Below, piece by piece: positions 1 through 64,000 of a DNA stretch of 64,000 bases. Both the position numbers and the translations under genes were made by a program. The stretch lies in IMG/VR virus record IMGVR_UViG_3300047284_000228, positions 32,001 through 96,000 of that record; one strand, given 5' to 3'. The DNA is from a virus. Each line of letters opens with the position of its first letter. Position 1 is the stretch's first letter. The notes beneath the pieces were generated by a model that was not told the origin of the DNA, made no database searches, and saw nothing but the letters and a program-made list of their open reading frames with translations.

Positions 1-837
1 ATGGGTAAGTGGGTGACCGCGTTGTGGGCTTCTGTTCAATGCATTTAGCATAAATGTGAACTGATGATAACCAGATCCGTTCCATTGTGAATAATCACTA
101 TCTGTCTCAAATCCATGCGTCACAACAGCGCCATCACATGAAAATAGTCCCGGAGGAATAGCCACGTGTGCTTGAGTAGAGCATGGACAATTACTATAAC
201 AGGTCCAGAATGTAGCACAGCTGAATCCGCCGCGCTTGTTAATATCACCGCCCCAAGATTCTGCACAGCATGATCCTGTTCCTGGGCCATAGTTACATAC
301 GATACCACAGGTACCGTTTGAATAATTAGTTACACAGAAGTTACCGCTTTGGAAACAGCAGAATACTGCTGCTGATCCCGGAGCACAATACGCTGTACCT
401 CCACGACCGCCCTGGGCACACATACATCCGTTTACGGCATCACCTGTGTATTGATTTCTACCGGCCCAGCATACCTGCGTCGGTTCGGAACAGCCTTTAA
501 AACAGAATGTTTCTGGATTACCGCAGCTAATACCTATTTGTCCGCAGATCATGCATCCGTTGGTTACACAAATACATTTTCTAGACCATGCTCCTGGGTT
601 TCCTGGAAGACCCACTCCGCAGCAACGGATACTTGGACTTGAACCGCCAGCACCCCAGATATCGATAATCACTCGACCTGTACCAGGGGCTGTCCAACAA
701 AATATGTTACTAGGATGGAAGTTAATACCAGCAGATCCGGCAGGTGCAAAAGTCCATACCTGCCCTTTTTCTAGATCTGTTTCGTCAGTGTCGATCTGAT
801 TTAATTTGTTTTCAACTAATGTTCTTAAGGTAGCCAT
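1..837 (-). CDS. Cys/Gly-rich putative tail-fibre adhesin, paralog 3 (partial, 3' end outside window)
   Basis: Not in the ORF track. ATG at 837 just after the TAA of the 839..2056 gene, frame open to position 1. Manual translation MATLRTLVENKLNQIDTDETDLEKGQVWTF...CWTAPGTGRVIIDIWGAGGSSPSIRCCGVGLPGNPGAWSRKCICV...GCMCAQGGRGG...WGGDINK aligns motif-for-motif with the two upstream paralogs. Confidence 0.85.
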   Translation of the reverse strand, partial: MATLRTLVENKLNQIDTDETDLEKGQVWTFAPAGSAGINFHPSNIFCWTAPGTGRVIIDIWGAGGSSPSIRCCGVGLPGNPGAWSRKCICVTNGCMICGQIGISCGNPETFCFKGCSEPTQVCWAGRNQYTGDAVNGCMCAQGGRGGTAYCAPGSAAVFCCFQSGNFCVTNYSNGTCGIVCNYGPGTGSCCAESWGGDINKRGGFSCATFWTCYSNCPCSTQAHVAIPPGLFSCDGAVVTHGFETDSDYSQWNGSGYHQFTFMLNALNRSPQRGHPLTH

Positions 838-838
838 A

Positions 839-2056
839 TTAGTACGTATTGCCTCCATCTGTTGGTACATATCTGATTCTTACCATACCCATGCCACCTC
901 GGCCGCCATGATCTCGCACGTCGCCGCAGACATGCGTAGGGTATCCGCCCATGCCCGGAGGACTGAATGGTACACAACCCCACATTTCGTAACATCCGCA
1001 GGCTCTAGCACCGTTCCAGCACCAGTGTGTTGGCATGTGACTTGGTTGTCTAGAAAGTGTTTGTACTCCGGCTAACATCGCTGTAACAGCACCGCCCGAA
1101 GTAGCACCGGACGGACTATCATGTTCGTGCTGATAGCTGAATACGCCGCCCTCTGTTGAATACATCATAGGAGGTGTTGATTGATTGTATTGATATATAC
1201 ATCCCGGATTATTTTGTACACAATCTAAGAAACGTGAACAGGATAAGGTACCGCAGCAGTTCATGTCGCCACCAAATCCGCATCTAAATCCAGTAGCATT
1301 ATATTGGTTACTTTGATCTGAACAGATATTGCAGACCATGGTGCAACTCCACCAGCTACAGCTTTCTTGAGTTTTAAATCTACGCTGACAGTGTTTTACG
1401 TTACCCCAGCAGTGGAAGTGATTTCTGTTACCGTCAACGCACATAAACCAACCGGATTTACCGCCTTGTACACACATACATCCTCGACTAGCACCTGCAT
1501 CACAGCACACACAGCAAGATCCTGCACCACACATTGTGGCATTAGAACCTCTTGGAGCCCAATACTTACCGTCTGCATGGCAGTTCTGTATATTTGCTGT
1601 GGTTTCTCCGTTGCCCCAGCCCCATGGATTGTTTCCTTTCCATGTGCTCTGAGAAACTCTTGAGTTTGCACCGCCCCAGAAAAGGGCGTTAGGTGCGCAG
1701 CCAAACCAGCATAGCTGTACAGGCTCTGGATCGCCTCTACTGTATGCAGGAGTATCTCCGCAGGCTCTACCTATAGAACCACAGATATAGTTTGACGGGC
1801 ACACACAGATGCATTTTCTAGTATATGCTCCGGGATTACTAGGCAAACTAGACCCGCAGCAGCAACCGCGGCCGGAAGATCCGCCAGGACCCCACATTTC
1901 AATAATAACCTTACCGCATCCTGGTGGTTTCCAGCAAAAACCGTTACACAACGGAGTATATTCATTGCCGTCACCATAGACCCAGATACGACCTTTTTCT
2001 AGTTGGTCTTCCCAGCCTAGTTCTCGATTTCCTAAAAGTTGTGTTAACAATGCCAT
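839..2056 (-). CDS. Cys/Gly-rich putative tail-fibre adhesin, paralog 2
   Basis: 405 aa, 39 Cys by manual count. Motifs CWKPPGCGKVIIEMWGPGGS, CCC, GCMCVQGG, GGDMN and C-terminal GGRGGMGMVRIRY are typical of glycine-rich phage fibre-tip domains. Lies in the tail-fibre cluster. Confidence 0.7.
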   Translation of the reverse strand: MALLTQLLGNRELGWEDQLEKGRIWVYGDGNEYTPLCNGFCWKPPGCGKVIIEMWGPGGSSGRGCCCGSSLPSNPGAYTRKCICVCPSNYICGSIGRACGDTPAYSRGDPEPVQLCWFGCAPNALFWGGANSRVSQSTWKGNNPWGWGNGETTANIQNCHADGKYWAPRGSNATMCGAGSCCVCCDAGASRGCMCVQGGKSGWFMCVDGNRNHFHCWGNVKHCQRRFKTQESCSWWSCTMVCNICSDQSNQYNATGFRCGFGGDMNCCGTLSCSRFLDCVQNNPGCIYQYNQSTPPMMYSTEGGVFSYQHEHDSPSGATSGGAVTAMLAGVQTLSRQPSHMPTHWCWNGARACGCYEMWGCVPFSPPGMGGYPTHVCGDVRDHGGRGGMGMVRIRYVPTDGGNTY

Positions 2057-2057
2057 T

Positions 2058-3089
2058 TTAAAATTCTCCGTATCTTACATGCGACATTTCTTCGTTGACA
2101 TTGGTACCACGATAAGTGACTCTGATAGCACCCTGGCCGCCTCGACGTCCGGAATCTCTAACACCTGGACATGGAGTCGCTTGGGTAGCACCCCAGCCAT
2201 ACGGCATGTAGTTCATACATGAATGATGTTCATAACATGTACAGAATCTATTACCGTTCCAACAGTTATACCACGGCATACCGCCTGTTGGAGATTTAGA
2301 GTGTGCGTTAATTAAGTATCCAACTGATGCCATACCAGCACCTGCCCATTGATTACCGCCGTGATCATTTTCGATCGGGAACGCTACCCAGCCGCCGTCT
2401 TCAGAGAACTGTCCTGGAGGGTGAGCAACATATTGAATAAACTGGCATGTACACATTGGCTGACATCCGCGGAATTCAACTTTACCATAGACACCACACT
2501 TGTTAATATCGCCACCCCAACCGCAGGCCCACCAATCGCCTGAACGTACATTACATATAATACCGCAGCCGTTACAGATCAAAGTGTTGCAATATCCCAT
2601 AGCAGCAAAACAACAGTAGGGACTATCATATGATGATCCCCAGCAGCAGGTTCTGCCACCTAGACCGCCCTGGGCACACATACATCCCGATGTATTACCG
2701 CATAAATCTCTAGCTCGTTCCCAGACTAGACAAGAACCTTCCGATAAGCAAGGGTTAGAAAACGCTGTACCAGGACCATTACAAGGAACTCCTGGTCGGC
2801 CAAATATTACAGAGCAGGGCCAAACTGCGATAGTTTTTTTGGTATATCCCCCACTATTGCCCGGCATACCAACCGCACAGCAGCAGTTACATGCCGCTGT
2901 CCCTCCGGCACCCCACATTTCGATCGTAGCAGTTCCGCAGCCCGGCGAGTTCCAACACCATTGGAATTCCGTTCTGATACAGGCATACATCGCTGATACA
3001 CCCGATACAGAATAAACCTTACCTTTCGGTAAGTTTTCTTGGAACGCTATGACCTCCCTTGTGGAAAGAAGATCAGAAAGTTTTGCCAT
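2058..3089 (-). CDS. Cys/Gly-rich putative tail-fibre adhesin, paralog 1
   Basis: 343 aa, 32 Cys by manual count. Same motif series: CWNSPGCGTATIEMWGAGG, CCC, GCMCAQGG, WGGDINK, GRRGGQGAIRVTY. Confidence 0.7.
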   Translation of the reverse strand: MAKLSDLLSTREVIAFQENLPKGKVYSVSGVSAMYACIRTEFQWCWNSPGCGTATIEMWGAGGTAACNCCCAVGMPGNSGGYTKKTIAVWPCSVIFGRPGVPCNGPGTAFSNPCLSEGSCLVWERARDLCGNTSGCMCAQGGLGGRTCCWGSSYDSPYCCFAAMGYCNTLICNGCGIICNVRSGDWWACGWGGDINKCGVYGKVEFRGCQPMCTCQFIQYVAHPPGQFSEDGGWVAFPIENDHGGNQWAGAGMASVGYLINAHSKSPTGGMPWYNCWNGNRFCTCYEHHSCMNYMPYGWGATQATPCPGVRDSGRRGGQGAIRVTYRGTNVNEEMSHVRYGEF

Positions 3090-3102
3090 ATTTCAATTCC
3101 TA

Positions 3103-3429
3103 TTAAGGTCCAATAAACACCCAACCATAGGTGTCGCCACTGAAAATCATCGTGACCGCAGCATTATTAAGATTTAAAACTAAATCCTCTGATAAGTTTT
3201 GAATCTTTTTTCCGTTTCTACCAATGGTTACATTGTTAGTGGAAAAAATACCTGCTACGTCTATGATTTGTATAGTGTCGCCTGTAGTTGGACTTGCTGG
3301 TAGCGTAAGTGTAAAGGCACCTGAGGTTGCATCAGCAAAAATTCTTTCATTTGACGAAAGTGTTGTTGCTGAAGTTAATGTCCTATTTACGACTGAGTCG
3401 GTACCAAACGATGTTACCTGTCTTCCCAT
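3103..3429 (-). CDS. small tail-fibre domain protein
   Basis: 108 aa. ADATSGAFTLTLPASPTTGDTIQIID...NNVTIGRNGKKI...YGW is a module common in T4-like tail-fibre proteins. GGAG RBS upstream. Confidence 0.7.
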   Translation of the reverse strand: MGRQVTSFGTDSVVNRTLTSATTLSSNERIFADATSGAFTLTLPASPTTGDTIQIIDVAGIFSTNNVTIGRNGKKIQNLSEDLVLNLNNAAVTMIFSGDTYGWVFIGP

Positions 3430-3446
3430 GTTAATTTACTCCCCTA

Positions 3447-3767
3447 TTATACTGTTGAAGTTTCTATGCCGAATGCAGTAACGCTGATGTTAGCGGTATT
3501 AGCATAGACAACTAAAAGTTTTCCTGCGTTCATCATGATGCCTGTTCTTTCTAGGACACCATTTGGACCAATCTGTGCATCATATTCAATGTATTCTGCG
3601 TTGGTTGGCGATGCGGCTGCTGCTAAGGCTATTCTCACACTAGCTACTGTAGATCCTCTGTTACAAACAGATACTGACATGACTGTGAAAGTTGTTGCCG
3701 GAACGGTATAAACGGTCGTGTTCGTAGCTGCTGATAAAGCTGCTTGACCTAAGATTCCTGTTGCCAT
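3447..3767 (-). CDS. small beta-rich virion/fibre adaptor protein
   Basis: 106 aa, GGAG RBS. The VYTVP...SVCN...IEYD..I.PN pattern is shared with 18037..18369 and 21191..21559. Confidence 0.65.
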   Translation of the reverse strand: MATGILGQAALSAATNTTVYTVPATTFTVMSVSVCNRGSTVASVRIALAAAASPTNAEYIEYDAQIGPNGVLERTGIMMNAGKLLVVYANTANISVTAFGIETSTV

Positions 3768-3781
3768 TTATTATTTCTCCG

Positions 3782-6700
3782 TTAATTGTTTAGTAAAAAG
3801 TAGTTCAATACAAGTGCATCGCCAGCAATTCCGCCTTTGAAGTTTACCTTTGTATTTATGTTAATCTGTACATTTGTAGTTGTGGCTATTGTCTGTCCTG
3901 CGATGTAAACAACGCCTGCAGTGAGGGTATTTACGTTCAAGCTAGATCCACCGCCACCAATTTGGCTAGTAATGTACGCTTTAATAGCTCGCTGTGTCGG
4001 TACTACTGTGTCCGAATCTTGTGTAAAGAACGGATCTGTCGAGAATTCAGAAATTGTAGCTCCTGAACCACCCAATGCAACAGAACCTAGCGATAGTTCG
4101 TTCAATCCTGCGATGTTAAACGCATCAGCATTCAATGTTGCAACACCAGTACTTTGTTCAACGTTGAACAATCCGCCAACTCGGAAGTTACCGTCTTGGT
4201 CAGTTGATGTGTAGAACACACGACCACCGTTGCTCTGCTTGTACTCTTGAGCAGGAATAGGATCAGACAAAGGTAATCCGGGGTAATTTGAATTAATAAA
4301 ATCACCAGTACCGATATCTAATAGATCGTGTCCTGTTAAACGAACCTGAGAATAACGTCTACGGATAGTAGTTGCTGCTTCGTGATTTGGAGCTTCGGCT
4401 GCACCTATAGCTGGACTTATTTGCAGAGTAGCATTATAAGTTCCGTCGGCATTAGGTAATAGATTAGTTACATTAACTAGTCTATACCAAACATCGTCGA
4501 TGCCCGCAAGTTGTACGTTTGAACCGGCTTTGGGTATTCCGCTGAGATTCTTAAATGCCACAAACGCACTTGTTTGATAGTTGTCAGCATAACCGTCACC
4601 TGTGATTTCTGCTGCGGCTGCGGTATAGCTGGTTCCTCTATTGGTAAACATTGGCTGAGCTATAGCACCGTTACCTAAGCGTACTTCAGTGGTAGCATCT
4701 GCTCCGGTGTTGTTAGGATCTGTAATAGTCATAGTCGGAGCAGATACGTATCCTGATCCCGGTTCTTGTATCCATATTTCAGAGATCTTGTTATCTGAAA
4801 CATATGCTCTAGCTCTAGTTTTAGTACCTTGGCGTATGTTTTGTACGCTAGGACTGTTAGCACCAAGTACGACCCATCTTGGAGTTCCTTGATAATTTCC
4901 CAGTGCCGATGCTATGAAATCTCTGCTGGCTAAGAACGGAGCAGTGCCGCTGGCTGTGGTCAATACAAAGTTAGAACCTCCCTTGGTAGAAGAGATTGTG
5001 AATTGTGTTGAGCTAGCAATACTGGTCACATAGTAATAAACCTCAGGAACTATTCCGCCAATAGTTGCACCGGTAAACCTAACTCTGTCATTTAATTTCA
5101 AATTAGTTGTGCTGGATGTTGTTAGGTAATTTGTATTCAATACAAAATCAGCATACGAACCTATAGTGGTTCCTGTGGCTATGGATATCAGTTTAGTTCC
5201 GCCGTAGGCAGCTTCAGCCCAGTTTCTAGTCGCGGCCTGAGCAGGTCCTTCTACCCATGTAATACCGTCTGCAGAATAAGCTGTTCTATCACTATTATAG
5301 GCAAATGCTGTATAACCACCACCGCCGTAGACTACTTTGTTCCAACGAGCTGCTGCTCCCGGAAGGGTAGCGGCTGTCCAGGTTGTTCCGTTAGTAGAAT
5401 AAGCAGCTTTTGTAGTAGTGTTGGTTGTTCCGCCTGCGACTGCTACGAATTTTCCGTCGCCGAATGTAACGTCGGCCCAGAAATCTGAACTAGGTAGTGT
5501 ATTACCAGATGTCCATGTTACTCCACCGTTAGTAGAATATGATGATACTTGGCTACCTGTTGAATATCCTGCTACGGTCACGAAATAATCAACACCACTG
5601 ATCTGACCGTATGATATGGCACTCATCTCTGATGATCCGGATGTAACTGCTGCGTTGGTCCATGATGTACCGTTAGTCGAGTAGTTAATTGCTGAGGAAT
5701 CTCCTCTGATTGCAATATATCTACCTGCACCGTATACCATGTCTTTCCAGTATGCATTAGCTGTTAACGCTAATGTTTGGCCTGTCCAGGTTGCACCGTC
5801 TGCTGAGTATGCAATGTTTCTTGTTCCGCCACTACCGCCTATTATTGCTACATATTGGTTACTACCATTATAGGCTACAGCGGTATATTCAAAGCTGCCG
5901 CTCACTGTTGGCAAGGTTCCGTTAGTCCAAGAAGTTCCGTTGGTACTTGTTGCATATAGACCCGAAGATCCGTCGTAGCCCACTGCTAAGAATCTAGTAC
6001 CGTCATATAAAACACTGGTCCAAGTTCCTGAAGTTAGAGTAGATGTTTCTGCATAAGTACCAGAAATTGTGTCTTTGGCCGTTGCAGTTACATTCAACGA
6101 CGCTGTCGATGCATCGCGTAGTGTCCATACTAGGCCATCTGTAGAACTAGCTGCTGCATCGCCTAGGCTAGTAACATAGAATAAACCCTGTCCGTAGCCG
6201 ATCGAACTCCACTCATAGTTAGCTGGCAAATTGCTCTTAGTCCAGGAAATTCCGTCTAAGGAATATGCAGCCATTGATGAACTATCTGCTATGGCTACGA
6301 ATCTACCATTTCCATAGGTTATGTCTACCCAATTGCTTTCGCTCGAATCATCATTGCTAGGCAATGTTCCTACAGTCCATGCTACTCCACTGGTAGAGTA
6401 AGCAAAACTGTTTGAGAAGTTTCCTTCTACAACTACGAATCTAGTTCCGCCATAGGCTATGGCTTTAGCTCCGGATGCTAGTGTTGTAGTGCTCCAGGTT
6501 GATCCTCCGTTAGTTGATACTGCTCTATATGTGGATGAAGAATCACTTTCTGCAATAGCTACAAAAGAACCATTACCATATGCTATATCGCACCAATCTG
6601 CCACTTCTCCTAGATTGGCTGCGGTCCAATTAATGCCGTCAGTTGAATAAGCAGCAGTAGAAGTTGCTCTGGCCACAGCCACATAGTAGCTAACGTTACT

Positions 6701-9700
6701 TGACATCCCGTAGGCAATAGCACTCCATTGGTTATTATCTTCGCCGCCACCCGAACTTGTTGCGGTTGGCATAGTCATTGCTGTCCAAGTTATTCCATCT
6801 AAACTATAAGCCGCGGCAGTGGTTCCGCTAGCAACGGCTACATATTTAGGTGTCACGGCTGTTCCGGATGGAGTCACTGATGCTATAGATCCGCTAGGAG
6901 AATTAATAGTATCTACAGTTATGGTCAAATCATTAGCAGGACTTGTACCTCCTAGAGAAGTACCTGCAATAGTTAAGGTATTACCTGCTGTGTATAAAAC
7001 ACCCGGAGTACTGATTGACACTGTGTAACTGCCTTTTCTTCTAACAACGTTAAATGCTGCTAGACTTCCAGAACCTCCAGTTGCAGATAATCCTGTGTAA
7101 CTTGCATAACCGTCGCCGTATGCTACATCAGTCCAATTATTCGCTGCTGTAATATTTGAGATAGTCTTAGTATAAGGAACATCAGTAAACGATAGTCTCG
7201 GAGTGATCGTATAAGATGTGGTCACATCTAACGCTGCTTCGATAGCAGTTCCCGGAACCACATGATCCCAGCCAGCAGTTCCTGTTGATTCTTTATAAAC
7301 AGTTGCGATCTTAGAACCCGAATTATATGTGTTAATATAACCGTACTGTCCTGCGCCTGTTCCTGAGGTTAGATAGATGCTCATTCCCACATATGCAGCA
7401 CTAGTAGCAGTATCAGCCGCAGCCAATGTGATCTGTGTTGTGTTACCCGACTGTGCTAGATTGGTGGCGGTGATATATCCTGTACCGCCAGTACCCGAAC
7501 TATCGCCCGGATCTGTCAAGCGTACTTGGAATACAGCACCATCTCTAAATTCATTAGCCACTGTTGCTACACCTGCGCCTGCACCCGATGTTGTAAATGT
7601 TGCTGAAGAATAATCCGAACCTGCATTACCGAATTCGTAGATTAAGATATCATCGCCGTCTGTTATAACATTTCTAACATCTGCTTCTTCTGCACGATTA
7701 TTGAGTTGACCTGTGATCGGAACTTCGTTGATATCTATACCTTCAGATACGGAACCAAAGTCACCGTAAGAGTTGTTACCGTTGGTAGCACGAATCTTAC
7801 CGCCGTTTTCAGCTAGATAACCGATGTGATTATAATATGTGAACACAGAAACAAGTTCTGCACGGCCTAGATTAGTAATCCATGCACCAATACCGTTGCT
7901 CAATACCTGTGTAAAGTCATTGGAAACGATTGAATCAACTCCGCCATTGTGCAGGCTTCCGTCAATTTTCTGTCCAGTACAGCCGGTTCCGAATGTTGTT
8001 ACGTTTTGTACATAAGTCGAACGACTTGTTACCCAAACATTCGAGTCGTTAGGACCGTATCCTGGATCGAGACTGACATAAGCGCCGGCCAACGGACGCT
8101 TTGTACCAAACTCGTTGACCACGGTTAATCCATCTGCATCACCTGCACCGGCTGTATTTCCGTCTGATGTACCATCTAGTCCTAACAGTGTATGATTTCT
8201 TATACCGCAACCATTGCGTACATAGAACATATCTTCAAGTTTAGAACCAGTTAGGGCACTTCTATAGAAACGAGCAGCATATACAGAATAATAGTTTCCT
8301 GTATACATCAGATCGGAAGAGATAGCCTTGACATAATTTCTTACATCATTTTGACATCTTGCTGTATCGTAATTCCATGTAACGGTCATTGATCCCGAAG
8401 CTGCAGATAAATCAACGGCTGTGCCACCTAGTGTTAGACTGACTTTAAATGTTGTTGCGGTTAATCCGCTAGCTAGTATGTAGTAGGTAGTTGTTGTATT
8501 AACACCACCAAAAGTTGTACCGCTAAATTTAACAGTGTCGCCTGCAACCATCCATGTTTGTGATCCACAGGTAAATGTGTCTGTACCAGCGTCTGCAGAT
8601 GTTACTGTTGCTTTAAATGTTTCACTGGCATAGGCTGTTGCTTCAGCTGCTAAAAAATTTGAATTCAGCTCTAAAATCTTACCGCCATTGATTTGATCTA
8701 GATCAGTTGTGGGTGTAACACGACCAGTGATGATTGGTCTTGTTCCTGTATTCACATAAGAAATAATATCATCCCATAATAGTCCAGACAATACACTTGC
8801 ACCGCTGGCTGCAATTCGTTTAGCCTTAGCTGATATAAAATCTAAAATTGCCTGTGTTGCGGCTAGTTGATTGCTTACAACTTCTAGTGCAGATGAAGTC
8901 CCTCTTCTGTAGGCCATTCCTGCTTTGATAGATGCAAAATTAGAACCAAACATTAGATCGTAGCCCAGAGCATCTACGATATATCCAACATCTCGAGAAC
9001 AGGTAGTGGTATTAAAGTCAAGCGTTGGATACTCTCTCTTAATATATTGTACAGCATCTGTTTGAATTTCTGCTCTAGCAGTGTTTACTGCTGTTCTAGC
9101 TGTTACTAAAGCAGTGGCTACCCAGGATGTGGCAGGTGATATCGATGTTGGTAAGGTACCGTCGGCAGTGATTGTGTTGATAATTTCCTGAACACGCTCT
9201 TCAGCAAAGTTTTTAGCTGAAGTATTACCTGCTGTACCGCTGACATCTTGTGTTTCTGCATTACCTGCAGAAACTGTTACCGAAGCTTCTGTAATGACCT
9301 GACCAACTACTGTTTTAAGTCTTGCATATGCGGCCAGTGTTTCTTCTTTTTCGCCGTTGCCAAACGTGGCTACACCGTAGCTATAATATGCATCAGCGGC
9401 GATTCTTGTTTGTGTATTGCCACCGTAGGTTAAATCATAACGAATAGCATCTAAAACATATCCAACATCTCTAGCGCAGGCCGCTGCATCGTAGGTAAAC
9501 GATGTGGTAAACGGTGCTATGTTACCTGCTACCTGTACTGCGATCCATGCTGTGATTTCAGCTTTGATAAAGTTAGTGTTGGCAAGAATCTGTGCTCTAG
9601 CATTGTCATAGGTAGATGTTGCACCTGTAGCATTGCCTGTAGATGCGTATGCAGTATCAGTTAATGAAGAACCCCAGTTAGTAGGATTTGGAATTACAAA

Positions 9701-12136
9701 TGCATCTACAGATCCTAATCCGTTGGTTAGGATATCTTTGATTTCTGTAACATTGTTTACAATACTGGTTACTGCTGTAGAGCTTCCAACATTACCCTCG
9801 TTCTGACTGGTCGTATCTTGTGTAGCTGTATTGCCTGTTGTTGGAGTGACTGCGGTATTAGTTACTATTTCATCGGTAATAGATTTTAGATGGGTTAGGA
9901 CCGCTACAGATTTAGCCTTATCATTGTCTTCAACTAACTTTCCTGCAGGACTAATTCTTGAAGAACGTAATTCATCACCGACAACTGCTGTTCCGGAAGG
10001 AACCCTAATTGGTAAAACTTCGTAATATTGACCAGTTTTAACATTAATTGTATAGTTAGGCAGATCTTCCTTAGGCATGCCTGTGATACTGCCTGCTGTG
10101 ACTGCATTAGTAATAATAGCTGCTAGATCTTCGCAGATATCAAGTGAACCTGTTTCGGCTGTGTAGTTCGAATCAATAATTTGCTTGATTCTATCTCCGA
10201 CTGCAACACCTTGTAATGCTTGATAATTTGCTGCAGGAGCGGTATTGCTCAACACGCTGCCAATTAAACTCACACCGTAATTGATAGCTGCAACAAGTTG
10301 TTCTTCTTCGTCGGAAATAAATGTTTCTAATGCACCTGCTTCGTCAAAATACGACAGTGCTGCTGTTCTAGATTTTACATTTCCGGTATGTGTAAGATCG
10401 TAAACTATTGCATCTACGATTAATCCCATATCTCTTTCGCACAGAGCAGCACTGTCATTGACAAATCCAGACCAGATTCCAGAGCCGCCTGCGATCTGAT
10501 ACTCTACCCATTTAGTGATTTCTCGCTGAATAAATGTTCTATTTTGTCTTAATAGATATGCTGCCTGTGGATATTCTGTACCATGTTCTATTTGTTCGCA
10601 GGCATAGCGTACACTAGCCCACGGCTTGTCTACGGTTGATCCGTATGTAGGTGCTGGTTCGTCAATGCCGTGCGGTGCGACATACCAAACATTTTTTACC
10701 TTACCAAAAAATTTCCAAGTTGGTAAACCAGATTCTACTGTAAGAACCTGACCCTCGTCACCGATAGGCAAACGTGTAGGGCCGCTTCCGCTATAATAAA
10801 CTAGATCACCGATGGTAGTTAGTACACTTTCTTCATTACCTGCGGTCAGCAAGTTCCAGTATGTACCTGTGATATCGTTATCCGGTCTATCAGATCCTGT
10901 TGTTGATGTATGAGCCTGAACACAGATATAAGAATTGGCTCCGAACTTGACAGCATCGCCTAACACATAAACATGTGACGAAACCCAGTCGCCTTCCCAA
11001 TCAATACCTTCATTTAATTTGCTCCAATATGAAGCATTTGGAGGTCTTTGATTTGTACTATCAGCTGTGGCCACATATGTGAAGCCGTGATTTCTAACTA
11101 CCTCTCCAACTTTGTAAGTAGTTAATGAGCTCCAATCGCCCTGTAATCTAAATCCTGTGGAAAATAAATCCCAATCAAACGGAGTTGCAGGCGGAGTCGA
11201 TCCCGCAACATGAGTATTTTTAGCAATGTAACTGTTACCACCGTATCGAACGATATCGCCCGGTTGATATGTTGTGCCTGAAAGCCAGTCGCCTTCAAAT
11301 TCTATACCTTCAACAAACTGATTCCAGTATGCATTGTCTGTAACAAAGCTAGATGTAGAAGTATGTGGTGTAATACAAATCCAAGTGCCGCCACCGTATT
11401 TTACTACATCGTTATGTTTATAACGCGAAGTTACTGACCAAGTTCCTTTATAATCGATACCTTGATTAAAATAATCCCATTTAGATTGATCTGCTTCTAA
11501 TCCCAGAGCTTCTGTAGCAGCAGAAGTATGTCCTTGATTACATACGTAGGTGTTTCCGCCATTTTTGACTAAATCGCCTACTTTATATCTAGTAGATATA
11601 GACCAAGATCCTTTCCAATCTACACCTCTACTAAATACATCCCATTTAGATTGGTCGGCTTCTAATCCTAGGGCAACTGTGGCCGCTGATGTATGTGCTG
11701 TGTTGCAGATATAGACCAAACCGCCATACTTGACTAGGTCATTTACCTTATATGTAGTTGCGTTTGCCCAAGATCCTTTCCAGTCAAAACCTTCGGCAAG
11801 TAGATCCCAGTTCGCCTGGTTAGCTTCTAGAGTAGATGAGCTAGTGTGTCCATTATTACAAATATAAACATAACCGCCATATTTTACGATATCGTTTTCT
11901 TTGTATAGTGTGGTTGATGTCCAATTGCCTTTCCAATCTAATCCGTCACTGAACTGATTCCATTTAGAAGGAACATTATCTAGGTCAGTATAAAAATCTG
12001 CGGCAGCGGTATGTCCCACTACACAAAGATATGTTTTACCGCCATAGGCTACGATATCATCTTTGTAATAAGTGGTACCTGTAACCCAATCATTTTTCCA
12101 TACAAATTTTATTCTACCTAATTTAAATTCAGCCAT
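3782..12136 (-). CDS. giant tail fibre / receptor-binding virion protein (CBM5/12-like repeats, beta-helix, Asp-box propellers)
   Basis: 2784 aa. N-terminal tandem W-x-G-x-W...Y-x-x-G-D-x-V-x-Y-G-G-x-x-Y-x-C repeats, then pectin-lyase-like entry motifs (WYVAPHG..PWASVRYA; VKTGQYYEVLPIRVP..VVGDELR). Many YSxDGxxWT Asp-box repeats. C-terminus conserved with 12195..17654. Confidence 0.8.
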   Translation of the reverse strand: MAEFKLGRIKFVWKNDWVTGTTYYKDDIVAYGGKTYLCVVGHTAAADFYTDLDNVPSKWNQFSDGLDWKGNWTSTTLYKENDIVKYGGYVYICNNGHTSSSTLEANQANWDLLAEGFDWKGSWANATTYKVNDLVKYGGLVYICNTAHTSAATVALGLEADQSKWDVFSRGVDWKGSWSISTRYKVGDLVKNGGNTYVCNQGHTSAATEALGLEADQSKWDYFNQGIDYKGTWSVTSRYKHNDVVKYGGGTWICITPHTSTSSFVTDNAYWNQFVEGIEFEGDWLSGTTYQPGDIVRYGGNSYIAKNTHVAGSTPPATPFDWDLFSTGFRLQGDWSSLTTYKVGEVVRNHGFTYVATADSTNQRPPNASYWSKLNEGIDWEGDWVSSHVYVLGDAVKFGANSYICVQAHTSTTGSDRPDNDITGTYWNLLTAGNEESVLTTIGDLVYYSGSGPTRLPIGDEGQVLTVESGLPTWKFFGKVKNVWYVAPHGIDEPAPTYGSTVDKPWASVRYACEQIEHGTEYPQAAYLLRQNRTFIQREITKWVEYQIAGGSGIWSGFVNDSAALCERDMGLIVDAIVYDLTHTGNVKSRTAALSYFDEAGALETFISDEEEQLVAAINYGVSLIGSVLSNTAPAANYQALQGVAVGDRIKQIIDSNYTAETGSLDICEDLAAIITNAVTAGSITGMPKEDLPNYTINVKTGQYYEVLPIRVPSGTAVVGDELRSSRISPAGKLVEDNDKAKSVAVLTHLKSITDEIVTNTAVTPTTGNTATQDTTSQNEGNVGSSTAVTSIVNNVTEIKDILTNGLGSVDAFVIPNPTNWGSSLTDTAYASTGNATGATSTYDNARAQILANTNFIKAEITAWIAVQVAGNIAPFTTSFTYDAAACARDVGYVLDAIRYDLTYGGNTQTRIAADAYYSYGVATFGNGEKEETLAAYARLKTVVGQVITEASVTVSAGNAETQDVSGTAGNTSAKNFAEERVQEIINTITADGTLPTSISPATSWVATALVTARTAVNTARAEIQTDAVQYIKREYPTLDFNTTTCSRDVGYIVDALGYDLMFGSNFASIKAGMAYRRGTSSALEVVSNQLAATQAILDFISAKAKRIAASGASVLSGLLWDDIISYVNTGTRPIITGRVTPTTDLDQINGGKILELNSNFLAAEATAYASETFKATVTSADAGTDTFTCGSQTWMVAGDTVKFSGTTFGGVNTTTTYYILASGLTATTFKVSLTLGGTAVDLSAASGSMTVTWNYDTARCQNDVRNYVKAISSDLMYTGNYYSVYAARFYRSALTGSKLEDMFYVRNGCGIRNHTLLGLDGTSDGNTAGAGDADGLTVVNEFGTKRPLAGAYVSLDPGYGPNDSNVWVTSRSTYVQNVTTFGTGCTGQKIDGSLHNGGVDSIVSNDFTQVLSNGIGAWITNLGRAELVSVFTYYNHIGYLAENGGKIRATNGNNSYGDFGSVSEGIDINEVPITGQLNNRAEEADVRNVITDGDDILIYEFGNAGSDYSSATFTTSGAGAGVATVANEFRDGAVFQVRLTDPGDSSGTGGTGYITATNLAQSGNTTQITLAAADTATSAAYVGMSIYLTSGTGAGQYGYINTYNSGSKIATVYKESTGTAGWDHVVPGTAIEAALDVTTSYTITPRLSFTDVPYTKTISNITAANNWTDVAYGDGYASYTGLSATGGSGSLAAFNVVRRKGSYTVSISTPGVLYTAGNTLTIAGTSLGGTSPANDLTITVDTINSPSGSIASVTPSGTAVTPKYVAVASGTTAAAYSLDGITWTAMTMPTATSSGGGEDNNQWSAIAYGMSSNVSYYVAVARATSTAAYSTDGINWTAANLGEVADWCDIAYGNGSFVAIAESDSSSTYRAVSTNGGSTWSTTTLASGAKAIAYGGTRFVVVEGNFSNSFAYSTSGVAWTVGTLPSNDDSSESNWVDITYGNGRFVAIADSSSMAAYSLDGISWTKSNLPANYEWSSIGYGQGLFYVTSLGDAAASSTDGLVWTLRDASTASLNVTATAKDTISGTYAETSTLTSGTWTSVLYDGTRFLAVGYDGSSGLYATSTNGTSWTNGTLPTVSGSFEYTAVAYNGSNQYVAIIGGSGGTRNIAYSADGATWTGQTLALTANAYWKDMVYGAGRYIAIRGDSSAINYSTNGTSWTNAAVTSGSSEMSAISYGQISGVDYFVTVAGYSTGSQVSSYSTNGGVTWTSGNTLPSSDFWADVTFGDGKFVAVAGGTTNTTTKAAYSTNGTTWTAATLPGAAARWNKVVYGGGGYTAFAYNSDRTAYSADGITWVEGPAQAATRNWAEAAYGGTKLISIATGTTIGSYADFVLNTNYLTTSSTTNLKLNDRVRFTGATIGGIVPEVYYYVTSIASSTQFTISSTKGGSNFVLTTASGTAPFLASRDFIASALGNYQGTPRWVVLGANSPSVQNIRQGTKTRARAYVSDNKISEIWIQEPGSGYVSAPTMTITDPNNTGADATTEVRLGNGAIAQPMFTNRGTSYTAAAAEITGDGYADNYQTSAFVAFKNLSGIPKAGSNVQLAGIDDVWYRLVNVTNLLPNADGTYNATLQISPAIGAAEAPNHEAATTIRRRYSQVRLTGHDLLDIGTGDFINSNYPGLPLSDPIPAQEYKQSNGGRVFYTSTDQDGNFRVGGLFNVEQSTGVATLNADAFNIAGLNELSLGSVALGGSGATISEFSTDPFFTQDSDTVVPTQRAIKAYITSQIGGGGSSLNVNTLTAGVVYIAGQTIATTTNVQININTKVNFKGGIAGDALVLNYFLLNN

Positions 12137-12165
12137 TTATAGCTCCATATACATGCATTAATTCA

Positions 12166-12172
12166 TATTTAT
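12166..12172 (-). promoter_or_regulatory. T4-type late promoter (ATAAATA)
   Basis: ATAAATA on the minus strand ~30 nt upstream of the 2784-aa gene. The motif recurs before most structural genes and a gp55-like sigma is encoded in the window. Confidence 0.65.
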
Positions 12173-12194
12173 TCAAAAAACTATTCGACATCTA

Positions 12195-15100
12195 TTATGC
12201 TCCAGACGATGTAAAATAATTTAATGCTACTAACGAACCATCAATACCGCCTCTAAAATTAACTTTAGCGGTAAAAATCAATTCGTCGCCCGTGGTCGTT
12301 CCTAGAGAATCTGGACCAATCTGTACAGTACCTGCAGTTAATTGTCCTGTAATAGCATCAGCACCACCTCCAGATACCCTAGCTGTTAGATATGCTTTAA
12401 TCGCTCTCTGTGTGGGTACGATGTTATTTGAATCCGCGGTAAATGTGTTATCAGTTGAGAATTCACGGATAACAACACCCGAGCCGCCTACAGTAAATCC
12501 GCCCAATCTAATTTCTTCTAGGCCTTCTAGTGCGAAAAATTGAGCATTTAAAGTGACAGTTCCTGTCGCCTGTTCTACTGCAAATAATTCCCCAACTCTA
12601 AAGTTACCATCTTGGTCGGTACTTGTGTAGAACACACGACCGCCATTGCTTTCCTTGATTTCATTTTCAGGTGCCACTACCGTTCCATTTGGATTTAAAG
12701 TATCCGGATAGTTAGTTTCAACTTGATTTCCTAGACCAATATCCAAGAAATCATGTCCGGTGATTCTAACCTGAGAATATAACTGTCTAATTGTCACATC
12801 TGTGGCATGTTCTGGGCTTTCTTCTCTTCCTAAATCTTTGGCTATTGTAATTCTAGCTGTGAAATTCCCTGTTGTACCGCCCAGAATCGTAGCAGTTAAT
12901 AATTTATAGGTATAATCATTGATTCCCGAAATATTGAGGTTATCACCGGGGCCCGGAATCCTAGTTAAATTGGTTACTACTATATCAGATCCGATATGAT
13001 ATTGATCTTTAAAACCGTCTCCAGATATTGTTATTCTAGTACTTGAAGTTTCATACCCTGCACCTGCATCGGAAATAGTCGGATTGGCTATCACTCCGTT
13101 GCCTATTCTGATCTGCGTAAAGACTTCGCTAGAATTGTTTGGATCTGTAATAGTCATTGCAGGAGCCGAAACGTAACCGCTACCAGGCTCCCATAGATTT
13201 ATGCTTGATATTCTTCCTGAAACAACAACTGCTCTGGCTTCAGCAGTTCTTCCAGTATTGATTTCCATCGCCTGGGTAGAATTAGATGTTAGTCCGCCGA
13301 TGGTTAAAAATTTTCCAGGTTTAGCGGCATTAGAAAATGCTATTCCGCACCACGGACCGCTCGATGCTAGGGTTTGATAGGTCCATACTTTACCGTCTTT
13401 TGACACTGCACATGTAGCTGAACCTGTAGCTACAGCTACAAAAGTTCCTTGTGCATATACAATACTTCTCCAGTCTTCGGATTGTATAACTGATTCTGTC
13501 CAGGTTATACCGTCAAAGCTGATAGAAACTTCTGTAGCACCAGCATATCCTCCAGACAGAGCGACAAATCGTCCATTGCCATAGGCTAACGAGTAACTAC
13601 CCTGTGTTAATGTGCCTAATGTCCAAGTAACACCGTCGGAACTATAAGCAGTGGCAGCGCCGGATATAGAAGAATCACTTAATGCAGTCGCTATATATTT
13701 ACCCTTACCGTATTCAATAGCATTCCAGTCTGCACCTTCTGGTAAAGTTGCGGCGGTCCAAGTAACACCGTCGGTCGAATATGCGGCTTTTGTACCTCCA
13801 GCTGCTACGGCTACATATTTTCCGTTGCCGTAGGTAACATCTCTCCACTCTGCTGTACTACTCATGGTCATAGATGACCATGATACACCATCTGTGGATC
13901 TAGCTGCTTGCCCGCCTGTGGCTAACGCCATCCATAGGCTTCCTACATATTTTACTTTGGTCCATAAAGCCAGCGCCGGTAATGTTCCGCCTGTCCAATT
14001 AATACCGTCTGCTGAATATGCAAAAGCATTGGTATCTAATGCCACAGCTACGAACTTACTAGAATTTCCGCCGATACTAGACCATTGTCGACTAGCAGGC
14101 AACGATCTCGATGTCGAAGTAAATCCAGGACTGCTGAATGTTATTCTTGGTTCGATATAATAATTGGTAGAAGTATCTAGAGATGCTAATATACTAGTCC
14201 CATCTATTAGATGTTCCCAGCCAGCACAATGAAGTGTCATGGTGCCTGTACCGTTGATTAAATTAAACACAGCGCCTGGTCCTGAACTAGCACTTATTGT
14301 GATCTGCGTCGAGTTAGGAATAGTTCTTACATAATAGACTGTGAAATCTTGTATATTACCAAATTTTGTTCCGGAAAATATAATAGGATCGTTAATAGAC
14401 AAGTGACTTGTACTAGAAACTGTTAGTAACATTCCGGAAGATGTAGTAGCGGTCACAGTCACTGCTGGTTTTGACTCTTTACCTATGTAGGCATATTTTC
14501 CGGTCGCATCGTAGTCTGCAATATAACCATATTGTCCGGTTCCGGTTCCTCTGCCAACAACAAGTCTGAGACCACGATATTGTGTAGCTATGTTTTCGTC
14601 TGAACCTGCGAGTTGAATATTAAATGTATCGCCGCCTTGGGCAGCATTGGTAACAAATGTATATCCAGATCCGCCTTCTGCAGAACTATCTCCAGGATTC
14701 GCGATCCTAACTTCGTATACCGAACCATCTCTAAATTCGTCCATGACCAACGCAGCACCTAGGCCAGAACCTACTATAGACATAGTTCCGGTAGTGTAGG
14801 ATGTTCCTGCATTGGAGAAAAATAATTTTTGAATTCCTGTTGTATTATCTACGAGAGCTTGATAGACATCTGCTTCGTAGTATCTGTTTGTTATTTTTGC
14901 TGTTATAGGTGATTCGGAGATATTGTATCCTTCAGATACCGCTCCGAAGTCACCGTAGGAACAGTTTCCGTTAGTTCCACGAATTTTTCCGCCATTAGTG
15001 GCCAAATAACCAATATGGTTATAATATGTAAACACAGAAACACATTCTGTTTTTCCGGTACCGTTAGCCCATACTCCAATACCATCGCTGATAACCTGGG

Positions 15101-17654
15101 TAAAGTCGTTAGAAACCATAGTTTGATTTCCGCCACTATGAATATCACCGTCGATCTTGAATCCGATACATCCCGTACCAAAGTTAGTAACGTTTTGTAC
15201 GTACGGCGATTTAGTACCTACCCATGCAGTTGTATCTGCTGGACCGTATCCTGGATCAAGACTAACGAATGCTCCGGCTGAAGGTCGTTGTGTTCCATAG
15301 ATATTTGCCGAACCAAGTGTGCCTTCTAATCCCATAAGGGTTAGATTTCTTAAACCAGATCCGTCTCTCATTAAAAACATATTGCTTTCTTTGTTTCTTG
15401 AATATGTTGATCCGTTAATAAAGAAAGTCGATGTTTCTATGGTCTTGTAATTACCGGGATAGATTAGATCATATGCGATAGAATTAAGTATTGTAGATAT
15501 ATCCTGCTCTAGTCTAGCGGGCAAAGCAGTCTGTGTTGAATCTAAATAATTAGCTTCTAAATATAGTAATGTTTCGTTTAATATAAATTCGTGATTATTT
15601 TCAATCTGATCATAGGCAGCTAGTTTATCTAGATTCGTTGTAACTGTATTAGTGCCTGTGATAGCAACGTTTAAGAAATTATCTACTCTATTTCTAAAAA
15701 TTTCTAACAGAGTTCCTAGAGTGTTAACTTCGGATATCGTAGCCGATGTGCCGCTGAAGTCTTGTGCTATATCACCGTACAGATCAACATTCGGAAATCC
15801 TAAAATTTCTTGTCCGACTGTTAGTTCTCGAACTACTCTAGATAATAGAGATTCTAATCTATTAGCAGCCGCGAGTATTAATGTGATATACGATTCATCA
15901 AATAAAGTATTGACTGGTTTAACTGTTGTTGATCTGAGTTCGTCACCTACTATGGCAACAAAAGCAGGTATACGAATAGGCAGTACTTCTTCATAATCGC
16001 CTGTTCTTACAAATATAGTAGCATACCCTGTCACTTGTTCACAGGCATAACGTATTGTTTTCCACGGATTTTCGGGAGATGTACCTGCGCTAGGTATATC
16101 TTCACCAAAGTTTGCAACAAAATAAACCTTTTCTGTATTTTGTAATAATTGCCAACTGTTTTCGTTACTGACTGCTGTGAGGACTTTTCCTTGCGAACCA
16201 ACAGGCAATGCTTTATACCCAATAGTGCTACCATCTTCTGTGGCTCCGTAGGTTCTAATATCACCAATATTTTTTAATCTATTGATCCTGTTGCCGTCGG
16301 TAATTTTTGCCCAGTATCTTCCTTCTAGTGTAGAACCCATTTCGCCGTCGTCATCAGGACGATTTCCTGGATCGGAAATGTGTTTATCTTTGCATCGATA
16401 AGAACTAGAAACCCATACGACCGTATCTCCGGCCATATAGGTAACACCTTCGGTCCATACTCCTCTCCAATTAATTCCGGGAATTATAAGATCCCAATAT
16501 GTGGAATTAGTAGTACTACCGTCATCAAAAAAATCTGGATCTTGGGCTATGTTGTCTAAAATACAAGCATAAAGATTACCGCCTCGTCTTACTACATCGC
16601 CCAGTTCGTAATTAGTAAATGAATTCCAGGATCCTTGTATCTTGGAACCTTGAAACAATAATTGCCAAGTTGAAGTCGAAGTGCTGGGAGTTAGATTTGA
16701 ATGTAAGAATGTGTTATAATATAAATTACCGCCGTAAGAAACAACATCTCCTGGCTGATATAATGTCGTAGAATTCCAGACCACATCATATTCTTGTCCG
16801 GGAATATACATGTCAAAGTATATGGTAGATATAACCGATCCAGAAATATGAAAAGTATTGTTCTTATAAAGATAAGATCCATATTTTACAATGTCACCTA
16901 TTTTATAGATAGTTAATGTAGTCCAGTTTCCTTTGTAGTCAATTCCTTCGTTGACCACTGACCACTTGGCCTGATCTGCAGGTAATCCCAGTTCGACTAC
17001 ACTTGTAGAAGTATGGGCTATATCACAGTTGTATACATAGCCGCCGTATTTTACTAGATCATTTGCTTTATATCTAAAATTTGTAGTCCAGTTACCTTTC
17101 CAATCTTCTGCTATTGATACCTCGTTCCAAAATCCTATGTTTGATTCTAGTCCCTGAGAAATATCTCCTGCAGATTCATGGCTGGTATTACATCTATAGA
17201 TCTTTCCGCCGTATCTTACAACATCGCCGATTTTATAATAGGTTTCTGTCTGCCAATTTATTTTCCACTCTTGAGAATTTAATAAAACCGTCCAATTAAC
17301 GGACTGATCTGGAAATCCGGTTTCGTCTTCAGCAGATGTATGATCATTGGTACATACATATATTACACCGCCAAGTTTTACGATATCACCGATTTTATAA
17401 TAAGTTTCTGCGGTCCATTCGCCTAACCAGCTAGTTCCGTCTGCCATTAACTCCCACTTTGGTTCTAAGGCGGGAGGAATATCTGAATTATAAAATTCTA
17501 GATCATAATAAAAATCAGGATTAGCAACGTGTGTTGCTAGACAGTTGTAGACCTTACCTCCGAAGCTGATAACATCGTCTGGGTTATAACGTCCGTAGGC
17601 TGTCCACTCGCCTTTCCATGTATGTTTGAATCTACTTAATTTAAAATCTGCCAT
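12195..17654 (-). CDS. large tail fibre / virion protein, paralog of 3782..12136
   Basis: 1819 aa with the same architecture: MADFKLSRFKHTWK start, CBM-like repeats, beta-helix motifs, one Asp-box propeller block, C-terminal YSQVRITGHDFLDIG...GGRVFYTSTDQDGNFRVG...VPTQRAIKAY. Confidence 0.8.
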   Translation of the reverse strand: MADFKLSRFKHTWKGEWTAYGRYNPDDVISFGGKVYNCLATHVANPDFYYDLEFYNSDIPPALEPKWELMADGTSWLGEWTAETYYKIGDIVKLGGVIYVCTNDHTSAEDETGFPDQSVNWTVLLNSQEWKINWQTETYYKIGDVVRYGGKIYRCNTSHESAGDISQGLESNIGFWNEVSIAEDWKGNWTTNFRYKANDLVKYGGYVYNCDIAHTSTSVVELGLPADQAKWSVVNEGIDYKGNWTTLTIYKIGDIVKYGSYLYKNNTFHISGSVISTIYFDMYIPGQEYDVVWNSTTLYQPGDVVSYGGNLYYNTFLHSNLTPSTSTSTWQLLFQGSKIQGSWNSFTNYELGDVVRRGGNLYACILDNIAQDPDFFDDGSTTNSTYWDLIIPGINWRGVWTEGVTYMAGDTVVWVSSSYRCKDKHISDPGNRPDDDGEMGSTLEGRYWAKITDGNRINRLKNIGDIRTYGATEDGSTIGYKALPVGSQGKVLTAVSNENSWQLLQNTEKVYFVANFGEDIPSAGTSPENPWKTIRYACEQVTGYATIFVRTGDYEEVLPIRIPAFVAIVGDELRSTTVKPVNTLFDESYITLILAAANRLESLLSRVVRELTVGQEILGFPNVDLYGDIAQDFSGTSATISEVNTLGTLLEIFRNRVDNFLNVAITGTNTVTTNLDKLAAYDQIENNHEFILNETLLYLEANYLDSTQTALPARLEQDISTILNSIAYDLIYPGNYKTIETSTFFINGSTYSRNKESNMFLMRDGSGLRNLTLMGLEGTLGSANIYGTQRPSAGAFVSLDPGYGPADTTAWVGTKSPYVQNVTNFGTGCIGFKIDGDIHSGGNQTMVSNDFTQVISDGIGVWANGTGKTECVSVFTYYNHIGYLATNGGKIRGTNGNCSYGDFGAVSEGYNISESPITAKITNRYYEADVYQALVDNTTGIQKLFFSNAGTSYTTGTMSIVGSGLGAALVMDEFRDGSVYEVRIANPGDSSAEGGSGYTFVTNAAQGGDTFNIQLAGSDENIATQYRGLRLVVGRGTGTGQYGYIADYDATGKYAYIGKESKPAVTVTATTSSGMLLTVSSTSHLSINDPIIFSGTKFGNIQDFTVYYVRTIPNSTQITISASSGPGAVFNLINGTGTMTLHCAGWEHLIDGTSILASLDTSTNYYIEPRITFSSPGFTSTSRSLPASRQWSSIGGNSSKFVAVALDTNAFAYSADGINWTGGTLPALALWTKVKYVGSLWMALATGGQAARSTDGVSWSSMTMSSTAEWRDVTYGNGKYVAVAAGGTKAAYSTDGVTWTAATLPEGADWNAIEYGKGKYIATALSDSSISGAATAYSSDGVTWTLGTLTQGSYSLAYGNGRFVALSGGYAGATEVSISFDGITWTESVIQSEDWRSIVYAQGTFVAVATGSATCAVSKDGKVWTYQTLASSGPWCGIAFSNAAKPGKFLTIGGLTSNSTQAMEINTGRTAEARAVVVSGRISSINLWEPGSGYVSAPAMTITDPNNSSEVFTQIRIGNGVIANPTISDAGAGYETSSTRITISGDGFKDQYHIGSDIVVTNLTRIPGPGDNLNISGINDYTYKLLTATILGGTTGNFTARITIAKDLGREESPEHATDVTIRQLYSQVRITGHDFLDIGLGNQVETNYPDTLNPNGTVVAPENEIKESNGGRVFYTSTDQDGNFRVGELFAVEQATGTVTLNAQFFALEGLEEIRLGGFTVGGSGVVIREFSTDNTFTADSNNIVPTQRAIKAYLTARVSGGGADAITGQLTAGTVQIGPDSLGTTTGDELIFTAKVNFRGGIDGSLVALNYFTSSGA

Positions 17655-17657
17655 TTA

Positions 17658-18026
17658 TTAATCCTCTGATGCTCCAGAATCGTAAGTGTATCCGTTGTTT
17701 ATTCTAGCTACTAATTGTCCTTCGTTATCTATATAGTAAAATATAGCTCTGTCGTCCCAACGATATTGTTGATATTTTAAGTTTTCGAATACAGTATTAT
17801 GATTTACATCAATTCCTTCATAGAAATCAACTCCAGTTTCGAGATCATTATAATTACCCGCTTCATCCCCTGGACGATTTAGTTCAATAGCATCGTTGCT
17901 TTTTAATTGATCATTTCTTTGTAAAAATAAACTTCCGTTTTCATTTTTTCTTAGACCATAGAAAAATCTAGGAGTATCTCCTAATCTTGTGTACGGATCA
18001 TTGCCTAGTACATAATTATTATTCAT
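17658..18026 (-). CDS. hypothetical virion-associated protein
   Basis: 122 aa, AGGAG RBS, tightly packed in the fibre operon. Confidence 0.65.
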   Translation of the reverse strand: MNNNYVLGNDPYTRLGDTPRFFYGLRKNENGSLFLQRNDQLKSNDAIELNRPGDEAGNYNDLETGVDFYEGIDVNHNTVFENLKYQQYRWDDRAIFYYIDNEGQLVARINNGYTYDSGASED

Positions 18027-18036
18027 TTGTAACTCC

Positions 18037-18369
18037 TTAGCTTATTTCTACGTAACTTACAACCACATCGATGCTGTCTGCGGTATCGCTGACTATTCTT
18101 AGGCCTGAAGTTTCTGGCAGGATTAATTTTTCGCCGTTGGTGATGATTTTTACCGCAGAATTAGGAGCTACTGTTAATCCTTTGACATAATATGCCTGTT
18201 CGCTATCTTCGCTGATTACATAAACATCTACATTTACTGTATCATAATCAGTGACATTAGCAATGTTACAGCCAATTACTGTTGATCTAAATCCTACAGG
18301 TGTCTGTACTACATCTACCGGTGTTGTTCCTATATTTTTATTAACTGCGTGTTTGAATGTTGTAGGCAT
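18037..18369 (-). CDS. small beta-rich virion/fibre adaptor protein
   Basis: 110 aa. STVIGCNIAN...VKGLTVAPN...EKLIL...LRIVSD pattern, paralogous to 3447..3767 and 21191..21559. Confidence 0.65.
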   Translation of the reverse strand: MPTTFKHAVNKNIGTTPVDVVQTPVGFRSTVIGCNIANVTDYDTVNVDVYVISEDSEQAYYVKGLTVAPNSAVKIITNGEKLILPETSGLRIVSDTADSIDVVVSYVEIS

Positions 18370-18372
18370 TTT

Positions 18373-19425
18373 TTATCCTAGTGTTAATGCAAATCGTATT
18401 GCGATGTCTGTGGCGGCGGTTTCTGATACCGCACCAATCGTACCGGCCGGACTAGCCCAAGCAGTGCCGTCCCAAATTTCTAAGGCTTTTGAATCTGTAT
18501 TGTATCTGGTCATACCTTCTACTGCATAAGCAGTAGGTCTGTCCCCTGCTGTACCTTTTGGAGGAACAAAAGCGTTAGTACCGGAGATAACAAAGTAGCC
18601 TGTACCAGATTGGTCAAGCTGTGTAATAGATCCGCTGACTGTGTTTGTGATCAGATTGTTTCTAATCGCAAAATTTCCTAATCTCACAGATCCTGCACCA
18701 TTGCCTTCTAAAATTAGATCCTGTCCAGTAGTAGTGTTAATGCGGTTATCTATGAGTTGTAGATTACCGATGTTAAATTCTGTAAGACTTAGGTTAGTAG
18801 CGAACAGATTAGTAGAATAAATATTTCTCCATCTGTTACTAGGGCTACCTATATCGTAGGTATTGTCTGTTTCAGGAATAAGGTTACTGTTTAGGCTAGC
18901 ATTGATAGTAACGGTGTCGGCGATACTATCGCCTATGATCAAATTTCCGCCTATGGTAATATTACCCGTGGCATTGATATTGCCTGTTACACTTAGATTT
19001 CCTGTAATATCAGTAGGTGCTTGTATATCCACAATACCTGTACCATTAGGTCTAAGTTCTAGATTAGAATTAGAAACTATAGTAGCGATCGTGTTTCCTG
19101 AAATTTCTATATCGTTTACGATCAGTCTAGAATGATAGATCGTAGCCTCGCCGCCGGAAGCAGTAAATGTTATTGAGGGAAGATCGCTGGAAATTGTATT
19201 GCCGGTTATAGTAAGATTACCTATGTCAAATTGATTGGTAACTTCAAGGTCTGTGACTCTTGTGGATCCAGCAACATCTAATGTGTATTGAGGAGAAGAA
19301 GTTTTCACTCCAATGCGCGAATTCGTAACGTCCAGATAGAGAAGGTCGGTCTCAAAGGCTAGGTCCACACCATCTCTGATGAGATTGGCCTTTAAGAGCG
19401 GACCGGAAATTCGACCAATAGCCAT
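18373..19425 (-). CDS. tail fibre / structural protein (beta-repeat shaft)
   Basis: 350 aa. MAIGRISGPLLKANLIRDGVDLAF start, repeated I.GN.I.T..SN..L.L.PNGTG.V units, IPETDNTYDIGS...RW, P.GT..DRP...G..RYNTD...E.WDG..W. AGGAG RBS. Confidence 0.75.
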   Translation of the reverse strand: MAIGRISGPLLKANLIRDGVDLAFETDLLYLDVTNSRIGVKTSSPQYTLDVAGSTRVTDLEVTNQFDIGNLTITGNTISSDLPSITFTASGGEATIYHSRLIVNDIEISGNTIATIVSNSNLELRPNGTGIVDIQAPTDITGNLSVTGNINATGNITIGGNLIIGDSIADTVTINASLNSNLIPETDNTYDIGSPSNRWRNIYSTNLFATNLSLTEFNIGNLQLIDNRINTTTGQDLILEGNGAGSVRLGNFAIRNNLITNTVSGSITQLDQSGTGYFVISGTNAFVPPKGTAGDRPTAYAVEGMTRYNTDSKALEIWDGTAWASPAGTIGAVSETAATDIAIRFALTLG

Positions 19426-19561
19426 GCGCTCTCCTAAATACCCCGTGTTTCACGGTTAACCAATTTTGGATTTCTCCGCAGCCGCTTCGACGGCTCTTTG
19501 CTGGTTTACCACAGTTTAATCACGCAGAAATTGGTCATTTGCTGCGATTAGTAGTATTTAG
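19426..19561 (-). promoter_or_regulatory. late promoter plus multi-hairpin structured 5' leader (candidate cis-regulatory RNA)
   Basis: TAAATA at 19555-19560 followed by ~125 nt containing five hairpins and a 10-nt long-range complementarity, ending at the AGGAG RBS of 18373..19425. Confidence 0.6.
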
Positions 19562-19574
19562 TCAGATTGGGGAA

Positions 19575-20684
19575 TTAACCAAAGATGAGGGTGTAAACGT
19601 GGCCAAGTTCTTCCATAACCGCAGGAGTTACCACAGTACCACCGCCAGTAGCCACTTGCCAGATTGTACCGTCAAAACATTCTAGATAACCTAGTTCGTT
19701 GTTCCAACGTGTTTCACCTACTTCAACGCCCAGTCTTTGAGAATTATTTCCCACAGGAATACGCATGGCGCCGGTATCGTTGATCACTAGATAGCCCGTA
19801 CCGGTATGCGAGATAGTCACGGGAGAATTTAGTAGATTCGTTATAGTGCCTTGATTGATAGAAATATTTTCTATAATGACTGTACCAGTATCTGGTAGCA
19901 GATACAGATCATCATTGCTCTGCAGGGCTTCTATCCTGTTTGCGCTATAGTTTGCTTGATCGCCTACGATTAAATTAGTGATAGTGGGATTTTGAGATCC
20001 GTTCAAGTCAACGATATAAGTATCATTCCATCTGTGGCTAGGAGATCCGATGTCATACTGATCGTCCGATCCAGGAACTATACTTTGTGTAAAATCTGGA
20101 GCAATGGTCACAGTATCTATAGGACTATCTCCGATTATAAGCTGCCCATTTAACTGCACAGTTTCTGTAGACTGTATATTTCCAGTAACTGCTAGGTTGC
20201 CTAGGATAGCTGTATCTCTTTGAAACACAACTCGTCCAGTGCCGCTGGCATTAAGCACTATATCTTCATTAAGCACAGCACCAGAAATCCTATTGCCGTC
20301 TATGTTGATAGAAGGAGTTTCTGCACGACCAAGTTCAACATAAGCATCTACTCCTACGGGCACGATGTTAATAGGACCTACGGTTGAAGTTATAGATCCA
20401 TTTGAATTAAATCTTATGTTGTCGAATGTAGCCAAAGTTCCCGAAGCTAACAAGTCTCCGGTAATTTTTCCATCACCTGTGATATCTAGAGTAAAATTTG
20501 GGGGATTAGCGTTAATTCCGATGCGTCTATTAGTTACATCGAGATATAATAGATCGTCGTCGAGCGCAGCATTTCTAAATGTAAGATCTACCCCGTTCCT
20601 CAGAAGATTCTGAGTCAGCATAGGTCCACTGATTCTACCTATAGAATATCCTGGCGGAGTCGATGGTCCTGGCGCTGCTGGCAT
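19575..20684 (-). CDS. tail fibre / structural protein, paralog of 18373..19425
   Basis: 369 aa. IGRISGPMLTQNLLRNGVDLTF after a Pro-rich N-terminal extension, with the same repeat and C-terminal motifs. Confidence 0.75.
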   Translation of the reverse strand: MPAAPGPSTPPGYSIGRISGPMLTQNLLRNGVDLTFRNAALDDDLLYLDVTNRRIGINANPPNFTLDITGDGKITGDLLASGTLATFDNIRFNSNGSITSTVGPINIVPVGVDAYVELGRAETPSINIDGNRISGAVLNEDIVLNASGTGRVVFQRDTAILGNLAVTGNIQSTETVQLNGQLIIGDSPIDTVTIAPDFTQSIVPGSDDQYDIGSPSHRWNDTYIVDLNGSQNPTITNLIVGDQANYSANRIEALQSNDDLYLLPDTGTVIIENISINQGTITNLLNSPVTISHTGTGYLVINDTGAMRIPVGNNSQRLGVEVGETRWNNELGYLECFDGTIWQVATGGGTVVTPAVMEELGHVYTLIFG

Positions 20685-20693
20685 ACTATCTCC

Positions 20694-21194
20694 TTAGTTG
20701 GCAAATCCGTAATAGATAGTAATATCTTTAGCTAACGGCACCGGACTTGTAAAAACTATATAGGTATTTCCTGATCCTAGATAATTGTCAACAAGGTTAA
20801 AGTTAGTATCTGATATTTGAAAAACGTTTTCTACAAATACCAAAATATTGTTTTCTGAACTAGGTATTTGGCTTAGGGGACCAAATGTTGTTTCTATGCC
20901 GTCTGCACCGGTAAGTGTTTGTTTTGTTATTGTAGTTGCGCCCGGTGCTCTTACCACTTCCCAAACTCCATCGATATATGCTTCGATAGAATTCGTTGTA
21001 GTATTGTATCGAATAAAACCGTTAGCGCCGTTGGGATTTCTTACGCCGCTGAGCTGCGGGCGTTCTGCAGTAGTACCTTTAGGCAATCTTAGTCCGCCTG
21101 TTAGGTCCATTACTGCCCTACCATAATGATTAGTAAACAGCGTATTGTCGCTGGGACTATATTTGCTGATAGTTTTTTGCTTTAAGAATCTCAT
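20694..21194 (-). CDS. virion structural protein
   Basis: 166 aa. LRLPKGTTAERP...FIRYNTTTNSIEAY motif plus a GADG.ETTF...ILVFVENVFQ...F domain common in T4-like virion proteins. Confidence 0.7.
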   Translation of the reverse strand: MRFLKQKTISKYSPSDNTLFTNHYGRAVMDLTGGLRLPKGTTAERPQLSGVRNPNGANGFIRYNTTTNSIEAYIDGVWEVVRAPGATTITKQTLTGADGIETTFGPLSQIPSSENNILVFVENVFQISDTNFNLVDNYLGSGNTYIVFTSPVPLAKDITIYYGFAN

Positions 21195-21559
21195 ACTGGT
21201 AACGAACTCACTGTGATGCTCAATAGATTAGCTGCGCTGGCTGTAGCACGGATCTGATCTCCGGAGCTAAGAACGATTCTTTCGTCGCTGAAAAATACCG
21301 TTTCACCTGCGGGTACCGTAAGATTTTTTACTATGGTATTTGTATCTGTACTAACTCCTCCGCTGACCACTAGATTAAGTGTCAAGTTCGCAGAGTTTAC
21401 AGTTTCGTCTGTTAGGTTTGGAGTTCCTGTATTACAGACTATAATCGATGTTACAGCATTGGTTTGACCAGTTACGCCAGGACCAATGGCTGCTCCTGTA
21501 GTTGTACTAGTATACACTAATGTATCACCTGTGGTAGTTAATCTTGTGCTGTATATCAT
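21191..21559 (-). CDS. small beta-rich virion/fibre adaptor protein
   Basis: 122 aa. AVTSIIVCN...IVKNLTVPAGET...ERIVLSSGDQI; third member of the small paralog family. Confidence 0.65.
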   Translation of the reverse strand: MIYSTRLTTTGDTLVYTSTTTGAAIGPGVTGQTNAVTSIIVCNTGTPNLTDETVNSANLTLNLVVSGGVSTDTNTIVKNLTVPAGETVFFSDERIVLSSGDQIRATASAANLLSITVSSLPV

Positions 21560-21568
21560 GTTTTTCTC

Positions 21569-22555
21569 TTAAAATATCATACTAAAAACCAAAGCCTTGC
21601 TTTTGCTAATAAGTTCATCTGTTTTAGTTGTGTTAACAAAATAAAGACCAGTAGTTCCTACTCCTGCGGTATTTCCATACAGTAGACTGCCTCCACTGAC
21701 TGATGCAGGTGTAGTTCCTAGATTGTTCATTTGTAGAGCATAGGTAATTTCTACCTTGCCCGTGCCGTTAGTTTCAAATTTAATGTTAGCGTTGGTATTT
21801 CTTGTTTGTATTACCGCAGCATCCGGAATCAACGGATTAAAAGGTGTTGGATCTTCTGTGTACAGAGTCAATCCACCAAACTGCACCCTGTTGCTAAAAA
21901 ATTCTGTGACGATATTATTTTCAACTACTACAGCTACTTGGCTTTCTAGTGGTTGAACAGCATATGGTCCGATAGGAAATAATCCAGTGGCAGGATTGTT
22001 TGAATCAAAGGCTGCTACTCTGGTATTATCTCGGACGATCTGGAATGTTGGATTAGTCTGAATCGCTGTGTCAACATATCTTTTGTTAGGTATATCATCG
22101 TCATCAGTGACATTCAATTCATAATTTAGTGTGCCTGCGACTTTGACTACACCTGTGCCTGTGCCGATTAGTGTTAGGTCGCCTGCGTCTGTGTCTGCAT
22201 TGGTCAGGATTTCTTTGACTCTTAATCTACTGCTATTATAACCTGCGCCTTGTTTGAAATTCCAAGTATCATCGTCTTCGTCCCAAACAAGCAGAACATC
22301 TTCTTCAGTACCTCGATCAACTTGGATGCCGGAATAACGAAGAGTTACCCCGGCTCCAGTTTCACCATCATTAACAATAATGATGTTATCTTTAATCGCT
22401 AGATTTTCGGCAGAGATAATAGTAGTATCGCCTTCTACTACTAGATTTCCAGTAACGATTGTTCTACCAACACCAGGTCCGGTGTCTAATTTAATATCAG
22501 CACCTTCGCTGGTTTTGATGTTGTAATCGCCGTTAACTTGGAAAAACTGTCCCAT
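21569..22555 (-). CDS. tail fibre / structural protein
   Basis: 328 aa. VTGNLVVEG.TT...IKDNII.VN.GETGAG...SGIQVDRGT...WDE motif typical of T4-like fibre proteins. Confidence 0.7.
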   Translation of the reverse strand: MGQFFQVNGDYNIKTSEGADIKLDTGPGVGRTIVTGNLVVEGDTTIISAENLAIKDNIIIVNDGETGAGVTLRYSGIQVDRGTEEDVLLVWDEDDDTWNFKQGAGYNSSRLRVKEILTNADTDAGDLTLIGTGTGVVKVAGTLNYELNVTDDDDIPNKRYVDTAIQTNPTFQIVRDNTRVAAFDSNNPATGLFPIGPYAVQPLESQVAVVVENNIVTEFFSNRVQFGGLTLYTEDPTPFNPLIPDAAVIQTRNTNANIKFETNGTGKVEITYALQMNNLGTTPASVSGGSLLYGNTAGVGTTGLYFVNTTKTDELISKSKALVFSMIF

Positions 22556-22569
22556 GCCTACTTCCTAGA

Positions 22570-23088
22570 TTAGATAGCTGTTAAAATTAACAAAGTTTGA
22601 GATGAGTCGTCGCTCAATGACCACTTGTAACGATTTCCGTTAAAATCAGTGGCTGTTCTAAAATTAATCTTTCTTAAAGTTACAGGATTACCAGTAGAAT
22701 TAATTCCTACTAGTGTAGCTTCACCGTTGTTTGCAGGATCGGAGTTTGTGCCTTGTACTAACTTAGCAGTTACTACAGTGTTAACAACACCTGTGCCTGA
22801 TCCGCCAACTGCGGTAGCTGTGAATACTCTACCATTGACAGCATTGTGTAGTGCGCCTGCTGCGGTAAAATCTGAGTCGCCTACAGATTCGATCACATAT
22901 TGACTACCAACTACTAGGCTTCCGTCGGCGACGTTTGTGCCATCGTCGGCACATTTAAATCTACGAGCACTTACTTGATTAACAATGTAACCCTCATAGA
23001 CTGTACCACCGGTTTTAAATCTGATAGGAATCTTTGCTGGGGATCCGCCTGTGATTCCAAAATATCTCTTACTTAACTTATTTGCCAT
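22570..23088 (-). CDS. virion structural protein (hypothetical)
   Basis: 172 aa, AGGAG RBS, own late promoter. Internal LVVGSQYVIESVGDSDFTAAGA...FTAT..GSGTG module. Confidence 0.65.
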   Translation of the reverse strand: MANKLSKRYFGITGGSPAKIPIRFKTGGTVYEGYIVNQVSARRFKCADDGTNVADGSLVVGSQYVIESVGDSDFTAAGALHNAVNGRVFTATAVGGSGTGVVNTVVTAKLVQGTNSDPANNGEATLVGINSTGNPVTLRKINFRTATDFNGNRYKWSLSDDSSQTLLILTAI

Positions 23089-23158
23089 TTGTTTTCTCCT
23101 TTAGAGTGACGTTCTAGGTCTCGCTCAGTGGCAAAACTGCGCAATCATCTAGATACTT

Positions 23159-23165
23159 TATTTAT
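23159..23165 (-). promoter_or_regulatory. T4-type late promoter (ATAAATA)
   Basis: ATAAATA ~70 nt upstream of 22570..23088. Confidence 0.6.
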
Positions 23166-23431
23166 CAGCGGCTGAGCATAGCCATCAGTTCCAATTTACT
23201 TACTGTAGCCAGCACTCTATTAATTTCGTCTATTTCCGATTGTGCTCGTTCTAGATGAATGGTATGATGTGTACGCCTATACTCTACTAGATGCTTACTG
23301 TAGTTAGTGATATGATTTTCAACGATGTTTTCTATTTGTTTTACATCGTGTGTGAACATTGGAAATCGGCGGCGCCAAATATTAAATTGTTCTCTTAGTT
23401 TAGAAAAATCGTTATGCGTTTCGATCTGCAT
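23165..23431 (-). CDS. hypothetical protein (helical)
   Basis: The ORF track start (TTG 23452) overlaps the capsid terminator. ATG at 23431 (MQIETHNDFSKLR...) lies 5 nt after a TAAATA late promoter (23437-23442) and is preferred. Confidence 0.65.
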   Translation of the reverse strand: MQIETHNDFSKLREQFNIWRRRFPMFTHDVKQIENIVENHITNYSKHLVEYRRTHHTIHLERAQSEIDEINRVLATVSKLELMAMLSR

Positions 23432-23450
23432 ACCGATATTTAAGCCAAAC

Positions 23451-23474
23451 AAAAAGGCTCCGAAGAGCCTTTTT
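23451..23474 (-). terminator. intrinsic terminator after major capsid gene
   Basis: Minus strand AAAAAGGCTC-TTCG-GAGCCTTTTT: GC stem, cUUCGg loop and U-tract. A/T tracts on both sides suggest it is bidirectional. Confidence 0.9.
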
Positions 23475-23502
23475 GAAACACTTGAAAAGTGTGTACCTTT
23501 GA

Positions 23503-24675
23503 TTAGGTGAATGATGCGTTAGCGATTGTCACACGACCTAGGTAGTCAGCTGCGTTACCTAGAGATGATGCTGTGTTTGTCAACTCAACATATCCGTAAC
23601 GTGTCATAAAGCTAACTACTGGCTCAAATGTGCTAGGATCTAGAACAACACCGCTGCTCATCAATGGAATGTATGGGCAGTAGAATGCTGCTGCATCAGA
23701 TTCGCTAGAACCTTTGTAGCCAACTAGAACTGTGTCATCATCAGCGTAGGTGTTGACATAGATCTTCATCGCGCTGTTCAATGTACCAACAAACTTGGTG
23801 TTTGTAGGTGCTTCGAATGTGCCTTCTGTTGTTCTTGCGAACGCAGAAGTTGTAGCACTCTGAAGAATTGTCAATGCTGTTGGGCTAACAACTGCCCAAT
23901 TACCAGCACCACGGCGTGTACGCTGAGCGATTGTGTTAGCAACGCGGTTGATAGCAACTGCTAGAGCTGCATGCTCGTCACCAACGAATGTAGCTGTACC
24001 GCTAACTGCTGCTTGGTCAAAAGCCACTGTGTTACCTGCACCAGAAGCTAGGGTAGCTAGGCTACGTAGAACTTCTTGGTCGATTTCAGCAGTGATCTCT
24101 TGTGCTAGAGCAGCCATGATTTCTGCTTCGATGTCAATGCCTTGTTGGGCTTGTGCATCTTGAGCAGCTTCAAATGTCCAGCGAGCTGACAACTTACGTG
24201 TCTTAGCTTCAACTGTTTGCTTCAAGATTTGAATGCTTAGTCTGTTACCAGCAACACCTTCTTTGGCAGCTGTCGCATCAGCTTTACCATTAGCGTTACC
24301 AGAATAGCCTTCAGCGATCTTGAATGGGCTTAGTGCCTCTTCACCTGCACTAGCGGATCCGCCTGCAGAGCCTGTGAAAGCATCTGAATAGCGAACACGT
24401 AGAGTGTGAATTTGGCCAACTGGGCCTGTCATTGGTTGTACACCAACTAGTTCATTAGCAATGACTGTTGGCATTACACGTCTGATCACAGGTAGGATCA
24501 CACGATTTAGGGTTGCAACGTTACCGGCGGAAGTAGCACCAGCAGTGGCAGACTCTGCCAAATACTTGCGAGTATTTTCTAGAGTTGTTGCCATAACTGT
24601 ACGCTTGTTACCTTGTAGGCCTTCTAATAGTGCCTCTTTAGTCTCCGACCAGCGTGACTCGAGTAGTTGTGACAT
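23503..24675 (-). CDS. gp23: major capsid protein (T4 gp23-like)
   Basis: 390 aa. ILPVIRRVMPTVIANELVGVQPMTGPVGQIHTLR, VEAKTRKLSARWTFEAAQD, AFYCPYIPL and MTRYG are hallmark gp23 motifs. Confidence 0.97.
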   Translation of the reverse strand: MSQLLESRWSETKEALLEGLQGNKRTVMATTLENTRKYLAESATAGATSAGNVATLNRVILPVIRRVMPTVIANELVGVQPMTGPVGQIHTLRVRYSDAFTGSAGGSASAGEEALSPFKIAEGYSGNANGKADATAAKEGVAGNRLSIQILKQTVEAKTRKLSARWTFEAAQDAQAQQGIDIEAEIMAALAQEITAEIDQEVLRSLATLASGAGNTVAFDQAAVSGTATFVGDEHAALAVAINRVANTIAQRTRRGAGNWAVVSPTALTILQSATTSAFARTTEGTFEAPTNTKFVGTLNSAMKIYVNTYADDDTVLVGYKGSSESDAAAFYCPYIPLMSSGVVLDPSTFEPVVSFMTRYGYVELTNTASSLGNAADYLGRVTIANASFT

Positions 24676-24686
24676 TATAGTTCTCC

Positions 24687-25775
24687 TTAAACTTTTAGTC
24701 CCGCAAGCCTGCGGATGTCAAATATTTCAGCGGTTTTTTCTTCGCTGATAGGTTGTGCCTGCTTATCGCCTGTGATTTCTTTTGCCTCTGTGAGTGCTTT
24801 CTTTGCCGGTGCTCCACCATCCATGACGGCTGGTAAGTACTTGTCGAAAGCGCCGCGTAGTTTGTCAGTTTGAACGGATTCTAGTAATTCTTTCATTACT
24901 GTACGCTTGTCGCCGGATAGTGGCCCTAGCAATTCGCTCATAACTTCCTTGCGAGCGGCTGTATCTTTGGCAATGCGTAATTCTTGTTCACGACTTTCAA
25001 CTAATTTTTGTGTTTCTGCAACAACTTTGGCTGCTTCTTCTAATTCTGCTTCTTTGGCAGCTACTGCTTTTAACAGTTTAGCTGTTTCAGATTTTTCATT
25101 GAGATGACTTGCAGCATATTCGCTGGCGAAGCTTTCAAAAATCCTACGACCAAAATCATTTTTGCGAGCAGCATCAATGTCCTCGCGTAGCTGTGTCATT
25201 TCAGACTTCAGGCCCTTAGACACTGTTTCTTCAATGATTTTTGCTGAACGGGAGATAAAATCTTTCTTGATTTCTTCAAACTTAGCCTTGCTTTCGCGAA
25301 CCAAACGAACTTTGGTTTCGGCTAGGTCTTTCTTGTCTGCGTGGAACTCTGCGATTTCCTTCGCTAGAGAATCTACGATGAAAGATTCTAATTTTGTAAC
25401 ATTGCTGGCCACTGACTTACGATCATCGTGAAGTTCGCTGAGTTCTTTATGTAGATTTTTCATAACAAAAGATTCTAATACCTTAGAATCTTGAGATATC
25501 TTTTCTGCATAACGAGCTCTTGCATCAATAAGACTCTGACGATCTTCAGCTAGTTCTGATAGTTCTGCCTGTAGACGGTCTGCAAGCATTCCTTCTACAG
25601 CGTCAATCATAGCTGACTTGTCATGTTCGTATTTCTGCGCAAATTCTTCACGTAACTGAGCCGTAACTTGGTCACGATTTTCTTGGATTCTAGCTTGCCA
25701 AGCGGATTCAATTTCCGATTTAATTTCTTCGGAAATCACATTGTTCTCAAACAGTTGTTTTACGATATCTAGCAT
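24687..25775 (-). CDS. gp22: prohead core scaffold protein (gp22-like)
   Basis: 362 aa coiled-coil, Glu/Lys-rich, FGRRIFESF motif, located between protease and capsid genes as in T4. Confidence 0.85.
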   Translation of the reverse strand: MLDIVKQLFENNVISEEIKSEIESAWQARIQENRDQVTAQLREEFAQKYEHDKSAMIDAVEGMLADRLQAELSELAEDRQSLIDARARYAEKISQDSKVLESFVMKNLHKELSELHDDRKSVASNVTKLESFIVDSLAKEIAEFHADKKDLAETKVRLVRESKAKFEEIKKDFISRSAKIIEETVSKGLKSEMTQLREDIDAARKNDFGRRIFESFASEYAASHLNEKSETAKLLKAVAAKEAELEEAAKVVAETQKLVESREQELRIAKDTAARKEVMSELLGPLSGDKRTVMKELLESVQTDKLRGAFDKYLPAVMDGGAPAKKALTEAKEITGDKQAQPISEEKTAEIFDIRRLAGLKV

Positions 25776-25792
25776 GTGATTCTCCTACTTGG

Positions 25793-26422
25793 TTATTTGA
25801 GCCCTCTGATGATTTTCACCAGATTCTCTGCTAAGTATTTCTGAGCCTTTGGATCGCCTTGAACTTCTTGTGCTATTTTAAATGCCTGATATCCACCTGT
25901 GTTATTCATAAGGTGTTCATAAACTGGGGTTGGGTATGCTCCCGGGGCGGAAGGTTGCGCTACAATGTCAACTGTGATAATTTCAAAACCTTGAACATTG
26001 CCACCTGAATCCACTTCACCGGAACCTCTACTACTTACACCCAACTTAACTCCCGACGTGAGCATAGTTTCAATTAACTTGCCCATAGGTGTCGGGAGGA
26101 TTTTAAGTTTTCCGTAGCCGTTAGGACCATCCATCCACATCTTGGTAATCATGTGTGAAACACGATCAAGATTGATTTTTAAATCCTGCGGGTGATCAAC
26201 TTCTCCTAGAACGGAGTATCCGCCAGCGATCTGTTCATTGAGCGTTTTGACAGCCCTGCCAATTTCTTGAGAAGAATAAACACGCTGGTTCTGATTACGG
26301 ATATCTCCTTGGATGCAGATACCGTTCAGATGCAGCGATTTTTTATCGCCTTCACCTTCGCTCTCTAATACAATCTTGGCCTGGTCGAAACTCAAATGTT
26401 CTGATAGGTAGTTTTTCACCAT
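25793..26422 (-). CDS. gp21: prohead protease (gp21-like)
   Basis: 209 aa. GICIQGDIRNQNQRVY, LGEVDHP, LPTPMG, GVSSRGSG and DIVAQPSAPGAY are gp21/U9 protease motifs. Confidence 0.95.
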   Translation of the reverse strand: MVKNYLSEHLSFDQAKIVLESEGEGDKKSLHLNGICIQGDIRNQNQRVYSSQEIGRAVKTLNEQIAGGYSVLGEVDHPQDLKINLDRVSHMITKMWMDGPNGYGKLKILPTPMGKLIETMLTSGVKLGVSSRGSGEVDSGGNVQGFEIITVDIVAQPSAPGAYPTPVYEHLMNNTGGYQAFKIAQEVQGDPKAQKYLAENLVKIIRGLK

Positions 26423-26431
26423 TAAGTCCTA

Positions 26432-27349
26432 TTATCTACGACCACGGAAAAGACTTGCGGTATCGGTCTTGCCTGCACTACCGCCTGCTCCAGAAAACTT
26501 GCCTTCGGCTTCGCCTTTCTTTTCAGCGCCATGGCCTGGCTCTTTCTTAGAGAAAGCACTGCCTGCTTTGCCGCCTGGAACATTGATATTACCTGCGTTA
26601 TCTTCTTTTGGGGTTCCTTTTAGCAATCCAGAACCTTTTAATTGTCCTTGGTTAGCTAGAACACCTGCTTCTTCTTTGCTGCCTAGAATGTTTGCTGCGG
26701 TACCGCCCATGTCGTTCTTACCAGCTACGATGCTCTTAGCATTTAGGCTTGGTTTGTCACCTTGTGCGCCAGTTCCTACTAGAGAACCTTCGCCTGCGCC
26801 TTTCTTTTCGGCGCCATGACCGCCTGCAACTTTTTCTACGTATTCACGAACTGTTTCTAAGTCCATGTCGTCTTTCATTTCTTCTTCGCCGCCCATGTCG
26901 TCGCCCATGTCGCCGCCTTTGAGTTCATCAAACTTAGCTTGTAGTTCGTCAACGATAGCGTCTAAGTCTTGGAAAAGTTCTTCTTCAGACTTTTCACCTT
27001 CTTCGCCTTCTTCTTCGTCTCCCATGTCTAGTTCACTTTCTAGATCATCGGTTGGGTCGCCGCCCATTTCATCATCGGCTTCAATAGCGATATCATCGAA
27101 ACCTTCTTCCATATCTTCGTCGTCTTCGCTTTCAGATGCTTCGTCGACTTTTTCGTCTTCAGCTTCTTCGTCTTCAGCTGCTTCATCAACTTCTTCGTCC
27201 TCTTCGTCGGACATTTCTGCTTCGATCAAACCTTCGTAGATTTCGCGTGATTTTGCAACTACATATTCGTGGAATAATTCTTCTGCTTTGGCCTGATTAT
27301 CGTTAACCAGGTTCTCGAGCATTTGCTCAAGTAATGATTTATCTGCCAT
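26432..27349 (-). CDS. acidic prohead core protein (gp67/gp68-position)
   Basis: 305 aa with a very Asp/Glu-rich middle and Gly/Lys-rich C-terminus. AGGAG RBS and late promoter upstream; sits between portal and protease. Confidence 0.7.
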   Translation of the reverse strand: MADKSLLEQMLENLVNDNQAKAEELFHEYVVAKSREIYEGLIEAEMSDEEDEEVDEAAEDEEAEDEKVDEASESEDDEDMEEGFDDIAIEADDEMGGDPTDDLESELDMGDEEEGEEGEKSEEELFQDLDAIVDELQAKFDELKGGDMGDDMGGEEEMKDDMDLETVREYVEKVAGGHGAEKKGAGEGSLVGTGAQGDKPSLNAKSIVAGKNDMGGTAANILGSKEEAGVLANQGQLKGSGLLKGTPKEDNAGNINVPGGKAGSAFSKKEPGHGAEKKGEAEGKFSGAGGSAGKTDTASLFRGRR

Positions 27350-27384
27350 GTTGTATTCTCCTTCAAGATGGTTAGGCTGTGAGT

Positions 27385-27390
27385 TATTTA
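27385..27390 (-). promoter_or_regulatory. T4-type late promoter (TAAATA)
   Basis: TAAATA ~35 nt upstream of the core-protease-scaffold-capsid unit. Confidence 0.65.
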
Positions 27391-27412
27391 CTACACTTTT
27401 ATTAAAAAGGTG

Positions 27413-28081
27413 TTAAATGGTACTTTTTTGAAGATTTTCCGTTTTGTAAATACAACCCGGATAAATTTTTTCAAAATCTTCATAGTTCATGTGTTTGAGA
27501 TTTCTATGATGAGGTCCTAGCTGATCAGGAATAAATGCATCTCCCTGTATGACCCGTACAAAATTAATATTCTTATGATCTCGTATGGTTCTTTCTGTTT
27601 GTGTCAGCCAGTTTCCGTGAAATGTTGCAGGATCTGTGCTTTTTTTATAGTTAAAAGTATTGGCGTATACATTGTTAAATCTGCCGTTGATCCCTGCATA
27701 ATCAAAGCCAAATATATAAATTTCGCGGTGCCCGTGGTCGCAAGCCAAGGAAAGAGCGGTAGGACCCGAACTCCATCCTTTATGTGGATTAAAGAAGTTT
27801 ACATGGTGCTTGGTAGACACACCTTTGTTAGGATTTGTCCAAACTGAACAACGTTTATGATAGCCGCTGGCTATGATTTCGTTGACCATTTTCACGTCTA
27901 CAGCTATCAAATAGTGGGGCTCAAACTCTCTATACATGGCATTACATGCATAGACAGTACCTTTGTCTAGGAGATTTTTGTGATTTAACTGTAGTCTACT
28001 AGTGCCGTTACCTAGTACGAATGCGGTGTTATTCGGCTGTTTGCTGTGCTTCAACTGGAGTTCCGTACATTTGTTTAACAA
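27413..28081 (-). CDS. glycosyltransferase-like protein (Maf/DUF115/sialyltransferase-type Rossmann fold); start uncertain
   Basis: AFVLGNGTSR, YACNAMYREFEPHYLIAVD and WSSGPTALSLA..GHREIYIFGFD match the GNGxS...CN...D...SG..A...IY.xGxD pattern of that family. There is no ATG near the start; a TTG overlapping the upstream gene is likely. Confidence 0.6.
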   Translation of the reverse strand: MLNKCTELQLKHSKQPNNTAFVLGNGTSRLQLNHKNLLDKGTVYACNAMYREFEPHYLIAVDVKMVNEIIASGYHKRCSVWTNPNKGVSTKHHVNFFNPHKGWSSGPTALSLACDHGHREIYIFGFDYAGINGRFNNVYANTFNYKKSTDPATFHGNWLTQTERTIRDHKNINFVRVIQGDAFIPDQLGPHHRNLKHMNYEDFEKIYPGCIYKTENLQKSTI

Positions 28082-28277
28082 ATTCCAGCTCTGAATCTCG
28101 CTCGTATTCGTGGGCTTCGCTTTGCATTCTCAGTTGATTTATTTGTCTAAGTGTTAGACGAATCTTTCTTGTATCGCTTTTTTCAATCACAGATTTGTCC
28201 TTGCTGTTGTCGTAGCGACGATCCACAGCAAAATCATTGTTGTTGTCATTGAAATAAAGGAATTCAAGTAGAAGCAT
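28029..28277 (-). CDS. small conserved head-module protein
   Basis: 82 aa, DTRKIRLTLRQINQLR...VKQMYG. Directly after the portal gene, with TAAATA 4 nt before the ATG. Confidence 0.7.
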   Translation of the reverse strand: MLLLEFLYFNDNNNDFAVDRRYDNSKDKSVIEKSDTRKIRLTLRQINQLRMQSEAHEYERDSELEFVKQMYGTPVEAQQTAE

Positions 28278-28287
28278 AGTGTATTTA

Positions 28288-29988
28288 TTATTGTGCGGGT
28301 TCTTGAGCCGGAGCTGCCTCGGCGCCTGCTTCTGCGCCTGCTTCTGGCGCTTCTACTGGTGCTTCGGCGGTTTGTGTAGCAGCTTCTGCACCTAGTCCTG
28401 CAGGACTTACGCCAATACTTCTCATTTGGCTAGCTGCATCTAAAGAAGGCTTAAGATTTGAACCGTTCTCTTCTCTCCAGAGGCGTTCGTTTTCTTTGAT
28501 TTCTTCTTCAGTTAGACCTAGGAATCGTTTTAGAGCGAATCGTTTGCTGAGGTGTGCGATTTCTTGCAGTTGTGCAAAGGTAGCTGCCCTAGCTGTATCT
28601 AGTTCTGATTGTCTGTATGCTGCAAAATTCTGTGGAGGATTAAACTTTAATTCAAACAAACTAAAATCTATATTAATACCGTTGTTGTTCAACCAAAGTT
28701 TAAATTCTTGATCAAAAGTTTCTACGATCATCGACTGTAGTCGCTCACAGTACTTGTTAAAACGTAACTCTTGTATGTAGGCAGTACCTACTTTGCCATC
28801 TGATACAGTATTAGCCTGTTCATCTATGGCTGTAGGAAGATATGAAGCAGGTATGCGCAAAGCCCTAAACAATTTGTTAGTAAAATAACGAAGATCTGTA
28901 ATTTCTCCAAGATTCGTACCTCCGGGTAAGGTTTCTACTTTACTGCCACGGCCTTCTGCTGTCTGCGGAAAGAAGTAATCTTCTGAAACGCTTAATGGAT
29001 TATAACTAGCATCAACCATGTTTTGGCCGCCGCCGGTCGAGCTAGGAATTCTACGTTGATGGATTTCATTTTTAACACGCTCGACAAATGCCATGGCCAT
29101 GTGCGCAGGCATGTTACCTACGTCAACATAGAAAATCCTACGTTCTGGAGCACGTTGAATACGATAGATAATGATAGCATCTTCAAGTAGTTCTTTCTGC
29201 TTGTAGACCTTGAACACTGATTCTAGCAACGAATTACCAAAAGGATAGTTGTTGTCTAGGCCCTCTGAAAGACTGATATGCACGATATTTTTTGCATCTA
29301 CGGCTATTTCGTTAGTGCCGTTTTGGAATCTCGTTCCTGGTGGTCGTGCAGCATCACCGACCATACCGCGACCAAATCCACCGCCTGTGGTATATGAGCT
29401 AGTTCCGCTAGGTGCAGTGTTTGTGGTGTTATGAGGTGTTGTGGCTATAAGGTCTTTGAAATTAAAGTTGATATCTTTGATCACATACTGCTCAGGAACC
29501 TTACCTTCCGATTCATTAACGATAATTTTAGTCACTTTTGAAGCATCTACGAACAACCACTTCATAGTCTGCGGATCTTTGACAAAGAAACAATCGCCAT
29601 ACTTGAATGCATTTCTAACTATGCGGAATATTCTAGTTTCGAACTGCTGTTGTTTACTCCACTTCTGTAGACTTTCTTTTAGAAGTTTAGTTTCAGTGGA
29701 TGTTGGTTGTCCTCTGAAAAATAAATGGAACGCTGTGCTATTTTCTTTGTCTTTCTGTGTGCAGAATTCGGTTAAGATATCTAGGGCAGCATTGACTTCC
29801 GAGTCCATGTCCATAGTATCGTACTGCATATAACGCTCAACACGATTTGGTGCGCCGGCATATACATCGGGCAAGAAACTTGAATAATTAGCTCGAGCCG
29901 GTCCTGGACGTCCTCCGTTACCTACAGGACTATAGGAAGATTTTTGGTTATCTAAATTAACAGGAGTAAAATATTTTTTCCAAGACAT
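28288..29988 (-). CDS. gp20: portal protein (gp20-like)
   Basis: 566 aa. LLEDAIIIYRIQRAPERRIFYVDVGNMP, EDYFFP..EGRGSKVETLPGG.NLGEI.DL.YF and L.IP.SYL are gp20 motifs. Confidence 0.96.
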   Translation of the reverse strand: MSWKKYFTPVNLDNQKSSYSPVGNGGRPGPARANYSSFLPDVYAGAPNRVERYMQYDTMDMDSEVNAALDILTEFCTQKDKENSTAFHLFFRGQPTSTETKLLKESLQKWSKQQQFETRIFRIVRNAFKYGDCFFVKDPQTMKWLFVDASKVTKIIVNESEGKVPEQYVIKDINFNFKDLIATTPHNTTNTAPSGTSSYTTGGGFGRGMVGDAARPPGTRFQNGTNEIAVDAKNIVHISLSEGLDNNYPFGNSLLESVFKVYKQKELLEDAIIIYRIQRAPERRIFYVDVGNMPAHMAMAFVERVKNEIHQRRIPSSTGGGQNMVDASYNPLSVSEDYFFPQTAEGRGSKVETLPGGTNLGEITDLRYFTNKLFRALRIPASYLPTAIDEQANTVSDGKVGTAYIQELRFNKYCERLQSMIVETFDQEFKLWLNNNGINIDFSLFELKFNPPQNFAAYRQSELDTARAATFAQLQEIAHLSKRFALKRFLGLTEEEIKENERLWREENGSNLKPSLDAASQMRSIGVSPAGLGAEAATQTAEAPVEAPEAGAEAGAEAAPAQEPAQ

Positions 29989-30001
29989 TAATTAATTTCC
30001 C

Positions 30002-33000
30002 TTAAGCAGCACTATAAAGGTCACCGCTTTGAGCTATGTTTCGTTGAACAGATAGTTGGCGTTCGTTAACTTCATTGACACGACGTGTTAAAGAAATCAA
30101 AGTATCCATCTTAGTATTTAACGCAGATAGCAGTCCCGCAGGGGTATCTTGGCTTCCAACCGTGCCTGTTCCTGGTACTGCTTTTCCTTCACGTCTAATC
30201 CTTTCCTGTTCAGCTGCCACTGTATCTGCTGGTTTATTTTGGGCTAGAGCTGTTTGTGTGGTAGTAGCAGCCGGTGTAGTTGTTGTTGCCGGTGTTCTAA
30301 CTTGAGCCAATGCCTGCGATGCATCCGGAGCCACAGGAGCTCCTGCTATGCCTGCCATTTGAGTAGAAAACTTATCAACTTTGGCAGAAATTTCTGCACC
30401 GATGGCTCCTTTCTTTCTAATGTCTCCACCTGCGATCTGACTTGTAGCTAATAGATTAGCCTGCTCTTGGGTCATGTTAGCGGTGTTTATACCTAGCTTG
30501 CTGGCCATACTAGTTTGGCCTTTTTTCATATACCAAGCCGATACCTGTGCTGCAACTTCTGGATTGTTGACTAGATCTGGATTCTGTACCAATCTATCGT
30601 CACCATAGATAGCTTTTGATGCCGCAGCATAATTGTTTTTGCCTGTGAGTTGAATAAAACCTCGTCCGCGGAATTTGAAGCCATCTCCGGGCTCAGTGTT
30701 GCCCATTTGTTGGCCTAGTTTAGTACCGGCACCATACATCATTTCGCCCATCTTTGATGGATCTTTTTTGATTGCATCTAGTTCTGCATCGGTTTTTCCT
30801 GCGGCTCTCGAACCAAAAATCTTTCTGATACGATCATTAGAGGTACCGCCATAATTCATGTTCTCAGAAATACTCTTGCCGCCAGTTTCCTTCATAACGT
30901 TGCCCAATGTAGCAGCGATATATTTTGGATCTGTGATGCCTTGTTTAATTAGGGCAGCTTTGACCAATTCCATGTTTTTCTTTTGGTCTTGGTTTACAGG
31001 CGGTGGTGCAGTAGATGTGCCAGTTACGGGCGCAGTAGTTGTAGTTCCTGGCTGCTGTTGTTGTTGTGCTTGACCTTCCATTCTCTTCTTCATGCTGTCA
31101 AACATTTTTTGAGGAGAACTAAAATCAATAGGTGGTGGAGCAGCAGCGGCAGCGGCTGCATTGGCTTCGTTCGCACTAGCGGCACTTGCTCCAGCTTTAG
31201 CTTCTTGTGCTTTTTGTTCAGTTAATTTTTTACTGGCTTCAAGCTCTTTTTCTTTTTGTTCTTTGAGAGCTTTTTCTTGTTTATATTTGTCACCAGCTTC
31301 TTTTCTACGTTGATCTCTAGCTTTTTCTTTTTCGTCTAATTCAGTCTGCTCTTCTTTGATTCGATCTCGCATGGCTTTGATAGTATCACCGCCGCCAAAA
31401 AACTTAGCAACTTTTTCTGCTATAGCTAACCATATATCTGTATAGAACAGTGCAAAGCGTTTTAGATTATCTCCTATGGCTTCAAATACATCACTGAACG
31501 ACCATCCTGCTTCTTTGACCTTATCTGAAATCCATTGGAATCCTTTATACAGAGCCCAACCTGCTGCGACCAATGCTAGTATAGGCAGAGCTACTGCCAG
31601 TGCTGCACCCGCCATTGCTGCTAATGGAGCTAGTGAAGCTGTAACTCCTAGAGTTTGCAGTGCTTGGACAACGTTATGTGCAAATATAGCTGCTTTTAAT
31701 ATAGCAAATAGAGCTATCAATGGTGTTGCTACTAGCACGATCGTTTCAAAATTACGTGCCATCCACTGGAATGCTGGTACAACATAACTTATTGTAAAAT
31801 CCGTAAGCATGGTAAATGCCTGCATCATCGTATCAAGTAGACCGCTAGTGGCTAAGAATTTTGTAAACGTGTTACTAGTCTGGGCGATCTTTTCTTGATA
31901 TTCTTTTAATTTCGCAGGATCTAAACCTTCAGCCTGTAATTGTTTTTCTTTAGCAGCTCTTTCTGCGGCAGCTTTTTGTTGTTCTGCCTGTACCTGGCCT
32001 AGAGTTTTTTGATTAGCTGCGGCATCCATAGCACCTACATAGAAACGCTTACTGGCTTCGTCCCCATATAGCGCCATGTTTTCTGCTACGCCAGATTTGG
32101 TAAAATTAGTTACTTCTTGTTTATAAGCTGCATTGATCCTTGCTGCTTGATCTGCTCCCATCTTACCCGTGGTACGGATCTGTTGGTTCAACTGCATCAT
32201 ATTACGGGCAGATTCTGGTAAGAAAGCCAGAGCTTTCTTACCTGCTTCAGATGTTGCTGTACCTGTAGCAATAATTTCTTTCATGCCTTCCTGATGTTCA
32301 GCAGGTATACTGTCCATTAGGTTCTGCAAGTTTCGTTGACTGTCAGCGTCTAACTTGCTCATGATGTTTCTAAACTGAGAGTCTTTTAATCTTGCTTCTC
32401 TTTCTTTTTCTAGATCTGCACGATTCTTACCGGTGAGCTTAGTAAGTGCATCTAAGTCTTGTAGGTACGCTCCGGTCTGTGCTACCAGTTGAGAATTACT
32501 CATCCCTTGTAGTTTACCTGTAGCGGCCAGCTGAGCAGAATACTTGGCGAATCCTTCATTAATCTGCTCTGTACTATAACCCATCCTAGCTAGATCATTG
32601 CCCAGCGGTGAGTTCTTGATGGTTTTTCCTAGCTGTGCTAATCTCTTAGCACCTTCTTCCGATGTACCACCTAGCAGAGCCAGCTGTTGGCCATTCCTAG
32701 CGATGATCCCAGAGAATTGTTCAAATGTTAGACCTGCTGCGGTAGCAGAATCTATCATTGTAACAATGCTGCCACCAAAGTTCGCACCTACGCTGGCACT
32801 TTGTTGAAAGGCCTTGTAGGTTTTTTCTGCTGCGCCAGCTACCGCACCAAACACTCCTGCTAGCACACCCCCGACTATAGGGATATTGTTCATGGTCTGT
32901 GCAGCAGCACTCATGCTGTTGCCAGTATTGGCTAATGCAGACATGAGATTTGTCATGCCTAGAGCAACACCAGATACTGCCGAACCTAGAGTAGCTAGGC

Positions 33001-33346
33001 TGCTCATTGTCTGCTGCATCTGCTTCAGTTCTTTAGCAGAAAACAGACCTTTCTTTTTCTCGTGTTCTAGAGCTTTTTTCTTTTCTTCAGTTTCGTCGCG
33101 TTGAGCTTTTTGTAACGCCTCGGATTCTTCTTTTTGTTTTTTACTGGCTTTGGCTAGTCTTTCTAATTCTTTTTCTAGCTCTTTGAGAGTCTTTGGATCC
33201 ATTCCGCCGGCGCCGGCCTTGCCTTGCTTGGCCATGGCCGCAGTTTGCGCCAGCATAGCAGCCAAAATCTGCTTGAGCGTGATTTCAGTTGCTGCATTAT
33301 TGAGCTGTATTGGTTGCCCGCCGAGATCGCCAGTTACGTCTGCCAT
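30002..33346 (-). CDS. tape-measure-like protein with C-terminal GH19 (chitinase/lysozyme-like) muralytic domain
   Basis: 1114 aa. Long Ala/Gln-rich helical region and a hydrophobic segment, then KETGG..ISENMNY...GNTEPGDGFKFRGRGFIQLTGKNNY...PDLV, the GH19 signature. Confidence 0.8.
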   Translation of the reverse strand: MADVTGDLGGQPIQLNNAATEITLKQILAAMLAQTAAMAKQGKAGAGGMDPKTLKELEKELERLAKASKKQKEESEALQKAQRDETEEKKKALEHEKKKGLFSAKELKQMQQTMSSLATLGSAVSGVALGMTNLMSALANTGNSMSAAAQTMNNIPIVGGVLAGVFGAVAGAAEKTYKAFQQSASVGANFGGSIVTMIDSATAAGLTFEQFSGIIARNGQQLALLGGTSEEGAKRLAQLGKTIKNSPLGNDLARMGYSTEQINEGFAKYSAQLAATGKLQGMSNSQLVAQTGAYLQDLDALTKLTGKNRADLEKEREARLKDSQFRNIMSKLDADSQRNLQNLMDSIPAEHQEGMKEIIATGTATSEAGKKALAFLPESARNMMQLNQQIRTTGKMGADQAARINAAYKQEVTNFTKSGVAENMALYGDEASKRFYVGAMDAAANQKTLGQVQAEQQKAAAERAAKEKQLQAEGLDPAKLKEYQEKIAQTSNTFTKFLATSGLLDTMMQAFTMLTDFTISYVVPAFQWMARNFETIVLVATPLIALFAILKAAIFAHNVVQALQTLGVTASLAPLAAMAGAALAVALPILALVAAGWALYKGFQWISDKVKEAGWSFSDVFEAIGDNLKRFALFYTDIWLAIAEKVAKFFGGGDTIKAMRDRIKEEQTELDEKEKARDQRRKEAGDKYKQEKALKEQKEKELEASKKLTEQKAQEAKAGASAASANEANAAAAAAAPPPIDFSSPQKMFDSMKKRMEGQAQQQQQPGTTTTAPVTGTSTAPPPVNQDQKKNMELVKAALIKQGITDPKYIAATLGNVMKETGGKSISENMNYGGTSNDRIRKIFGSRAAGKTDAELDAIKKDPSKMGEMMYGAGTKLGQQMGNTEPGDGFKFRGRGFIQLTGKNNYAAASKAIYGDDRLVQNPDLVNNPEVAAQVSAWYMKKGQTSMASKLGINTANMTQEQANLLATSQIAGGDIRKKGAIGAEISAKVDKFSTQMAGIAGAPVAPDASQALAQVRTPATTTTPAATTTQTALAQNKPADTVAAEQERIRREGKAVPGTGTVGSQDTPAGLLSALNTKMDTLISLTRRVNEVNERQLSVQRNIAQSGDLYSAA

Positions 33347-33372
33347 TTAGTAAAATCCATGAAAACTGCGCA

Positions 33373-33402
33373 TATAAATATATGAGTAGATAAATTATTT
33401 AT
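33373..33402. promoter_or_regulatory. pair of face-to-face late promoters
   Basis: Perfect TATAAATA on + (33373-33380) for 33415..34281, and ATAAATA on - (33396-33402) for 30002..33346. Confidence 0.7.
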
Positions 33403-33414
33403 CGGGGAAAAAAT

Positions 33415-34281
33415 ATGATGGACCAATCCAATCAGCAAGTAAAGAGGGTGTCTAATCCTCTAGCAAATTATTTTAGACAACCAAAGTTATATATGAGATT
33501 ACCTAGCCAGGGGAACTTTTATCCGCCTGGTTCTTTAGATGTGAGTCAAAACGAAGAATACGCTGTGTATGCCATGACAGCCAAAGATGAGTTGATGTTT
33601 AAAACTCCCGATGCTCTCATGAACGGTCAATCTACTGTAGAAGTTATCAAGAGCTGTATTCCAGCGATCAAAGAACCTTGGCTCATGCCCAGCATCGATC
33701 TAGATGCATGTCTTATCGCTATTAGGATCGCTACCTACGGCGAAAGCATGGAAATTAGCAGTACCTGTCCTAGCTGTAGTCATTATAATGATTATCAACT
33801 GAATCTTCTCGGTTATCTTGAAGAAACTTATAAGTTTAGATATGCTTCTGAATTATCTGTAGGTCCGCTGACTATCCATTTAAGACCCTACAGCTACAAA
33901 GAAATTACCAAGACTGCTATCAAAACTCTAGAACAACAAAAAATCTTCGAAGTGGTTAATGATCCTAACATGAGTGACGAAGAAAAAATTGAACGATTTG
34001 GAGAAAGTTTTGTCAAGTTAACTGAACTTACTGTTGATGTAGTAGCAGGCTGTATCACACGAATCTCCACACCGGATGGTGATGTGACTGATCAACAGAT
34101 CATTTTAGACTTTATGGAAAATGCAGACAGTACTGTGTTTAACACGGTCAATGATCATATCAGAGATATGAAAGAACTTATGGAACTCAAAGCGCAGGAT
34201 GTTGAATGCGCAGAATGCAAACATCACTGGACTGTGACTGTAAGTATGGATCAGACAAATTTTTTCGCCAAAGGGTCTTAA
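33415..34281 (+). CDS. baseplate hub assembly / tail assembly chaperone (gp26-like)
   Basis: 288 aa. NPLANYFRQPKLYMRLPS.G.FY, MTAKDEL..KTPDALMNG, D.DA.LIAIRIATYG, two CxxC motifs, ends ...TNFFAKGS. Confidence 0.75.
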   Translation: MMDQSNQQVKRVSNPLANYFRQPKLYMRLPSQGNFYPPGSLDVSQNEEYAVYAMTAKDELMFKTPDALMNGQSTVEVIKSCIPAIKEPWLMPSIDLDACLIAIRIATYGESMEISSTCPSCSHYNDYQLNLLGYLEETYKFRYASELSVGPLTIHLRPYSYKEITKTAIKTLEQQKIFEVVNDPNMSDEEKIERFGESFVKLTELTVDVVAGCITRISTPDGDVTDQQIILDFMENADSTVFNTVNDHIRDMKELMELKAQDVECAECKHHWTVTVSMDQTNFFAKGS

Positions 34282-34493
34282 CACTGCCTCAGTCTGAGAT
34301 CCTTGAATTTGTAAAACAAATAGAAAAAGAGGCGCTGTCTATCAAAAAAGATCTTCTCAAGATCTGTTGGTATATGCGAGGTATGAGCTATTCTGATGCT
34401 ATGATGCTCAGCTATGAAGAAAGAAACATCATAGGCGAGATCATCAAAGACAATCTTGAAACTACTAAGAAAACAGGTTTACCTTTCTTTTAA
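34260..34493 (+). CDS. gp51-like baseplate assembly domain, probably expressed as a -1 frameshift extension of 33415..34281
   Basis: The -1 frame reads ...KICWYMRGMSYSDAMMLSYEER...LETTKKTGLPFF. There is no convincing independent start or RBS. Slippery A AAT TTT TTC at 34257-34266. Its TAA overlaps the convergent gene's stop (TTAA at 34490-34493). Confidence 0.6.
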   Translation, partial: FFRQRVLTLPQSEILEFVKQIEKEALSIKKDLLKICWYMRGMSYSDAMMLSYEERNIIGEIIKDNLETTKKTGLPFF

Positions 34494-35473
34494 CTTCTTC
34501 TGAACAGACTAAAGTTTTCAGTTAGACTAGCTTTGGTTCTAACAATGCTGTCAGAAGTTGGTCCCATAATTCTTGCGCGATCTGCATCGATTTCGGCCTG
34601 ACTAGGACCTGCTGGTTTCTTGGCAGGTTTTCTTTTATTTGGCTTGGGCTCTGCTGCCGCAGGTGCTGTCGTAGGTTTAGCAGCTGGTGCTGCATTTGGA
34701 TTACCTGGTTTAGCAGTATTAGTTTTACTTACCGGAGCATTTGCCATCGTGTTAGGTTGTTCTGCTCCCCCTTTGGCTAACTGTCCGACCATTTGTCCCA
34801 TTGCACTTGCACCAGCATCGGCCGCTGGTGCTGCTGCAGGTTTGGCTGCTGGCTTCTTAGCAGCGGGTCTTTCCATGGCTGCTTTAACTTTTGGATCAGC
34901 CTGGAGCATGGTTACGATTTCTTTTTTCTGTTCAGGTGCCAATGACGACACTGCTTTTTGTGCCTGAGCATATGCTGTATCAGATTTAGGTTCGTCTAAA
35001 GTTGGTTCTACTCTGCCGGCAGCAGCATCAGCGCCGCCTGCGGCTGCTGTGGTTAGTTTACCAAATGTGCTCTTAGGTGCAGCTTTGGTAGCTTTTGGTG
35101 CAGATGCTGTTCCAGTATCGGCTGCAGGTGCTGCACTACCTCCCCCAGCAGCTGGTGCTGCTCCACTACTGCTACTACCACCGGTTGCGGCTGTCTTAGT
35201 AGTACCTCCGCTTTGAGCTGTATTGCCCGTATCTGCGGCTGTGTCTGCTTCATCATCGTCACCGGCTGCGGCCACGGTAGATTTGCCTCCACGATAGCCT
35301 TTCATAAAAGCTGATCCTAGTCCGGCAACACCGCCGGCCACAGATCCCACCGCCTTGGCAGCAGTTCCTGCAACCTTGCCTACACCTTGACCAATCTTGT
35401 TAAGGATAGGGCCTTCCTGTAACACTGACAGTTCTTGTTGTTGGCTTTCGTTTAATAGTTCATTGATTTTCAT
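34490..35473 (-). CDS. putative internal head protein (Ala/Pro/Lys-rich)
   Basis: 327 aa. MKINELLNES start and LxE sites resembling gp21 cleavage sites; low-complexity PAAK repeats. Confidence 0.6.
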   Translation of the reverse strand: MKINELLNESQQQELSVLQEGPILNKIGQGVGKVAGTAAKAVGSVAGGVAGLGSAFMKGYRGGKSTVAAAGDDDEADTAADTGNTAQSGGTTKTAATGGSSSSGAAPAAGGGSAAPAADTGTASAPKATKAAPKSTFGKLTTAAAGGADAAAGRVEPTLDEPKSDTAYAQAQKAVSSLAPEQKKEIVTMLQADPKVKAAMERPAAKKPAAKPAAAPAADAGASAMGQMVGQLAKGGAEQPNTMANAPVSKTNTAKPGNPNAAPAAKPTTAPAAAEPKPNKRKPAKKPAGPSQAEIDADRARIMGPTSDSIVRTKASLTENFSLFRRS

Positions 35474-36993
35474 TTGATGTCCTCTGCGGCCTGCGGTAAC
35501 AGTCTTTCTCTGTCTGCGGCGATTTCTGCTGATTGTTTCATACCTTTGGCGCCACCTAATAGGTATTTTAACAATCTTGCCTTGCGGTCCACAGGTAATT
35601 TTGCTACCAGTTGTTTTACTGTTTCTAGATCTGCTAGAGCCTTGCCTGAGCCGGGTGCTGGTAGTTTCATTGAAGCATAGACACTCTTGATCATTTCAGT
35701 GTCAATGTTTTGTTTGGCAAGAAAATCTGCTAGCTGATCCGAATCTGTAGGACTGCCTGCTTTCTGCCAAGCAGAATTTAGTTTGTCTGCTGTGATTTTT
35801 GTGGTTAGATTTCCTGCTTTCTTAGAAACCCAGTTAGCTGCACCTTTAACCATGTCCATGGGACCTTCGTTGAGCTGTTCTGCAGCAATCCTATTGAATA
35901 CCAAATATACTTGCCCTTCACTGAGAGGTCTAGATTGTAGGTAAACACTCTCTTTCTTTTCTTTGCCGCCAGCGACACCAGCAGCAGCCACAGCACCCTG
36001 AGACACTGCCTGTAGTCCTTCTTTGGCTGCTTTGATAAAATTAAGCAGCGAATCATTTTTAATAAGTTCTTGTCTACTGATTTCTAGGGCACTTGCGATT
36101 TCTTGTTTATATTCTGCGCTGTTGATGATCTTGGCTACATTTTCTAACTGCTCAAAACCTTCGTTGGCAGCGTCACCGCCCATCCTTAATAGGGTTTCTG
36201 CTGATCTCACAGCACTGGCCATTTCAGGATCTACGATAATATCGATGCCCTGTATTTCTCGTGTCCACTCCATGCCTGGAGCAGTGATTGTTTTAGTAGC
36301 ACCAAACGATACCTGTTCAAATCCTGCATTCTCAGGACCAAATGGAAGAGATTTAATCCTAATACCTTCAGCGAATTCGCCCAGCATTTCAAATGCCTTG
36401 CCGGATAGATAACCAAATACTGCGGTCTTAACACCTTTACCAATGGCTGTGGAAAGTTTTTCGCCCTTGAGCAGTTCTACAGAACCTCTCAGTACTTGAC
36501 CAGCGATAGCGCCACCGACAGGTCCACCTGCCAACGAAGCGATGGCTGTTAATACACCGACAATGGCCGCAGTTTTTCCGGGATTGGCCTTGGCCCATTC
36601 TCCCATACCTGCGACTTTCTGTGATAGATCAGGAAACTTCTTGCTGATAGTGGCCTTGAGATCTTCAAACTTTTGATCAAAAGCCTTAACTGGTGTGGTG
36701 TCCTGTAACCACTTACCGATGTTATTGATGATCGCATCTGCTTTCTTGGCAACATCAACTCCTTTGCCTAATAGAGTCCTGTTTCCTCCAGCATCAGTGG
36801 CTGCTTTTTCCACACCACCAAATATGCCCTGTATCTGTTGAGGTGTTAGACTAGCTTCGATTAAAGGCTGTAGTTCTTTAACAATCCCCTCGACAATCTT
36901 ACGTTGTTGTTGATCAAGACCTTGACAAGACTCCACTAGTACTCTACGAGACTCCGTCAGATGATTTTCAACAAGGATATTATTAATTTTCAT
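35470..36993 (-). CDS. putative internal head / ejection protein
   Basis: 507 aa. MKINNILVENHLTES start, several LxE sites, hydrophobic AAIVGVLTAIASLAGGPVGGAIAG segment. Late promoter at 37014-37023. Confidence 0.6.
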   Translation of the reverse strand: MKINNILVENHLTESRRVLVESCQGLDQQQRKIVEGIVKELQPLIEASLTPQQIQGIFGGVEKAATDAGGNRTLLGKGVDVAKKADAIINNIGKWLQDTTPVKAFDQKFEDLKATISKKFPDLSQKVAGMGEWAKANPGKTAAIVGVLTAIASLAGGPVGGAIAGQVLRGSVELLKGEKLSTAIGKGVKTAVFGYLSGKAFEMLGEFAEGIRIKSLPFGPENAGFEQVSFGATKTITAPGMEWTREIQGIDIIVDPEMASAVRSAETLLRMGGDAANEGFEQLENVAKIINSAEYKQEIASALEISRQELIKNDSLLNFIKAAKEGLQAVSQGAVAAAGVAGGKEKKESVYLQSRPLSEGQVYLVFNRIAAEQLNEGPMDMVKGAANWVSKKAGNLTTKITADKLNSAWQKAGSPTDSDQLADFLAKQNIDTEMIKSVYASMKLPAPGSGKALADLETVKQLVAKLPVDRKARLLKYLLGGAKGMKQSAEIAADRERLLPQAAEDIK

Positions 36994-37013
36994 GGTTTGA
37001 ATCCAATATTGTT

Positions 37014-37023
37014 TATTTATTTA
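37014..37023 (-). promoter_or_regulatory. T4-type late promoter (tandem TAAATAAATA)
   Basis: About 20 nt upstream of the ATG at 36993. Confidence 0.65.
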
Positions 37024-37108
37024 AGAAACGAGCTTGCGCTCGTTTTGCGTTTTCGCTTACGCTCAACGCAATTTTTTCTTTCTTAGGATTTTTTCCGCGA
37101 AGCGGAAA
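37023..37108. other. cluster of three GC mini-hairpins (terminator-like or ssDNA origin-like)
   Basis: Minus strand AACGAGC-GCAA-GCTCGTT and TTGCGTT-GAGC-GTAA-GCGA-AAACGCAA; plus strand TTTCCGC-GAA-GCGGAAA (37092-37108). Confidence 0.6.
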
Positions 37109-37110
37109 GT

Positions 37111-37474
37111 TTAGCATTATCCAGATTTTAATGGTCACACTTAGCCCAGCTAAGGGCCAAGAGTACATTATCCGAGTTCGGCAAGTCACACAGCGTTATG
37201 GCATTACAGAGGCGGTTGTCCGGTACCTCGAGCCACGTCTTTACACAACGGCGGCCTACAACAATACGCTATCACTGCTGTAGACGTGCAGGTTTTCCCT
37301 GCTCTTTTTGCCTTTTTATCCTATTCAAACAACCAAATCGCAGGGCTTACAAGCGATCTTCATCCCGAAGGGTAGTGGTTGAGCACCTTAGCGGCAAGGT
37401 TTTCCGTCCCTGTGACCACGATTGACCAGGTATAGAGCGCACGAATTTGGGCCTGCGCTAGCCAAAAACCGCTG
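37111..37474 (-). ncRNA. candidate large structured ncRNA of unknown class
   Basis: Eight or more stems, a three-way junction with a UUCG hairpin, and two loop-pairing pseudoknots. G-U wobbles favour the minus strand. No credible ORF; starts immediately after the GIY-YIG stop codon. Confidence 0.7.
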
Positions 37475-37909
37475 TTATTTTGCCTTTTTATGTTCTTCGA
37501 GGCGCTGTCTAAGTATGTTTGATCCGCCGACTCTGACGTTTATAATGCCATTATAATAGTCATCTGTTTCTAAAACTCTGCGTTCAAACTGCTCTCTAGC
37601 CTCTAGATATGACATTTCTGCCTTGGATTTGCAAAGGTAAAGTATTTCTCTTGTGAAGTTTTCCGGACCTAATGCTTGGACGTCTGCTTGTAGCCTATCA
37701 GAAGAACCCCAGTAATCGCGCCAATCGCTTTCAACTACTGATCTTCTTTTAAGTTTTTTGCCTTTGAGAGGTGGTTTTGTGCGCTTAAACTGTGCTAGTT
37801 TTTTGCCTATGTATTTCTGTCCGGTGGTGAGATTTGTAATAAGATAAACAAAGCCAATATAGCCTTCGGGTATTTCTTCTACGGGTTGATTTTGATATGT
37901 CCACAGCAC
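37475..37909 (-). CDS. stand-alone GIY-YIG endonuclease
   Basis: 144 aa. GFVYLITN...KYIGKK (GIY/YIG), YWGSS, FTREIL, conserved Glu (YLEAREQ) and YYN. GTG start abuts the upstream stop. Confidence 0.85.
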   Translation of the reverse strand: MLWTYQNQPVEEIPEGYIGFVYLITNLTTGQKYIGKKLAQFKRTKPPLKGKKLKRRSVVESDWRDYWGSSDRLQADVQALGPENFTREILYLCKSKAEMSYLEAREQFERRVLETDDYYNGIINVRVGGSNILRQRLEEHKKAK

Positions 37910-38140
37910 TCATTTAGTTACCTTGGGGGGTCTGCCTAGCATGCCTTTTCTGGATTTCTTACGTTGCTTTCTTTTTTCTTGTATTTCTACTCGCCTTTTT
38001 GATGCCTCGTTACGTATTTCTGATAGCCAATACCTAGCTTTGATGCCTGCCTCATCTGAATTTCTGTACTCAAAACGATCTTGCCATTTAAAATACTGCT
38101 GAAATGCTTCGATCATTTTATCATGACTTTCAGTGGTCAA
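37910..38140 (-). CDS. small basic putative DNA-binding protein (Hc1/histone-H1-like hairpin)
   Basis: 76 aa. Two helices (AGIKARYWLSEI...KRRVEIQEKRK) and a very basic tail ending GRPPK. Confidence 0.5.
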   Translation of the reverse strand: MTTESHDKMIEAFQQYFKWQDRFEYRNSDEAGIKARYWLSEIRNEASKRRVEIQEKRKQRKKSRKGMLGRPPKVTK

Positions 38141-39915
38141 TCTAATATCTCCACATCGTTACTGTAACTGGTAAATCCGTTTTCTTTGATGACCTTTAAT
38201 ACATGATTTACTCGATTTGTCAGGTCGTCTCGATGGCTGATCAAGAAAACATTCTTATCACGTTCTCTAGTCATCCTCTTGAGTACAGCGATACTTGATT
38301 CGACACCACTGGCGTCCATGCCCGAGTCTACTAGTTCGTCGATAAACAGTAGATTGATGCTGGTATATAAATTTTCCCATACATCTCTAAATGCCCAGCT
38401 TAGACTTAGGATTAATCTATTACGTTCACCTCGACTCAGATTATCGAAATCTAGGTCTTGTCCTAGTTGTGTAATGGTCACAGTTAGATCATTCTGGAAT
38501 TCTACGATATGGGGTAGTCCGATCTTGTCTAGATAATAGGTTAGACGCTGATTTAAAAATGCTAGATTCTGGTCAATGATGCGCTTACGGACAAAACTAT
38601 CTTTGTTGGTCAACAATTTATGCAGGAATTCTTGATGATCTTTAACTCTAGTCAATTCGTTGACAGAATTCCAGTCGATTTCTTGTACGGCAGTTTTGCG
38701 TAGCTCGTCGATCTGTTCACCGTAGGGATTAGATTCTGCTTCTTTGATACTAAGGTCTCTTTCTAGACTTTCTAGAGTGTTCTTATGATTCAGTGCTTCC
38801 TCTAGGCTGTTATAAATCACAGTAGGACATGCACCGAGATCTCCCAGCAGTCCGAGAGCTTCGTTGAGTGTAGCTAGTTCTGTTTCATATTCTTTGATCA
38901 AAGCTAGACTATCTTCGACTTGTTTGGATTTAGCAGTGACCATATCTTCATGTTTATGATCGTGTATGTCCTGACCGCAGGCATGGCACTTATGTTCAGC
39001 TAATAAGACCAGTTCTTTTTCTAGCTTTTCTAGCATACGCTGTTCTTTGTCCAATGTCGATGTCTGTTTAGCGATCAATGCAGTAAGACTGTCTTTCTCT
39101 TTTTTGTTTTTTGACCAATCCGAGAGATTTTTTTGATCTAGTATTTCTTGATCGATGTCTATGTTACTGAGACGGTCTATGCTTTTTCTTAGATTTTCAA
39201 GACTTGACTCTTTTTGATCTTCCCAGATCTTCTGCTTTCTCTCTAGAGCTTCGATGCTTTGTTGTATACGATCGTTGGATGCCTTTACAGTTTCAATCCT
39301 TGTGTTTTCGGTTGAGATAGCATCTTTGGTATGTTTGATCTGTTCTTTGAGGTTTTCTGCTTTTTCACTGAGCTGTGTGATTCCTAATAGCTGCTCAATG
39401 ATAGATCTTTGATCCGCAGCCTTCATACTAAGGAACGGTTCGGTATAAGTGTTGAGAGCAACTAAATGTTTGAACATCTCGTGGCTCATAGAAAACACTT
39501 CTTCGATGGACTTCTGTGTTTCTCTGCTGTCTCCCTGCGACTCGTCTAGGTCTTTAAGTTCCTGTTCTTCTCCGTTGATACTAAATTTTAAAAGATTAGG
39601 TTTGCGTCCACGTTCGATGTGATACTCAACTCCGTCTTTTTCAAAGGTCACAGTGACCAACATACCTTTGCTGTTGATCTTATTGATAAGATTATCGCGC
39701 TTGATGTTGGTTAGGGCTTGACCGTAGATAGCATAGCTCAGTCCGTTGATGATTGTAGTTTTGCCTGTTCCGTTGCGGGCGCCAGAGTCATCACCTCCTA
39801 GATCTAAATTTTCACCTAGGACCAAGGTCAACTGCCCACGGTCAAAGTCGATAGCCTGGGTTTGATTACCCACGCTCATGAAATTTCTTACAGTTAGATT
39901 CTTTATCTTGATCAT
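38137..39915 (-). CDS. gp46: recombination endonuclease ATPase subunit (gp46 / SbcC / Rad50)
   Basis: 592 aa. Walker A NGTGKT, coiled coil with CHAC zinc hook, signature LSRGE, Walker B LLFIDE, ISH switch. Confidence 0.95.
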   Translation of the reverse strand: MIKIKNLTVRNFMSVGNQTQAIDFDRGQLTLVLGENLDLGGDDSGARNGTGKTTIINGLSYAIYGQALTNIKRDNLINKINSKGMLVTVTFEKDGVEYHIERGRKPNLLKFSINGEEQELKDLDESQGDSRETQKSIEEVFSMSHEMFKHLVALNTYTEPFLSMKAADQRSIIEQLLGITQLSEKAENLKEQIKHTKDAISTENTRIETVKASNDRIQQSIEALERKQKIWEDQKESSLENLRKSIDRLSNIDIDQEILDQKNLSDWSKNKKEKDSLTALIAKQTSTLDKEQRMLEKLEKELVLLAEHKCHACGQDIHDHKHEDMVTAKSKQVEDSLALIKEYETELATLNEALGLLGDLGACPTVIYNSLEEALNHKNTLESLERDLSIKEAESNPYGEQIDELRKTAVQEIDWNSVNELTRVKDHQEFLHKLLTNKDSFVRKRIIDQNLAFLNQRLTYYLDKIGLPHIVEFQNDLTVTITQLGQDLDFDNLSRGERNRLILSLSWAFRDVWENLYTSINLLFIDELVDSGMDASGVESSIAVLKRMTRERDKNVFLISHRDDLTNRVNHVLKVIKENGFTSYSNDVEILD

Positions 39916-40922
39916 AATTCTTTGTAAATGTCTACTAATAGACCCTTGTCATAGGTATCGCTTTCGATAGCATTGATCTGATTCAGAACGATCGTGTCTA
40001 CTGATTCAAATTGAATATCTATCGCTACCTGTGAAGTTTCAATTTCTACTTTTTCTGGAATCAACATCAATTCTCGCAGATTATACTGCGGAATAAACTG
40101 CTCTTTGATGAAATTTGCTTCTTCGAAAGTGATAGGCAGATCTATGGTCACCCGACAGTGCATTTTTTCTTTGAGTAACTCGTCTGGGCGATCGATGATC
40201 TGGCTTAACTTGTATATTCTATAAACAGGCTGACCGGGCCAAGTTCGATACTCTGGCACACCACCCCATTCTAAGATCATCATGCCACGCTCGTCGTCAC
40301 CTGCGTCTGCATAATTGTGCGGAAATGCATTGCCTATATAGACGATATTAGCAGCCTGTTGTCGTTTGTGAAAGTGCCCTGTAAACACATAGTCTTGATT
40401 GACAAAGTGAGAACGTTGAATAGTACCGTGATCGGGCATCTGTACCATGGCATTCATGTAAAAGCTAGGTAATTCTAGATGTCCAAAGATATATCGACTT
40501 TTAATGTTAGGAATATCTTTCCATTCGTCGGCTACTAGCCAGGGCATGATAGTGACATTGCCCTGAGTAAGTGTATCTTTGATGGGAACGATGTTAGGAA
40601 ACAGCCGCATAAACTCGATAGAGTTAATTTCACGTTTGTCCTTATAGAACAAGTCGTGGTTTCCTAGAATAAAATACACTTTCTCAAAATTTTGACTTAG
40701 TCTTTCTAAGTTTGACACAGTATAGTTCATAGTACTCACGTCAGTGGTACTGCGATTGTGATGCCAATCACCTAAGAAGATACAGGTTTCTGCGCCTTCT
40801 GCTCGAGCAGTTTCGCAAAACCATTTTACAAACTCTTCACAATCGATATTGTGAGTACGACTACCTGATTTCAACCCAAAGTGTATGTCAGTAAAACAGG
40901 CTACTTTTTTGAAAAGATTCAT
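39912..40922 (-). CDS. gp47: recombination endonuclease nuclease subunit (gp47 / SbcD / Mre11)
   Basis: 336 aa. DIHFG, GDWHH, GNHD, GH and GHFH metallophosphoesterase motifs; translationally coupled to gp46. Confidence 0.95.
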   Translation of the reverse strand: MNLFKKVACFTDIHFGLKSGSRTHNIDCEEFVKWFCETARAEGAETCIFLGDWHHNRSTTDVSTMNYTVSNLERLSQNFEKVYFILGNHDLFYKDKREINSIEFMRLFPNIVPIKDTLTQGNVTIMPWLVADEWKDIPNIKSRYIFGHLELPSFYMNAMVQMPDHGTIQRSHFVNQDYVFTGHFHKRQQAANIVYIGNAFPHNYADAGDDERGMMILEWGGVPEYRTWPGQPVYRIYKLSQIIDRPDELLKEKMHCRVTIDLPITFEEANFIKEQFIPQYNLRELMLIPEKVEIETSQVAIDIQFESVDTIVLNQINAIESDTYDKGLLVDIYKEL

Positions 40923-40927
40923 AATAT

Positions 40928-40936
40928 ATTATAACA
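40928..40936 (-). promoter_or_regulatory. extended -10 sigma70-type promoter (TGtTATAAT)
   Basis: Minus strand TGTTATAAT-ATATT-ATG directly before gp47. Confidence 0.5.
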
Positions 40937-40952
40937 CTATTAATTGACTATA

Positions 40953-41810
40953 TCAATCCCAATCACTACCATCTACAGGAGCGGTATTCACAGCACCTGC
41001 TCCACTGCCCGAGTTTTGTCTGGTCCAACTTGGGTTCATACCATTCATTTCAAGAATGTCGTCTCGAATGTTTTGGTTGCGTTTTTCGATGTTGATAATT
41101 CGCACGAATGAATTAGTAACAGCAGCGGTATAATAAGCAAAAGGATTATCGGATTTAGATTCATCGAACTGTAAGCCTATCTGAGTTAACTGTAGAATAG
41201 CCTGTCCACGCATTTCGTCGTTGTAGGTGTAGCCTCGAACGTTGCCTCTAGTAGCATATCGTTCGCAGAGTTTTAGGAACATACGAGCTAGATTGTTGGT
41301 CATCTGACCGTGTTCTTTGTTAAACGATCCTGTGTTTAGATCTCCCTTCCAGTGGCTCTTACCTACACAGATTAGGTTATCGTTATCATCAAACTTCCAG
41401 TGTTGGAAAGGAGGAAAGTTTACTTTATCGTGGCTGTCTGCGGTATTCTTAAGAGTTTTCTTACGACCAGGAGCCAGCGGAATATGTTCGAATGTCATGA
41501 TTCTAAACACTAGATCGTGTTTGGAAATTTTCTTATAGTCTATTTCGTGTTCCTTGGCTGATGATTTTTTGCCGGTTTTTTGAGCCGCTTCGTGTGCCTG
41601 CTTACTAAGTTTAGCTGCTTTATTTCTTTTAGCTTCGGCTATGGTTCTAATATTGATCTTGGCTAGATTAGGAAGAATAATATCGTAATCAGCGTAGATC
41701 GGATCCGTAAAGGTACAGAAGGTATTTTTGCTTAGATGTATTTCTCTTAGTAAATCTTTGTTAGTTAGGTATTTTATTTTTTGTTCTGTCATATACTCAG
41801 TATTCTCCAA
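40953..41810 (-). CDS. gp55: late-transcription sigma factor (gp55-like); ATG at 41792 is an alternative start
   Basis: KYLTNKDLL.EI start and RGYTYNDEM...FDESKSDNPFAYYT..V.NSFVRIINIEK match gp55 motifs. Order gp55-gp47-gp46 as in T4-like phages. Confidence 0.85.
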   Translation of the reverse strand: MENTEYMTEQKIKYLTNKDLLREIHLSKNTFCTFTDPIYADYDIILPNLAKINIRTIAEAKRNKAAKLSKQAHEAAQKTGKKSSAKEHEIDYKKISKHDLVFRIMTFEHIPLAPGRKKTLKNTADSHDKVNFPPFQHWKFDDNDNLICVGKSHWKGDLNTGSFNKEHGQMTNNLARMFLKLCERYATRGNVRGYTYNDEMRGQAILQLTQIGLQFDESKSDNPFAYYTAAVTNSFVRIINIEKRNQNIRDDILEMNGMNPSWTRQNSGSGAGAVNTAPVDGSDWD

Positions 41811-41840
41811 TAGTTAATATAGTAGCACATTTTGTCAAGA

Positions 41841-41847
41841 ATAAATA
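41841..41847 (+). promoter_or_regulatory. T4-type late promoter (ATAAATA) for baseplate operon
   Basis: About 27 nt upstream of the ATG at 41874. Confidence 0.65.
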
Positions 41848-41873
41848 GTGTAAACTAGGAAAATTTTGTCAAA

Positions 41874-42977
41874 ATGGCGTTATCAATCAATCCTCTGGCT
41901 AAATTAGTCAACAGCGTTTCGTCGCAAGTAGGAGCAGCAGCACAGTCTGCGCAGTCATCTCTGGCAGCAGCAGATACTTCGGCTCTTAAAGCCAACGTAG
42001 ATGCCACTGTGGGAAGACTCTCGGGCGAAATCGGCAGCGGACTCAACGGAGCCACCGCAGCCGCTAATACTATGATGGGCAATGCTGCATCAGCATTAAA
42101 GGGCGTAGGAAGTCCAATACAGAGCCTAGCATCAAACGCCACAGGGGGAAGTAGTGCTTTGGGATCACTAGGCGGGGTTGCCGGAGCGGTCAGCAATGCT
42201 GGAGCTGCTATAGGTGCTAGTTTGAACAAATTAGGTTTGGCCAGTGGTGGTTTAGGTGGCGGCCTAGCTCAACTTGCCACAGGCATATCTTCTGCGGCTG
42301 GAATGATAAACAATCTTTTAAGTATGGCTAGAGGAAAAAACCTACCTAGTGGTGCAGAATTATTTAATCAGCAAGGTGCGTTTGTCGAAGTAAAACCGGG
42401 CACAGCCGATGACTGGAGAGTAAAACTCAATTGTAATTTTGGTTTGTTCGGCACAGCCTTTTCAAGACTGTCGGCGACCAACGGTTTTGTTTGGCCTTAT
42501 CTCCCTACCATCACCGTTGCCAGTAAAGCCAATTATACCCAGATAGATCCTATACATAATCTACAACCTTTCTATGCATATAAGAACAGTCAGATAGATG
42601 ACATACAGATCAGCGGAGAGTTTTCAGTTGAAACAGAGCTAGATGCTCAGTACTGGATACAGGGCACCACCTTTTTAAGAACAGCTACCAAGATGTTTTT
42701 TGGTCAAGGACCTAATGTAGGAAATCCTCCGATCATTTGTAATCTCACGGGCTATGGCGCTAGAGTCTTTAATTCAGTTCCGGTTATCATAAAAAGTTTT
42801 AGCGTAGATTTCAAAGATGATGTGAATTATATCAAATGTTCTCTAGACGGTGCTAACACCTGGGTGCCGATCATGAGCACGATCTCTGTTACTGTTGCGC
42901 CTATCTATAACAGAACAAAGTTGCGTAGATTCTCTCTGAATGATTATGCTGCTGGAAAAACCGTAGGATATCTATAA
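41874..42977 (+). CDS. baseplate/tail-tube initiator-like protein (gp48/gp54-like)
   Basis: 367 aa. Ala/Gly/Ser-rich N-terminus, then DWRVKL...WPYLPTI...Y.NS..D.IQISGEF...PPII.NL.GYG..VF..VPVII..F, a tube-fold domain. First gene of the baseplate operon. Confidence 0.65.
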   Translation: MALSINPLAKLVNSVSSQVGAAAQSAQSSLAAADTSALKANVDATVGRLSGEIGSGLNGATAAANTMMGNAASALKGVGSPIQSLASNATGGSSALGSLGGVAGAVSNAGAAIGASLNKLGLASGGLGGGLAQLATGISSAAGMINNLLSMARGKNLPSGAELFNQQGAFVEVKPGTADDWRVKLNCNFGLFGTAFSRLSATNGFVWPYLPTITVASKANYTQIDPIHNLQPFYAYKNSQIDDIQISGEFSVETELDAQYWIQGTTFLRTATKMFFGQGPNVGNPPIICNLTGYGARVFNSVPVIIKSFSVDFKDDVNYIKCSLDGANTWVPIMSTISVTVAPIYNRTKLRRFSLNDYAAGKTVGYL

Positions 42978-42978
42978 T

Positions 42979-43278
42979 ATGGCAGTCTACAAAAAAACAT
43001 CACCGTATTTTACAACCAAGCAAAATAATCTTTATCTAGAACTATTGGCTATACGACCAGTACCGGCCGAGGCAGACGATTTTCAATACGTTATAGAGGG
43101 ACAGTATAAACATAGACCAGATCTTTTAGCCTATGACTTATACGGTAATTCTAATCTGTGGTGGGTATTTGTTCAAAGGAACATGGAAGTTCTTAGAGAT
43201 CCCATATATGATTTTGAACCCGGGGTTACTATATATTGTCCTAAAAAATCAAACTTAGAAAAGTTTATCGGAGTCTAA
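42979..43278 (+). CDS. baseplate wedge protein (gp53-like, LysM-like)
   Basis: 99 aa, HRPDLLAYDLYGNSNLWWVF..RN...DPI.DF.PG. Confidence 0.8.
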   Translation: MAVYKKTSPYFTTKQNNLYLELLAIRPVPAEADDFQYVIEGQYKHRPDLLAYDLYGNSNLWWVFVQRNMEVLRDPIYDFEPGVTIYCPKKSNLEKFIGV

Positions 43279-43279
43279 C

Positions 43280-45610
43280 GTGTCGATATTCAGAGACATA
43301 GGCCAGAAAGTAGGCAATCTTTTGATGCCCTCTGGCAGACCAATACTTGACATACCTACAGTTCCAAATATTTTACAAGGTAATGCACAGGCTATTACTG
43401 GACAGGTGTCTGCTGCTACCGCAACCATTGATCCAAAGAACATTGACAATGTTGTTCAAGATTCCGGAAAGACCCTAGCGGTAACTACTTTTGGTCTTTA
43501 CAAAACCTTGTCGGGAAAAACCACTGCTGGTTCAGGACCTCCCTATGAGAATGTATTAGAGCAATTCGCTTCCTATGTACCTTTATGGACTCTGAGCTGC
43601 CTCGAACCAAATCAGTTTAATGATCCTACTACCTATAGAGGAAATCCGTCTGCTTTAAAAAATGTAGTATTTTCTTCTGCAGGAAGATTTGACGAAAAGC
43701 GTGTGGCCACTGCCTACGGAACACCTGAATATTTTGTAGATAATTTTGTACTACAGGCACAGCTTGGTGGCTCAGCAAAGACGGGTAATACCAACGTTTC
43801 TAGTTTTTCTTTTGAAGTCTATGAACCTTATTCATTAGGATTATTTTTACAAAGTCTACAGGCAGCGGCCATCGGTGCCGGGTATCCGTCCTACCTTAAT
43901 GATACTCCGTATCTGCTCAAACTAGAATTTTTAGGATATCAAGACAGCGGCGCTGTTTTTGGCTCTACAGAAGATCTGGCAAAATATTTTACAATTAAAA
44001 TTACCAAAGCTGAGTTCACTGTTAATGAGGGTGGCAGCAAATATAAAGTTGAAGCAGCACCTTTTCATCATCAAGGTTTCAGCGATGTTATTAATAATAT
44101 TCCTACAGATTTAAAATTAACAGGAATGAAAGTGTCTGAAGTCTTATCTTCCGGACCGCAGAGTCTTATCAATGCGTTGAATCAGTTGCAATTAGAAAAC
44201 GTTAACAAAAAACAAGCAGAAATACCAGACCTATACGAAATAGTGTTTCCTATCGATGCCTCGGATAAAGTAGGATTAGACGGCGGATTATCGACCGAAG
44301 TATTAAAAGCCATGGCAGATCCTAAAAAGCCTGTGACACAGAGGATAGCAGTCCAAGCCAGAGAAGCCGCAGCTGGAACTTTTGGCCAAGGAGTCATAGG
44401 CAGCGCCAGTATGGGATTTTCAGAGACATCTGGCGGAAACTATAATTTTAAACTTGAAGGTGACATAATAGATGAAAAGACCGGTCGTATCGTACGAGAT
44501 AGGATGACCATTGATCCCAAGCAGCGAGAAATACAATTTCCTCAGGGTTCAAAGATCACCGAAATAATCAAGTACATCGTCTCGGCATCTGAATATTGTG
44601 TAAAGAGTCTAAAAGGCGAAAATATCAAAGACGGTATGGTAGATTGGTTCCGGATAGATGTGCAAATACAGTTACTTGATTTTGACAGGATTCGAAACGT
44701 AAAAGCAAAAAAATATGTTTATAGGGTAGTTCCTTTTAAAGTCAGCGCCACTACCTATCAGAACCCAACAGCACCGGCATCGGGGCAAGACAAACTAGAA
44801 AAAATAATTTGTAAAAGATATGACTATCTTTACACAGGTCAAAACAATGATATTTTAAGGTTTGATTTAACCTTTAATGGAATGTTCTATACGGGAATCA
44901 TGCCTAGGCCGCCGCAGGAAAATGCCAATGTGGCAAATAAGGATGTGCAAAATCCCGCACCAGAACCGACGCCAACAGCGGAGATAGAAACCGGAGACGC
45001 CCCAAGTAGCTCGACTAGCCAAAACGGCTCGCCGCCGGTCAAGCCCGATCCAAATTTAAATGCTCCGTCGTTTAGTGGGGACAAGACTGTAGAGCAGATT
45101 GTGGCAGATGCTTTTAATAAGTCTTTTGCTGCCAGCAGCGAAATGACTAGTGTAAAAATAGAAATACTAGGCGATCCTTATTTCCTTAGTGATAGCGGTA
45201 TTAATTCTAACTATCTGGCCGAGTACGGACCTAATTCACAGATAACCGCTGACGGATCTATGAACTGGGAAGGCAGTCAGATATTTGTCTATATAACATG
45301 GAGAAATCCTTTAGAACCAAATCTCGGAACCACAGGGCAGGGAGGATTGTATAATTTTCCCAACGGCGGAGCAGTAACACCGTTCAGCGGAATATATCAC
45401 GTAAAGAGTGTGGAAAATAAATTCAGTAACGGAACTTTTACACAAACTTTAGATCTAGCTCGCCAGGTTAATCAGGCACTTGATTATGTTGGTCAAGAAA
45501 CAGTTAATAAACAAAATCAGGTCATGTACGATACATCGAAAGTAGCACCTGAAAAAACCACACCAACAGATGATCCAGCTACACAAACTTCAGGGAGTAT
45601 GATGGCTTAA
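43280..45610 (+). CDS. baseplate hub protein (gp27/gpD-like)
   Basis: 776 aa, GTG start. FEVYEPYS, EILGDPYFL and FSGIYHVKSVENKFSNGTFTQTLDL are typical of hub proteins. Located between gp53 and gp5. Confidence 0.65.
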   Translation: MSIFRDIGQKVGNLLMPSGRPILDIPTVPNILQGNAQAITGQVSAATATIDPKNIDNVVQDSGKTLAVTTFGLYKTLSGKTTAGSGPPYENVLEQFASYVPLWTLSCLEPNQFNDPTTYRGNPSALKNVVFSSAGRFDEKRVATAYGTPEYFVDNFVLQAQLGGSAKTGNTNVSSFSFEVYEPYSLGLFLQSLQAAAIGAGYPSYLNDTPYLLKLEFLGYQDSGAVFGSTEDLAKYFTIKITKAEFTVNEGGSKYKVEAAPFHHQGFSDVINNIPTDLKLTGMKVSEVLSSGPQSLINALNQLQLENVNKKQAEIPDLYEIVFPIDASDKVGLDGGLSTEVLKAMADPKKPVTQRIAVQAREAAAGTFGQGVIGSASMGFSETSGGNYNFKLEGDIIDEKTGRIVRDRMTIDPKQREIQFPQGSKITEIIKYIVSASEYCVKSLKGENIKDGMVDWFRIDVQIQLLDFDRIRNVKAKKYVYRVVPFKVSATTYQNPTAPASGQDKLEKIICKRYDYLYTGQNNDILRFDLTFNGMFYTGIMPRPPQENANVANKDVQNPAPEPTPTAEIETGDAPSSSTSQNGSPPVKPDPNLNAPSFSGDKTVEQIVADAFNKSFAASSEMTSVKIEILGDPYFLSDSGINSNYLAEYGPNSQITADGSMNWEGSQIFVYITWRNPLEPNLGTTGQGGLYNFPNGGAVTPFSGIYHVKSVENKFSNGTFTQTLDLARQVNQALDYVGQETVNKQNQVMYDTSKVAPEKTTPTDDPATQTSGSMMA

Positions 45611-47058
45611 TGGCACAAGAAAAACGCAGTCCGGTAAAAGAAGACGAAGGTAAATTACCTTCGGGGATTCTACTAGCAAAAGTAGTAGGATATCTTGACC
45701 CCGCCTTTATGGGCGGGCTTGAAGTGACGCTGTTACGAGAAAACGGAAATTCGATTGGTAACTTAAATCAAACATATTCTATAAAGTATTCTTCTCCCTT
45801 CTACGGAGTTACTGCCTACGAATATCTAGGAATGAATAAACCGGACTTTCAAGACACACAAAAAAGTTACGGAATGTGGTTTCCTACAGTAGAGATAGGA
45901 ACCACAGTTTTGGTTGTGTTTGTTAACGGAAGTGCTGATTCAGGATTTTTCATAGGCTGTGTTCCTGGTAGGTTTATGAATCAAATGATTCCTGCTATCG
46001 GAGGAACCACAGATGTTGAGCTTACCGCTGATCAAAAAAAGAAATATGACACCACGCAACCGTTGCCTGTAGGAGAGTTTAATCGTAAGGCTAACGAACA
46101 AGAAAAGAGCTTGGCCGTAGACAAGATTAAAAAGCCTGTTCATCCTGTGGCTGATAGATTTTTAGAACAAGGATTGTTAGAAGACGATGTTAGAGGAGTG
46201 ACAACATCCTCTAGTAGGAGAGGAGTACCTAACGCAGTTTTTGGTATATCGACTCCGGGACCGTTTGATAGATCGGACGGAGCTAAAAAGCAGTTTATCG
46301 GCAAACAACAGAGCAAGAGTCCTATTCCAGTACCGGTAGGCAGATTAGGCGGTACTACCATAGTAATGGATGATGGTGACGATAGGTATCAGAGAAAGAA
46401 AAAACCCTGGGAAGGCGGTGTTGAATATGCAGATACTGAAAATAAAGAAAAGGGCGATCCTGATATTCCCTACAACGAATATTTTAGAATCAGAACTAGA
46501 ACAGGTCATCAGATATTATTCCATAATTCCGAAGATTTAATCTACATAGGTAATGCCAGAGGAACTGCGTGGATCGAATTAACCAGTAACGGTAAGATTG
46601 ATATTTTTTCTGAGGACAGTATCAGTATACACACTGAAACAGATTTGAACATTAGAGCAGACAGAGACATAAATCTAGAAGCAGGTAGGAATGTTAATAT
46701 CAAAGCAGTTTCGGGTAGTTTTCATGCCGAAGCAGGAAAAGAATACAAGATATATGCAGCCGCCGACGGAAGGCTCACAGCAGGACTTGCAACCAGCATA
46801 GTCAGCGGAGGCGCTATATTACAGACCGCGGCTCAAATACATCTAAACGGACCTCCGGGTGTACCCGTAGTTCCTCTTTCCACCCATGATAATATCGTTA
46901 CCAGCTCTAGTGAAAAGTGGGAAGGTAAAAATCGCTACGCGGTTAAAGATCCTCTGAAAAGTATTATGAAGCGTGTTCCTATGCACGAACCCTGGGCCCT
47001 ACATGAAAATCAAGCACCGGATCTACTAACACCGGACAATACAGATAGAGAAGCATAA
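45610..47058 (+). CDS. baseplate central spike (gp5/VgrG-like)
   Basis: 482 aa. OB-fold SYGMWFPTVEIGTTVLVVF..G..FFIGCV, RIRTRTGHQILFH, WIELTSNGKIDIFS beta-repeat, C-terminal RVPMHEPW..HEN. Confidence 0.8.
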   Translation: MAQEKRSPVKEDEGKLPSGILLAKVVGYLDPAFMGGLEVTLLRENGNSIGNLNQTYSIKYSSPFYGVTAYEYLGMNKPDFQDTQKSYGMWFPTVEIGTTVLVVFVNGSADSGFFIGCVPGRFMNQMIPAIGGTTDVELTADQKKKYDTTQPLPVGEFNRKANEQEKSLAVDKIKKPVHPVADRFLEQGLLEDDVRGVTTSSSRRGVPNAVFGISTPGPFDRSDGAKKQFIGKQQSKSPIPVPVGRLGGTTIVMDDGDDRYQRKKKPWEGGVEYADTENKEKGDPDIPYNEYFRIRTRTGHQILFHNSEDLIYIGNARGTAWIELTSNGKIDIFSEDSISIHTETDLNIRADRDINLEAGRNVNIKAVSGSFHAEAGKEYKIYAAADGRLTAGLATSIVSGGAILQTAAQIHLNGPPGVPVVPLSTHDNIVTSSSEKWEGKNRYAVKDPLKSIMKRVPMHEPWALHENQAPDLLTPDNTDREA

Positions 47059-47492
47059 TGGCAAAATTATATAATAAAAAATCAGTAGCATCTGTGAATG
47101 CATCTGTTAGTGATAGTCTAGCAGCTTTTACCTATAAGGGATTTAATTCTTCTGAGACTAAAAAAGGTTACAAGAGCTACGATATGGATTTGGTCAAACA
47201 AGACATTATAAATCATTTTTATATCCGTAAGGGAGAAAAGTTAATGAATCCGGATTTTGGTACGGTGATCTGGGATTTATTATTTGAACAATTCACTGAA
47301 GAAGTTAAAAAATTAATCACAGATAACGTTGAAGAAATAATCAACTATGATCCTAGAGTAACTGTGAATTCTGTGTTAATAGATAGCACAGACATGGGAA
47401 TTAGGATAGAAGCTAACGTCACTTATCTACCGTTTAACATTAACGAAAACATGGTTTTTAACTTTGACAGAGCAAATAATATCATTAACTGA
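47058..47492 (+). CDS. gp25: baseplate wedge subunit (gp25-like)
   Basis: 144 aa, LVKQDIINHF..RKGEKLMNPDFGTVIWDLLFE...DPRV. Confidence 0.9.
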   Translation: MAKLYNKKSVASVNASVSDSLAAFTYKGFNSSETKKGYKSYDMDLVKQDIINHFYIRKGEKLMNPDFGTVIWDLLFEQFTEEVKKLITDNVEEIINYDPRVTVNSVLIDSTDMGIRIEANVTYLPFNINENMVFNFDRANNIIN

Positions 47493-47510
47493 GCAGTTAA
47501 TTTTTACAGG

Positions 47511-47516
47511 TAAATA
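47511..47516 (+). promoter_or_regulatory. T4-type late promoter (TAAATA)
   Basis: 17 nt upstream of the gp6-like ATG. Confidence 0.6.
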
Positions 47517-47533
47517 CGTGATAGGAACAGGTT

Positions 47534-50500
47534 ATGACCACAACTTCTAGACAAAATAATTTAATTCTAAACGAGGACTGGACTAGGATATATCAGACAT
47601 TTAAAAATGCTGATTTCAAATCCTACGACTTTGAAAATCTTCGTAGAGTCATCATCTCCTATTTTAGAGAAAATTATCCAGAAGACTTTAATGATTACAT
47701 AGAAAGCAGCGAATATTTGGCTCTTATAGATGCTATTGCATTTTTAGGACAGAGCCTGGCCTTCCGTATTGATCTAGCATCTAGAGAAAATTTTATCGAA
47801 CTAGCAGAGCGCAAGGAAAGTGTTCTACGCCTTGCTAAGATGCTGAGCTATAATGCGAAACGAAATATCAATGCCAAGGGTCTTTTAAAATTTGATACTG
47901 TTAGTACCACAGAAAACATCTTAGACAGTAACGGTAAAAATCTATCCCAGCAGACAATTATCTGGAACGATCCAACCAATCAAAATTGGGCCGAACAATT
48001 CGTTACTGTACTAAACGCCGCCATGGCAGACAATACAGAATTTGGTCGTAGCCAAGGTTCGGCAGTGATTGAAGGAATACAAACTGAACAATATAGGTTT
48101 AGGACTACATCGACAGATGTTCCTATTTTTACGTTCAGCAAGGTAGTGGCAGGGCGAAACATGACCTTTGAACTAGTCAGCACTAGTTTTAAAGGTAAGG
48201 AAGAAATCTACGAAGAATCACCAACTCCCGGAAATCAGCTAGGATTTGTTTATAGAAATGACGGTCGCGGAGGCACCAGTGCCAATACCGGATTTTATCT
48301 AATGTTCAAACAGGGTTCTCTTGAACTAGCTGATTTTTCTATAGACATTCCCGCTACTAATGAAATAGTAGCCGTGGATGCTAATAATATCAACAATGAC
48401 GACGTGTGGTTGTTTGCCCTAAGTGCTGCCGGAGTGCAGTTAGATGAATGGACCAAAGTATCGGCCTTGACAGGTAGTAACATTGCCTATAATAGTGTAA
48501 CTTCCGACATAAGAAATATCTACACAGCTATCACTAAAGAAAATGACAGAGTTGATCTAGCGTTTGCTGACGGAGTATACGGTAACTTACCTCAGGGAAA
48601 TTTTAGAGTCTATTATAGAACCAGCAACGGTCTATCATATCAAATAGCACCCTCCGAACTACGAGGTATCACTATAGCTATACCGTATGCTAACAAACAA
48701 GGTGTAAGTCATACACTAACCATAACACTGGGATTAAAATACACAGTAAGTTCCTCCGCACCTAGCGAGTCTGTTGATGCTATTAGACAAAATGCACCGG
48801 CACAGTATTACACACAAAATAGAATGGTTACGGGAGAAGACTACAATCTAGCCCCGTTGACGGCTTCTCAAAATATTTTAAAAATTAAATCTATTAATCG
48901 AACTAGCAGTGGCATTTCTCGGAACTACGAAATAATTGATGCCAGCGGAAAGTATTCTTCTGTGAATGTTTTTGCCGATGACGGCATCGTATACAAAGAA
49001 GAAATAGAAAGATCATTTGCTTTTAAATTCACTAACAGAATAGAAATTCTAAACTTTATCAGAAGCACCATAGAAGAAACTGTTAACGACACTGACGTAT
49101 ATAATTTTTACCTTACAAAATTTGATAAGATTTTGTTTACAGATCAAAATACAATATGGAACATGGCTACCTCTGATGTGAATCTGTCCACAGGATATTT
49201 TTACAATAGTTCTGATGTTAATCTTATTTTGAAAGTAGGAACTTATACTACCAGTACATTAAAATATCTTTTGCCAGGCGCATTGATTAAATTTGTTCCG
49301 CCTGCGGGGTTTGCCTTTAAGAGCGGCAAGATAGTCCCAGCAGACATCGGTGATCCTCAACAAAATGATAGTATATGGACCAAGGTAGTAAGAGTTACCG
49401 GAGACGGAACCAACGGCAATCTAGGAATTTTAAATTCCGGATTAGGTGCAATACAGTTTAGTGATATCGTTCCTACAGGAAGTATAGCATCCAGAATAGT
49501 ACCCAAGTTTACTACAAACCTATCCTCTGCATTAGAAAATGAAATGACTAATCAGATGTTTAGTAATTTGAATTTTGGAATTAGATATAGTATTACAGAC
49601 GGCGAATGGAAATTAATTACCGCTGCTAATTTAAATTTGCTCAGTAGTTTCAGTTTAGGTAAAGCTGGAGATTCAACTAACAATAACCTAGACGCATCGT
49701 GGTTGATATCGTTTGTTAAAGAAGCAGATGAATATGTGATAAGAGTCAGAGGATTGGATTATATTTTCTCAAGTTTAGAGCAGAATCGATTTTATTTTGA
49801 TGCCAAGGCAAAGACCTACGACAGCAAAACAGGAAAAGTAGTCTATGATCAGATCAAGATTTTAGGGATCAATGCCGACAGTAATCTTTTACTACCACTT
49901 AAGTCTGATATACAGTTTAAGATCGATGATTCGATCAGATTTGACGACGGCTACGAAAGCACAGACTCTATCAAGATCACATTCTTTGACTCGGATGACG
50001 ATGGTGTCATAGATAATCCTGATTCTTTTGAAAAAGTAGTAGGGGCCGATTTAGATTTAAAATATTTGTTTTTCCAAACGGTCGCTGATGACCTAGGCAA
50101 TAAGATCAAACAGTATATTGATAATTCTGCTGGAGATATCCTAATCGTACAAAAAGAAAGTTTGGTTAATTTAACTGACCAAACAACCTACTACGACGGT
50201 CGTCTGATTTATTTTTGGGACAACGATGAAGATCAAATCAAACGAGTTGATAGAAGTACCAATACATTGATTTTAGAACCAACTTATTCTGCAGCCATAG
50301 GCAGAGCCAAACTCAAGTTCCAATATATTCATAACGCTATGGTAGACAGAAGAATTGATCCGAGCTCAAGTAACATCATAGATGTATACATTCTGACTAG
50401 AAATTACGATACACAGTTTAGAAATTATCTAGCAGGAGTCGCTACAGAACCAGAAGCTCCGAATAGCGATAGTCTAAGAATTAGTTTTGGATCAAAGTTA

Positions 50501-50944
50501 AATCTTATTAAAACTGTAAGCGATGAAATAATTTATCATCCTGTAGAATATAAGGTCTTATTTGGATCTACCGCGGATGTTAAACTACAGGCAAAGTTTA
50601 AAGTAGTTAAAAATCCAAATAAATTAATCAACGATAACGATTTAAAAGTAAGAATAATAACTGCGATTAACGAGTTTTTCGATATTAATAATTGGGACTT
50701 CGGTGATAGATTTTATATCAGTGAATTAATAACTTATGTAATTAATACTGTCAGTCCTGACATATCTAATATGATAATCGTACCTAGACAGCCAACTCAG
50801 AGTTTTGGTAGTCTATTCGAAATACAAAGTAGGGTCGATGAGATTTTCGTTAGCGGTGCTACAGTGGACGATGTAGAAATCGTTACTGCTATTTCCGCAT
50901 CCGAAATAAGAGCTCAGGCAAATTCAATAGTATCGAACACATAA
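47534..50944 (+). CDS. gp6: baseplate wedge subunit (gp6-like)
   Basis: 1136 aa. DFKSYDFENLR...YPEDFNDYIESSE...ENFIELAER.ESVLRLA, FADGVYG.LP, ES...IRQNAP..YYTQNRMVTGEDY. Confidence 0.88.
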   Translation: MTTTSRQNNLILNEDWTRIYQTFKNADFKSYDFENLRRVIISYFRENYPEDFNDYIESSEYLALIDAIAFLGQSLAFRIDLASRENFIELAERKESVLRLAKMLSYNAKRNINAKGLLKFDTVSTTENILDSNGKNLSQQTIIWNDPTNQNWAEQFVTVLNAAMADNTEFGRSQGSAVIEGIQTEQYRFRTTSTDVPIFTFSKVVAGRNMTFELVSTSFKGKEEIYEESPTPGNQLGFVYRNDGRGGTSANTGFYLMFKQGSLELADFSIDIPATNEIVAVDANNINNDDVWLFALSAAGVQLDEWTKVSALTGSNIAYNSVTSDIRNIYTAITKENDRVDLAFADGVYGNLPQGNFRVYYRTSNGLSYQIAPSELRGITIAIPYANKQGVSHTLTITLGLKYTVSSSAPSESVDAIRQNAPAQYYTQNRMVTGEDYNLAPLTASQNILKIKSINRTSSGISRNYEIIDASGKYSSVNVFADDGIVYKEEIERSFAFKFTNRIEILNFIRSTIEETVNDTDVYNFYLTKFDKILFTDQNTIWNMATSDVNLSTGYFYNSSDVNLILKVGTYTTSTLKYLLPGALIKFVPPAGFAFKSGKIVPADIGDPQQNDSIWTKVVRVTGDGTNGNLGILNSGLGAIQFSDIVPTGSIASRIVPKFTTNLSSALENEMTNQMFSNLNFGIRYSITDGEWKLITAANLNLLSSFSLGKAGDSTNNNLDASWLISFVKEADEYVIRVRGLDYIFSSLEQNRFYFDAKAKTYDSKTGKVVYDQIKILGINADSNLLLPLKSDIQFKIDDSIRFDDGYESTDSIKITFFDSDDDGVIDNPDSFEKVVGADLDLKYLFFQTVADDLGNKIKQYIDNSAGDILIVQKESLVNLTDQTTYYDGRLIYFWDNDEDQIKRVDRSTNTLILEPTYSAAIGRAKLKFQYIHNAMVDRRIDPSSSNIIDVYILTRNYDTQFRNYLAGVATEPEAPNSDSLRISFGSKLNLIKTVSDEIIYHPVEYKVLFGSTADVKLQAKFKVVKNPNKLINDNDLKVRIITAINEFFDINNWDFGDRFYISELITYVINTVSPDISNMIIVPRQPTQSFGSLFEIQSRVDEIFVSGATVDDVEIVTAISASEIRAQANSIVSNT

Positions 50945-50945
50945 T

Positions 50946-53900
50946 ATGGCACAAGAATTTTTTCCAGAAAGCGGATTACCTATTAGAAGAACAGTAGAAC
51001 TTCTACCTAGTATCTTTCAAACCGAAAGCAATAGTAAATTTCTATCGGCAGTATTGGATCCTTTGGTCCAGCCAGGAACATTACAGAAAACTGTGGGATA
51101 TATCGGCAGAAGGTATGGCAAGACCTATGTACCTACCGACATATATCTAGATACTGACAATACTCTGCGCAGTCGATATCAGTTAGAACCTGGAGTAACT
51201 GTTAAAGAAAATAACAGAGTAACTTCCTTCTACGATTATCTAGATTTTAAAAATCAAATTAAATTTTTCGGAAATTTAGAAGAATACGATGCTATAGTTA
51301 CTAGCCAAGATCATTATACTTGGACTCCGCCGATTGACTGGGATAAGTTTGTTAACTATAGAGAATATTATTGGGTTCCTGCAGGCCCTCCTCCAGTGAC
51401 CATTGCAGGACAAGCCCAGAGAATTGTCAGTACCTATAGAGTAGCTCTTGGTACAGGCAGTGTGTTTATTTTCACGCCGGACGGTATGTCTAATAACCCA
51501 ACTATTACTTTGTATAGAGGACAGACATACAAATTCCAAGTTAGTGTTCCCGGACACGGCTTTACTATCAAGACCAATGTTGACATAGGAAGATTAACAT
51601 TTGATCCTAATAGAAATTATACTCCAGGCGAGCTAGTGGTATTCGATGAAAAGTTATGGAAAGCTAAAACAAACATTTCTTCTACTGACGGAAGCACCAT
51701 AGACGAAAATAGTCAGGATTGGGAATATGTCGAGGATGTTGGTATCGCCAGTCAGTTTGATTATAATACAGGAGTTACAAATAACGGTGCCGAACGAGGA
51801 ACAGTTACTTTTGAAGTTCCTATGAATGCTCCCGATGTACTGTTTTATCAAAGTACCACAGATATAAACAGGGTTGGTAGATTTATCATAGCCGATGTCG
51901 ACACCAATACAAAAATAGATGTCGAAAAAGAAATTCTAGGTAAAGTAACCTATACCAGTAGTAATGATGTTACATTAACTAACGGCATGATAATCTATTT
52001 TTCAGGAAAGGTCAGCCCTGAAAAATATTCAAATTTAGATGATAAGTGGTTAGTTGAAGGTGTAGGAAAAAAAATCACTCTTACGAAATTCACTGATTTA
52101 ATCGTATCTGCTAGCCTAAGCGGCAACAACATAGACGAAATATTATTTGATAACGGTGGATTTGACACACAACCGTTTGATGATGCAACAGCATATCCTG
52201 CTAAAAAAGATTACCTTACCATTAATAGATCTAGTGTAGATTCAAATCCTTGGTCGCGATATAATAGGTGGTTTCATAGAAGTGTATTAGATTATTCTCA
52301 TACATTTAACGGTTCGAGTTTTGAAGCCACTGAAGATTCTCGTGCTAAAAGACCAATTGTAGAATTCAAAGCTAATCTACAGCTTTTTAATCATGGTGCC
52401 CTAGCTAAACAGACAGTAGACTACATCGATGATTTTACCAGTGACGTGTTTTCTACAGTAGAAGGTAGCAGCGGTTATCTTGTAGATGGCGAAGCTTTGT
52501 TTGAAGGAGCAAGAGTATTGGTCACTGCCGATACTGATAGCCTGGCCAATAATCAAATATATGTAGTACATTTTATTACACACAATGGTTCAAAACAGAT
52601 CAATCTAAAGAAAGCCGCAGACGGCGATTCAATAATCAACGAATGTGTACTGATTAGACGAGGAGTTAAAAATTCTGGCCTAATGTATCATTACAATGGT
52701 ACTACCTGGATAAAGAGTCAAGAAAAAACAAGTTCTAATCAAGAACCGCTTTTTGACTTATTCGACGACAATGGAGTTTCTTTCTCTGATATTGACACGT
52801 ATCCGGTATCGACTTTTGCTGGAACTAGAATTTTAGGTTATCAACAAGGCTCCGGGGTAGTAGATACGGAATTGGGATTTTCTCTATCTTATCTTAACAT
52901 TGAAAATGTCGGAGATATAAAGTTCAGTTACGATTTAGATTATCAAGATTTTAATTATAAAGTTTTAGATACACGATATACTAAAAAATACAAGACAGGA
53001 TTTTATAAATTTAATCCTGATAATCAATACGGAAACGGTTGGATTTTATTAGACAACGAATATTCTCAACCTATAATAGATACTACAGTTGTAGACGAGA
53101 TTACTGATACGATTGTTTCAACCGCAGTAGATTGGAGTAATGTACAAGAATCTCAAATTAGAAAAATTGTATTTTATAAAAATGGAATCAGATCTAGAGT
53201 TTCTTGGCAGCGACAAGACAACAGGTTTATTTTCGAAGAAAAATTTCAAGTCAACGATACTGTAACAATCAAGATTTTTGCCGATCTAGATCCGGCCACT
53301 GGGTATTATGAGTTGCCATTGGGTCTTGAAAAAAATCCCCTCAACGACGAAATTGAGTCTTTTACTCTGGGCCAAGCTTCGGATCATGTGTTAACAGGTC
53401 TAGATCTAACAGATAATTTCGAAGGGTTATTCCCTGGAAAAAACAATCTAAGAGACTTAGATGATTTTCAAAATAGATGTAATAGATTCTTAAAACATAG
53501 TAATGTTTCTCCTTTGTCTGTTCTCAGTCTATGCGACAAAGAAGTTAATATTATCAAATCTATACAATACGCTAAAAAAGCCTATACAGATTTTAAAAAT
53601 ACATTTATCGACCTAGCCTATAATCTGTATTCTGATCAGGAACCGAGAGATTTTGTTGATCAGATATTAGAAGAAATCAGTAAATCTCAAAACTCATCAA
53701 GACCATTTTCTGAATCTGATATGGTAGGCAGCGGAGCTTTTACATCTATTGATTATACTGTTGAAGATACAGGAATTAAAACATTTGCTTTGTCGAGTAA
53801 GTTTGATCTAGACACACTCAGTTCTAGAGCAGTATATGTTTATCGTAATGGAGTACAGTTATTACATGGTACACAGTACGAATTTAATTCTACATTTGGT

Positions 53901-56900
53901 TTTATTAATTTAACGATAGAGTTGGCAGAAGGCGATGAGATACAGATCAGAGAATATGTTTCTTCTTATAGTAACTATATTCCTCCAACACCAACAAAAT
54001 TAGGTCTCTATAAAAAGTATACTCCTATGAAGTATCTAGACGATACATTCATATCACCTAGAGAAGTCATACAAGGACACGACGGAAGCCTTACGGCGTC
54101 GTATGGAGATTTCCGAGATGATTTATTATTAGAATTAGAATATAGAATTTATAATAATATTAAACAAAAATATGATGAAAATATTTTTGATAATGATCTA
54201 GTATTAGGCGGATATTACGGAAATTCTCTCTACGATAAACCCTCAGTTGATAGTATAGTGTCGTTGGAATTTTTAAAATGGATCGCTGATACTAATATTG
54301 ATTATATCAACAATCTTTATTTTGACAGCGAAGAATCATTTACCTATACCTACTCAAATATGACAGACCCTACCGGTACTAAAAACCTGCCCGGTTACTG
54401 GAGAGGAGTATATAAATGGTTCTATGACACAGACAGACCTCATCTGTGTCCTTGGGAAATGTTAGGTTTTTCGGAAAAACCAACATGGTGGGAAAGTGAA
54501 TATGGTCCCGCACCTTATACAAAAAATAATCTGATACTTTGGGAAGATCTACGTGACGGTATAATTCGTCATGGAAACAGAGCAGGAACATACAAAAGAT
54601 ATCAGCGACCGTCTCTTATAGGACATATTCCCGTAGATGGTGACGGTAACTTAGTAAGCCCTCTTAATTCTGGACTAGCAACCAATTTTACGTTGTTTAA
54701 TAATCAAGGATCGTTCGACCTTGGTAGTGTTGCCCCAGTAGAAGCAGCCTGGAGATCCAGTTCAGAATGGCCATTTGCTTATATAATAGCCTTATGTCTG
54801 TTAAAACCTTTTGAATATATCACAGACAATTATAATAAATCTGAAATAGGTCTTAACGTTTTAGGACAGACTATTAATAAAAACACAGGTACGTTTTCAA
54901 CAATTTCAGATATTATTTTTGAAAATTCATCGACTAAGATTGTTTCTGGTCTAGTAAACTATGTTGCAGATTATCTTAAGAGTAAAACAACTCCTATAGA
55001 TGTACTCAAAGATAAGATAACACATATTGATGTAAATCTCAGTACACGACTTTCTGGTTTTGTAGATCAAAGTCAACAGAAATATCTACTAGATAGCAAA
55101 AATCCAAACTCGTCTACGAGTAATATTTTTATTCCTCAGGAAAATTACGATATAATCTTTAATGTAAGTTCTCCTATATTTTCTTTAGTATACAGTGGTG
55201 TAATCTTAGAAAAGACTACACAAGGATGGAGACTACAGGGATATGATAATAAGAATCCGTTCTTCTACTATTACGAGGCATTGACTTCTCAGTCAGATCC
55301 CATTATATCGGTTGGAGGTGTCAGCGAAAGCTTCTTAAACTGGAGCGAAGAAAAATTTTACGGCAATGGTGTTGTTGTCAAATACAATAATAATTATTAT
55401 AGAAGTTTATCGAGTCATACCAGTACTACTGTATTTGATAAAACATTATGGAAGCAACTTCCTGATCTTCCTTTAAAAAATGCTGTCCAAGCATTTAGAA
55501 GAAACAAGTTCAACAGACTGTCTCTAAGGAAAATGCCTTATGGTCGTATTATGTCTAGGATCCAAGAAGTGGTTGATTTCTTATTAGGATATCAAGAATA
55601 TCTAATAAGCATCGGATTCGTATTTGATGGGTATGATGCAGCAACACAGAGCACTGCTGACTGGTTCACATCTGTAAAAGAATTCATGTTCTGGACCAAG
55701 CATAATTGGAGCAACGGTTCACTATTAACACTGAGCCCTAGCGCAGCAAAAATAACCGCCGAAGTTTCTATAGGTGTTGCGGACAATTTCCTAGACAGTT
55801 TCTACGATTATCAAATATTGAGAGAAGACGGAACTCCGTTGCAGCCTAATTTTATTAATGTGGCCAGAGATCATAAGCAACTAGTATTATCCACAGTTGA
55901 TACAAATGCAGGAATTTATTTTATGAGAGCAAATTTTGTTCTCAAAGAGCATGTGACTGTATTTGATGATCGAACAGTTTTCAACGATGTTATCTACGAT
56001 AAGCCGACCGGATATCGCCAGATGAGAATTAAGAGTCGAGGTTTCCGAACAGTTGATTGGGACGGTGACTATACCAGTCCAGGATTTATCTTTGATAATG
56101 TAAAAATAGAAACCTGGAGACCGTTCACTGATTACAGATTAGGCGATATTGTCGCATACAAATCTTATTATTGGGTCAGCAAACAAAATCAATTAGGCTC
56201 TGAAAATATCGATGAGACAAAGTGGTCAAAATTAGATTCTGTTCCTACTAAAGGATTAGTCTCTAACTTTGATTATAGAATTAGTCAGTTCGGTGACTAC
56301 TATGAAGTTGAAGCAGACGGAGTAGGTTCAAGTCAGAGAGATCTAGCTAGACACGCTATTGGCTATCAGTCCAGAGAATATTTACAAGCTCTAGCCGAAG
56401 ACGAAGTTAGTCAATTTAGAATCTATCAAGGCTTTATCAGAGAAAAAGGCACAGCTAATTCCATAGTTAAAGTGTTCGATAAGTTGAGTCGTAGCAAAGA
56501 CGATAGTATCGTACTGAACGAAGAATGGGCTTTCAAGATCGGAGAGTTTGGCGGCACCGATCAAACAAAAGAAGTTGAGTTTTTAATCACTAAAGACTCA
56601 TTAGTAATTAATCCTCAGCCGGTATTGGTTGTATCATCTAAGAGCAACGTGATCGTTGATCAAAATCTTAGAATTGATCCTTCGATGTTTACCATTAGGT
56701 CAAAAACATTTACTACTGACATTAATCCTGTTGAGTTCTATAAAGGAACTTCCCGTTCTGCCGGCTATGTACATAAATCAGATGTTGACTATGTTGCAGC
56801 GAACAGAGACGGAATTCTTGACATCGATATTTCGCAGGTCAATGACGGAGCCCATATCTGGATTACATTTGACAGATATACATGGACAGTGCTGAGATAT

Positions 56901-59900
56901 AATGAAGAGTTATCTCTTAGAATAGTAGCAGTCGAAAAAGTTGACTCGGATGTAAGAGTTACAACAAATAGATCTCATAATTTATCTGTTAATGATATTG
57001 TTGGAATTACCAAAGTTCTTAATCTCACAGGTTTTTATAAGATAAAATCTCTAACGGCAAATACATTTACGGTGACTCCCACATCGACAGATAATCCAGA
57101 AATCGAAGATAGCACTCATGCTGTTATAGGTCTGCTAACAGAAGCAAAGTTTGATAATTATTCTAACCTAGATCCTCAATTACTAGCTATGTTACAGAAC
57201 GGAGCAAGATTGTGGATCAACGATAACGGTAGCGAACAGTGGGAAGTTATTGAAAAAACTAAACAATATAAATCTTATGAACTTGAAGACTATGGTATAA
57301 CTGCGCCTTTAAATCTAGGATCGACTGTTTTATACGTAGAACAAAGAAAACATGTAATTACCAGCATCCCAACATCCAACTTTGTGATGGTCTATTCGGA
57401 CCGATCAGGGATCAACGGGTCGCTGCTATTAAATCAAATTATACCTCCGGCAGACGGTTTTGACACAGCAGTGAATGATGTATTTGGTCAAGTACTAGCA
57501 GTATCTCCCGACGGACTATGGTTAGCTGTCGGCACACCTATGGCCAGTGCCGTTCCTAGTAAATTTAGAGGCGAATTAACTTCTTCTAGTTATCTTGCCG
57601 GCGATGTAGTACTACATCGAGGAAAACTCTGGGAAGCCGTTAACAATATTGATTCGGGTGACGGCAGCACTATTAATTTTACCACAGAAGACTGGCAACC
57701 CGCTACTCTGGTAGAAGCATCGGCAGTAGGACTAGGCACTGGATATGTCAACCAAGGAATGGTTTCTCTTTATAAGTTCCAAAACGGACAGTGGGAAAAT
57801 CAGATCAACATTGTAAGTCCTAGACCTCGTACCTACGAACTATTTGGTAGTGATATTAAGATAGCAGTATCCGGATCGAGATATACTATGGCTGTTTCTG
57901 CCAAAGGTTCTTTGTGTGATACACAGATTGGGCCTAGTACCGGTAAAGGAAGGGTTTACCTATACGAGTTTGATGGTGTAGAGTGGAAACATTATGAAAA
58001 TTCAAATTATCTTGGCATCTACGGACCTTATGATCCAATAGTATCTCCCTACACTGAATACCCCGCCGGCAGTATAGTATGGTCAGAAGGAAGTCTATGG
58101 CAGGCCATTGCAGATAATATCTATGACGGTAGCTCGATTACTTTAAATTCTACAGATTGGATTCGACTAGACCAGATAGCCACCGATAACTCATTACCTA
58201 CAAACGTGTCATTAGATGACGACGGATCTACTCTGGCTCTTGGTCTGCTAAACGAATCTCAATTAGCTGAACTAGTCAAAGACGGAGACCAGTTCGGACA
58301 TAGTCTAGCTATGTCTAGGGACGGTTCAATATTAGTGGTTGGTATACCCAACGGCGACGCACAATATTTTGCAAACTACAAAGGAATATGGAGTCCTTAC
58401 CAGCAGTATGTATCCGGTGATGTTGTTAGATACCAGGATAGTTACCATATTTTATTAGACGACAATTCTCTTGACGGATCGTCAAATACCAGTCTCAATG
58501 AAAGACCCGACGAAGGCGAACCATGGAGCAACGTTGGCGATAGTTCAGTAACCAGCACAGGAAAGATTTTTATCTATCAGAAGAATAGTCTAGGTGTATA
58601 CGATCTTATTCAGACTATAGCCGCATCTAATCTAAACGACATTAACGACAGCACAGTCGCAGATGCAGAAATAAGCTCCGGGGATCAATTTGGATATGCA
58701 GTTGATATAGATGCATCCGGTACAACTATCGTGGTCAGTAGCCCTCTTGCAGATATCATTAAACAAAATCAGGGTGCAGTTTATGTGTTTAAGAAAACAG
58801 GTGCTGCTGAAGTACAATTTAGATTAAGTCAAAAATTACAGAGTTTTGAAAGCTATACCAATGAATATTTTGGATCAAGTGTTTCGATCAGTGCAGCCAC
58901 TGAGCGTGTGGTAGTTGGTGCAAAAAATTCTGGTTATGATCTGATCACAACATTCGATTCAGGATCCACCACATTTGATAGTAGAAGAACATCTTATAGC
59001 ACTAGGTTGGGATACCCTGGACAAGTTTATGTATTTGAAAGAAAGGATCAAGGATATCTACTAGCAGAAAAATTAGAAGCTGATTTTGTTTCCTTCGAAT
59101 CTTTTGGTCATGCTGTTGATTGTACCAGTTCTGTGGTCGTAGTAGGATCACCGACCTATAAGGTGGAAGATATTGAAGTGGGTATGATTAGACTATTTAA
59201 GAAAGACCCTTCAGTCAATAGTCTTAAGATCATACGTCAACAAACTGCTCAAGTTGATCTCGATGCTATTAAAAATATAGAGATCTATGACGATAAGAAA
59301 AATGTAAAATTAGCTGACCTAGATATAGTCGATCATTTTAAGTTAAAAACATTATCGTTGGCAGATCAAGACATTAGGTATAAGACTGTATATGATCCTG
59401 CGATCTATATGGTAGGCGACGATACAGTAACCATAGACGAATCACAGGCATGGTTTGAAGATCAGGTAGGCGAAGTATGGTGGGATTTAGATTCTGTAAA
59501 ATTCTTAAATTACGAACAAGATGATTTAAGCTATCGAGTCGGCAATTGGAATGCTCAAGTTGAAGGCTCTAGGGTCGACGTCTATGAATGGGTGGAAACA
59601 CCATTGTTACCTTCGGAGTGGAGTATATTAGCCGACACTGTAGAAGGCCTAGCTGAAGGAATTTCAGGCCAGCCAAAAAATGCAGATGACACGGTATACA
59701 ATGTAAAGATTTTAACTAATCCTTCTACAGGAAATCCTACCAATACCCTATACTATTATTGGGTAAAAAACAAAACTACCCTGCCTACCAATGCCGACAG
59801 ACGCATGTCTGTAGCATCGATTAGTTCTTATATCTCCAATCCAATAGGCACAGGTATTCCTTTCGTAGCGATTTTAGACACAGACAAGTTTGCATTTTAT

Positions 59901-62900
59901 AACTTTAAATCTGTATTAAACAGCGATACTGCGAAAATCAATATTGAATTTAATCTGGCGAAGACCAATATAAATCCTGTACACAAAGAATATCAGCTAT
60001 TAACAGAAGGAGTAGCAGACTCATTACCTGCAGATAGTTTAGAAAGGAAATGGCTAGACAGTCTTGTTGGCTTTGATGACGCAGGAAATACTGTACCCGA
60101 TTTTAATCTATCAGAAAATCAAAGATACGGTTTAAGTTTTAGACCTAGACAAACTATGTTTGTTAACAGAGCTAAAGCCCTAAGAATCGCCATCGATAAC
60201 ATTAATTCTGTTTTAGAAACCAGACCTTTTACTGATTTGATTAATTTTGTTAATCTTAACAGTACTGATCCGTTACCCAGTGAAGAATTAAATGAATACG
60301 ATATAGCCGTTGATGAATATATTGATTTAGAACAGGTCGGAACGGCTAAGATTAAGTCAGCAGAATTTAGAGCTAATATAATCAACGGCCGGATCGATAC
60401 GATTGATATTGTTGATCCGGGTTTCGGATATAGAACAGTTCCTTTCATAGAAATCGAAGGAACCGGAACCGGAGCCAAAGCCGCTGTTACTTTAGATAGT
60501 CAGGGTCGAGTAGTTTCATGCACGGTATTGATCAAAGGTAAAAAATATACCTCTGCAATAGTTAAAATCAGACCTTTTACTGTCCTGGTAAGAAATGATT
60601 CAACCGATAAAAACTTCTGGAGCTTGTACGGTTGGGACCAGTTGAGAAAAATATTCTATAGAAGAAAGTCTCAAGGTTTTAACACTAGTTTATATTGGGA
60701 ATATATAGATTGGTGGACAGAAAACTTTGATGAAAAATCAAAGATATTCAAAGAAATTAATTATTTCTATGAAGAACCATCTGTGAATATTCTAACAGGA
60801 TCTTTACTAAGAGTAAAGGAATACGGTTCTGGTGGCTGGGCAGTATTACAGAAAACTGAAAAAGGTCAAGGATCGATTTTAGAAAATTATAATTTAGTAG
60901 GTAGACAGAACGGTACAATTCGAATTAAAGAAACTCTGTATGATGCGGTCACAGCCTCTTTAGGCTACGACAATATAGGCCCTTATGATTCTGTGTTATA
61001 TGATCTTCAGCCAATCAAAGAGTTGAGATCAATTCTTAAAGCAGTTAAAGAGGATATTTTCGTTGACGATCTCAGCGTTGAGTGGAATAAATTATTTTTC
61101 AGTTCTGTGAAATATTCCTATGCCGAACAGCAATATATTGATTGGGCTTTCAAGACCAGTTTCTTAAATGCGATTCATAATGTAGGAGATCTAGATCAAC
61201 GTCCAAATTATAAAAACGACAATCTTGATCAGTTTAGAAGTTATATAGAAGAAGTTAAACCTTATAGAACTACTGTAAGAGAATATACATCTAGATACAC
61301 AGAAAAAAATAACTACGGATCGGCTCTAACAGACTTTGATCTTCCGGCTGCATGGTCAGTTCGTGACGGAAAAATACTACCAGTATCATCGTCTTATAAT
61401 AGGTTTGACGAATATCCCTGGAAGTCATGGTTAGAGAATAACGGATTTTCTATAATTGAAATCGCAGTATCGAAACCGGGTTCGGGATATAAAACACCTC
61501 CTAAAGTATTGATCGAAGGCAATGGAACGGGTGCTTCGGCTACTGCTTTTATTTCTAGCGGAAAAGTATCTGGCATACGAGTAGATAATCCCGGAATTGG
61601 TTATACAAAAACTCCTACCATCTTGCTGGTAGGCGGTAATGGAACCAGTCAGGATGTCGCTAAAGCTTCTGCAATTCTAGGCAACACCAAGATAAGGAGT
61701 TTTGATCTAGGAATCAAATTTGATAGAATAGCTAAACAAGGTTTGTATAATACGTTTACTACTTCGCAGACATTCACCGCTACTGGATATAGTGCAGTGT
61801 TTAATCTAAATTATGCTCCTAGTATAGATAAAACTAAGATTTCTATAATTAAGAACAATCAATTAGTCTTGCCAAATGAGTATGAAATAAATCTTTACAA
61901 GACAGATGAAGGTGGTTTTACTCTGTTAAAAGGCAAGATAAGGTTCTTTATCGCACCAGCAGCAGGCGATGTAATTGTTGTTGACTACGAAAAGAATGAC
62001 GAAATATTAGACAGCATCAACAGAATAGAAAAATACTATTCACCTACTGCTGGAATGATAGGTAAAGAAATCAATCAGTTAATGACAGGAATTGACTACG
62101 GCGGAGTACAGATTCAAGGTACAACTTTTGACGTAACCGGCGGCTGGGATGCTCTTCCATGGTTTACTGATAACTGGGATAGTGTTGAAAGTAATTCTGA
62201 TTTTTACTATGTAGCAGATGGCAGTACTACTTTCGTTGTCTTACCATATGTGCCTGAAAACAATCAACCTATTTCTATATACTTAAAACGAGTATATGAA
62301 AATAGACCAACTAGGATAGACGATCCTTATTTCTTGGAATATGATGGGTCTACGCCTCAGCCAAACGGTAGAGTAACCGTGCCCGATACTGCATTGATAC
62401 CTACATTCATTGGAGACGGATCTACAAATATTGTAGAAATACATGATTACATTAGTACTTCTCCGGGCGATACACTGATATTTAGAAAATTGGAAAGTGA
62501 CGGATCAGTTACAATTACCGATGTTAATTTGTTAGATACTAGGATCAGTGGAGGATCGTTATCTGCGATCGGCGGAGCATACGTGACTGCGGCAGGCCTA
62601 ACTCCAGAAGAAATTGTCATAGATGGAGATAAGTTTGTAACACCAGAAAACACACCTGCACCAGAAGAAAATCTTCCCGGGCAGGTCTTAGATAGCCTAA
62701 GTTTCAAAGTCTTTACCATCACCAGTCCCGGTGCATCTGCGCTTCAAAACAAAGTGCTTATAGGTGACGGACAAACATTAGTCTATGATATAGGTTTGAC
62801 TATTTTTGAAGCATCGTCTGTCATGGTCTATGTTGATAAAATCAAACAAGAATATGTTGGAGATAGTTCAGTAAGTTACTCGATAAACTTTATCAACAAC

Positions 62901-64000
62901 ACCATTGAATTTAATAATGCTCCGCCTGCGGGATCTATCATTGAAATTATTTCCATAGGAATCGGCGGTATTCAATTATTAGATTATCAGGAATTTGTTG
63001 CCGACGGGACAACTAATTTATTTTTAACCAAAGCCTTGTATGAGCAGACATTTTCTATTTTAGTCACAGTAGACGGTCAAGCAGTGGATGTTGGATTTGC
63101 AAACAGCAGCGATTTTATCGAAGCAAGAGACAAAACCTTGGTACAATTTGGAACAGCGCCTGGATTTAGAAAGGTAATAAAGATCATCTGCTTTGGTGCA
63201 TCTGCAGAAACAGATTCTACCTATACTCCGTTTACTAGAGTTAATAGGCAAGCTATCTCTTATGACGGAAGTACTAGGTCATACGAACTAGATACGTTTG
63301 TGATTTTATCTCAAGCATCTGCTGTTTCTAATATTCTTGTTGAAGTAAACGGAAGAATATTAAACGGAGTCGACAATACATATGTGGTCTACGATGGCAC
63401 TAATAATAATATAGAAGTTGGTGTAGACCCAGACGAAGCTATTGGTACTATCGTTTCTGGATCTATCAAGGTTTATATTAATAACGTACTACAACGATTT
63501 GTTATTGATTATACCTACAACGGTAATCAAAATTTAATCAACGTACCGTCTACACGTCTACAAATAGGAGATGTGATCACGGTAATTACAGACACTAGGG
63601 CAGAATATTTTATCGACAATAATAATATAGTTTTTAGTCCTTCTTTAGCGTTGACTCAGACAGATGAAATCCTAGTGACCTGGTTCAGCGAATATGCGAC
63701 TATGAATCTTGTATCTGACGAATATACTGGAGGACAGATAAATTATAAATTAGCTAGACGTCCAGTAGATGTAAATTATCTTTGGGTTTATAAAAATGGA
63801 TATCGTCTTACCAAAGACCGAGACTACTATCTCGATCCTGTAAGATCAGTTGTTTATTTTAACGATGTCACTATTAACGCCGATCAAATAAAAATTGTTC
63901 AATTTGGAAACATCGTCTATGAATTGCCTAGGGCATTTGAAATCTATAAGGATATGTTTAACAACTATCATTATAAGAGATATTCCAAATCAAATAATAT
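50946..64000 (+). CDS. giant baseplate wedge/virion protein (gp7-like N-terminus; FG-GAP propeller, CBM-like and GxGY repeats), partial
   Basis: Not in the ORF track, consistent with no in-frame stop before the window end. ATG 50946 (MAQEFFPESGLPIRRTVELLPSIFQT..N.KFL...YQLEPG); spot-checked in frame at the end (...KDMFNNYHYKRYSKSNN). More than 4350 codons; directly follows gp6. Confidence 0.88.
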   Translation, partial: MAQEFFPESGLPIRRTVELLPSIFQTESNSKFLSAVLDPLVQPGTLQKTVGYIGRRYGKTYVPTDIYLDTDNTLRSRYQLEPGVTVKENNRVTSFYDYLDFKNQIKFFGNLEEYDAIVTSQDHYTWTPPIDWDKFVNYREYYWVPAGPPPVTIAGQAQRIVSTYRVALGTGSVFIFTPDGMSNNPTITLYRGQTYKFQVSVPGHGFTIKTNVDIGRLTFDPNRNYTPGELVVFDEKLWKAKTNISSTDGSTIDENSQDWEYVEDVGIASQFDYNTGVTNNGAERGTVTFEVPMNAPDVLFYQSTTDINRVGRFIIADVDTNTKIDVEKEILGKVTYTSSNDVTLTNGMIIYFSGKVSPEKYSNLDDKWLVEGVGKKITLTKFTDLIVSASLSGNNIDEILFDNGGFDTQPFDDATAYPAKKDYLTINRSSVDSNPWSRYNRWFHRSVLDYSHTFNGSSFEATEDSRAKRPIVEFKANLQLFNHGALAKQTVDYIDDFTSDVFSTVEGSSGYLVDGEALFEGARVLVTADTDSLANNQIYVVHFITHNGSKQINLKKAADGDSIINECVLIRRGVKNSGLMYHYNGTTWIKSQEKTSSNQEPLFDLFDDNGVSFSDIDTYPVSTFAGTRILGYQQGSGVVDTELGFSLSYLNIENVGDIKFSYDLDYQDFNYKVLDTRYTKKYKTGFYKFNPDNQYGNGWILLDNEYSQPIIDTTVVDEITDTIVSTAVDWSNVQESQIRKIVFYKNGIRSRVSWQRQDNRFIFEEKFQVNDTVTIKIFADLDPATGYYELPLGLEKNPLNDEIESFTLGQASDHVLTGLDLTDNFEGLFPGKNNLRDLDDFQNRCNRFLKHSNVSPLSVLSLCDKEVNIIKSIQYAKKAYTDFKNTFIDLAYNLYSDQEPRDFVDQILEEISKSQNSSRPFSESDMVGSGAFTSIDYTVEDTGIKTFALSSKFDLDTLSSRAVYVYRNGVQLLHGTQYEFNSTFGFINLTIELAEGDEIQIREYVSSYSNYIPPTPTKLGLYKKYTPMKYLDDTFISPREVIQGHDGSLTASYGDFRDDLLLELEYRIYNNIKQKYDENIFDNDLVLGGYYGNSLYDKPSVDSIVSLEFLKWIADTNIDYINNLYFDSEESFTYTYSNMTDPTGTKNLPGYWRGVYKWFYDTDRPHLCPWEMLGFSEKPTWWESEYGPAPYTKNNLILWEDLRDGIIRHGNRAGTYKRYQRPSLIGHIPVDGDGNLVSPLNSGLATNFTLFNNQGSFDLGSVAPVEAAWRSSSEWPFAYIIALCLLKPFEYITDNYNKSEIGLNVLGQTINKNTGTFSTISDIIFENSSTKIVSGLVNYVADYLKSKTTPIDVLKDKITHIDVNLSTRLSGFVDQSQQKYLLDSKNPNSSTSNIFIPQENYDIIFNVSSPIFSLVYSGVILEKTTQGWRLQGYDNKNPFFYYYEALTSQSDPIISVGGVSESFLNWSEEKFYGNGVVVKYNNNYYRSLSSHTSTTVFDKTLWKQLPDLPLKNAVQAFRRNKFNRLSLRKMPYGRIMSRIQEVVDFLLGYQEYLISIGFVFDGYDAATQSTADWFTSVKEFMFWTKHNWSNGSLLTLSPSAAKITAEVSIGVADNFLDSFYDYQILREDGTPLQPNFINVARDHKQLVLSTVDTNAGIYFMRANFVLKEHVTVFDDRTVFNDVIYDKPTGYRQMRIKSRGFRTVDWDGDYTSPGFIFDNVKIETWRPFTDYRLGDIVAYKSYYWVSKQNQLGSENIDETKWSKLDSVPTKGLVSNFDYRISQFGDYYEVEADGVGSSQRDLARHAIGYQSREYLQALAEDEVSQFRIYQGFIREKGTANSIVKVFDKLSRSKDDSIVLNEEWAFKIGEFGGTDQTKEVEFLITKDSLVINPQPVLVVSSKSNVIVDQNLRIDPSMFTIRSKTFTTDINPVEFYKGTSRSAGYVHKSDVDYVAANRDGILDIDISQVNDGAHIWITFDRYTWTVLRYNEELSLRIVAVEKVDSDVRVTTNRSHNLSVNDIVGITKVLNLTGFYKIKSLTANTFTVTPTSTDNPEIEDSTHAVIGLLTEAKFDNYSNLDPQLLAMLQNGARLWINDNGSEQWEVIEKTKQYKSYELEDYGITAPLNLGSTVLYVEQRKHVITSIPTSNFVMVYSDRSGINGSLLLNQIIPPADGFDTAVNDVFGQVLAVSPDGLWLAVGTPMASAVPSKFRGELTSSSYLAGDVVLHRGKLWEAVNNIDSGDGSTINFTTEDWQPATLVEASAVGLGTGYVNQGMVSLYKFQNGQWENQINIVSPRPRTYELFGSDIKIAVSGSRYTMAVSAKGSLCDTQIGPSTGKGRVYLYEFDGVEWKHYENSNYLGIYGPYDPIVSPYTEYPAGSIVWSEGSLWQAIADNIYDGSSITLNSTDWIRLDQIATDNSLPTNVSLDDDGSTLALGLLNESQLAELVKDGDQFGHSLAMSRDGSILVVGIPNGDAQYFANYKGIWSPYQQYVSGDVVRYQDSYHILLDDNSLDGSSNTSLNERPDEGEPWSNVGDSSVTSTGKIFIYQKNSLGVYDLIQTIAASNLNDINDSTVADAEISSGDQFGYAVDIDASGTTIVVSSPLADIIKQNQGAVYVFKKTGAAEVQFRLSQKLQSFESYTNEYFGSSVSISAATERVVVGAKNSGYDLITTFDSGSTTFDSRRTSYSTRLGYPGQVYVFERKDQGYLLAEKLEADFVSFESFGHAVDCTSSVVVVGSPTYKVEDIEVGMIRLFKKDPSVNSLKIIRQQTAQVDLDAIKNIEIYDDKKNVKLADLDIVDHFKLKTLSLADQDIRYKTVYDPAIYMVGDDTVTIDESQAWFEDQVGEVWWDLDSVKFLNYEQDDLSYRVGNWNAQVEGSRVDVYEWVETPLLPSEWSILADTVEGLAEGISGQPKNADDTVYNVKILTNPSTGNPTNTLYYYWVKNKTTLPTNADRRMSVASISSYISNPIGTGIPFVAILDTDKFAFYNFKSVLNSDTAKINIEFNLAKTNINPVHKEYQLLTEGVADSLPADSLERKWLDSLVGFDDAGNTVPDFNLSENQRYGLSFRPRQTMFVNRAKALRIAIDNINSVLETRPFTDLINFVNLNSTDPLPSEELNEYDIAVDEYIDLEQVGTAKIKSAEFRANIINGRIDTIDIVDPGFGYRTVPFIEIEGTGTGAKAAVTLDSQGRVVSCTVLIKGKKYTSAIVKIRPFTVLVRNDSTDKNFWSLYGWDQLRKIFYRRKSQGFNTSLYWEYIDWWTENFDEKSKIFKEINYFYEEPSVNILTGSLLRVKEYGSGGWAVLQKTEKGQGSILENYNLVGRQNGTIRIKETLYDAVTASLGYDNIGPYDSVLYDLQPIKELRSILKAVKEDIFVDDLSVEWNKLFFSSVKYSYAEQQYIDWAFKTSFLNAIHNVGDLDQRPNYKNDNLDQFRSYIEEVKPYRTTVREYTSRYTEKNNYGSALTDFDLPAAWSVRDGKILPVSSSYNRFDEYPWKSWLENNGFSIIEIAVSKPGSGYKTPPKVLIEGNGTGASATAFISSGKVSGIRVDNPGIGYTKTPTILLVGGNGTSQDVAKASAILGNTKIRSFDLGIKFDRIAKQGLYNTFTTSQTFTATGYSAVFNLNYAPSIDKTKISIIKNNQLVLPNEYEINLYKTDEGGFTLLKGKIRFFIAPAAGDVIVVDYEKNDEILDSINRIEKYYSPTAGMIGKEINQLMTGIDYGGVQIQGTTFDVTGGWDALPWFTDNWDSVESNSDFYYVADGSTTFVVLPYVPENNQPISIYLKRVYENRPTRIDDPYFLEYDGSTPQPNGRVTVPDTALIPTFIGDGSTNIVEIHDYISTSPGDTLIFRKLESDGSVTITDVNLLDTRISGGSLSAIGGAYVTAAGLTPEEIVIDGDKFVTPENTPAPEENLPGQVLDSLSFKVFTITSPGASALQNKVLIGDGQTLVYDIGLTIFEASSVMVYVDKIKQEYVGDSSVSYSINFINNTIEFNNAPPAGSIIEIISIGIGGIQLLDYQEFVADGTTNLFLTKALYEQTFSILVTVDGQAVDVGFANSSDFIEARDKTLVQFGTAPGFRKVIKIICFGASAETDSTYTPFTRVNRQAISYDGSTRSYELDTFVILSQASAVSNILVEVNGRILNGVDNTYVVYDGTNNNIEVGVDPDEAIGTIVSGSIKVYINNVLQRFVIDYTYNGNQNLINVPSTRLQIGDVITVITDTRAEYFIDNNNIVFSPSLALTQTDEILVTWFSEYATMNLVSDEYTGGQINYKLARRPVDVNYLWVYKNGYRLTKDRDYYLDPVRSVVYFNDVTINADQIKIVQFGNIVYELPRAFEIYKDMFNNYHYKRYSKSNN

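What the first reader, a model, noticed from the sequence alone, without database searches (positions are those of the whole stretch)
37111..37474. Large pseudoknotted non-coding RNA candidate directly downstream of the GIY-YIG gene
Seen: this is the only long gap (~480 nt) in an otherwise gene-dense window, and on the minus strand it is nearly all paired. Stems: AGCGCA/TGCGCT (37436-37459); CCTG/CAGG; ACCTT/AAGGT, whose loop GCCGCT is complementary to the 5'-end AGCGGT at 37468-37473 (pseudoknot 1); a three-way junction CAACCA/TGGTTG enclosing CC-UUCG-GG and GATCGC/GCGATT; GCAGG-GAAAA-CCTGC. A 13-bp stem GTCTACAGCAGTG/TATTGTTGTAGGC has several G-U pairs, and its loop ATAGCG is complementary to CGCTGT at 37190-37195 (pseudoknot 2). 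Further stems are GTGGC/GCCAT enclosing GAGG..CCTC, and CTTGGCCC/GGGCTAAG. The G-U pairs work only on the minus strand, which argues for RNA rather than DNA cruciforms. Inference: a complex ncRNA comparable in ornateness to known large phage/bacterial RNAs, but I cannot match it to tRNA, tmRNA, RNase P or group I/II intron cores.
Basis: partly seen in the sequence, partly recalled or inferred. Interest (0 to 1): 0.88.

Follow-up and report, generated by a model that had tools for sequence, protein, structure and literature searches.

The report
Full-length Polynucleobacter-1 twin-box phage RNA
The gene-free stretch behind a small nuclease gene of this uncultured giant freshwater T4-like phage encodes a real non-coding RNA of about 450 bases with three pseudoknots. 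Its first third is the orphan Rfam motif Polynucleobacter-1; the rest is uncatalogued, carries one short word twice, and has no known job.

Summary
The novelty claim is only partly right. Window 37327-37463(-) is a full-length, 101-bit match to Rfam RF01718 (Polynucleobacter-1), an orphan motif from 2010. The new parts are these:
- That motif is only the 5' domain of an RNA of about 450 nt (about 37488 to 37022).
- The RNA has an uncatalogued 3' domain and a third pseudoknot.
- PK1 has a 5' strand that lies outside the Rfam model.
- Two "twin boxes" (37179-37166 and 37128-37115) had identical variable letters in 122 of 122 RNAs, despite at least 24 switches on the tree.

The RNA is a core element of this phage lineage: 48 of 48 gp46-anchored relatives have it. 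Diverged full-length copies sit in Polynucleobacter and Limnohabitans chromosomes without any GIY-YIG gene, next to a DUF6641 gene. The small GIY-YIG gene also occurs widely without the RNA. An RNA-guided nuclease is therefore unlikely.

My best reading, which is inferred, is a trans-acting, bivalent scaffold or decoy RNA made at the end of the gp55-gp47-gp46 operon. The function is unproven. This scan has met the same family repeatedly on other DNA.

The parts
37475..37909 (-). Context gene: a 144-aa GIY-YIG-only protein (PF19835 SegE_GIY-YIG, phrog_447). It is the last ORF of the gp55-gp47-gp46-p76 operon.
   Evidence: Pfam 2.4e-36. phrog_447 1.1e-39. A homologue ends at the RNA's 5' end in nearly all type-A loci.
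37482..37488 (-). Conserved AGGC(A/U) leader motif 8-12 nt upstream of PK1, inside the last codons of the ORF. This is the probable 5' limit of the RNA element. The same motif recurs in the inter-domain linker.
   Evidence: It is kept in most loci whatever the frame or stop position of the upstream ORF. Its role is unknown.
37468..37473 (-). PK1 5' strand (AGCGGU). It lies outside the Rfam model.
   Evidence: It pairs with 37390-37395. There are compensatory changes at 3 of 6 pairs. It also covaries in the bacterial copies: CUACCG/CGGUAG against CUACUG/CAGUAG, read.
37327..37463 (-). 5' domain, which is Rfam RF01718 Polynucleobacter-1 (P1, P2, P3, and the three-way junction P4/P4a/P4b). The P3 loop at 37390-37395 is the PK1 3' strand.
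   Evidence: cmscan 101.1 bits, model positions 1-141 of 141. Helices 2-9.
37303..37326 (-). A-rich linker with the conserved motif AGGCAAAAAGA.
   Evidence: Invariant or near-invariant columns in A1. Direct repeat with 37478-37498.
37288..37302 (-). Hairpin Ha (5 bp, purine-rich loop).
   Evidence: 4 of 4 counted pairs are compensatory (helix 10).
37254..37285 (-). Hairpin Hb (12 bp). Its loop at 37266-37272 is the PK2 5' strand.
   Evidence: 12 of 12 pairs are compensatory (helix 12).
37245..37249 (-). PK3 5' strand (GUUGU).
   Evidence: It pairs with 37215-37219 in the Hd loop. The MI ranks are 10, 25 and 31. 3 of 5 pairs are compensatory (helix 14).
37198..37236 (-). Hc enclosing Hd. The 11-nt Hd loop ACCGGNNNACC (37214-37224) is nearly invariant, except for the part that forms PK3.
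   Evidence: helices 15 and 16. The top MI pair is 37235:37199. The motif GGUAYMG-N3-RACCGCC retrieves more than 120 further viral loci.
37190..37196 (-). PK2 3' strand.
   Evidence: 6 of 7 pairs are compensatory (helix 13).
37166..37191 (-). Module A: GUGUGAC (37191-37185), a short variable stretch, then twin box A, XYA-CUC-PQ-AUAAUG (37179-37166).
37140..37161 (-). Hairpin Hf (8 bp).
   Evidence: helix 17. The alignment is partly out of register here. MI pair 37158:37143.
37115..37140 (-). Module B: GUGUGAC (37140-37134), a short variable stretch, then twin box B, XYA-UCU-PQ-AUAAUG (37128-37115).
   Evidence: The PQ dinucleotide is identical to that of box A in 122 of 122 unique RNAs, with at least 24 changes on the tree. 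Rare variants (GAUGAU, GAUGAA, GAAUAAU) are also duplicated in both boxes.
37095..37105 (-). CUUCG-loop hairpin, followed by a variable A-rich spacer (37070-37094).
   Evidence: Conserved with covarying stems in A1 (helix 18).
37047..37069 (-). Hairpin T1 with an inner GUAA-capped stem.
   Evidence: 5 of 5 outer pairs are compensatory (helix 19).
37022..37044 (-). GCAA-capped hairpin plus a U-rich tail. This is the probable intrinsic terminator and 3' end of the RNA.
   Evidence: 4 of 7 pairs are compensatory (helix 22). MI ranks 3, 9, 12 and 22. The simple consensus scan did not flag it.
37012..37022 (-). AAUAAAUAAA, which resembles the T4 late promoter TATAAATA, ahead of the next gene (ATG at 36993). 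It is not part of the RNA.
   Evidence: Conserved block in A1. The consensus is from my general knowledge of T4. A gp55 late sigma factor is encoded at 40953-41810.

Best explanation
SHOWN. Window ~37488-37022 (minus strand) is a single-copy gene for a structured non-coding RNA of about 450 nt. It is the full-length form of the Rfam orphan family Polynucleobacter-1. It has two domains. The 5' domain is RF01718 closed by pseudoknot PK1. The uncatalogued 3' domain is locked by pseudoknots PK2 and PK3. The 3' domain presents two near-identical modules, each ending in a 14-nt "twin box". The RNA sits at the end of the gp55-gp47-gp46-p76-GIY-YIG operon and is followed by a terminator hairpin. It is present in every relative of this jumbo T4-like lineage that I could test.

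INFERRED. It is transcribed as the 3' end of that operon. No sigma-70-like promoter was seen on its strand, and contigs from RNA libraries bridge the ORF/RNA junction. It then acts in trans as a compact scaffold. The two boxes hold two copies, or a dimer, of one outside partner, protein or nucleic acid, making it a bivalent decoy or adaptor. It is not a guide for the neighbouring nuclease and not a cis-regulator of the next gene.

The confidence of 0.4 refers to this mechanism. That it is a real RNA of this family I put at about 0.95.
For: - Identity: RF01718 at 101 bits, full length.
- Whole-RNA structure: 88.7% of cells paired against 34-43% for slid controls, 64 of 102 pairs compensatory, 0 of 500 shuffles as high. 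An unbiased MI scan recovers the same helices plus PK3.
- Strand: G-U pairs are common and A-C pairs rare.
- Non-coding.
- The 3' domain is contiguous with the motif in about 88 of 100 loci found through the 5' domain. Most of the >120 loci found through the 3' domain are full length.
- Core element: 48 of 48 gp46-anchored relatives (62-85% aa identity) carry it. It is single copy in 2 complete phage genomes of 355-365 kb.
- Twin boxes: PQ is identical in 122 of 122 RNAs with at least 24 switches, and rare variants are duplicated too. No Watson-Crick partner was found inside the RNA. This fits two equivalent sites read by one outside partner.
- Separation from the next gene: a covarying terminator hairpin and a late-promoter-like block lie in between.
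- Transcription: contigs from four independent freshwater or river metatranscriptome studies cover the ORF and the RNA and bridge the junction at 37474. This is weak evidence, because they are contigs only.
- Independence from GIY-YIG: bacterial copies lack the nuclease. The GIY-YIG family occurs in 457 GenBank phage records; in the one I inspected, Melnitz, no RNA lies within 3 kb of the gene, and the RNA has no blastn match anywhere in the phage collection. No GIY-YIG or p76 residue tracks the box state above the gp46/gp47 baseline.
Against: - No partner has been identified.
- No copy or complement of the boxes occurs beyond chance in the window's contig, within about 10 kb in 186 loci, in two complete phage genomes, or in the P. 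rarus chromosome for its own boxes.
- A protein partner would have to tolerate or follow at least 24 changes of box sequence, which is awkward.
- Thermodynamic folding does not predict the boxes to be especially exposed: P(unpaired) is 0.45-0.53 against 0.41 overall.
- Transcript ends, strand and abundance are not measured, since only assembled contigs were available.
- In phages a small nuclease gene (GIY-YIG, or PD-(D/E)XK in L058 and L129) lies directly upstream or within about 2.5 kb. This may mean more than synteny.
Confidence: 0.4

Rival explanations
1. Decoy or counterpart of a host RNA-protein system. Freshwater Burkholderiales carry a diverged form of the same RNA, divergently paired with a DUF6641 (phrog_31551) gene. 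The phage copy, which has no DUF6641, mimics or hijacks that host RNA in a phage-host conflict. The fast-changing twin boxes are the contested specificity sites.
For: - In 7 of 7 bacterial loci inspected, a DUF6641 gene is transcribed divergently from the RNA's 5' end.
- A second DUF6641 paralogue in P. rarus has its own, more diverged RNA with its own twin boxes.
- Four complete phage genomes lack DUF6641 and the neighbouring 137-aa gene.
- The boxes switch state at least 24 times among close relatives.
- Precedent, from my own knowledge: phage-encoded pseudo-ToxI RNA against ToxIN.
Against: - The RNA is a universal, syntenic core element of the phage lineage, unlike typical accessory anti-defence genes.
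- The constant core of the boxes differs between phage (AUAAUG) and bacteria (CGAAAG or UAAAG), so direct mimicry is doubtful.
- The function of DUF6641 is unknown. Its model has no fold match, and no paper mentions it.
- The hosts of these phages are not known.
Confidence: 0.12
2. Cis-acting 3' module of the gp55-gp47-gp46 operon. It would be a structured 3' UTR that protects the mRNA from 3' exonucleases, sets processing or termination, and insulates early/middle from late transcription. It would have no trans function.
For: It lies at the operon end, starts at the stop codon of the last ORF, ends in a terminator and is followed by a late-promoter-like block. RNA-library contigs bridge ORF and RNA.
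Against: - About 450 nt with three covarying pseudoknots, many invariant unpaired nucleotides and concertedly evolving twin boxes is far more than 3'-end protection needs.
- The bacterial copies are not at the 3' end of an operon. They are divergent from their neighbour.
- Upstream genes vary while the RNA stays.
Confidence: 0.12
3. RNA subunit of the adjacent small nuclease. The domain-poor GIY-YIG protein, or the PD-(D/E)XK protein that replaces it, uses the RNA for target recognition, with an architecture like OMEGA or HEARO. The twin boxes would be the specificity segments.
For: - The 144-aa protein is essentially the catalytic domain alone (PF19835 positions 1-123).
- It ends at the RNA's 5' end in nearly all type-A loci.
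- In L058 and L129 an unrelated small nuclease (PF24608 PD-(D/E)XK) occupies the same slot.
- The boxes are variable between genomes.
Against: - The RNA exists without any such nuclease in bacterial chromosomes.
- The GIY-YIG family (phrog_447) is in 457 GenBank phage records; Melnitz (65% identity), the one inspected, has no RNA within 3 kb of the gene, and the RNA has no blastn match in that collection.
- One or two genes are inserted between the two in several loci.
- No residue of GIY-YIG covaries with box state above the baseline.
- Only about 4-7 box positions vary, and no matching target was found.
- The gene diverges in step with gp46, as expected from plain vertical synteny.
Confidence: 0.07
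4. Replication-origin or primer RNA, like ColE1 RNA II or T4 oriF/oriG. The folded transcript would form a persistent hybrid near the downstream mini-hairpins and prime DNA synthesis. The bacterial copies would be remnants of small replicons or satellites.
For: - It is single copy per genome.
- It lies at the end of an early/middle operon with GC-rich mini-hairpins downstream.
- It occurs in small bacterial modules next to mobile-element genes: an IS3-type integrase-core transposase near L265, and duplicated modules in Limnohabitans.
- The size and ornateness recall RNA II (my own knowledge).
Against: - The cumulative GC-skew minimum lies at about 40-42 kb, at the strand switch, not at the RNA.
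- The downstream hairpins covary with G-U pairs, as RNA does.
- Nothing in the model explains the twin boxes.
- The bacterial copies lie among ordinary chromosomal genes such as LysR and aconitase.
- No antisense regulator or Rep gene was seen.
Confidence: 0.07
5. A ribozyme, self-processing or otherwise catalytic, whose conserved unpaired nucleotides form an active site.
For: It has a compact multi-pseudoknot fold with many invariant unpaired nucleotides, such as CACAGGGAYGGAAA, CACUAYCC and ACCGG...ACCGCC. It abuts an ORF from which it might need to be released.
Against: No match to any ribozyme or intron model in Rfam, even at E<=10. There is no flanking-exon logic. Catalysis would not explain the twin boxes.
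Confidence: 0.05

Closest known systems
Polynucleobacter-1 RNA motif (Rfam RF01718; Weinberg et al. 2010, Genome Biol 11:R31, PMC2864571)
   Same: The window's 37327-37463(-) matches the whole 141-position model at 101 bits, with the same helices. The habitat is the same, freshwater Burkholderiales and freshwater metagenomes. The function is unknown in both.
   Different: The catalogued motif is only the 5' third. The published table lists it as a likely cis-regulatory candidate, with 'switch ?'. Here it is the first domain of an RNA of about 450 nt. That RNA has a PK1 strand outside the model, an uncatalogued 3' domain, PK2, PK3, twin boxes and its own terminator. Most copies are in jumbo T4-like phages.
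GOLLD (RF01998) and ROOL (RF03087), large ornate RNAs of phages and prophages (cryo-EM: bioRxiv 10.1101/2024.12.08.627333, listed)
   Same: They are large, intricately folded RNAs of unknown function encoded by phages and by bacterial chromosomes, and they lack coding potential.
   Different: There is no sequence or structure match and no neighbouring tRNA genes. This RNA is smaller. The twin-box feature is not described for them. Whether this RNA multimerises was not tested.
HEARO / omega-RNA of IscB and TnpB (OMEGA systems)
   Same: A structured RNA of several hundred nt lies directly beside a small nuclease gene.
   Different: The nuclease class differs (GIY-YIG or PD-(D/E)XK). There is no terminal hypervariable guide segment and no transposon ends. 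The RNA and the nuclease each occur without the other.
Bivalent or multivalent protein-sponge RNAs (CsrB/RsmZ, 6S RNA)
   Same: They are trans-acting RNAs that present repeated equivalent sites to titrate a partner. This is the working analogy for the twin boxes.
   Different: The frequent box variants GC and AG lack the GGA of CsrA sites. There is no 6S-like rod with a bubble. The analogy concerns mechanism only; membership is not claimed.
ColE1 RNA II / T4 origin transcripts
   Same: They are long structured transcripts ending near a hairpin-rich DNA segment, one per replicon.
   Different: There is no skew signal at the site, no antisense RNA I equivalent, and the chromosomal bacterial copies lie in non-replicon contexts.

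Membership tests
Rfam RF01718 Polynucleobacter-1 | Covariance-model score at or above the curated gathering score (37 bits) over the full model | tested here: met
   101.1 bits, E 1e-20 to 1e-22, model positions 1-141 of 141, window 37327-37463(-).
Rfam RF01718 Polynucleobacter-1 | The model's helices (P1, P2, P3 and the multi-stem junction with two hairpins) are kept by compensatory change | tested here: met
   Helices 2-9. MI pairs 37456:37439, 37428:37411, 37398:37387, 37381:37330 and 37355:37339.
Rfam RF01718 Polynucleobacter-1 | Stand-alone motif of about 140 nt in a 5' UTR (candidate cis-regulator, as catalogued) | tested here: not met
   The motif always continues into a conserved 3' domain. 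A terminator separates it from the next gene. This is a description of context, not a defining sequence feature, so membership stands.
Group I / group II introns, RNase P, tmRNA, tRNA | Match to the family's covariance model or to ARAGORN | tested here: not met
   No hit at gathering score in 64 kb, none at E<=10 in 36900-37600, and no tRNA or tmRNA.
OMEGA / HEARO-type RNA-guided nuclease | Obligate co-occurrence of the RNA with its nuclease gene | tested here: not met
   The RNA occurs without a nuclease in Burkholderiales chromosomes. The nuclease family occurs without the RNA.
OMEGA / HEARO-type RNA-guided nuclease | A contiguous hypervariable guide segment matching a DNA target | tested here: not met
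   Only interleaved positions (XY, PQ and 2-3 tail letters) vary. No complementary site was found.
OMEGA / HEARO-type RNA-guided nuclease | Physical RNA-protein complex | not testable with these tools
   The complex predictor takes proteins only. This needs a pull-down.
GOLLD / ROOL large ornate RNAs | Covariance-model match; frequent adjacency to tRNA genes | tested here: not met
   No Rfam hit. No tRNA in the window.
Type III toxin-antitoxin antitoxin RNA | Tandem array of short repeats directly upstream of an endoribonuclease toxin gene | tested here: not met
   There are two non-tandem boxes 51 nt apart inside a large fold. No ToxN-like gene is adjacent.
Replication-origin primer RNA (ColE1 RNA II-like) | Origin activity or strand-composition switch at the site | tested here: inconclusive
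   The GC-skew minimum is at about 40-42 kb, at the transcription strand switch, not at 37 kb. Skew is a poor origin marker in T4-like phages.

The most novel reading that the evidence does not exclude
The twin boxes are a programmable, two-site specificity module of an undescribed RNA-protein conflict system shared by jumbo phages and their Burkholderiales hosts. The same RNA chassis works with interchangeable small effector proteins: GIY-YIG or PD-(D/E)XK nucleases in phages, and DUF6641 in bacteria. The boxes select an outside nucleic-acid target in a rival phage, satellite or host by a non-contiguous code.
Probability: 0.06. Interest if true: 0.92.

Novelty: new variant of a known kind. 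Interest (0 to 1): 0.62.

Why it matters
Large bacterial or phage RNAs of 400 nt or more with unknown function are few (OLE, GOLLD, ROOL, raiA, HEARO), and each has opened new biology. This analysis shows that a 15-year-old orphan Rfam motif is only the first third of such an RNA. It defines the remainder: three pseudoknots and a conserved 3' domain. It shows that the RNA is a core gene of a whole lineage of roughly 350-kb freshwater T4-like phages.

The analysis also gives two experimental handles. The first is the twin boxes, whose strict concerted evolution is a clear mutational test (change one box, or change both). The second is the set of cultured Polynucleobacter and Limnohabitans strains that carry a chromosomal relative beside a DUF6641 gene. 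They make the question testable without a cultured phage. Finally, the work argues against the tempting "RNA-guided GIY-YIG nuclease" reading.

Tried and rejected
- blastn of the RNA against 50,697 GenBank phages found no match, so no cultured phage carrier was found.
- A mistyped 3'-domain pattern (one N too many) wasted a scan and gave two chance hits.
- I searched for a partner of the twin boxes. There is no extra copy or complement in the 110-kb contig. Nothing consistent appears within about 10 kb in 186 loci. Counts in two complete phage genomes and in the P. rarus chromosome do not exceed the reversed-pattern control.
- GIY-YIG and p76 residues do not covary with box state. Mutual information is no higher than for gp46/gp47, and the top GIY-YIG columns are gappy tail columns.
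- A stem closing module A looked plausible by eye but is no better than shuffled partners (8 of 50 shuffles).
- Predicted accessibility of the boxes is uninformative.
- Self-complementarity or box A-box B pairing, checked by hand, works for some box variants (UCUAGA, UCUGGA) but not for GC or GA, so I rejected it.
- Resemblances to CsrA sites, -10 elements, lambda boxA/boxB and anticodon loops, also checked by hand, are not kept across variants.
- The DUF6641 fold model has pLDDT 70 and no PDB match at E<=0.001. A protein-atlas look-up of the neighbouring 137-aa protein gave only unnamed clusters. No paper mentions DUF6641.
- GC skew shows no inflection at the RNA.
- The consensus scan found no sigma-70-like promoter for the RNA on its strand. 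It also missed the terminator that covariation supports.
- In the metatranscriptome lay, all runs are assembled contigs, so strand, ends and level cannot be read. The uncovered bins (36722-36965 and 37088-37148) are not evidence of anything.
- Phage genomes have no homologue of DUF6641 or of the bacterial 137-aa neighbour. These are empty answers, with the caveats the tools state.
Full report
WHAT IS THERE. The window is part of a 110.8-kb IMG/VR viral contig, estimated 32% complete, from a T4-like phage. On the minus strand lie a gp55 late sigma factor (40953-41810), a gp47/Mre11-like phosphoesterase (39912-40922) and a gp46/Rad50-like ATPase (38137-39915). After these come a basic 76-aa ORF and a 144-aa GIY-YIG-only protein (37475-37909). 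Then comes a 481-nt stretch without a credible ORF up to the next ATG at 36993.

KNOWN PART. A scan of the whole window against Rfam 15 gives a single hit. RF01718, Polynucleobacter-1 RNA, matches 37327-37463(-) at 101.1 bits (gathering score 37) over model positions 1-141 of 141 (alignment). The only paper in the searchable library that names this family is the 2010 catalogue by Weinberg et al. It lists the family as a likely RNA and possible cis-regulator, with 'switch ?', from Burkholderiales and fresh water or estuary. The rest of the candidate (37326 to 37111 and beyond) has no Rfam match even at E<=10.

THE MOTIF IS ONLY A 5' DOMAIN. A pattern taken from the motif's invariant core retrieved 100 viral contigs. 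In about 88 of them the 330 nt downstream of the motif are homologous to the window (72-76% identity; blastn and nhmmer E 1e-35 to 1e-56). Anchoring on gp46 instead of the RNA, 48 of 48 relatives (62-85% aa identity) with enough downstream DNA have the RNA. Two complete genomes of 355-365 kb have exactly one copy each. It is therefore a single-copy core element of this jumbo-phage lineage.

STRUCTURE.
- I computed a mutual-information scan (APC-corrected) with no folding assumption on 122 unique type-A sequences. Its top column pairs are almost all Watson-Crick pairs.
GUUGU (37249-37245) pairs with ACAAC (37219-37215) in the otherwise invariant 11-nt loop of hairpin Hd.
- I wrote the full model (22 helices, 102 pairs, three bracket types) onto alignment A1. 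88.7% of cells pair, against 34-43% when partners are slid by 1-3 columns. 64 pairs have compensatory changes. The covariation score is 0.333 against 0.05-0.08. None of 500 shuffles reaches any observed measure.
- PK1 has compensatory changes at 3 of 6 pairs, PK2 at 6 of 7 and PK3 at 3 of 5.
- The 5' strand of PK1 (37473-37468) lies outside the Rfam model and starts one base after the stop codon.
- G-U pairs are abundant and A-C pairs rare, so the RNA is read from the minus strand.
- The region does not code. The window's + strand ORF is open in 2 of 122 homologues, the longest ATG-ORF has a median of 39 aa, and variability is the same in all three codon phases.
The tail is followed by AAUAAAUAAA, which resembles the T4 late promoter (my own knowledge).
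- Upstream, an AGGC(A/U) motif sits 8-12 nt before PK1 in most loci, whatever the frame or stop position of the upstream ORF. The same motif recurs in the linker between the domains.
- I therefore place the RNA at about 37488 to 37022, roughly 450-465 nt.

TWIN BOXES. The 3' domain contains two similar modules, each made of GUGUGAC, a few variable bases, then XYA-(CUC or UCU)-PQ-AUAAU-R. In all 122 unique type-A RNAs the PQ dinucleotide is the same in both boxes: AG 45, GG 38, GC 36, GA 3. On a tree built without the box columns this state changes at least 24 times. XY and the letters after AUAAU mostly match as well. Rare changes inside the 'constant' core (GAUGAU, GAUGAA, GAAUAAU) also appear in both boxes at once. 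The fixed difference of CUC in box A and UCU in box B is kept. In this window box A is 37179-37166 and box B is 37128-37115. PQ is GG in both, while XY differs (GA against AA), which is one of the minority cases. I found no Watson-Crick partner for the variable letters in any of these places:
- within the RNA;
- in the 110-kb contig;
- within about 10 kb in 186 loci;
- in two complete phage genomes, where counts do not exceed the reversed-pattern control.

RELATION TO THE NUCLEASE.
- In type-A loci a homologue of the 144-aa GIY-YIG protein (52-97% identity) ends at the RNA's 5' end. The loci are syntenic with the window, and the protein diverges in step with gp46. This pattern is vertical inheritance, not recent homing.
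- There are exceptions. One or two unrelated genes are inserted between the two in L023 and several type-B loci. In L058 and L129 a PD-(D/E)XK nuclease (PF24608) takes the GIY-YIG slot.
- The GIY-YIG protein belongs to phrog_447, mislabelled 'NAD synthetase'. It has relatives in 457 GenBank T4-like phage records. In the best hit, Methylophilales phage Melnitz at 65% identity, no such RNA lies within 3 kb of the gene.
- No residue of GIY-YIG or of the 76-aa protein tracks box state above the gp46/gp47 baseline.

BACTERIAL RELATIVES.
- The motif pattern also hits GTDB genomes. About 28 of the hits are real.
- Three are phage-like contigs binned into MAGs. The others are diverged, full-length relatives in freshwater Burkholderiales. 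They include the isolates Polynucleobacter rarus MT-CBb6A5 and Limnohabitans sp. Bal53, and a closed Burkholderiaceae chromosome.
- They keep PK1 with covariation (CUACCG/CGGUAG against CUACUG/CAGUAG), the Hd-type hairpin, the two modules and the twin boxes. The boxes have a different constant core: GAA-CUC-NN-CGAAAG and GAA-UCU-NN-CGAAAG. I read these features directly.
- None has a GIY-YIG gene upstream. In 7 of 7 loci inspected, the neighbour on the 5' side is a divergently transcribed DUF6641 gene (PF20346, phrog_31551). The wider surroundings are ordinary chromosomal genes plus, in P. rarus, an integrase-core (rve, IS3-type) transposase.
- P. rarus has four DUF6641 paralogues. A second one (L309) carries its own, more diverged RNA with its own twin boxes.
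- Limnohabitans Bal53 has a second, truncated copy.
- Four complete phage genomes lack DUF6641 and the neighbouring 137-aa gene.
- The DUF6641 model (pLDDT 70) has no PDB fold match.

OTHER PHAGE TYPES. The 3'-domain pattern also found RNAs that share the 3' domain and twin boxes but have a different 5' domain with no Rfam hit. These are type B (for example L115 and L119) and type C (L109, L175, L211). A diverged Polynucleobacter-1 form, type D, scores 77 and 47 bits. The 3' domain is thus the more widely shared part of the family.

EXPRESSION. Fifteen or more freshwater, lake and river runs recorded as RNA hold small shares of the stretch. I laid four runs from four studies. Their contigs (82-99% alike) cover the GIY-YIG ORF and the RNA from 37149 to 37474, and some bridge the junction (37380-37521 and 37351-37488). 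These are assembled contigs, so they show presence in RNA libraries. That is compatible with co-transcription, but they give no strand, ends or level. No sigma-70-like promoter was found on the RNA's strand just upstream.

HOW IT MOST LIKELY WORKS. Shown: it is a real, strand-specific, non-coding, compactly folded two-domain RNA that is core to its lineage, and it is the full-length form of Polynucleobacter-1. Inferred: it is made as the 3' end of the gp55-gp47-gp46 operon transcript and works in trans. The strict identity of two sites that have no internal partner fits best an RNA that presents two equivalent sites to one outside partner, as a bivalent scaffold or decoy. I give this about 0.4. 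The weak point is that the partner is unseen, and that a protein partner would have to tolerate or follow at least 24 box changes. The rivals, with their odds, are these:
- a counterpart or decoy of the host DUF6641-RNA system (0.12);
- a purely cis-acting 3' module (0.12);
- an RNA subunit of the neighbouring nuclease (0.07);
- a replication primer or origin RNA (0.07; the GC-skew minimum is at the strand switch near 41 kb, not at the RNA);
- a ribozyme (0.05).

EARLIER NOTES OF THIS SCAN. The same family has been reported several times on other DNA as a 'twin-box' or 'extended Polynucleobacter-1' phage RNA. I re-derived the main points independently: the Rfam identity, the twin boxes, the operon context, and the nuclease-free copies in Polynucleobacter. 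None of the notes returned by my look-ups mentions three things I add here. These are the recurrent pairing with DUF6641 in bacteria, including a second paralogue with its own RNA (a look-up for 'twin-box DUF6641' found nothing), the PD-(D/E)XK replacement of GIY-YIG, and pseudoknot PK3.

VERDICT. Novelty: a new, much larger variant of a known orphan family. The function remains open.

Noticed in passing
L115, L118, L119, L127, L146, L160-L162, L168, L184, L186, L189, L194, L203, L209 (type B); L109, L175, L211 (type C): These are related phage RNAs that share the 3' domain and twin boxes. Their 5' domain of about 250 nt is different and matches no Rfam family. By eye, type B has a long-range helix (GGAUUUGUUAUCG with AUAAUAAAU) in place of the PK2 arrangement.
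   Followed up: partly
L265, L268, L292, L291, L294, L251, L257, L309 (bacterial genome contigs): Chromosomal relatives of the RNA in Polynucleobacter, Limnohabitans and other Burkholderiales lie next to a divergently transcribed DUF6641 (PF20346 / phrog_31551) gene, and often an unnamed gene of 137-142 aa. P. rarus has four DUF6641 paralogues, at least two of them with an RNA.
   Followed up: partly
L229 versus L268 (Limnohabitans sp. Bal53): There is a second copy of the '137-aa gene - DUF6641 - RNA' module in which the RNA is identical for about 220 nt and then breaks off into unrelated sequence. It may be a truncated duplicate or a recombination or insertion boundary.
   Followed up: no
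L058:4127-4642, L129:3963-4484: In two type-A loci a 'phage putative PD-(D/E)XK endonuclease' (PF24608) of 171-173 aa occupies the slot directly upstream of the RNA in place of the GIY-YIG gene.
   Followed up: partly
L023:5112-6488: A radical-SAM / B12-binding-domain gene (458 aa) and a 151-aa ORF are inserted between the GIY-YIG gene and the RNA in one phage.
   Followed up: no
window 37475-37909: The small GIY-YIG protein belongs to phrog_447. Many GenBank phage records annotate it as 'NAD synthetase', which looks like a propagated misnomer for a GIY-YIG catalytic-domain protein.
   Followed up: partly
window 37910-38140: This is a 76-aa ORF with a strongly basic C-terminal tail (…KRKQRKKSRKGMLGRPPKVTK). 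It is conserved upstream of the GIY-YIG gene in many relatives (31-84% identity) and has no Pfam or PHROG match.
   Followed up: no
window 37288-37302 (+ strand): Read on the plus strand, hairpin Ha followed by TCTTTTTGCC scores as a terminator-like site. It could stop antisense transcription into the RNA gene.
   Followed up: no
window 3782-12136, 12195-17654, 50946-63998: Three very large ORFs (2784 aa, 1819 aa, and more than 4351 aa running off the window), as expected of a jumbo phage. I did not examine them.
   Followed up: no
window 34490-36993: The two genes downstream of the RNA (507 aa and 327 aa) have no Pfam or PHROG match. They are the most variable part of the otherwise syntenic region: relatives carry genes of 215-586 aa, or oppositely oriented genes, at this position.
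   Followed up: no
L240, L230, L235 (MAG contigs labelled Polynucleobacter / Bacteroidetes): These short contigs in bacterial MAGs carry phage-type RNAs (nhmmer 360-454 bits). They are probably phage contigs binned with bacterial genomes.
   Followed up: no
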